From contig NIVC01004807.1 of assembly GCA_002269645.1 (NCBI GenBank), positions 1 through 34,670 on the forward strand: 34,670 nucleotides of DNA, read 5' to 3'. The DNA is from Macrostomum lignano. Its lineage: Eukaryota. Both the position numbers and the translations under genes were made by a program. The notes beneath the pieces were generated by a model. That model did not search any database and had not been told where the DNA came from. It saw nothing but the letters and a program-made list of their open reading frames with translations. Below are positions 1-34,670 of the stretch, piece after piece (position 1 is the stretch's first letter; each line of letters starts with the position of its first letter).

Positions 1-3000
1 ATTGCGGCTATCAACCGGCTCCACCGGGACAAGGCACCGTGCACTGTCCCACCTGCGCCCACCAGCCTGCCGCTTCAGCGCCGCAGCCCCGCTGCGACTC
101 CGGCCCCCTCCGCGGCTGCAGGCTCCACTGGCACCCACCAGACGCCAACGGCTACGACTCCACCTCCCCCGAACCCCGCACCGGCACCCCCGCCCCCCCT
201 GATGGCGCAACCAGCGCGGGCGGGGGCGCCGAACAACAGCGGGGCGGCTTTCCGCATCGTCCAGCTCAACGCGGCAGGGCTCCGCTCCGCAAGCTGGAAC
301 TGCTCCACTTCCTGGAGAAGCAGGGCGCCGACGTCGCCTGCATCAGGAGACGAACCTGTCCGGCAACACAGCGGCCCCACGCCTCAAAGGGTGGCAGATC
401 GCTGGCCGGAAGGACCGCAACATCGGCCGCGACGGGGAGGCAGCCAGAACCCACCACGGGGGCGTCTGCTTCCTTGTCAAGGAGGGCATTCAATTCGCCG
501 ACCTTCCTCTAGGCGAGCTCGTCACCCACGCCACGTCCGCCGAAGCCTCGGGCCTCCGTATCCACGACCCCCGGCTACCACGTCCCCTGGATGTGATCAA
601 ATCTACCTCCCGCCGGTCCGCGCCGCGGACGGCCGCACGGACGCCTTCGAGCCCGACTGGATCCCCGTTTCACGGGACTCGTTGGTGCTGGGCGACTTCA
701 ACGCCCACCACGGGATGTGGGACGCCTCGGCGGACGACGACGAGCTGGGCAGGCCCTCGAAGACTGGGCGACGACCTACGACCTGGTCGCTCTGAACGAC
801 GGCTCCCCAACTAGGATCAGCCCCCGCGGCCTGCCGAGCTCCCCTGACGTCTCCTTCGCCCACGCCTCCTGGCAAGACCGGATCGAGTGGCGAACCGGGG
901 AGCACATCGGCTCAGACCACCTGCCGATCATCATCGACATCGCAGCCTCCGGCCCGGCCCGCTCCAGCTCCAAGCGCCTGACGCGGTACGCCTACCACAA
1001 GGCGGACTGGGACCTGTTCCAGCGGACCCTCGACCAGGCCCTGGCCAGCTGGCCGGAGCGCCCCCCACGCACGGTGCCCGTCGCCGCCAACCGGTTCGCG
1101 TCCGCCGTCACCAGCGCCGCCAAGGCGGCCATCCGAGAGGCTGCCGGCGCGCCCCGATCGCCTGGTGGTGCCCGGAAGCCGAGGCGGCCTGCACCGCCCG
1201 CCGCGCGGCGCTCGAAGCGCTTCGCGCGAGCCCGGACGACCCGGCGCTCTCGGCCGCGTACCAGGCTGCTGCCGCCGCGGCTGCTCACGCCATCTGCCGC
1301 GCCAAGGAGTCGCTGTGGCGTGATTTCATCACTGACCCGGGTCACGACCTGTGTTCCGCCGACCTCTGGCGGATCATCCGGGCCCTCGACGGACGGTCCC
1401 AGGGCACCCCCTCGTCGGCTGCCATCCAGGGCTCCACGGGGGCACCGGCCGTCTCCGACAAACAGAAGGCCGCGCTTTTCTGCCGGGAGTACGCGCCGTC
1501 AGCAGGCTCCCCAAGAACAAGGCGGAAGACCGGCCGGTCATCCAAGAAGCCCGTCACACGCTTCGCGCCCCCTGCAGCTGCCAAGGCCTCCGCAGCGGCC
1601 CCTGCTCCGACTTCCAGCCCGACGCCCTCCGCCGCGCCTTGGTGCGCCTGCCGGACCGCTCGGCCCCGGGACCGGACGGTGTCGCGAACATCATGCTGAA
1701 GCATCTGTCCGAACTGGGGCTCCGCTGCCTCCTGGACCTCCTGAACCTCTCGTGGAGGACGGGGGGGGGGGGTGCCCGCCCCGTGGCGCCTTGCGGAGAT
1801 CCGCCCGATCCCCAAATCGGACAAGCCAGCCGGCCTGACATCCAGCTTCCGCCCTATCAGCCTCCTCAGCTGCCTGGCAAGCTCGCGGAGAAGATGGTGA
1901 ACGAGCGGCTGTCCTACATCCTCGAGGCAAATGACGCTCTCCACCCGTCGCAAGCCGGTTTCCGTCAGGGCCGCTCCACGGAGGAGCACATCGCCGCGGC
2001 GGCCCAGTACATTTTTGACGGTTTCCAGGCCAAGAAGCCGGCAGCCCGCACCGCTCTGCTCCTTGCAGACTTCTCCAGAGCCTACGACCGCGTCTGGAGA
2101 GCCGCCCTCATCGTCAAGCTCGGTCGGAAGGGGATCCCCACGTGCCTCATCCGCTGGCTCAAGGGATTTCTCTCCGACAGGAGGGCCTTCGTGCGGTGGG
2201 TTAGTGCGGCCTGCAAGCCAACCGTGTTCTCCGAGGGGCTGCCGCAGGGGTCGGTCCTCGCCCCGATCCTGTGGGTGATCTACATGGACGACCTCCTGGA
2301 CGGCGCCCCCACGAACTGCCTCACGCTGGCGTACGCCGACGACAGCACCTTCGGCGCGCAAGGGACCACCCCTCGGGAGTGTGAGCGGGCCCTGCAACCG
2401 GCGGCCGACTGGCTCGTGCGCTGGTCCCAAACCTGGAAGGTGGACCTGAGCCGCACCAAGTCGGTCGTCGCTTTCTTCTCGCTCGACCCCCGGGAGGTCA
2501 ACGGAAAGGTCCAGCCGCGCATCCTCCTCGGCGACTCGCCAGCTCCGTTCGAGCTGCATCCGAGGCTCCTGGGAGTGCACCTCGACTCCCAGCTGACCTT
2601 CCGCCACCACGCCGAGCTCCGGCGCCGCGCCCTCCAGCAGCGCACCGGCGTCCTACGCTGCCTCGCGGGCCGCGACTGGGCCAGGACGGCCAGCGCCTCG
2701 CCCAGCTCTACCGCACCTACGCGGAGGCGGCCGCGCTCCACGGCGCCTCCACGTGGCTCACCTTCGCGTCCGACTCCTGCCGGGACGAAGTCGAGATTGC
2801 GCACCGATCGGCCGCCCGCGTCATCACTGGCTGCTGCCGCTCGACCGCCATTGGCGCCCTCATGGCTGAGGCCGACCTCGTGCCCCTGGCGACCAGAGCG
2901 GAGGCGGCAGGCGCAGCCCTGTTCGAGCGAGCCCTCCGTCACCGACAACCGACTCCGCTCCGCGCTGCAGCGGGCAAGACCTCTACGCCCCGCTTGCGCG

Positions 3001-4105
3001 CTCACGGGGAGCCTGGGGCCTTCCGTAGGAACTGGCGCGACTCGGCGCAGCACCTGAGCGCCGCCGCCGGCCTGGCCACCCTCCCCGGGAGCAGGAAAAC
3101 CTCCCTCCGCCGCCATGGTCCGACACCAGCCGGATCACCATCCGCTGCGACCTCCTGACCGCGACCTCCCGAGAGGAGGCGCCCCACGTCAGAAAGCTGG
3201 CCGCGCTAGAGACGCTGGCGAGCCTCCCGCCGCCGACCTGGAGCTCTGGACAGACGGTTCAGCCTCCGGGGGCACCCTCAACGGCGGAGCGGGGGCGGTC
3301 ATCTTCAGCAAGACCGCGCCGCCAGTCCACCTGTCGCAGGCTGCGGGCCGTTACTCTTCCTCCTTCCGTGCCGAGGAGTCGGCTCTCCGGCTGGGGCTTC
3401 AGCACGTCGCCTCCAGGCCGGACCTTGCCTCCCTGAGCGGCCTCCGCTGCCTGACGGACTCGCAGTCCCTGCTCCGAGCCCTCGAGAAGGGACCGTCCAA
3501 GTCCTCCTCGCCAGCGTGCCGGGAGATCTGGACGCTGCTGACCCACGTCGCCGCCCGCTTCCCAATCTGGCTGCAATGGGTCCCCAGCCACTGCGACCTC
3601 CGGCGGAACGATGCTGCGGACGTCACCGCCAAGACCGCGGCCGGCCTCCCCCAGAACGAGACGCCGATCGACTTCGGGTCAGCGCGGGCCGCCCTCCGCC
3701 GGGTCCTCGCTGAGCGCACCGCGAAGCCAACGCGGCCGACCCGCACTGCGCCACCCACCGTCTGGCAACCGCCATCGCCGCCCGCGGCCACGCCTTAACC
3801 GGGCCGACGCGGTGACCCTCGCCCAGCTGCGCACGGGCCACTCACCGCTCCTGCGCTGGTATCGGCACCGGATCGGCCTGGACACCGCCGCCACCTGCCC
3901 CCGCTGCGGGGCCGCCGACGAAGACGTGGCCCACGTCCTCCTGCACTGCCGGGCCCTTGACGACCTTCGGGCCCGCACCCTAGGCCAAACCCGTCCCTGG
4001 CCGTCCTCTCGACGGACGGCCTCCGCGCGCTCGATTTCCTCCGCACGGTAGGGGCGCAGACACGCCCCCCGGATCCAACCGGCCGGGAGTAACAACAACA
4101 ACAAC
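1..4105 (+). mobile_element. Non-LTR retrotransposon (APE-RT-RNase H-Zn knuckle; I group, probably Ingi-like), 5' end outside window, several frameshifts
   Basis: APE motifs across frames (RIVQLNAAGL, LGDFNAHH, GSDHLPI, ~250-940). RT motifs (APGPDGV, QAGFRQGRSTEEH, DFSRAYDRV, GLPQGSVLAP, AYADD, LLGVHLD, ~1660-2600). RNase H (WTDGS, SSFRAE, TDSQS, QWVPSH, NDAAD, ~3245-3640). C-terminal CPRCG...HVLLHC knuckle. The last frame reads FLRTVG...GRE-TAA directly into (AAC)5 at 4091-4105. Clade assignment is by domain order and tail only. Confidence 0.93.
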
Positions 4106-4142
4106 GTCGATTTGTTACGCTCTCACTTTCGGCCGATTTTAG

Positions 4143-4227
4143 AAATCAAGAAGACTGCTCAGAAGGAAGAAGCTTCAAGGAGACGAGCTCTACAGACGCG
4201 TGCTACAAAGAAGAGGAGCCCACAATA
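4143..4227 (+). other. Possible isolated internal exon of a host gene
   Basis: Flanked by tttag acceptor and gtaagt donor and open in more than one frame. No recognisable product. Confidence 0.25.
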
Positions 4228-5219
4228 GTAAGTGATCACTGACTTTGTTCCCAGGCTTAAGTGTCTGGAAGTGGGAGTTTTCGGGTGACTGATCACCACC
4301 CGATCAAACTCTTCAGCAGAATATATGGGCAGATTTTTTGCATTTTGTTTTTTTCATCTCAGCATACTCTGTGTGATGCAGCAGCGGACATGGTTTGTAT
4401 TTCTTCTGGTCTGACTCTCCCTTGCTCTGCCAACCCTGGGAATCCAGGCCCTTAGCGAATGACTCTCCTCGATGAGTCACTCCTTACGCCCACCTCACTC
4501 CTCCTTCACGGCCTACTCCTTTCCTCCTTATTAGCAGAATCGAGCTATTGAAGACCCTTTCCGATGTCTATGGCCCAAAAGGAAGTCCGTGGACCAACCA
4601 GTTTTTTTATTTGAAGTTATTGGGTTGAGCTATACTACTAACTATCAAGGACCACTGGAATGTTATAGTCTATAGTCTAAAAGTCTATACAGTCTATAGT
4701 AGTCCTTGCTAACTATATATGACATACTAATGCCCTGGTTCAACTGTTGATTTCTACTCCATTTTGTTTTGTTAAATAAACGCAAACAGGAGTGTACAGC
4801 GGCCCTAAACCTTATCTATCATTAGGCATGTACACTTCACTGTGCTTTGGGGGTTGGCCCTCGGGGCGTTAATTTCACGAGCAGAGCCAAGCCGAGGTTC
4901 CAATTTAGCCAAAAAATTAGCATCAAGCCTGGGCCGGCCATGGTCCCCATTAGACGTGCGTTATAGTTACAATGAAAAGCAATTCTCCCCACTAAAGGAT
5001 TCAATAGCCTGCGCAGTGTCTCGATTGGCTTGGAAAATGTCATACTACTACATGTAGGGCAAGCTATTCATTACTGTCACTCACTATGCCGTATGCCGCC
5101 CTTTAGCTAGCATTTCACTGCCTCGATCCAGACAAAAGATCAACCCCCCTACACACGGGCCCTCCTTCCCTGTACTGACTATAGCACTCACGTGAATATT
5201 GATGTGAATACTATTTACT

Positions 5220-5368
5220 TTGACATCTCAGCAATTCCCCCCGTAAGCCTTGACATCTCAGCAATTCCCCCCGTAAGCCTTGACATCTCAGCAATTCCCC
5301 CAGTAAGCCTTGACATCTCAGCAATTCCCCCCGTGAGCCTTGACATCTCAGCAATTCCCCCAGCGAGC
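5220..5368. repeat. 30-bp minisatellite, ~5 copies (TTGACATCTCAGCAATTCCCCCCGTAAGCC)
   Basis: Direct head-to-tail copies with no spacers; gives the SLDISAIPPV periodic ORF. Confidence 0.95.
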
Positions 5369-5595
5369 TTTCAACAGTTTGATTAACCCAAAAAGCATTA
5401 AATTGGAAGCCCTGTGTAGGCTTGCAAAATTTCTTGTATACACGAGCACGATACTCCAATAAAATAGACTTTTAAGTGTCTCAATTATTTGTTAATTATG
5501 AAGAAAATCATTTGCTACTGATACTACTAAAGAATTAGATAAGTAGTAATATTCTTTCGTCAATACAAATAAAAGTAAAACATGTCTGCTATGCA

Positions 5596-7590
5596 CAGGC
5601 GCGTCGCCACCGGGGGACAGGGGGGGGGACATGTGGGAGCACGAGAACTTCCCGCCGAGATTTGCCCGCCGAGATTTGCCCGCCGAGAATTGCCCGCCGA
5701 GATTTGCCCGCCTAGAATTGCCCGCCGAGATTTGCCCGCCGAGAATTGCCCGCCGAGAATTGCCCGCCGAGATTTGCCCGCCGAGATTTGCTCGCCGAGA
5801 ATTGCCCGCCGAGAATTGCCCGCCGAGAATTGCCCGCCGAGATTTGCCCGCCGAGAATTGCCCGCGAGCGAATTTTGAACAGCGCATTTGGCCACGTGGC
5901 AGATTTTGTCTGCATTGCCTCCCTAATGCTTAGTAAGACTTTATAAAGAGATTTACCCGAACAAACGTTTTGATAGTAATTGCATATCAAATGCATATTT
6001 TTTGGGAGGGGGGGGCATTGCAGACAGAATCTAGCTGCCAAATGCGCTATAAGAAAAAAGCATTGCGGGCAAACCTCGGCGGGCAAACCTCATGGACCCG
6101 GTGTTACACTTAAGACTATCCGGGTTTTTTTTGTCTGGCCCGGATATCCGAACGCACTTACGATGTCCGCCCGGATACTGCCAAGCAAAAAACCTGCTTT
6201 GTTTTCTCCTTCCCGGATATCTCGAGCTGCTTTGCATTGTCCGGGCACTTTGAGATGTCTCTCCCGGACATCCTACGGGCTACGGCACTGACTCTGCTAT
6301 CCGGCCCGGAGATCACAAGAAGAGAAGTTGTCCCAGGACATCCGACTGTAGGTTGAAAGAGAGGGGTCAGCCTGCGGAGACAGAGGTTTGCTTTAGGACA
6401 TCCGGCTACTGATATCCGGGGCTAGAGAAAAAGCAAAATTTCGAAATCAATTTCCGCAAAGTAGAAAAAACTTTTGCTACTTTTTTCAATTGGCAAACAT
6501 CTTTTTGCATTTCACACACTCCAAACAGAAGTAAAATTAAAGCTATTGCTACTTATACATTGTCAACCGAAAAAAACTGTTACTTGATTCACCAATCTAC
6601 ATGTAATTCGATCAATCAAAACAGGCGATCCGCTGAATGAATCGTGAAGTTTTTGCTCTTTTGTCTGATTTTTCTTTTTAGATCATCTCTCTCTCGTACT
6701 GGAATTTTCCGGCAGCTCAACATACAACTCGTCGTTCAAAACAAACATTTGTTAAAAACACTTGGTTCAGCGATACTTTAGCCATCGAGAGATGATCAAT
6801 TTTCCTAAACGATTTAACGATTTCTAAACGATTTCCTTTCTTGGAACTTCGACAAGAAATAAACTCTATATATCTTAAAAGTTACGTTAATATACTCGTA
6901 ATTTGCGCAACACTTTCCTTTGTCGGCTATTAGCTCGTACACTGATCTTCATTGCACGTACGCTTGTAGTGCTGGCAATGTGACGCCAGTCCATTATCGA
7001 TTTATTCTTAGACTGCACCTCATTTTCCCCTCCACTGTCTAAGGTGCAGTCAGGGCCCTTCCTGGCCTCTGAGTCAGCCCCGTTCTCTCGAAATGATGTC
7101 CTGTCCCATTCACATGCGCTTTCTCAGGTAAATAACTTGACCACCTTGCCACCCAAATCTTAATTTATTCACCCCGGACAATTTAAGACCCCGGATATTT
7201 CAAAGCCCGATTTCGTTGTGCCTTGGATTATCCAGGGTAGGTTATCGCAAAGCGACAATAATTTTGCTTTGCGATGTCCCCCGGATAAATTAAGACCCCG
7301 GAGAACAGAAAGCCTAACACCGGGACATGTCCCCCCCCCCAGTAAAAGCTATGGGGCCATGGGGGACATGGGGGACATGCCAATACTTTGCCCCTCACCT
7401 TACCTTGGGACCCGTTGTGACAATTAATAATTATTCTTCCGGGCGCCAGAATATAGCGCTTTCGGCGCCAAAATAAGTGCCTGCGGTGACAACACCGATT
7501 CTCAAAATATGGACATGTAGGAATTTAGTCATGTCCATGTTGAATTCTTGGCTTTGACCCCCCACCATAAAATCCATGGCGACGCCCCCG
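5596..7590. mobile_element. Non-autonomous hAT-like DNA transposon (~2.0 kb)
   Basis: Identical 8-bp flanking duplication GCTATGCA at 5588-5595 and 7591-7598. Imperfect 14-bp TIRs: CAGGCGCGTCGCCA vs reverse complement CGGGGGCGTCGCCA (12/14). Subterminal GGGGGACATGT / ACATGTCCCCC motifs near both ends. No transposase ORF seen. An 8-bp TSD is the hAT signature. Confidence 0.75.
5645..5870. repeat. Composite 10/15-bp tandem repeat (CCCGCCGAGA[A/T]TTG units)
   Basis: Directly visible; produces overlapping periodic ORFs on both strands; inverted partial copy at ~6065-6092. Confidence 0.93.
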
Positions 7591-7614
7591 GCTATGCAAG
7601 ACATTCAGTTTGGT

Positions 7615-7790
7615 GACATTGTCTCTGAGTTTTGCGCCATTCTCTCTGAGTTTGGCGCCATTGTTTCTGAGTTTGGCGCCATTGTCTCTGAGTTTGGCGT
7701 TATTATCTCTGAGTTTGGCGCCATTGTCTCTGAGTTTGGCGCTACTGTCATTCAGTTTAGCGCCATCATCACCTCTTTGGCGCCGTTGAG
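7615..7790. repeat. 21-bp minisatellite (TTGTCTCTGAGTTTGGCGCCA), ~6-7 degenerate copies
   Basis: Directly visible just outside the right hAT-like end; gives the AIVSEFG periodic ORF. Confidence 0.88.
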
Positions 7791-8517
7791 GCTTTCAAAT
7801 TGTTTTTGTTCATTCTGAAGTTCATGAAAGATAATAAAACTCAATTCACGCGGTTCATGATCCTATTGGTTTAAATATGATTAATCTAATGAGAATTACA
7901 GTTTATCACAGAATTTTGCTGTATTTATTTGTCAGCTTTTCGAAATCTCAATTATGGCACTATCACGAATGACTTGCCTACCCCTGCTCTAAATTAGGAA
8001 TCTATTAGACCTCTAGGCTCAAGCTTTTTTTCCGAGTCTAAAATGAGCCGTGGCATGGTTCCAGAGGCCGGCGTAGGGTTCTTTGGGCGCCCCCCCTTCT
8101 CACGTATGTCTCTACCCTCCCCTCCCCGTGTGTTTGTGTCCACCCAGTCCGCCCAGTAATAATTTCTCTGTGCTCATCTTCACTGTCTTGAACTTCTTAG
8201 CTTACTTAATGCCTTCATTGCTTATCAAACGCGCGTGTGTGCGTATGTGTGGTACTACGTTTTGTGTGCAACTGGCTAAAAAACCTTATTATACTAAGAA
8301 GCTTCAACCTCACCCTGCATATCAGCATTGACCCAGTGCTGCTTTTTAAAAACGAGAGAGATAGAGACCTGCGGGTAGCGAAAGACACGATTCGAACGGC
8401 CTACCGCGCATAACAGAGCTACAGATTTTTTTTAGTCTAGCAACAACGCCTTTTAAAGAATGAATTTTTCCAATGCGCTGATTTATTGCGACAATTAGAG
8501 CACAGGAAAAAAAGTAG

Positions 8518-11500
8518 ATGGAGCCGCTCATGCAGCTGGTGGTTCCCGAGCTTGATGGCGGCGTCTTGAGACCGCTATTCGACACTATGCTCCAACAAGG
8601 TGTCAATGCAACTGACGACGTTGAATGCAGTGCCAAAGCAAGCACTGTTAGTCAGAACCGCAGCTTCTGCGAACAGAATGTAACCTACGTGGACCTTGGC
8701 AAACCCTTATTAGCCTGGTACCTTCAAAGGTTAAAGTCTCAGGTGCCGCTGTTCGTATCGGCTGGACTGATCTGGCTGATTCTCCTGGCAGCACTGATCG
8801 CAGTCTACTCTCGACTAGCCAGGACGACTAAAGTGCATGAAGCTCACAGATCTAACAGCCCTGTCGAGCGGAAACACCTGCGACCATTGTTTGTCTTCCT
8901 GACCTCCATAGTTCTGCTCATCGTCATTGGCGTTGTGCTGGCCGTGCTGCACTGGGCTGGACGAGCTCGATTCTCCGGAATGTCCGATCTGGGAGGCTGC
9001 AGAAACGGGACGAAGGACTGTGGCGACGACCAGCAGCAGAGGCAGCTGTGGAATCTCTCATCTGGCACTGGTCGCACGCACATGGTTGCCGCGTTCCGGC
9101 GGACAATTGACGAATTTGACGCTTTCGTTGAGCAGTTCATCGTAGAGACCAACGCCACGGTGCTAGCGGTGTGCAAAGAGGCCCTACCAGAAGTTCTTGC
9201 CGTACTGCAAACTGTTGCAACCGACCTGCTGGACAGGCTGGCCAGAGACTTCAAACTGACGCCTCTGTTGACGTCCTTCGATGAGTTCATCAATCTGGTG
9301 AAGCTGCTGGTTGCCAGCATGCGGGCAATTATGGAGTCCCGCGACACCGTGGTTGAGCCACTCGTCCAGTTCTCTACGCTGGTTGACTCGGCCAGGCGAG
9401 ATCTGCAGGAGCTCACAACCGATGCTTGCGCCTCGAACGCCTCTTCCGCGCCAACCTCAGCCGCGACCGCGGATCTGTGCCGAAGAATTTCTGCTCAACT
9501 CAACCTGCTGGACGTTGGCATTGATCAGCGACGCTTAAAGTCGGACAGCAGCGTGACAGTTGTCACATTGTTGGAGAAGATGTTTAAGCTCAACTTTAGC
9601 CAAGTTGAAGACCAGGTTAAGAACGCCAAGGGTCAGCTGTACGGCAGTCTGGAGCTAGTTCGAGCCGAAGTGAGAAAACTCTTTGATAAATTAACTCTTG
9701 AAGTGTCGCAAAACTTCAACGCGGCCCTGACAGATGCTGAGTTATTTCGCGACGGAGTACGCGGTGCCAAGAAGGACCGAGGATTCTTGGACGCCATGAA
9801 AACTGTGGACAGCCTTGTACACAGCTTCACAGTAGCGCTGGCCTTTGGCAGTGTTGCATTTGTAATCATTAATGTCATTGCAATGTTCATCTCGATTCGC
9901 TACCTGCTTAGCTTTCGCGGTATCAGCAGCGACAGTACAGACGGAGGAACAGATGGAGAGCAAATCCCTCTGCAGTACATTGGGAATGGAAATTCTGCGC
10001 CAGTAGCCAATGGCAACGGACGTTGCATCGAGTTGCCGTTCCTTCAAAACAGCGATATCGTCCGGGTTGACCAAAGACAGAAGGCCAAGGAGCCTCGCGA
10101 CTGGCACCTGGTCTGCCTGTTTGCCAGCGGTTTGCTGGTTCTGGCGGCGCTGATCTACGCGTCCGCGGTGTTCTACGCTGGCGCCGAGACCCAGATGGAC
10201 GCGTGCCGCTACCTGACCACGGAGACAGGCATCAGCTACCTGGATCAGCGCGTCTACAGTGCAATGATTAACAGGTTATGGCCGCTAGTTGAAGCATTGA
10301 TGCCAAATCATTTGATTGATTATTTGGGCTTCAGCAGCGATTTGATGCCGAGAGAATTGCTCAGCACCATCGTGAGCCGATGCGGAAACGACTCGGTGAC
10401 AATCTTCCAAGCTCTCGGCCTGAGCAGTGCCGGGGCAGTAGTCAACGCCAGCCAGTTGCTGCGTGCGCCATTCGTGACCAGGGAACTTAGCAAAGGCGGT
10501 GAAATGATACAGGTGAAGAGGTCTTGAAGAGTTTTCGTTTTCTACTTGTAGACGGAGTTCGCAGGGATTAGCTTTTTTCTCCTAGAGGTGAACGCAGTTC
10601 CGCCATAAACAAATTCCCAAATGTCAGATAGATAAATCATTTCATGCAGAAGAAGGGGTGATGAGAGGCGAGTGAAGAGACGAGAACGGAGAGAAGAGAC
10701 GAGAGGGGAGATGAGTGAGGAGAGAAGAGACGAGAGGGGAGAGAGGAGGGAAGAGGGGAGAGAAGAGACGATAGGGGAGAAAAGAGACTATAAGAGAGAA
10801 GAGACGTGAGGGGGGGAAGACGAGGGGAGAGAAGAGACGAGAGCGGAGAGAAGAGACGAGAGGGGAGAGAAGAGACGAGAGGGGAGAGAAGAGACGAGAG
10901 GGGAGAGAAGAGACGAGAGGGGAGAGAAGAGACGAGAGCGGAGAGAAGAGACGAGAGCGGAGAGAAGAGACGAGAGGGGAGAGAAGAGACGAGAGCGGAG
11001 AGAAGAGACGAGAGGGGAGAGAAGAGACGAGAGCGGAGAGAAGAGACGAGAGCGGAGAGAAGAGACGAGAGCGGAGAGAAGAGACCAGGGGAAAGAAGAG
11101 ACGAGAAGGGAGAAAAGAGACGAGAGGAGGAGAAAAGAGACGAGAGCGGAGAGAAGAGACGAGAGGGGAGAGAAGAGAGGGAAGAGAAGAGACGAGAGCG
11201 GAGAGAAGAGACGAGAGGGGAGAGAAGAGACCAGGGGAAAGAAGAGACGAGAGGGGAGAAAAGAGACGAGAGGGGAGAGAAGAGACGAGAGCGGAGAGAA
11301 GAGACGAGAGGGGAGAAAAGAGACGAGAGGGGAGAGAAGAGACGAGAGCGGAGAGAAGAGACGAGAGCGGAGAGAAGAGACGAGAGCGGAGAGAAGAGAC
11401 CAGGGGAAAGAAGAGACGAGAGGGGAGAAAAGAGACGAGAGGGGAGAGAAGAGACGAGAGCGGAGAGAAGAGACGAGAGCGGAGAGAAGAGACGAGAGGG

Positions 11501-12701
11501 GAGAGAAGAGACGAGAGCGGAGAGAAGAGACGAGAGGGGAGAGAAGAGACGAGAGGGGAGAGAAGAGACGAGAGCGGAGAGAAGAGACGAGAGGGAGGAA
11601 AGAGACGAGAGCGGAGAGAAGAGACGAGAGGGGAGAGAAGAGACGAGAGCGGAGAGAAGAGACGAGAGCGGAGAGAAGAGACGAGAGGGGAGAGAAGAGA
11701 CGAGAGCGGAGAGAAGAGACGAGAGGGGAGAGAAGAGACGAGAGGGGAGAGAAGAGACGAGAGCGGAGAGAAGAGACGAGAGCGGAGGAAAGAGACGAGA
11801 GCGGAGAGAAGAGACGAGAAGGGAGAAAAGAGACGAGAGGAGGAGAAAAGAGACGAGAGGGGAGGGAAGAGACGAAAGGAGACACTAAAGGAGAAAAGTG
11901 TAAGAAAGTGCGTAAGACTACAAGGAGGACGTGAGCAACTGACACTCATGTGACACGCTTGCAAAACACTCGAAAATTTCGCAGGACCTCGTCCGCGATC
12001 TGGACACAAACAATCTCATTCCCGCCGAGGTGGACGATCTCCTGAAGAATACCCTGCCAAATTTCGCTTCGGCAATTGACTCGGAGAATTTCGCTTCGAG
12101 CATTCTGGAATTGAACAAACCGTTGCTGTTACTGTCCGCAGCGGACTTTCGCAGCCTTCGGCGGCACCTGAGCCGGCTTGAGGACAATCTGAGGCGAGCA
12201 AATTCTACCGATCGAAGACCCGACCTGATCAACTACATGGCGCACAAAACTGAGAGAAATATCGACAGATGGAACCGGACACTCATAGCGGGACTAAAAT
12301 TTCTATTAGGAAATTTTACAACTCTGCAAACGAATCGAAGATTAACAAATTTGACGTTTAGTCTGACGGTTGATGCGTTGAATCTTAAAAAAACTTTAGC
12401 GAACAAATATTTCTTGCTAAGGTCGATTGCTAGACGCTACAATGAGACTCTGTTTGAGCACATGTCGATGATTGCCGAGCTTGGGAACAGCCTCATCAGT
12501 CGGCTGCTCAATCGGGTTGGACGGTGCGGTCCGCTGCGCGACATCTTTCAGATTTCCGTCAAATGGTGCCAGGTGCAAATTGAGCCACTGCCAGAAACTG
12601 GGATCTACTTGATGGCGTCTTGTATTGCATTTTACATTATGGTGCATCTCATGCTGTGCCTCATGTATCGCATGAGAACGAAAACTGAGGTGTACTCTTA
12701 A
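8518..12701 (+). CDS. Prominin-like pentaspan membrane glycoprotein, ~903 aa; exons 8518-10512 and 11985-12701
   Basis: 669-aa and 223-aa ORFs joined by a phase-0 GT..AG intron (ATACAG|gtgaag ... tttcgcag|GACCTC). Several hydrophobic TM segments alternate with two large N-glycosylated loops. Prominin-like motifs: DACRYL after TM, CGNDSVTIFQALGL, VGRCGPL before the last TM. No obvious signal peptide, so an upstream exon is possible. Confidence 0.72.
10665..11885. repeat. ~1.2 kb purine-rich 19-bp satellite (GAGAG[C/G]GGAGAGAAGAGAC)n inside the prominin-like intron
   Basis: Directly visible. The 19-nt unit explains the 19-aa periodicity of the three spurious long ORFs. Confidence 0.97.
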
Positions 12702-12800
12702 CGGGTGAGGCACTCTTCCAATGGGTGAGGCACTCTTCCAATGGGTGAGGCACTCTTCCAACGGGTGAGGCACTCTTCCAACGGGTGAGGCACTCTTCCA
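12701..12800. repeat. 20-bp tandem repeat (ACGGGTGAGGCACTCTTCCA), 5 copies
   Basis: Directly visible, starting at the prominin-like stop codon. Confidence 0.95.
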
Positions 12801-13899
12801 ATTGCTATTTGCCTGTCTGCTAGAACTTTTTTTCTCAATTTACTGATTGTAACTTCGAATACTACTACAGTGGCTACTAAGTAGTAGTTCAATCGCTATT
12901 TTAAATCCGATTTTCTGGTGCAGAGTCAGGTTTTGGAGAAGTCTTTCGTCTTTAAAACTTTATTGCCAGTTTAATCTGCTCTCGCGTCATAAAACCACAA
13001 AAACCAGATAATTTTTTATATCTCTAGGCCCTACATAAAGTAGCGAGTCGAGTAGAGAATTTGGATATTTTGCTTCTCTTTTCATTGGAATTGTAGTTCG
13101 AATTCAAACTAGCTTATTGTACAGTACAAATTTGCTTCTTTTTTACTTTTTAAATTTGTTTGATGTTAATCGAATTTTGTTGAAACCTGAACATACGTCT
13201 TGCCTTGCCGCCCACTGGGTCGTCAAACTCCACAATTAATATGAAAACAAAAACAATTTTTGCGTTTTCCAAAATACAATGCGCCTTAGGAAAATATTCA
13301 TTTTTTCTTGCTATTTTTGAATTGCCAAAGTTGGAAACAACTAATCTTTGCCTTTCCATCTTTTTGTATTTGGTTAATTGTCACAGTGAATAATTGAAAA
13401 AAGGAATATCTGTCAGTCAGTTAGGCGTCATCAAGGCTAATAAATATTATGATTTTATAATTTTATAAACATGTAAAGATTGCTTTCGTCAGTCAAGTTG
13501 ATAATTACGCCAATCAAATGGGGATAATAAGGAGGAGGGAGCAGCCCATTTGGGCCTTCGCGCATTTAATTTAATCCAAGATTCATTTGCCAATGCAATG
13601 GGGCTTTTGTCTATGGTAGCAAGGGGTTTCAGAAAGCTATATTAAAAACAGCACTAATTGTCAAAAGTTTTGTGCCCAAAATTGTCTATGGCGAAGTGGA
13701 GTTTCTGTAACTGGCTTTGATTGGCTTTATTGTCTTTGGCCGAGTGTAGATCTGTGGCAGTGGCTTTTATTATCAGCAAAAGTCCACAACACCCTGCGGT
13801 TTATGTACAGAGGAAGACTATAAAATAAAAATACATTAGATTTTTAAAAAGACATTAGATTACATTAGAAAATAAAAGATTAGCACCTGCTACTAATTT

Positions 13900-16800
13900 T
13901 CAAATGTAGGCGGTTACCAACAATTCAAAGCCATTGATTGTTTGGTCTCCGTTAGGTGAGACCAAGTGATGCAGCTGGCACAGCAGTTCGCGCAGCTTCG
14001 CAGTTGTCAACCCAGCAGCGTACTCAATGACTGGCCAATCGGCTGATACCTGCTGCTTAACGTCAATTGCTACCAGAGCTCTCATGCTGAGTCGTCTCTG
14101 TGCTAGAACTCTTTGACGAATGTCCGACAGAATGTCTGACAGCACTGGCAGCTGGTCACGGCGAGACTGGATAATTTCGAGTTGTCGGATTACTTTTAAT
14201 CATTCATAACTCGTGATCTGGGAAAAGCCAGCAGTTTCTGCACACTAAGTAGTTACGTACGCAGTCACACAAGCTCACACAGGATGTAAAACGGCCCTGA
14301 CTTTCTCACCGAGAGATAATTGTACACAGTTCTTACCATGCGAAAAATGTTGACTGCCTGACTAAAGTAGACACTGTACTCCACAACCAAATAGCTTTGA
14401 GTGAACATTGCCAGCTGCAAGGTGACTTGGCGTTCACGAGTTCTCAACTCAACAGATGCATTGATTACACCGGCCGATGGCGAGCTTGACGCGGATGCTG
14501 TGGGGGGAGATCCGGTTAAGAATGTTAAGTTAAGTTAAGAATCTCCGCCGCCCCTCCCCATCTACCGAGTGCACCTGTTAAACCAAACCCATCTGGACGT
14601 CTCACCCGGCCAAAGCTCCGGCGTGGCAGAGTAGAACAGCTCCATGAACTGCACAAACTGCAACTCATCCTTGATATCTCGAGCAGCCAGGGTCTCGGCG
14701 CTGTCACCAGCAGCATTTCGCTTGTCGGGACTGGCGCCAGCGCTCAGCAAGAATTGAACCAGTCCAAGGTGGCCTCCAGTGGTGGCTCTGGTCAGCCAAG
14801 TCTCGCCATCTGCCGGGTCGATGGCGTCAATATCGACACCAAGCCGATCAGTGAGCAGGTTCAATAGTTTCACGTTGAACTGGGGAACTGCCATTGACAG
14901 CAGGCGTCTGGGAAGACCTTCAATAAATTCATCGGAACAGAAATCGAAGCTGAACACTATCAGAGCTTCCAGGATTCTTCTGTGACCAGCCTCGACAGCA
15001 AATTCAAGAAGCTGCTGGTGCTGCTGTTCGCGATGATGTCGCTGACGATGCCAGTCCTCTCGACGCTGGTAGCATAGTCTGTCAAGTCAGCCGGGTCGGT
15101 AATAAAAAAGGTGATGTTTTTTACATGACAATCTTTACTAGCTCATCTAGACTTTTTGCGACGCAATTATCACTATGGAGCCTTAAAGTCGTATCTGAGG
15201 CGTGCAAGAGTCGCTTTAGAAGCCTTGAGGCACACTCAGTGCTTCTGCGCATCTGCACATCTTCTGCGCATCTGCACATCTTCGTCACTTAATGAATTAG
15301 AATCGCATTTCACATTTATATCAACTCTATTATTTAGTCAACTTGACTTAGTAGAAAGTTATGCGTTAGCACAGCGACAGCGAATTTTTTGCGACTGGCA
15401 ATTCTTTACAACTCACGTGATGCGCTCGTGACTCAACAGTCACCTCTCCGTCGCATTTCAGTCGTTTTAGCTGTTAAAAAGTCACAGGAGTCACCCCAGA
15501 GTCAATAGAGTTACTGGTGAGTTGTTTGCAATGACTATTTAGCGGTTCTTAGCACGGTAACGTTTTCAACGGGGTTGGGCCGCCTCGAAAGGGTCAAATT
15601 CAGCTGCGTACTAACTCCAATCGACTAGTCTCTGTTGTTATCGAATACTGTTGAAATTCTGTCTCTTTGACTTTGAGTTTCAGAGAAGAACATCGGTAAT
15701 GATACTGCATGGTCGGTAATCGGTAATGTATAAATATGATATTCTGCTGGTTACTTCTCAGGATTTTGGAAAAAAACTTACTTTGAAATTTCAATACATC
15801 CGTTTCATACATCGAAGTAGCAACTCGATGGTGCGCAGGACACACACGGCTACTGCTTCACTCACCTAGCCAGAACTTCAGCCTCCCATCCGCGTTGCAC
15901 AGCGAGTCCCAGCAGACTGACGCCGGAGTCTCCCAGGCTCGGCAGCGGCAGAATTTGTTGAGCTTTGCATCCGCGATGACCCGCCAAGCAGCGCAGCACG
16001 TTTAGGCAGCTTCTTTCGGCGAGCAACTGCGACGGCGTTCGGCCAGTCTTGTCCGTCCTGTCCAACGGGCCGCCGCGTCTGGCGATGAGCTGCAAAACTG
16101 CGCAGGCTGTGGCCTCGTCCGGGCAGTGGGCGCAGCACAGGTGAGCCAAGGTCAAGTCTGAGTGGCTTTTAACCGAGGCTGAGCACTTTCCTTCGATCAG
16201 TAGGTAACGTAGAGCCGACAGTTTCCCTAGCGCGGCGGCCCAGAAAGTTGGAGTGAAGCCATGACGGTCGCGATGATCCAGGGTGGCGCCAGCAGCCTTC
16301 AGATAGCGCAGAATCGCCTCTGTGGCGTCGGGATTTTCGCAGAGGATGGCAGCGACGGGCAGAGTTAGCGACAGCAAGCCGTCTTTGGCGCCGCAGAGTC
16401 CGCTTGGAATTGAGGCTGTTGGGAGCTGCTCAACAAGGGTTAACGAGATTAGTGACTGTCTTTAATATTATAGAAACAAAGAGGACAATGAAAATTCATT
16501 TGTCTCGAGAGGGTTCATGCGTAACTCTTGGGCAAGCAAGTGTAGCCATGCTCAAAAGTACAAAAATATTCCTTACGTTGATCCCTCCGGGGTGACAGTC
16601 GAATACGAAGTTCAAATTAATTCCGCAATTTTTAACCGCTGCATCGAGCAGGTCAATGCGACCCAGAGCTGTCTTATTGATCAGGCAGTGCTGTATAACA
16701 TAGTCGCTGGCGGTCTTGTAAATAATAGGCGGTGGCTTCTTGTTCATTGCGCCCAGTGACCCGGCTACCACCTCTTGTAAGTCGATGGAAGCAAGTATCC

Positions 16801-17753
16801 AAACTGATTGAACAGCTTTGCAGACTTCCTGTTAAGTTTTAGAGGACTCTTCTTGTCGTTTAAACAAAGGGAATATCGAACGAACGAACGAACGAACGAA
16901 CGAACGAACGAACGAACGAACGAACGAACGAACGAACGAACGAACGAACGAACGAACGAACGAACGAACGAACGAACGAACGAACGAACGAACGAACGAA
17001 CGAACGAACGAACGAACGAACGAACGAACGAACGAACGAACGAACGAACGAACGAACGAACGAACGAACGAACGAACGAACGAACGAACGAACGAACGAA
17101 CGAACGAACGAACGAACGAACGAACGAATGAATGAATGAACGAATGAATGAACGAACGAACGAACACACAAACAAAAGAATGGACAAATAAAAAGGAATG
17201 AAAAGCAGTCAAAACAGAACCAGAGAACGAATATATGTAAAACGTGCACCCAACTACCGGTACTATCTACCTTTGCAGCACCGTAGGCTAGCACAATCTT
17301 CATGATCTCGTTAGCATCACGAACAGCTCGACTCGCTACAGCTCCGTACAACGCGTAATGAATCAACGATACACCTTCGAAATCAGTGAATTCGTTCTCG
17401 TCAGTCAGCAGAGTGGGATCCGCTAGCAGCAGTTCGCGTACAATCTCGGGAGATCCGTGAGACACCGCTCGCATCAGCGCGGACTTGCCGCGATTGTCTC
17501 GCATAGCCGGATTGGCCCCGTGTTCGAGCAGAAGCTTGGTGCAAGCCAGGTGATTATAGCCACAGGTAATGTGAAGCGGTGTCTTACCATTTCTAGCCCT
17601 AAACTTGATGTTGGGATCCACCATGCCAGCCTGTAGAATCATTCTGACAGCGCTTGTGTTGTTCTCTTCAAGAGCTGATACGAATGTCGCCATCAGTTCG
17701 GCGGCCGCGCGATCTCGGGGCGACCCGAATAGCCAGCCTCGAAATAGATCCAT
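13900..17753 (-). CDS. Multi-exon ankyrin-repeat protein; approximate exons 17271-17753, 16577-16771, 15866-16425, 14606-15078, 14337-14497, ~13900-14166
   Basis: Ankyrin motifs GKTPLHITC, GKSALMRAV, GFTPTFWAA, GRTPSQL, GETWLTRA, GHLGLVQFLL lie in successive minus-strand ORFs. Phase-compatible GT/AG boundaries were found by hand (0,0,2,1,0). The exon 1/2 junction and the last acceptor have alternatives. Confidence 0.8.
16876..17165. repeat. (CGAA)n tetranucleotide microsatellite in the ankyrin gene intron
   Basis: Directly visible, ~60 perfect units degrading into GAAT units. Confidence 0.98.
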
Positions 17754-18437
17754 TTGTTGTTGCTTCTAGAATCTTCTTTATAATATTGCTCTGTGTAGCT
17801 GGCGCTCTTATGATTGCAGTCGAATCTTTTTTTGGTTTCAGCTTCCCTCACAAATACGAGTAAAAGTTAAATAACTGAACTATCTAAACAACGTACTGAA
17901 CAATAGACGAGGGTTGAAATAAATTTTCGTTTTCGTTTTCCTACTGCACTGCACTAATTGTGGCGTACATTCAGACTAATCTCTCTACTGTACTGTGTAG
18001 TACATGCAAGTTGCTGCACAAGAAAGTTTTAATGTACAGTTGCACGTGCGCGACTACGTACAGTAAAGCGATTGGGGTGTGTAGAAAATACCCCTGCCTA
18101 TCTTAATAAAATAGCTGGCGGTGCCTCTAAAAGCGGAATTCAAACAGCGCACATTTAAATATTGTTCCTTGTATTGAATGTACGCGAGGATTTGGTATAC
18201 TCTTGCACTTTTTCTGCGAAATCGAATCAAACTGCTCTGATATATGGCAAACTGTTGCAGCAGTACACTGTGCCTAATATTATTGCTCTGCTCTAAAAGC
18301 TGTGGCTGCATGTGTCACGACTTTCTTATCGTCAATTTCTTCAGTTCATCTGCACTTGTCTCTATTTACCTGCTTTCTCTGTCTCTCTTTCCGCTCCATG
18401 CTCCTAGCTCAACAGAAATAAATACGTAGTTCAGTTA

Positions 18438-18571
18438 AGTAGTAGGGGAAATGTGGACTCTGCCGCAGGAATTTCCGTGGGAAAACCACGGGCCTATGTG
18501 TGTAAACATAGCGCCTATGTAAATGCATTGGTGGACTCTGCCGCAGGGAAAGCCACGGAATTTCCATGGGG
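18438..18571 (+). repeat. Left terminal inverted repeat of the Maverick
   Basis: Matches the reverse complement of 34535-34670 apart from a few substitutions and small indels; 5'-AGTAGT terminus typical of Polintons. Confidence 0.96.
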
Positions 18572-19435
18572 GGGGGTCGGAGAGCGAAATATACGGGCTT
18601 TTCATATGACCGATTCCAGGACCAGAATCGGTTCGAAGCTTTTCATATTGTCTGTTCCGTTTTCATAGTCGGTTCCAAAACCGCGATCCGATTCTGGAAT
18701 TCGGTTCGAGAAATTTTCTCGATCTTTTATCGTATTTCTATAGAAACGAAAGGACGAATTTGAAATAACATTTCAAACATTTGAAAAGAATACTAGTTTC
18801 TAGATTTTAAATGAAAATGTTTTTATCCTTTGAGAAGTAATTAAGCTAATTAGACAAAAAAAGAAAAATTTGACGCTTTTCATTTTCCTACTACTCGATC
18901 TTCAATGAAAAAAGCCGAATAGAGCTCTATGTAAATGGATTGGTGGACTCCGCCGCAGGGGAAAGCAGCACAAGTTCCTGGGAAGCCCAAAACTGACTCT
19001 CTAAAAATAGTAAAAAACTTCTCTAGTGTACATTAGCCATAGTTAATTGAAAATTGGGCGAACCTGGCTTCCGATCTCCACAATATTTAAACTTTGTTGG
19101 CAGTGGGAATACATAGGCCTATGTTCATGAGTTCCTCCGCACTTTAGTACGAGTCTCGCAAACTGGACTGAATTTGTTGTGAAAGTGAGCTTGCAAAGCG
19201 CCGTTTATTGCCTTGTTATTGTTTTTCTTGATACTGCTGATTTGGCGCGGGGAAGTGGGGTGCAGGTCTGGGGTGGAGGTCTTTAAAACTAACTGATGCA
19301 CGCGACGGGGGAATGTTATCAGTTTTATTATTATTATTGCTCAATAACGGTAAGAAAATAATTAGTGCATACACATATGTAACGTTTAAACATATCTGTA
19401 TGTGTACATATAGGCGATATTGCCTGGTGATTTGG

Positions 19436-19445
19436 ATATAAGGAC
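19436..19445 (+). promoter_or_regulatory. TATA-type motif ATATAAGGAC upstream of ORF1
   Basis: ~100 nt upstream of ATG 19546; identical 10-mer on the minus strand at 34461-34470. Confidence 0.55.
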
Positions 19446-19545
19446 TGAAAAATTCTACTGAGCCATTAAAATATATTTTGTTGAGATTTAAACGGACTTC
19501 GAAATTTCAAATTTTCACAAAAAACCCTTGATTAAATTTTAAACC

Positions 19546-20550
19546 ATGAGCCATTCTCGGTGCCCATCCTACGTTCATGAGGTGTGTGTCACCTGCAATA
19601 TTAGTATGCTCGGTGGACTAAAGCACCATGTAGCGAATGAAGGCTGCAGTGTCACCCGATGGCTACTATGCCATGAATGCCAGTCCGTTGAGCTCTTCAC
19701 CGTTAGAGGCCAAATCAAAAGGCATAAAAATCATTCGACTGTTAATTGGAGCTCTGCTGAAGACCGCGAGCAGGCACGCATTACTGCTCTGGAAGTTGCA
19801 CGTCAAGAGGAACGCAACAGGGCGGCAGAACGCATTCGAGACCCGGTGAGCACTTTGAGTCAAGTTATCACGAGCTTATGCGGCCGAGTAACGAACACTG
19901 GTGACCAGCCCAACGCCCAGCCTGCTGCTGCTTCTGCTGCTCTACTTGATGATGATGTCGGAGCTCCCCTGCTTGATGCTGCTGATGGAGGTGGCACCCC
20001 TGACTTCGAGCTGAATGAGCTGGACACCGCTTTCTTCGAGAACCTCGATGGTGAGCCTGAAGCACAGGAGCAGCAAGAAATGCAACAGCAGCAGCAGCGG
20101 CGTGCAATCCCTGTTCCCGAAAAAAATATGGAGCGTGCCAGGATGCTGGCAGAAGTCAGCCTGTCCGACGTGATTCGCGATATGGACTCGGGCCCTGCGC
20201 CTCCACCACCGCCACCACCGACTGAGGTTCAGCCTGCGGCCGAAGTCAGCCTGTCCGACCTGATTCGCGATATGGACTCAGGCCCTGCGCCTCCACCACC
20301 GCCACCACCGACTGAGGTTCAGCCTGCGGCCGAAGTCAGCCTGTCTGACCTGATTCGCGGTATGGACTCAGGCCCTGCGCCTGCACCACCGCCACCACCG
20401 ACTGAGGTTCAGCCTGCGGCCGCTAATGAAGTACTGCAGCAGCCAGCACCTCTCTGCATCCAGCTGGTTCTGCCCAACAGTGTTACGGGTGAATATTGGA
20501 TTGACTTGGGAGGGGCTTTCCGTATTCGCCTGAGCAATTCTCAATTCTAA
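19546..20550 (+). CDS. Maverick ORF1, 334 aa: Cys/His-rich N-terminus, acidic and Q-rich middle, three 30-aa Pro-rich repeats; function unknown
   Basis: Uninterrupted ATG-TAA ORF preceded by a TATA motif. CxxC...HH...CxxC...HxxH pattern; DFELNELDTAFFENLD segment; three ~90-bp repeats at ~20150-20420. Confidence 0.75.
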   Translation: MSHSRCPSYVHEVCVTCNISMLGGLKHHVANEGCSVTRWLLCHECQSVELFTVRGQIKRHKNHSTVNWSSAEDREQARITALEVARQEERNRAAERIRDPVSTLSQVITSLCGRVTNTGDQPNAQPAAASAALLDDDVGAPLLDAADGGGTPDFELNELDTAFFENLDGEPEAQEQQEMQQQQQRRAIPVPEKNMERARMLAEVSLSDVIRDMDSGPAPPPPPPPTEVQPAAEVSLSDLIRDMDSGPAPPPPPPPTEVQPAAEVSLSDLIRGMDSGPAPAPPPPPTEVQPAAANEVLQQPAPLCIQLVLPNSVTGEYWIDLGGAFRIRLSNSQF

Positions 20551-21337
20551 ACAAATAATTCTAATGTACCAGTCGTTAAATATTAAATTAGCAAACATTT
20601 TGTGTTGAATTAAATTGCGAGATGATTATCCGTATATTGCAAAAGTGAATAATATTTATTTTTCTTTTCAACATCTCATTGCTATTTTTAAAGTTCATAT
20701 TTATGCAGGCAGTGCGCGTTGATCAAGCTGTGCTTGGGTGTGAATGCAGATTGGGTTTGATTCTGTTTGGGTTTGCAATCTCCTTCTTTAACTTGTGCTT
20801 CTAATAATGTAGCGTATCGTTGCATTTTTAAAATATAAATTTTAAAGCGCAATGAAGCGCAGAATTTTGGAAAAGTTTGCTGCTTTGAGTTATTTTGAAA
20901 TATTTTTAGAATTCGTTTTATAAGACCCTTTTATTAAACCCTTTTATTAGACCCTTTATTAGACCCCGAAATTTGACACGTAACGACAAGACCCGAAGCA
21001 CAACTTTCGAAAATATGTACACTTAATACGAGCGTATATCCACAAATTAGGGATTTAAATTTACTTTTGCAAGAAAAAATAATTTCACAAATATGTATTT
21101 CAGCAAATTTCCTCATCTAATTCTCATCGAAAATGCTCTAAGCCGTGTCATCAACCGAACCGAGATGGCTTCTTCGAGAGACACTTCATCATCATCATCA
21201 GCAAGTGATCGGCCGCTTGAGTCTACCAATTTTGCTATCGAAATCGAACCAACCAGTGAGTCAATCCAATGTGATTAGTAAAGCCAGTAAAGTAGACTCT
21301 TCCCTCTATAAGTACAAGAAAAAGTAGTCATAAAACC

Positions 21338-21925
21338 CGATTCCTGATTCGCCGATTCACCGATTCCCGATTCACGGATTCACCGATTCCCGATTCACCG
21401 ATTCACCGATTCACCGATTCACTGATTCCCGATTCACCGATTCACTGATTCCCGATTCACCGATTCACCGATTCACTGATTCCCGATTCACCGATTCACT
21501 GATTCCCGATTCACCGATTCACCGATTCCCGATTCACCGATTCACCGATTCACTGATTCCCGATTCACCGATTCACTGATTAGCGATTCACCGATTCCCG
21601 ATTCACGGATTCACCGATTCCCGATTCACCGATTCACCGATTCACCGATTCACTGATTCCTGATTCACCGATTCACTGATTCCCGATTCACCGATTCACT
21701 GATTCCCGATTCACCGATTCACCGATTCACTGATTCCCGATTCCTGATTCACTGATTAGCGATTCACCGATTCCCGATTCGCCGATTCCCGATTCACCGA
21801 TTCCCGATTCGCCGATTCCCGATTCACTGATTAGCGATTCACCGATTCCCGATTCGCCGATTCCCGATTCACCGATTCCCGATTCGCCGATTCCCGATTC
21901 ACTGATTCCTGATTAACCGATTCCC
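21338..21925. repeat. Internal satellite of 7/8-bp units (TTCACCGA / TTCCCGA / TTCACTGA), ~590 bp
   Basis: Directly visible between ORF1 and pPolB. Confidence 0.96.
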
Positions 21926-22000
21926 GCACCATAATGAGGTGGAATTAGGATTATGATTTATAAATTTTAACTGCCGAGTGAAACGCGTACACCCAACAAC

Positions 22001-25000
22001 ATGCTAATTCATGCAGGCATTCAATTCAGCTCGGCTATTCACGCTAGTGCGCATGATGACACGCTGCAGGTCAGACGCTTCACTCCAGCATCAAGAGGTC
22101 TCGAGCCATTTCATTTTTTATCATCAACGAAGTTTGCAGTGCTACAGGCTGTTGAGATGAGATTCGATTCATCCGAGAATAATTCTATTCGAGCGCAGCT
22201 CAAGTTCAACATTAGAATGGTGAGAATCAAGGAAGCTGCGGTAATCAATGCAGAAGATAAGTGGATCGCATGCGGTCTTGAGCTTCTCTCTGATCTAAGA
22301 GATTTTGAATTGTGGTGGTTGCAGCAGTTTTCTGAGCTGGAACGCAAGATTGATGCCTACAATTCAAATGGGAGCGGTTGGATAGTTGAGCAAATCAACT
22401 ATTTTGATCTGTGCTCTGCCCTCACTGATCGCATTCGCTACTATCGTGGACGATGCGCGAATTTTTCTTTGCCCAATCAGCTGGCCGTTAAGAAGGCCAT
22501 AATCAACCCACCGAGCGATGGAAACAATTGCTTTCTGTTTGCCTGTCTCGCTTACCTGCACAACAGAGATCCAGGTGTGATGAAGTCTTGCCATCGACTA
22601 ACAACTTACAGCAGATGGTTGGATGAAATCGATCTGAGCGGCATCGCACTACCAGTCGCAATTTCCGATTTAGACGTTATAGAGGAAAAGAATTCCGAAA
22701 TCTGTTTCACAGTTTTTAGCTGGGAAGATGATGAGGCCTATGTCATTCGCCAGCCTCTTCCTGGGATTTGTGCCTCTCGCAAGGTTATTCCTCTACTCTT
22801 GCTTCGCAACTCCAGCACCGATGATGCTGATGATGATGGTGGTGGTGATGAGAATTGTGGGACTGGACACTGGTGTGCAGTTTCGAACCTGGACCGGCTC
22901 CTGAACAGCAAAAAAGGTCTGAGGAATCGCAAATGGTGTGAGAAGTGCATTTCTCCGTTTCGATCCCAGGAAGAGTTGGAGCAGCATCGAGACAGCTGCA
23001 ATCCTCAACTGAAACCAGCCATCATGGAGCGCATGCCTGATGCAAGTAGCAACACAATGCAGTTCATGGCTTGGGAAAAGACAATCAGTCCCCCATTTGT
23101 TGTCTACGCAGATTTTGAAGCTCTGAACACCCCACGTGAACCAGTGGAGTCTGAAAGAGAAGTTACTGTCACCAAGTTAACTGAGCATGTACCTGTAGCT
23201 GCTGGCTACATTGTTATTCCAAGAGAGGGTATGAGCAGCAAAATTCTGAGGCCGAGTGAGGATGTTTTCCTCTGCAGCGGACCCAATCCGAATTCTGTCG
23301 TGAAACAGTTTTTGGCCTCACTCGAACGTCTTGCTCGTGAAGTTTATGGTTGGAATACCGAGTTTAGTCATCAGATTGCTGACAGAAACAGAGATGACAA
23401 CAGGCGCAGCTTTCAAGATGCCCACAGTGCTATTTATGCAATGCAGTGTTTATTTCATCTTCTGACAAGCACTGGGATCACGACCACCTCAGCGGTGAAT
23501 ACAAGGGTGCTGCCTGCGCTTCGTGTAACAAGCTTGCTCGGCTAAAACGGCGATTTTTGCCAATAGTTTTCCACAATCTTCGCGGATATGACCTGCATTT
23601 GATTTTCTCAACTGCGCTGGGTGACATGACTGGTTGGAGGGTGAGCGTCATCCCCCAAACTGCCGAGTCGTACCTCTCCATGAGGGTCGAGTTCCAGATT
23701 GATGAGTATGAGAAAGATGGCGTAAAAAAGCCCCTGTTTTTCACGCTACAATTCATCGACTCACTGCAATTCCTACACAGCAGTCTATCTCAACTTATTA
23801 AGAACTTGCCGGAGGACAACTGTCCCATCACTAATGCGATGCGATCAAAGTATCCAAATCTTTCAAGCGATGTACTGTTTAGTAAGGGAGTTTTCCCTTA
23901 TGATTATCTCTCGAATTTGAATGTGCTTGATGATCGCCAACTACCAAAAGTAGAAAGCTTTTTTAACCGACTCACCAACAGCCACTGTACCGAGGCGGAG
24001 TATCGGCATGCGCAGAAGGCCTGGACTGAATTCGAATCTACAACATTGCGCGATTACATGCTCTGCTACTTGGAGCTGGACATCAGGCAACTAGCAGATA
24101 TCTTTGAAGGGTTTCGAAGGCTGAGTTTGCAGGAAGACAAGCTAGATCCGGTGCATTTTGTGTCAACTCCAGGCCTATCATTCGCTTCTGCACTAAAGTC
24201 TTCTCAAGTCAAGATCGAACTGCTAACTGACCTCGAGATGTATAAAATGTTTGAAAAAGGAATTCGGGGTGGAATGTCTTTTGTCAATGTACATCATGTC
24301 CAGAGCGAAAGTAGCGATGATGATAATGAACCAGCAGGTAGGAGTTTACTGGCTGTTGATGCTAATAACCTTTATGGTCATGCGCTCACAATGCCCCTAC
24401 CTGTTGGTGGCTTTCGCTGGCTCAGTCAAGAGGAGCTCTGCTCATGGTCCGAGTGCCGCTTTCTTTCCCTGGATGATGACGCTCCAATCGGCTACCTTGT
24501 CGAAGCGGATTTGCTCTACCCAGCCGAAATCCACACGGCAACGGAGGATCTTCCATTCGCCCCAGAGAAAAGGTGTCCGAATTTTGAAGAATTTCCGCAG
24601 TACATGCGAGAATTATGGGTACTGCTTCAACATGACAATGATCATTCTCAGCATCATCAGCAGCAGCAGCCCGACGCGAACACGACTGAGAATCCTACCG
24701 TTGCGCGCTACCGTGGAGTACAAAAATTAATGCTCACATGCCACAACAAGTTTTCCTATGTACTGCACTCGTCTGCTCTCCGATTCTATCTATCGCACGG
24801 AATGAAGTTGCATGGGCTCCACAGGATGATCGAATTCAGGCAAGAACCTGTCTTCGCGGACTACATTAAGATGAATAGCGAGAAGCGCTCTATGGCGAAA
24901 AATGATTTCGAGAAGGATTTCTATAAACTGAAAAATAACTCCCTGTTTGGCAAAACAATGGAGAACGTGCGCAAGCGGCGGGACATCAGAGTGTGCAGTG

Positions 25001-25756
25001 ACAAGAAAAAAGCCAAGACTGTTTCTTCTCAACCAAATGTCGCATCATTCACAATCATTACGCCGTCACTCAGCATCTTTGAGCTTCAAAAGCGCGAAGT
25101 AACTCTTGATCGCCAATTTTCATGGGGCAGTGTGTTCTAGATCGCTCCAAGATCATCATGTATCGACTTTACTATGACAAAATAAAACCCATGCTAGAAT
25201 TCCGTGATGGAGCAAGAGTTCGAGTTTGCGGTGGCGATACAGACTCGTTGTTTTTGAGCTTAGAGAACCTTAGTTTGCAGAGAGAAGTGCTGCCAATCCT
25301 GCATGCCGAAGGCCTCTTGGACACCTCCAATTTTTTCACTAATCATCCTCTCTTCTCGAATCGGCTAAAGGCCAAGCTAGGCTGCATTAAAGATGAAGCT
25401 GGTGGACTGCAACAGATTGAGTGGGTGCTGCTAAGGCCCAAGCTCTATTCTTTCCTCGCTGAAAGCTCGGCGGCATGCAAAGCAAAAGCAAAAGGCATCC
25501 AACGAAGCGTGCTGAAGAATGAAGTCTCCCACGACGACTACGTCAAGATTTTCAAGGGGGCTTCAAAGCTGTCGCTCACTGTTCGTCGAATTGGAAGTGA
25601 GAAACATCGCGTTTTCACCATTGAGCAACGTAAGCTCGCTCTCAGTATCTGGGAGGACAAGCGAGCGTGGACTGGCTCGAATCAAGTCTTCCGTTCGGCC
25701 ACTTTCAGCTGTTAATCAGGGGTAGTCCGAAAAGGACAGCGGACTGCTTAGAGTGA
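22001..25756 (+). CDS. pPolB: Protein-primed family B DNA polymerase, three apparent 1-nt frameshifts (~23420, ~25110, ~25685)
   Basis: GSGW motif; KKAIINP..DGNNCF and GHWC (OTU-like protease dyad); C2H2-like WCEKC..H..SC; Exo I YADFE; DHDH..G...CxxCN insertion; FHNLRGYD; DSLQF; KGVFPYDY; motif A DANNLYG; motif B KLKNNSLFGKT; motif C GGDTDS; LRPKLY; KAKAKGI; repaired C-terminus NQSLPFGHF...stop at 25754-25756. The true start is uncertain. Confidence 0.96.
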
Positions 25757-26468
25757 TGCTTTGCACATCTGTGTAACCTTGGCGTTGAAATTTATTGACT
25801 TTTACTTATGTACTCCATGAATTGTTTCAGTGGTTTAATTAATCTGAATGATGATGATGATGATAATGATGGATGATGATGATAATGACAATGCTGGAAC
25901 GAATAGAGCCAATTCAGTTAGTTACATATTTGTAGTCTCTAAGCAACTAACTGAACGTAACATTTTCGAGTTGAGTTGTTCCAGATTTATTTCAATACGA
26001 ACTTGTGAAAGCCATGTTGGAATAATTTGCGGCATATTGGTCTGGCTTTCCCTTTTTTATTATCCTTGAATTTTTGCACAATTGAATGAACTGAGTTACT
26101 GTCCTTTTTTATCTTTGCTAGCTTTGCTACTCATATTTTTTGTAACCATTATCCAATGATTATCTGAAAAATATTGGCTTCCTTTTTCATTTCTGCTAGT
26201 TCTTGTTCGTTTTTGTCTTAGCAGTGCATAATCTGAGTGATGGGTGTGCTTTTTTTCTTGAGTTGGTTGTGGTCTGATTAAATTTTCTATACTCAAACTA
26301 ATATTGCGATTTCAGTTATGAAAATAAAGAAAAAGTCGATCGAAGTCTGATTTTCAGGTATATTGATTAAAATGCACGCATCTTAATACGTGGTATATGC
26401 ATGCAAGATTATTATATTTTTGTTCAGCTGTCGTCTTTTTATTTAATTGTTGAAACATATGGTTATTA

Positions 26469-27031
26469 TTAGCACAGAAAACGGACAAGCAAGGAAAAGT
26501 CGGAAATTAGCATGCTCATTGTTTTTGCACCACTGAGAACGAATGAGCCATTGTGAAAAAGCAGGCATTTGCAGAAGCTTAGTTTGCAGATCAAAGCAGA
26601 AAATGATTCTGGCTCATATTGAGCACTTGGTAAAGTGTTCACAAGATTAGCGAGGGGAAGTGCTCTGCACAAGTCAATTTTCCCATGCGCAGTAATAGTT
26701 TTAATCCGCACATGCACAGTTTGATGAGGCAGCAGTTGAGCAGGCACTCTGCGATGCAGCATAGCCACGAAGCGACGAGCGGCCCTGACTGAGGCCGAGT
26801 AGCTCCGGGCGCCACAGATACTCAGTTGTCCAGTCGGATAGAGCAATAGAGTCACTCTGGGACTCCGCATCCTCTTGATAAGCACTCGGGGCCAGACGGG
26901 CGATAGATGACATGAGCCATGCTGAGAGCCAGTTCCCGCAGAGGCAACTGGGCACCCCTGTCTCCAGCAAGTCTCAGATCCACGCCGCCGACCAGATTGG
27001 TCACTCGCAGGGCTGTCGCAGGTGTACTCAT
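26469..27031 (-). CDS. TATA-binding protein (TBP)-like protein, ~187 aa, one apparent 1-nt deletion near 26890
   Basis: From ATG 27031: MSTPATALRVTNLVGGVDL...LPLRELALSMAHVIYRP, then after the shift LIKRMRSPRVTLLLYPTGQLSICGARSYSASVRAARRFVAML...VRIKTITAHGKIDL...AQYEPESFSALICKLSFCKCLLFHNGSFVLSGAK. This matches both TBP core repeats by eye. An AATAAA follows ~25 nt after the stop. Confidence 0.85.
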
Positions 27032-27034
27032 TTA

Positions 27035-27545
27035 GAGAGTCCTTTCTGTCAGTGGTGCTGTCTTTGCGAGCTTTTGAGTGGTGCGGGCACACCTCGCTTC
27101 TTAAGTTGATACAGAACTTCGGTTTCAGCCAGTTGTAGTACAGTAATACATTTTTCACTGCACAACCAGTATCAGATGCTTGAATCAAAGGTGATCCCAG
27201 ATCCTCTAGGTTGTACACCTGTCTGCCAAGCAGCTCAGTCAGAAAGATGGACTTTTTCACCCCGCTTGTCCAGGTGGGACCGTAAGCAATGTTTAGAATG
27301 TCATTAGCCAAATGCATGTACGGTCGGGATCCATCTGTCCACTTGAAATGATGCAAATTCTTTGAGAGCTTTCTGTAATGTACTTGCATCTCAGGTGAGA
27401 TTCTGTCCCATGAGAACGGAGAGGCGTACACGTGATGAGTGATATGGTAACTGCCAGCCCGGACTTGGGCAATGGCCAGCTCCTTCACAACGAAATCTCT
27501 GCTCGATCTCTCGCGTGGGAAGCCTTGGAAGTCAATATAGTTCAT
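27035..27545 (-). CDS. Maverick accessory protein with DEDD/DnaQ-like exonuclease-type N-terminus (IDFQGF...FVVKELAI); 3' end uncertain
   Basis: Motifs DFQGF, KELA, HH.KW..G..PY, VYNLEDLG, CAVKNV..YNWL recall a family seen in invertebrate Mavericks and insect DNA viruses (recognition from memory). As sequenced it reads through into the TBP-like second half. Confidence 0.55.
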
Positions 27546-27557
27546 GATCGGATGGTT

Positions 27558-28280
27558 TCAAGACGCAAGATGTCGGGAAGCCGACTCAGTTCCCCTTCTT
27601 AAATAGTTTTTTTTCCTGCTCAGGTGTAGCCAGGCTCTCCCACTCCCGAATCCCTTAACTGTATGATGTGCAGGGGTGGCCTCTGGAGAAACAGCCGGTT
27701 TAGAAATTAGCTGCCTTACTGACTTTCCTATAGCCGAAGCTGGGATGTTAAGCTTTTTGTCTTGAAGCAATGAGACAAACTCACTCCAGCCTACCGGCTC
27801 GCTGGCACATTTCGAATCCCTCACCGCACTGTGAAACAAATCCAGGATGTTTGAGGAGGGTATTGTCTTCCCAGAAATTTGCGCCTCGCCATTTTCGGAC
27901 ACCCGAATCAGAGAGGGATTGCCAGATAGGATGGCCCATAGACTGCGGGCTCTCGCTTTAAACTTCTGCGGCACGGATTGGGTGATCTTTTCCCCCCAGC
28001 TGCTTGGTGCAATATCTGTTTTCAGCATCTTTGCATCACTCGCAGGTACCGCACCATCCTTTCCAGTCCGCTTGCGCTTGACCAGCAAACTCTTCATCGC
28101 ATCATGGTACATGGCAGCTTTCACATCGTCTGGGCAATCCTCGGCAAGCAAAATATCATTGCATTTCCTCTGCGCATATCTCACAGCAGTGTCCATTTCA
28201 GACTCGACTGGCTTCAAATTCTGTGTGAGCATGTCGTACTCTGACTTGGGGATCAGAACCATTTCTGAGAACTTATTCAT
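27558..28280 (-). CDS. Conserved Maverick core hypothetical protein, 240 aa
   Basis: MVLIPK start and GEAQISGKTIPSSNILDL..P.GW.EF..L..IP motifs typical of a conserved Polinton ORF near the ATPase; the PW/PZ/PM label cannot be assigned securely. Confidence 0.75.
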   Translation of the reverse strand: MNKFSEMVLIPKSEYDMLTQNLKPVESEMDTAVRYAQRKCNDILLAEDCPDDVKAAMYHDAMKSLLVKRKRTGKDGAVPASDAKMLKTDIAPSSWGEKITQSVPQKFKARARSLWAILSGNPSLIRVSENGEAQISGKTIPSSNILDLFHSAVRDSKCASEPVGWSEFVSLLQDKKLNIPASAIGKSVRQLISKPAVSPEATPAHHTVKGFGSGRAWLHLSRKKNYLRRGTESASRHLAS

Positions 28281-28584
28281 TTTGCTTCTTTTTCTTCACT
28301 AGCTTTATTAGAATGTAGAGAATTTTGATAAAACCCGTATTTAGCAGATCCGCAGTTCTTCTATGTGTAGAAATTTTGCGGATTATTTGCTTTTGCTTCA
28401 CCAGCGCTGCCTTTTGAGTGAGTGAGAACGACAGAGTGTTTTGCAATAGGTTGTAGCAGGCCTCAATGAGAAATTCACGTACGGCTTTTGGACCCGCTCT
28501 GATCAACAGACGTTTAAAGCTGATGGAATATTTCGGTGACGCGAGAACATCAAACAAACTTTCATGTGAGTCAAAGGTTTCCAT
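28273..28584 (-). CDS. Small conserved basic Maverick protein (~103 aa)
   Basis: FLIEACYNLLQN..L...QK..L.KQK.IIRKI pattern typical of the small Polinton ORF downstream of the ATPase; stop overlaps the next ATG. Confidence 0.7.
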   Translation of the reverse strand: METFDSHESLFDVLASPKYSISFKRLLIRAGPKAVREFLIEACYNLLQNTLSFSLTQKAALVKQKQIIRKISTHRRTADLLNTGFIKILYILIKLVKKKKQNE

Positions 28585-28637
28585 TATCATTAGTGTTGCA
28601 GAATATAGAACAAATGGCAAAATCTCGGCTGTTATTC

Positions 28638-29291
28638 TTAAGTGTAAACCAGGTGGGGTCGCTGATTGGGCAGGATTCGAGCCCGGACCCGCAGCTCATC
28701 AGGGGTGGAAGGGTGAAAATCCAGGAGCAGGTAGGCTCCCCTGCCGTGCGATGTCACGTGCTTGAACACTGACAGCAGAAATCCGGGCTTCTCAGCAAAG
28801 CACTGCCTGCCCAGCGCTGCAATCTGCAGCTGGTCTCTGGGGTTCTTCATGATCACAAAGTACATCGCATTCAGACTCATTGTTCGCAACTCCTTCCCTT
28901 TAAAAAATACATTTTGGGTGAGCATAACCAGAAAGCAGGGCAAATGATGGGCAATTCCAGTGAAAACATTTCGCATTGCAGCAGAATTGGAAGTTTCTTC
29001 AATCAGGTCATCAAATACAACCAGGTCATTGGGTCTCAGTGCGGTCTCGATACTGCTGGGAAATCCCTGCTGCAGGTGCACGCCGAGACTGCTGAGCTCA
29101 GAGTGTGCTGCTTGTGAAATCCCGTAGTACCACAGAACTCTCCCAGGCTTCACATCAAACAGGACATCCTTGTATTGTATCAGATGTTTCACGAAGGTTG
29201 TCTTTCCTGCATTTGTAGGCCCGCTGACAATCATGCAGCTTCCCTGTCGCAGGCGCACATCATAACAGTTTATCCGCTCACGTGTTTCCAT
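28638..29291 (-). CDS. ATP: A32-like (FtsK/HerA superfamily) genome-packaging ATPase, 217 aa
   Basis: Walker A GPTNAGKT, Walker B LVVFDD, HH..LVMLTQN.F, R.QI..LGRQ, YLLLD motifs; uninterrupted. Confidence 0.95.
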   Translation of the reverse strand: METRERINCYDVRLRQGSCMIVSGPTNAGKTTFVKHLIQYKDVLFDVKPGRVLWYYGISQAAHSELSSLGVHLQQGFPSSIETALRPNDLVVFDDLIEETSNSAAMRNVFTGIAHHLPCFLVMLTQNVFFKGKELRTMSLNAMYFVIMKNPRDQLQIAALGRQCFAEKPGFLLSVFKHVTSHGRGAYLLLDFHPSTPDELRVRARILPNQRPHLVYT

Positions 29292-29323
29292 CGCCTGTTG
29301 AGCTAAATCCTAATTTTGAAAGT

Positions 29324-29842
29324 CTAATTAAATTTCTTTTTTCTTAAGCAACTCTCAAACCTTTGCAGCATTCTCTCATTCAAGTGGCTCTGCTGATTTG
29401 CATGGAGGTGCCGCAGAACCCACTCAAACGAGCGCTTGAAACGAAACTTTTGATAGGCAAACAAGAGACAGAACAAACCGCATTTAGCAGAGTCACAGCT
29501 CTGAATTCGATTCACATTGCTACGTAAGTAGAATGGAGAATACCAAAAGGATTTCAGTGCTCTGTGAATGATCTCTAAAGTGCTGGAGTCCCAGCCCAGA
29601 GAGTTAAAGAGTTCTATGGAATTCTCCTTATCAGCATAACAAACCACCCAGTGACCGAAGGATGAGCTGTACTGAAGCAGAAAGAAAATAAACTTACATC
29701 GAGATAAATTTCTTTTGAGAGTTGCTCGCTGAATAAAGTTTAAAGCATAAGATGTTTTATTTATTGAATTCAAGACAATAATTAAACAGTTATTTTGTGG
29801 CAAAAAGCTTTTAGCCAGTTTAAGCAGTTGAAAAGCATCCAT
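29324..29842 (-). CDS. PRO: Adenain-like cysteine (maturation) protease, 172 aa
   Basis: GHW, FNSLG, RIQS..S..CGLFC motifs in the expected order; uninterrupted. Confidence 0.88.
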   Translation of the reverse strand: MDAFQLLKLAKSFLPQNNCLIIVLNSINKTSYALNFIQRATLKRNLSRCKFIFFLLQYSSSFGHWVVCYADKENSIELFNSLGWDSSTLEIIHRALKSFWYSPFYLRSNVNRIQSCDSAKCGLFCLLFAYQKFRFKRSFEWVLRHLHANQQSHLNERMLQRFESCLRKKKFN

Positions 29843-29865
29843 ATTAGCGTTGCGCCAGCGTACTC

Positions 29866-31145
29866 CTAGGATGGAAAATCTAGCAGAATCTCCCTGTGCT
29901 TGGTGACCTCAATCAGTGAGTCATACAGGCACATAACAATCAGAGATACAGGCTCCTCCAGGGCCTGTCGGAAGCGAATCTCCAGCCGCAAATTGCCCTC
30001 CTTCTGTCCGTACCACAGGGCCGCTCCCTCAGGCGTGAGATCGAATGCGAAAGCTGTGTTGCCGTTGGAGAACAACTGGTAGGGGACCCACGGAACCGAG
30101 TTGGTAGGGCTGGCTGACTGACAGCTTTTCAGGTAGTGCAAGTACTCTCTCACGAATGAATTATTCTCAGGTGCAAATGCAGCGTGGCACATGGCTTCAC
30201 CACCTTTCTTTAGTGCTAGCTGGCTGAGGTTGAAGCTCTGGAACTCGAAAGGGCTGGAATGGTGATGGCCATTGAAGGCTCGGTGGTTCACGAAGACCAG
30301 CATAACGAACTTCGGCAGTTTGCCATGGGTGAATCCTTCAATGTTTTTTGACTGAATTCCCTGGGGTAGAATAAAGTTTTGCATTTCGGTTCGCTCGATG
30401 GGGTAGAGTGCGTTCTGATTGGTCAGTCCCTGTTCATGCGCCAGGCTGATGTGAGGCGCCACTTTGACTCGGCGCAGGTTCAGAATGCAGTGGGAGATTT
30501 CCATTCGGTAGGCTGTGTTGTTATCATCTGGGGTTCGATGGCGAATGCAGTATCGCTGGGCATCAGCTTGATGTGCAGGTGTAAATTGTTCAGCAGCAGA
30601 ACAGGACACTGGAAATGTCGCTGAGCAGTGGTCCCGCATACTCCACCCAGCGGGACTCCCTGTGTCTCTCGCATGCCCCTCAGCAGCAGTTTCGGGTTCC
30701 AGGAATCCGGCGGGGTAGAACTTTAACTGCTGAGCATCGGATGAGCCATGAGAGCTTTTAGGTAGGCATGGTAGGGGTAGAGCTGGTCTCCACCTGATAC
30801 AATGCGCTGGTTGATGCTCACGATTACATCTGAGAATGCCGTAGACAGGACAAAGTTTTCTGGGTGCACCCCACTGTCTCTGCGCTCAGTGACAACTCCA
30901 TCGGCATTTCGAACCTCCTCCCTCATCAAAGCCCCGCCAAGCCGGACTAGGCGACAGCGAATATACAGGAATGAGCTCAGCAGATCAGTGTACTCATCAG
31001 CCGATGGATGACAGTCGAATTCAATAGGTGAGTTAGTAGCAATAGAGTTCACGGGGTGAATATCAACATATGTGGATTTTTCAATGGCAGTCTGCAGCAT
31101 GGGGGACTTGAACAAATCGAGTCTCGGGTTGAATCCGTAAGCCAT
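29866..31145 (-). CDS. PY: Major capsid protein (double jelly-roll, PY), at least three apparent 1-nt frameshifts between ~30730 and ~30535
   Basis: LDLF..P..QT.I....VDIHP, PIEF, EYTD, LYIRC, YPY.AYL, EYAGPLLSDIFQ..LLN..L.IKL (repaired), G.LPK, F.F..FNL, FAFDLTP, G.LRLEIRF, Y...IEV motifs typical of Polinton PY. Confidence 0.92.
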
Positions 31146-31147
31146 TG

Positions 31148-31556
31148 CTATGAGAGCGAGTCCAGAACACGTTTCACAGTCTTTTTGCTCACTTTTTGCT
31201 TTCCTTTGCCTGTTTTCTTGCTTTGAGTTTTAGACCTCCCTTTCTTAGGTTTATTTCGCCCTGACTGGCTTCTTTTCGGTGATTTCTCCGTCTTACTCTT
31301 TTTCTTCTTTTTTGTCTGCTTCTTACTGCCCTGTTTGACTAGTCGCTGCTTTGGTCTGTTTCTATTGCTTCTGCTGTTGCTGCTGCTACCGCTGGCGGTG
31401 GTATGCTGGCTTTGATAGCGATATTGACTTTGTGGAAGCTTCTGGAGGAGGCTGGTAAGTCATGATTCCTGGAAAACTCCCACAGCCATAGAGCGCCGGC
31501 TTTTGGCTTCCTGCCAGAGTCCCTGAATACTGACGAATCAGCTGTTGGTAGTTCAT
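31148..31556 (-). CDS. Small, highly basic putative core/DNA-condensing protein (~135 aa, one frameshift; missing from ORF track)
   Basis: ATG 31556 overlaps the penton stop (ATGA). N-terminus MNYQQLIRQYSG...YGCGSFPG. After a shift: ...NRNRPKQRLVKQGSKKQTKKKKKSKTEKSPKRSQSGRNKPKKGRSKTQSKKTGKGKQKVSKKTVKRVLDSLS-TAG, 2 nt before the MCP ATG. Confidence 0.7.
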
Positions 31557-32359
31557 TGTATTAGCCTTTCCCGAATATGAACTGTGAGCAGAACAGGGCT
31601 GCTGCTCCGAGCAGTCAGTGAGTAGCCAAAGATGTCACGCAGTTGAAATCTAATGCCATGTAGAAAATTAGCTTTCTGAATCGGGAAGAAAATTGCTTTC
31701 TTAAACACTTTGCTCATGTAGCTGCCCCATTCGACATCGGATGACATGCTCACAGTTCGCAGCACGGAGTTCCAGTTACAGTTTGTTCGCTCCACAATGC
31801 TGCAGTGCAAGTTGATCAGGTTGGTGGGCGGACAACCGATGCAGCAGAGTGACACTTGCCGTCCGGGTGGGATCTTCACAGGCTGGTTTCCGAATCCCAG
31901 CCACTGCAGAATTTTACTTGATGGAAGGAACAATTCTGCTCGAGCCGTGTTGTTGAGCACTACGTTCTCAACTCTTGGATTTCAAACTTTATGCCAATAT
32001 CTCTAGCGCTGCTTCGCCCCATTAAACCGGACTCATCAGCTTCCATTTCAGACTCCCTTTCGCTCATTGCATCGAAGAACAGTGACTCAGAGTTGGCCAG
32101 CAGCTCATTCAGCGCTCACCAGTTCCTCCACTCTAGCAAAGCGTCCGGGTTGAAGAACCAGGGCCTCATGCTCTCTTCCATCTGAGACAGTGAAGCAGTA
32201 AGGCTCGTCAACATTGAACCATGCAGCAGGCAGATGGATTTCAGCCAGACCTGCCTCATAGTCCACATTTCGATCCAAGTAAATAGGTGAAGGCAGGTGA
32301 AAATGAAAGTCACTAGGAGTACCTTCAGCATTTTCGCTACAAATGATGATGCTTCTCAT
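31553..32359 (-). CDS. PX: Minor capsid (penton, PX) protein, two apparent frameshifts (~32110, ~31965)
   Basis: S.F...LPSPIYL...YEAGLAEIHLP..W.N start; LGF; INLHCSIVE; VLRTV; FFPI..I.FQLRD..G; TVHIR end, typical of Polinton PX. Confidence 0.85.
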
Positions 32360-32389
32360 AGTTGGGAATGGCTGCACAATGTCGGTATC

Positions 32390-33454
32390 TTACACTTTTC
32401 TTAAGTCCTTCTCATCCACCCAGTCAGTGGACTTGTAGCCGGCCCACTTGACGAGATATCGGATCTTACCCTTCCGCTTCTCAGTCTTCAGAACCTTCTC
32501 GATTACATACAGCCGCTGCGAGTCCGGAACAGCTTGCAGCTCATGCTCGTGGAAGAGGCCTCTATGTCTTCCCCCTTCATGTCTCGAATCCTGTACATGT
32601 AGGGATAATGCTTTGGTGCCCTAACACTATGGTGTACACCTCTTCGCTCCAGTTCGCCTTGTATCCCTTCCTGAAGAGTCTGGGTGCATTGGAAATCCGC
32701 ACTGATTGGTTTTCACAGAACTTCGGTTTTCTCAGTTTCTCAACTGTCTCAATCGCTTTCCCATCATAAAGGTTCATCCACACTTCAGTCTCGTTTGCTT
32801 TGCTGACATTCATTGGTGTAGTCTTGATGCTTCTGTGGAAAGTATTGTTATAGGACTTGACCAGTTTAGGCAGCACATCAAGCCATTGTAGAGTGCTGTT
32901 GTGAGTAAAGTAACGCCACATCTTGCTTTTTAAAGTTCGATTCCATCTTTCAATTATGGCTGCTTTGTGCTCACTGCTAGTTGGAAACGCCAGAATCCCC
33001 GGTCTATGCAGAACTGGCGAAAAATTGCGTTGACAAACTCCTTTCCCTGATCTGTGCGGACAGTGCGCGGCTGCCGCTTTGAGCTCTTCAGCATGCTCTC
33101 AAACGCAGATTTCACTTCTGCCGCGCTCTTAGACTTCAGTGCTCTGGCCATTGCAAATTTAGACAAAACATCAATGCAGGTGAGAATGTATTTATGCCCG
33201 CGATTATACTTTGCAAATGGAATCATTTCCACCAGATCCATCTCCCACTGATCATCAATGGCTCTCACTATTATTGGCGCCCTTGGAAATCGTACTCTAG
33301 CTGGCTTATGCAGAGTGTGTACTGGCTGCTGACTTAGCCACTGCTCAATGCTCTTGACTCCAATATGCTCGCCTCTTTTTCGCAGTTCAGGTTGCAGTTT
33401 TGAAGAACTGCAATAGCTCGCAGGCTGATTTGGGTTGAAATAAATTTTTTCCAT
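32390..33454 (-). CDS. INT: Retroviral-like DDE integrase with C-terminal chromodomain, about three apparent frameshifts
   Basis: YFNP..PASY, WL..QP..TLHKP, QWEMDL (D), IDVLSK, TDQGKEF (D), AAIIERWNRTLK (E), YN...H.SIK.TP, FRKGYKANWSEE, chromodomain YVIEKVL..YLVKWAGY..DWV. Confidence 0.96.
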
Positions 33455-33599
33455 TTTCGGAAACAAAGAAACATTTTTTTTTAGGTTTTCTTAAGACATT
33501 GAAAATGCATAGCGCATGTGAAAGCAAGCATATATTTTTTTTCAAACAAAGAGATGGAAAGCAGGTCTGGATAAATAGCTCGTAGCACAGAGTTTGTCT

Positions 33600-34386
33600 C
33601 AATGTCAGAGGGTCTGCAATCAGTCGAAGCACGGCCTGGGCAGCTTCATGGCATCCAATCTGCGCAGAGCGAAGCGGCGGCTGCTTGCGTTTCCTGGCGT
33701 TCTCAGCGGCGGCTGCTTGAGCTCGGAACTGGTACCAGACTGGGTCCTCTTGCAGATCAGTGTCCTGCCGAGGAATCGCTCCAGCTGCAGGCTTGGTCAG
33801 TTGCAGAGGCGTTGAAGTGGCAAACGCTGTGTCGATTTGCAGATTGGATGGCATGCCAGCCTCGCCAGCAGCAGCAGCAGCATCGTCCTCCGCCTTCACT
33901 ACCGGCTTGGTCTCTTCCGCGTTTTCGCCAGCATCGTCTTCATTTTCGATGCTGTCGGAGGAAGATCCCGACTCCAGCTCGTATGCATCGGAAATCTCAC
34001 GTGGAGCCGATAGCTGCTCGTCGATCCAATCGTCCGTACTGCCACAGCTTTCGCCACAGCGGCGGTGTCAGCGGCACGGTGTTCCGCTTAAGAAACTCGT
34101 CGCAGCAGTCCTCCGGCAATCGCTTTAACCAGATAATGCCGTTTTTCACTTCGATGAACTTATCGAAGCCGAGTTTGACAACCTTTGGCTGTTTGTCCAA
34201 GGCCGCCTTGACAAGCGATCGCTTCAACTCCTTGAGCTTCTCCCACTGACGGATGTTCAAATTGAAGCCGGGGACTCCAGGTTTCAACTCGCAGTGCTGC
34301 CATGTCGGTAAAATTTTCTGATAGCAATGAACATAACTCCTTCATACTCCTGTATTTGCGAGTTTATATCCTTCGCCGATGTCCAT
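33600..34386 (-). CDS. Protein with two tandem PC4/Sub1-like ssDNA-binding domains plus an acidic tract; about three apparent frameshifts; C-terminus uncertain
   Basis: Repaired: MDIGEGYKL.QIQEYEGVMFIAIRKFYRHGST.ELKPGVPGFNLNIRQWEKLKEL (cf. human PC4 core [53 protein letters not shown]). A second, weaker repeat follows: KLGFDKFIEVKNGIIWLKR...VPLTPPLWRKLWQY.DDWIDEQL. Then ESGSSSDSIENEDDAGENAEE. Confidence 0.75.
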
Positions 34387-34460
34387 GACTTAAAAATCTA
34401 ACAGAATAAACTATCTCGTCGAAAAAAAATCGTTTTTTCATGAATCAAAGAGATTTTTTG

Positions 34461-34470
34461 GTCCTTATAT
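34461..34470 (-). promoter_or_regulatory. TATA-type motif ATATAAGGAC upstream of the PC4-like gene
   Basis: ~75 nt upstream of ATG 34386, outside the TIR; identical to 19436-19445. Confidence 0.55.
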
Positions 34471-34534
34471 AGACTAAACCACTGCAGCAGACATACAGCA
34501 ATAGAAAAACATAGGCCTATGTCTCTCACTAAGG

Positions 34535-34670
34535 CCCCATGGAATTTCCATGGCTTTCCCTGCGGCAGAGTCCACCAATGCATTTACATAGGCGCTATGT
34601 TTACACCACTACATAGGCCCGTGGTTTTCCCACGGAAATTCCTGCGGCAGAGTCCACATTTCCCCTACTA
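34535..34670 (-). repeat. Right terminal inverted repeat of the Maverick (last ~2 nt outside window)
   Basis: Reverse complement of 18440-18571. Confidence 0.96.

Follow-up and report, generated by a model that had tools for sequence, protein, structure and literature searches.

Organization of the Maverick element

The DNA analysed here, contig NIVC01004807.1 of Macrostomum lignano (34,670 nucleotides; referred to as the window), contains a 16 kb Maverick element that spans positions 18438 to 34670 and is flanked by inverted repeats (Table 1). The assignment is based on the terminal repeats and on a protein-primed DNA polymerase B, an rve integrase, and an adenovirus-type protease, all of which score over the Pfam cut-offs. 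The ATPase presumably has a packaging role. The putative major capsid protein has an Atlas score of 0.97 with low recognition, and the capsid families are found on 10–18% of the members of its top clusters. The ORFs of the element include no RNA polymerase.

Table 1 Positions of element features in the window.
Feature	Position	Strand	Basis or remark
Left terminal inverted repeat	18438..18571	+	arms 60 nt, 100%, and 72 nt, 97%
Protein-primed DNA polymerase B, in pieces, true start uncertain	22001..25715	+	PF03175, E 1.3e-17
TBP-like gene, two-repeat core only	26469..27031	-	Pfam PF00352, intact natural siblings, sibling-ORF fold
Conserved ORF upstream of TBP	27093..27545	-	dN/dS about 0.15 in first 150 codons
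TTAAGAA box, 73 nt before TBP start, within upstream ORF	27098..27104	-	51 of 58 loci by pattern, plus L054
TTAAGAA box, 57 nt before ORF starting at 27545	27596..27602	-	first letter different in second lineage
TTAAGAA box, 51 nt before ORF 28590, overlapping ATPase stop codon	28635..28641	-	kept in three lineages
P-loop ATPase	28638..29291	-	weak P-loop matches only
Adenovirus-type cysteine protease	29324..29842	-	PF00770, E 9.4e-5, over cut-off
TTAAGAA box, 56 nt before ATPase start	29341..29347	-	motif search
Putative double-jelly-roll major capsid protein, in pieces	29866..31145	-	ESM Atlas neighbours, Capsid_NCLDV/DJR-like families, lead only
One-mismatch box, about 100 nt before major capsid start	31242..31248	-	exact box at like place in second lineage (L077, L078)
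TTAAGAA box, 148 nt before basic ORF starting at 31556	31698..31704	-	equal spacing in second lineage
Integrase (rve) with chromodomain, in pieces	32393..33454	-	PF00665, E 1.1e-15; PF00385, E 1.1e-5
TTAAGAA box, 45 nt before putative minor capsid start	32398..32404	-	motif search
TTAAGAA box, 40 nt before integrase start	33488..33494	-	kept in second lineage, flanks 11/40 identical
PC4-like coactivator gene, frameshifted here, 3' limit approximate	33950..34386	-	sibling ORF L077
Canonical TATATAAG box, 85 nt before PC4-like gene	34464..34471	-	same in L077 and L078
Right terminal inverted repeat	34535..34670	-	extends to contig end

The PC4 (Sub1)-like gene is the second general transcription factor homolog of the element. 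Its sibling ORF in locus L077 (5304–6033, minus strand) matches the Pfam PC4 family PF02229 over the cut-off (E 6.6e-10), and the single-sequence fold of the PC4-like ORF is poor (pLDDT 44.5). The ORF of 150 amino acids upstream of the TBP gene matches no family in Pfam or PHROGs, and contains an acidic motif that we take to be exonuclease-like. In most copies it stays open for about 110 codons across TBP repeat 1, reaching 278–283 amino acids in total (window 26700–27031; L002–L070). Dual coding of this overlap was rejected on the basis of an upstream-frame dN/dS of 0.7–4.7.

A TATAAA sequence lies at 21959, ahead of polymerase B; none of the four other lineages inspected showed a TATA box immediately ahead of the polymerase at the corresponding position. 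Tandem 8- and 15-nt repeats lie in window positions 21291–21956 ahead of the polymerase; L082 and L083 have acidic coding repeats in roughly this place. A plus-strand ORF of 334 amino acids (19546–20550) has a Cys/His-rich start, three 30-residue repeats, and a TATAAG sequence about 110 nt upstream; it has no match in Pfam or PHROGs. The remainder of the window holds a GC-rich region resembling a non-LTR retrotransposon, whose endonuclease, reverse transcriptase, and RNase H motifs were recognized by eye and are spread over broken frames (200–4050, plus strand), a host prominin-like ORF with a weak Pfam match (8518–10527, plus strand), and host ankyrin-repeat exons (14562–14894 and 16860–17753, minus strand), about 700 nt from the Maverick.

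Identity and integrity of the TBP gene

A sequence-only reading of the window had located a TBP core at 26469–27031, interrupted by a one-base break. The limits are correct, and the identification is borne out by both profile and fold. The N-terminal part of repeat 1 and the remaining TBP sequence lie in different reading frames of the minus strand, and the C-terminal piece alone matches PF00352 in two stretches (E 3.4e-18; 65.7 bits, cut-off 22.9). The break is one single-base gap near 26901 relative to sibling locus L002, with no mismatches over the gene. A natural intact ORF of 187 amino acids is present in 16 of the 19 closest sibling loci, and one of 185–196 amino acids in 49 of 58 element loci fetched from the M. 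lignano genome, a share biased upwards as the fetched loci are the best matches. The window copy of the element has several further frameshifts, and read-derived contigs covering the TBP region differ from it by single-base gaps at at least 12 places; therefore, the frameshifts are likely assembly errors or copy-specific decay. Residues of the TBP were called from the natural intact siblings.

The predicted structure of a natural sibling ORF is a TBP saddle (pLDDT 95.3, pTM 0.86); the model input included an 86-row TBP alignment, so that its likeness to TBP is partly built in. The 44 Foldseek matches listed at E ≤0.001 are TBP chains, the best being human TBP bound to DNA (E 4.9e-14, TM 0.83). 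The VIA Z-score is about 20 over 172 residues, compared to 8.7 for the best non-TBP row.

The gene has a fixed place in the Maverick gene block: the same ORF lies upstream in 55 of the 58 loci, and the polymerase end downstream in 51. The gene belongs stably to a Maverick family that is old and present in many copies. A search for the family scored 150 of 330 candidates, 12 of which represent two host genes in three copies each, and the remaining 138 correspond to about 110 places, as counted from the listing; a subset of these places was analysed. Since the host genes are present in triplicate, the number of independent insertions may be about one third of these places. The two host genes, TBP (L021) and what we take to be a TRF2/TLF-like paralog (L027), are both intronless over the core. 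A database protein of M. lignano is 98% identical to part of the element TBP, and automatic annotation labels fragments as "TATA-box-binding protein" with no mention of an element.

Origin, selection, and mosaic structure

The element TBP shares 28% identity with the host TBP core. In a tree of 58 sequences, a subset of 162, the element family groups with two further proteins, P0010 and P0015 (support 100/96), followed by short divergent proteins; bootstrap values were not yet fully stable, and long-branch attraction may play a part. The AU test rejects placing the family with host TBP (p 0.013); its grouping with the TRF2-like paralog does not occur in the best tree but is not rejected (AU p 0.17). 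The dN/dS ratio is 0.10–0.25 in repeat 1 between the two main lineages and 0.07–0.35 in repeat 2 among diverged pairs with estimable dS, dS being saturated in 23 of 66 pairs. The element TBP is under purifying selection. Selection, divergence, and tree topology together indicate that the gene is old within the Maverick family, and they uphold the earlier view that it was not passively captured from the host in recent times. The frameshift of the window copy might suggest a captured host TBP fragment that decays without function. This reading has hardly any probability left, and is refuted by the intact ORFs in 49 of the 58 copies, dN/dS well below 1, the rejected host grouping, and the relatives in other data sets.

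Among 1.84 billion representatives, a profile search yielded five matches at E ≤1e-30: four from the element family, and the metagenome protein P0010, which is 50% identical to the element TBP. No TBP relative was recovered from viral contigs searched with the element alignment, P0123, or P0031, and metagenome scans gave nothing apart from one chance match (L079); TBP was not found in Mavericks of other hosts in the scanned viral contigs and metagenomes. Looser alignments recovered three loci from viral contigs (IMG/VR L071–L073), giant-virus-like in gene content as judged by eye. Short divergent TBPs of 170–195 amino acids occur in metagenome and Logan data (P0012, P0018, P0025, P0029, P0031, P0042, P0044, P0051, P0123, P0146, P0150), some on contigs of 7–25 kb, and several branch near the element family. 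Those near the family may come from other Polinton-like elements.

Within a lineage, copies are 93–100% identical in nucleotide sequence up to about base 300 of the TBP gene; past this point identity falls to 65–85% in repeat 2 and 35–75% beyond. A sharp recombination boundary lies at the junction of repeats 1 and 2, at about window position 26700, and L054 and L078 have an additional crossover upstream. Two or three capsid-side lineages are joined to nine repeat-2 alleles (49–78% identity) and polymerase ends (48–80%), and the spacer alleles are deeply diverged as well. Co-travelling of repeat 2 with the polymerase is weakly supported (Mantel rho 0.27, p 0.058, nine loci). The variation of repeat 2 is mainly in the helices, with 4.6 residues per column versus 2.1 on the DNA face.

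The DNA-binding face of the element TBP

Residues were compared in 12 natural sequences, from nine loci and three Logan proteins (67–69% identity). The yeast numbering was anchored through PDB chain ranges and through host TBP, which shows the expected letter at 44 of 44 positions. N69, V71, T112, L114, F190, F207, and the TFIIB stirrup glutamates E186 and E188 are invariant in all 12, and R105, R107, and the basic residues of helix 2 are kept. Equally invariant is a set of DNA-face substitutions: F99P, A100R, F116Y, K120Q, V122S, T124C, Q158K, N159T, V161T, and V203K. P191 is lost throughout (Ser in 11 sequences, Thr in one), R196 is variable, L189 is mostly Ser, and E93 on the TFIIA side is replaced by Ile or Val. 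The canonical combination of N69, N159, and Pro191 is retained only at N69.

The intercalating wedge consists of F190 and F207, a Tyr at F116, and a Pro at F99 that is preceded by an invariant Trp, so the four phenylalanines of canonical TBP are not all present in the gap-free register. This register, with Pro at F99, is favoured by MAFFT and hhalign; a shift by one residue would place Trp47 at F99 and Pro48 at A100. The residues that had been read as kept (N69, R105/R107, F190, F207, and the stirrup glutamates) and as changed (F116 to Tyr, N159 to Thr, F99 lost) from the broken window copy are the same in the intact siblings. F99 is absent from intact copies too, so its loss was not produced by the frameshift. 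The suite of DNA-face changes is largely visible by eye in P0010 and in P0015, the latter 35% identical to the element TBP. These comparisons support an altered DNA face. The missing wedge aromatic of the gap-free register and the Ser at position 189 could weaken binding to DNA and TFIIB.

A TTAAGAA box ahead of element genes

Gene starts were fixed beforehand, and the motif TTAAGAA was then noticed by eye upstream of them. The window contains 13 copies where 5.4 are expected (reached in 0 of 100 shuffles). The element contains seven copies on the minus strand and three on the plus strand, the latter in or opposite coding sequence and tied to no start; between 26469 and 33600, the count is seven to none. 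Six minus-strand boxes are positioned 40–73 nt ahead of the integrase, putative minor capsid, ATPase, ORF 28590, ORF 27545, and TBP starts. The box is thus present in 6 of 11 upstream windows, a number reached by 1 of 100,000 random placements and by none of 20,000 best-7-mer controls. It is absent before the protease, ORF 28280, PC4, and polymerase genes.

In a second lineage, separated by about one synonymous change per site, six sites are the same letter for letter, and the ungapped flanks agree at 137 of 240 positions, with the site before ORF 27545 left out. This conservation is an upper bound, because the second-lineage sites were located by searching for the motif itself and five of the seven window sites are in coding sequence; one site overlaps a stop codon. 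Protein constraint explains part of the conservation, since five sites are coding. Four sites use the Leu codon TTA and the Arg codon AGA, which account for 18 of 287 Leu and 45 of 179 Arg codons in the element ORFs. This usage and the integrase flanks, identical at 11 of 40 positions, argue against protein constraint as the sole cause. The box falls in different reading frames in the two lineages only before ORF 27545.

With the preceding letter, the box reads YTTAAGAA, with C or T at position 1, T at position 2, and G at position 6. CATT, CACT, or CATC words were seen by eye 23–30 nt downstream of several boxes, at the expected place of an initiator.

Baculoviruses use the late element TAAG as a start-site motif. 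TTAAGAA contains TAAG, ends in a possible acceptor AG, and precedes tightly packed genes at ATG spacings that vary from 40 to 148 nt; it might accordingly be an RNA-level signal, either a trans-splice acceptor or a start-site motif, with the TBP acting elsewhere, for instance at terminal TATA promoters. We regard this as improbable, as conservation extends to the two A residues that follow the AG, the upstream flanks at most sites are purine-rich rather than pyrimidine-rich, and the element ORFs include no RNA polymerase. Slightly less probable still is a non-transcriptional role, in which the TBP, a DNA-bending fold encoded beside replication and integration genes, would bend the terminal repeats or tether the integrase to target DNA. 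TTAAGAA occurs in neither terminal repeat and marks gene starts instead; moreover, the TFIIB stirrup is conserved and the element also encodes PC4.

A candidate late-gene switch

We propose that the element TBP is functional, with a re-tuned DNA saddle, and probably drives late genes through YTTAAGAA, to which its binding is predicted. Cellular TBP reads the 5' half of the box through its C-proximal repeat. Pro191 admits nothing but T at position 1, three substitutions in this repeat alter the specificity at position 2, and a G can be accommodated at position 6 (PMC1636458, accessible part). We infer that the lost Pro191 and the changed residues 158, 159, 161, and 203 fit a box with C or T at position 1, T at position 2, and G at position 6, as the loss of Pro191 would permit C at position 1. 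If Trp47 rather than Pro48 takes the place of F99, the orienting proline now resides in repeat 1 instead of repeat 2. Such a move, if true, would suit a box with a variable position 1 and an invariable position 8.

In the proposed sequence of events, host machinery would first transcribe genes with a canonical TATA box, namely PC4 and perhaps the polymerase. Leaky or read-through expression would yield some element TBP, which would bind the YTTAAGAA box, and its acidic stirrup would recruit host TFIIB and RNA polymerase II without the TFIID context. The ordinary TFIIB route appears more likely because the TFIIB glutamates are kept and there are no extra domains. Since the TBP gene itself has a box, the protein may amplify its own expression in a positive feedback, which would need a first trigger. 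The integrase, capsid, and packaging genes would then be turned on as a late class. This arrangement suggests that the element redirects the host transcription machinery to its own late genes. Weak points are that the capsid box is imperfect in the window and that spacings of 100–150 nt occur. Co-variation of protein and box is not seen, because the box is constant while repeat 2 varies between alleles.

Host TBP may be able to use the box weakly. The box might even be read by host TBP/TFIID or by the TRF2-like paralog, with the element TBP serving mainly as a decoy or competitor, either by titrating out TFIIB, NC2, or Mot1 or by dampening host transcription. Such a role, which the sequence-only reading had offered as an alternative, would suit the retained E186/E188 and basic helix-2 residues, the changes at F99 and N159, and the tolerance of wild-type TBP for G at position 6 (PMC1636458, accessible part). 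We consider it unlikely: up to four of the eight box positions depart from TATAAAAG, and the box is absent before all three host starts examined, a very small control. Furthermore, a protein that acts only as a decoy has no need to keep a derived DNA face near-invariant down to 35–50% identity. The loss of Glu93 on the TFIIA side also makes a decoy less fitting. The reprogramming of initiation through altered specificity, also put forward in that reading, now has alongside it the changes on the DNA face and a candidate promoter box specific to the element, with the binding step a prediction from sequence.

A self-encoded TBP and its box offer a concrete mechanism by which Mavericks and Polintons could time their genes without an RNA polymerase or a helper virus. 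The pair argues that the elements keep a regulated, virus-like programme. More broadly, we tentatively entertain, at somewhat less than even odds, that animal Mavericks run a herpesvirus-like early-to-late cascade with their own TBP and PC4, and that their families evolve orthogonal TBP–box pairs. Natural TBP–promoter pairs of altered specificity would provide a test of how TBP reads DNA.

The TTAAGAA box shared ahead of element genes appears to be new, whereas a TBP in a Polinton-like virus has already been labelled in print. The label is in the legend of Fig. 5 of PMC8502044 and in its preprint, and the main text of that paper does not analyse the gene. The main text of PMC8502044 does not contain "promoter", "late gene", or "PC4", and the searched part of its supplement gave no matches for TBP, TATA, or Macrostomum. 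We found no published analysis of a Maverick TBP, late box, or PC4 in the freely accessible texts searched. The sequence-only reading had named no TBP from Mavericks or Polintons and called for a literature check; the label makes the gene less novel than that reading held.

Comparison with known systems

The element shares terminal inverted repeats, a protein-primed polymerase B, an rve integrase, and a cysteine protease with Mavericks, Polintons, and adintoviruses (PMC8502044, accessible part); its weakly matched ATPase and putative jelly-roll capsid protein would be further common features. Its TBP has the two-repeat saddle of cellular TBP (PF00352; host L021), including N69, F190, F207, and the stirrup glutamates. 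It differs from it in the lack of an N-terminal extension, a six-residue insertion before helix 1, and about eleven fixed changes of the DNA face. Like TRF2/TLF, a divergent TBP paralog that no longer fits the canonical TATA box (PMC10005294, accessible part), it has diverged from TBP and is predicted to fit that box poorly; it keeps F190, which the host TRF2-like paralog L027 lacks.

Viral TBP folds are also found among the TBP-like proteins of Nucleocytoviricota (BFVD matches at E 3.5e-11 and weaker), which are 9–20% identical to the element TBP in structure alignments. Giant viruses use their own RNA polymerase, whereas the 16-kb element encodes none.

The closest working parallel, by analogy, is ORF24 of KSHV acting on TATTWAA. 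In beta- and gammaherpesviruses, a non-canonical late box is recognized by a TBP mimic whose DNA face is polar (PMC12529657, accessible part). Both systems combine a virus-encoded TBP fold, a more polar DNA face, and a non-canonical TATA-like box at late genes (putatively late in the element), the shared box of the element having been found computationally. ORF24 uses host RNA polymerase II, and the same is proposed for the element TBP. However, ORF24 is a large multi-domain protein that binds the polymerase directly and works in a six-protein complex, whereas the element TBP is a bare core of 187 amino acids with neither a polymerase-binding N-terminal domain nor an extra C-terminal DNA domain. 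ORF24 keeps four phenylalanines and, in the accessible part of the same paper, lacks the TFIIB glutamates; the element TBP has a wedge of two Phe, one Tyr, and one Pro/Trp, and keeps E186 and E188 (PMC12529657). Unlike ORF24, the element TBP is recognizable by sequence, and the parallel does not imply a common origin of the two proteins.
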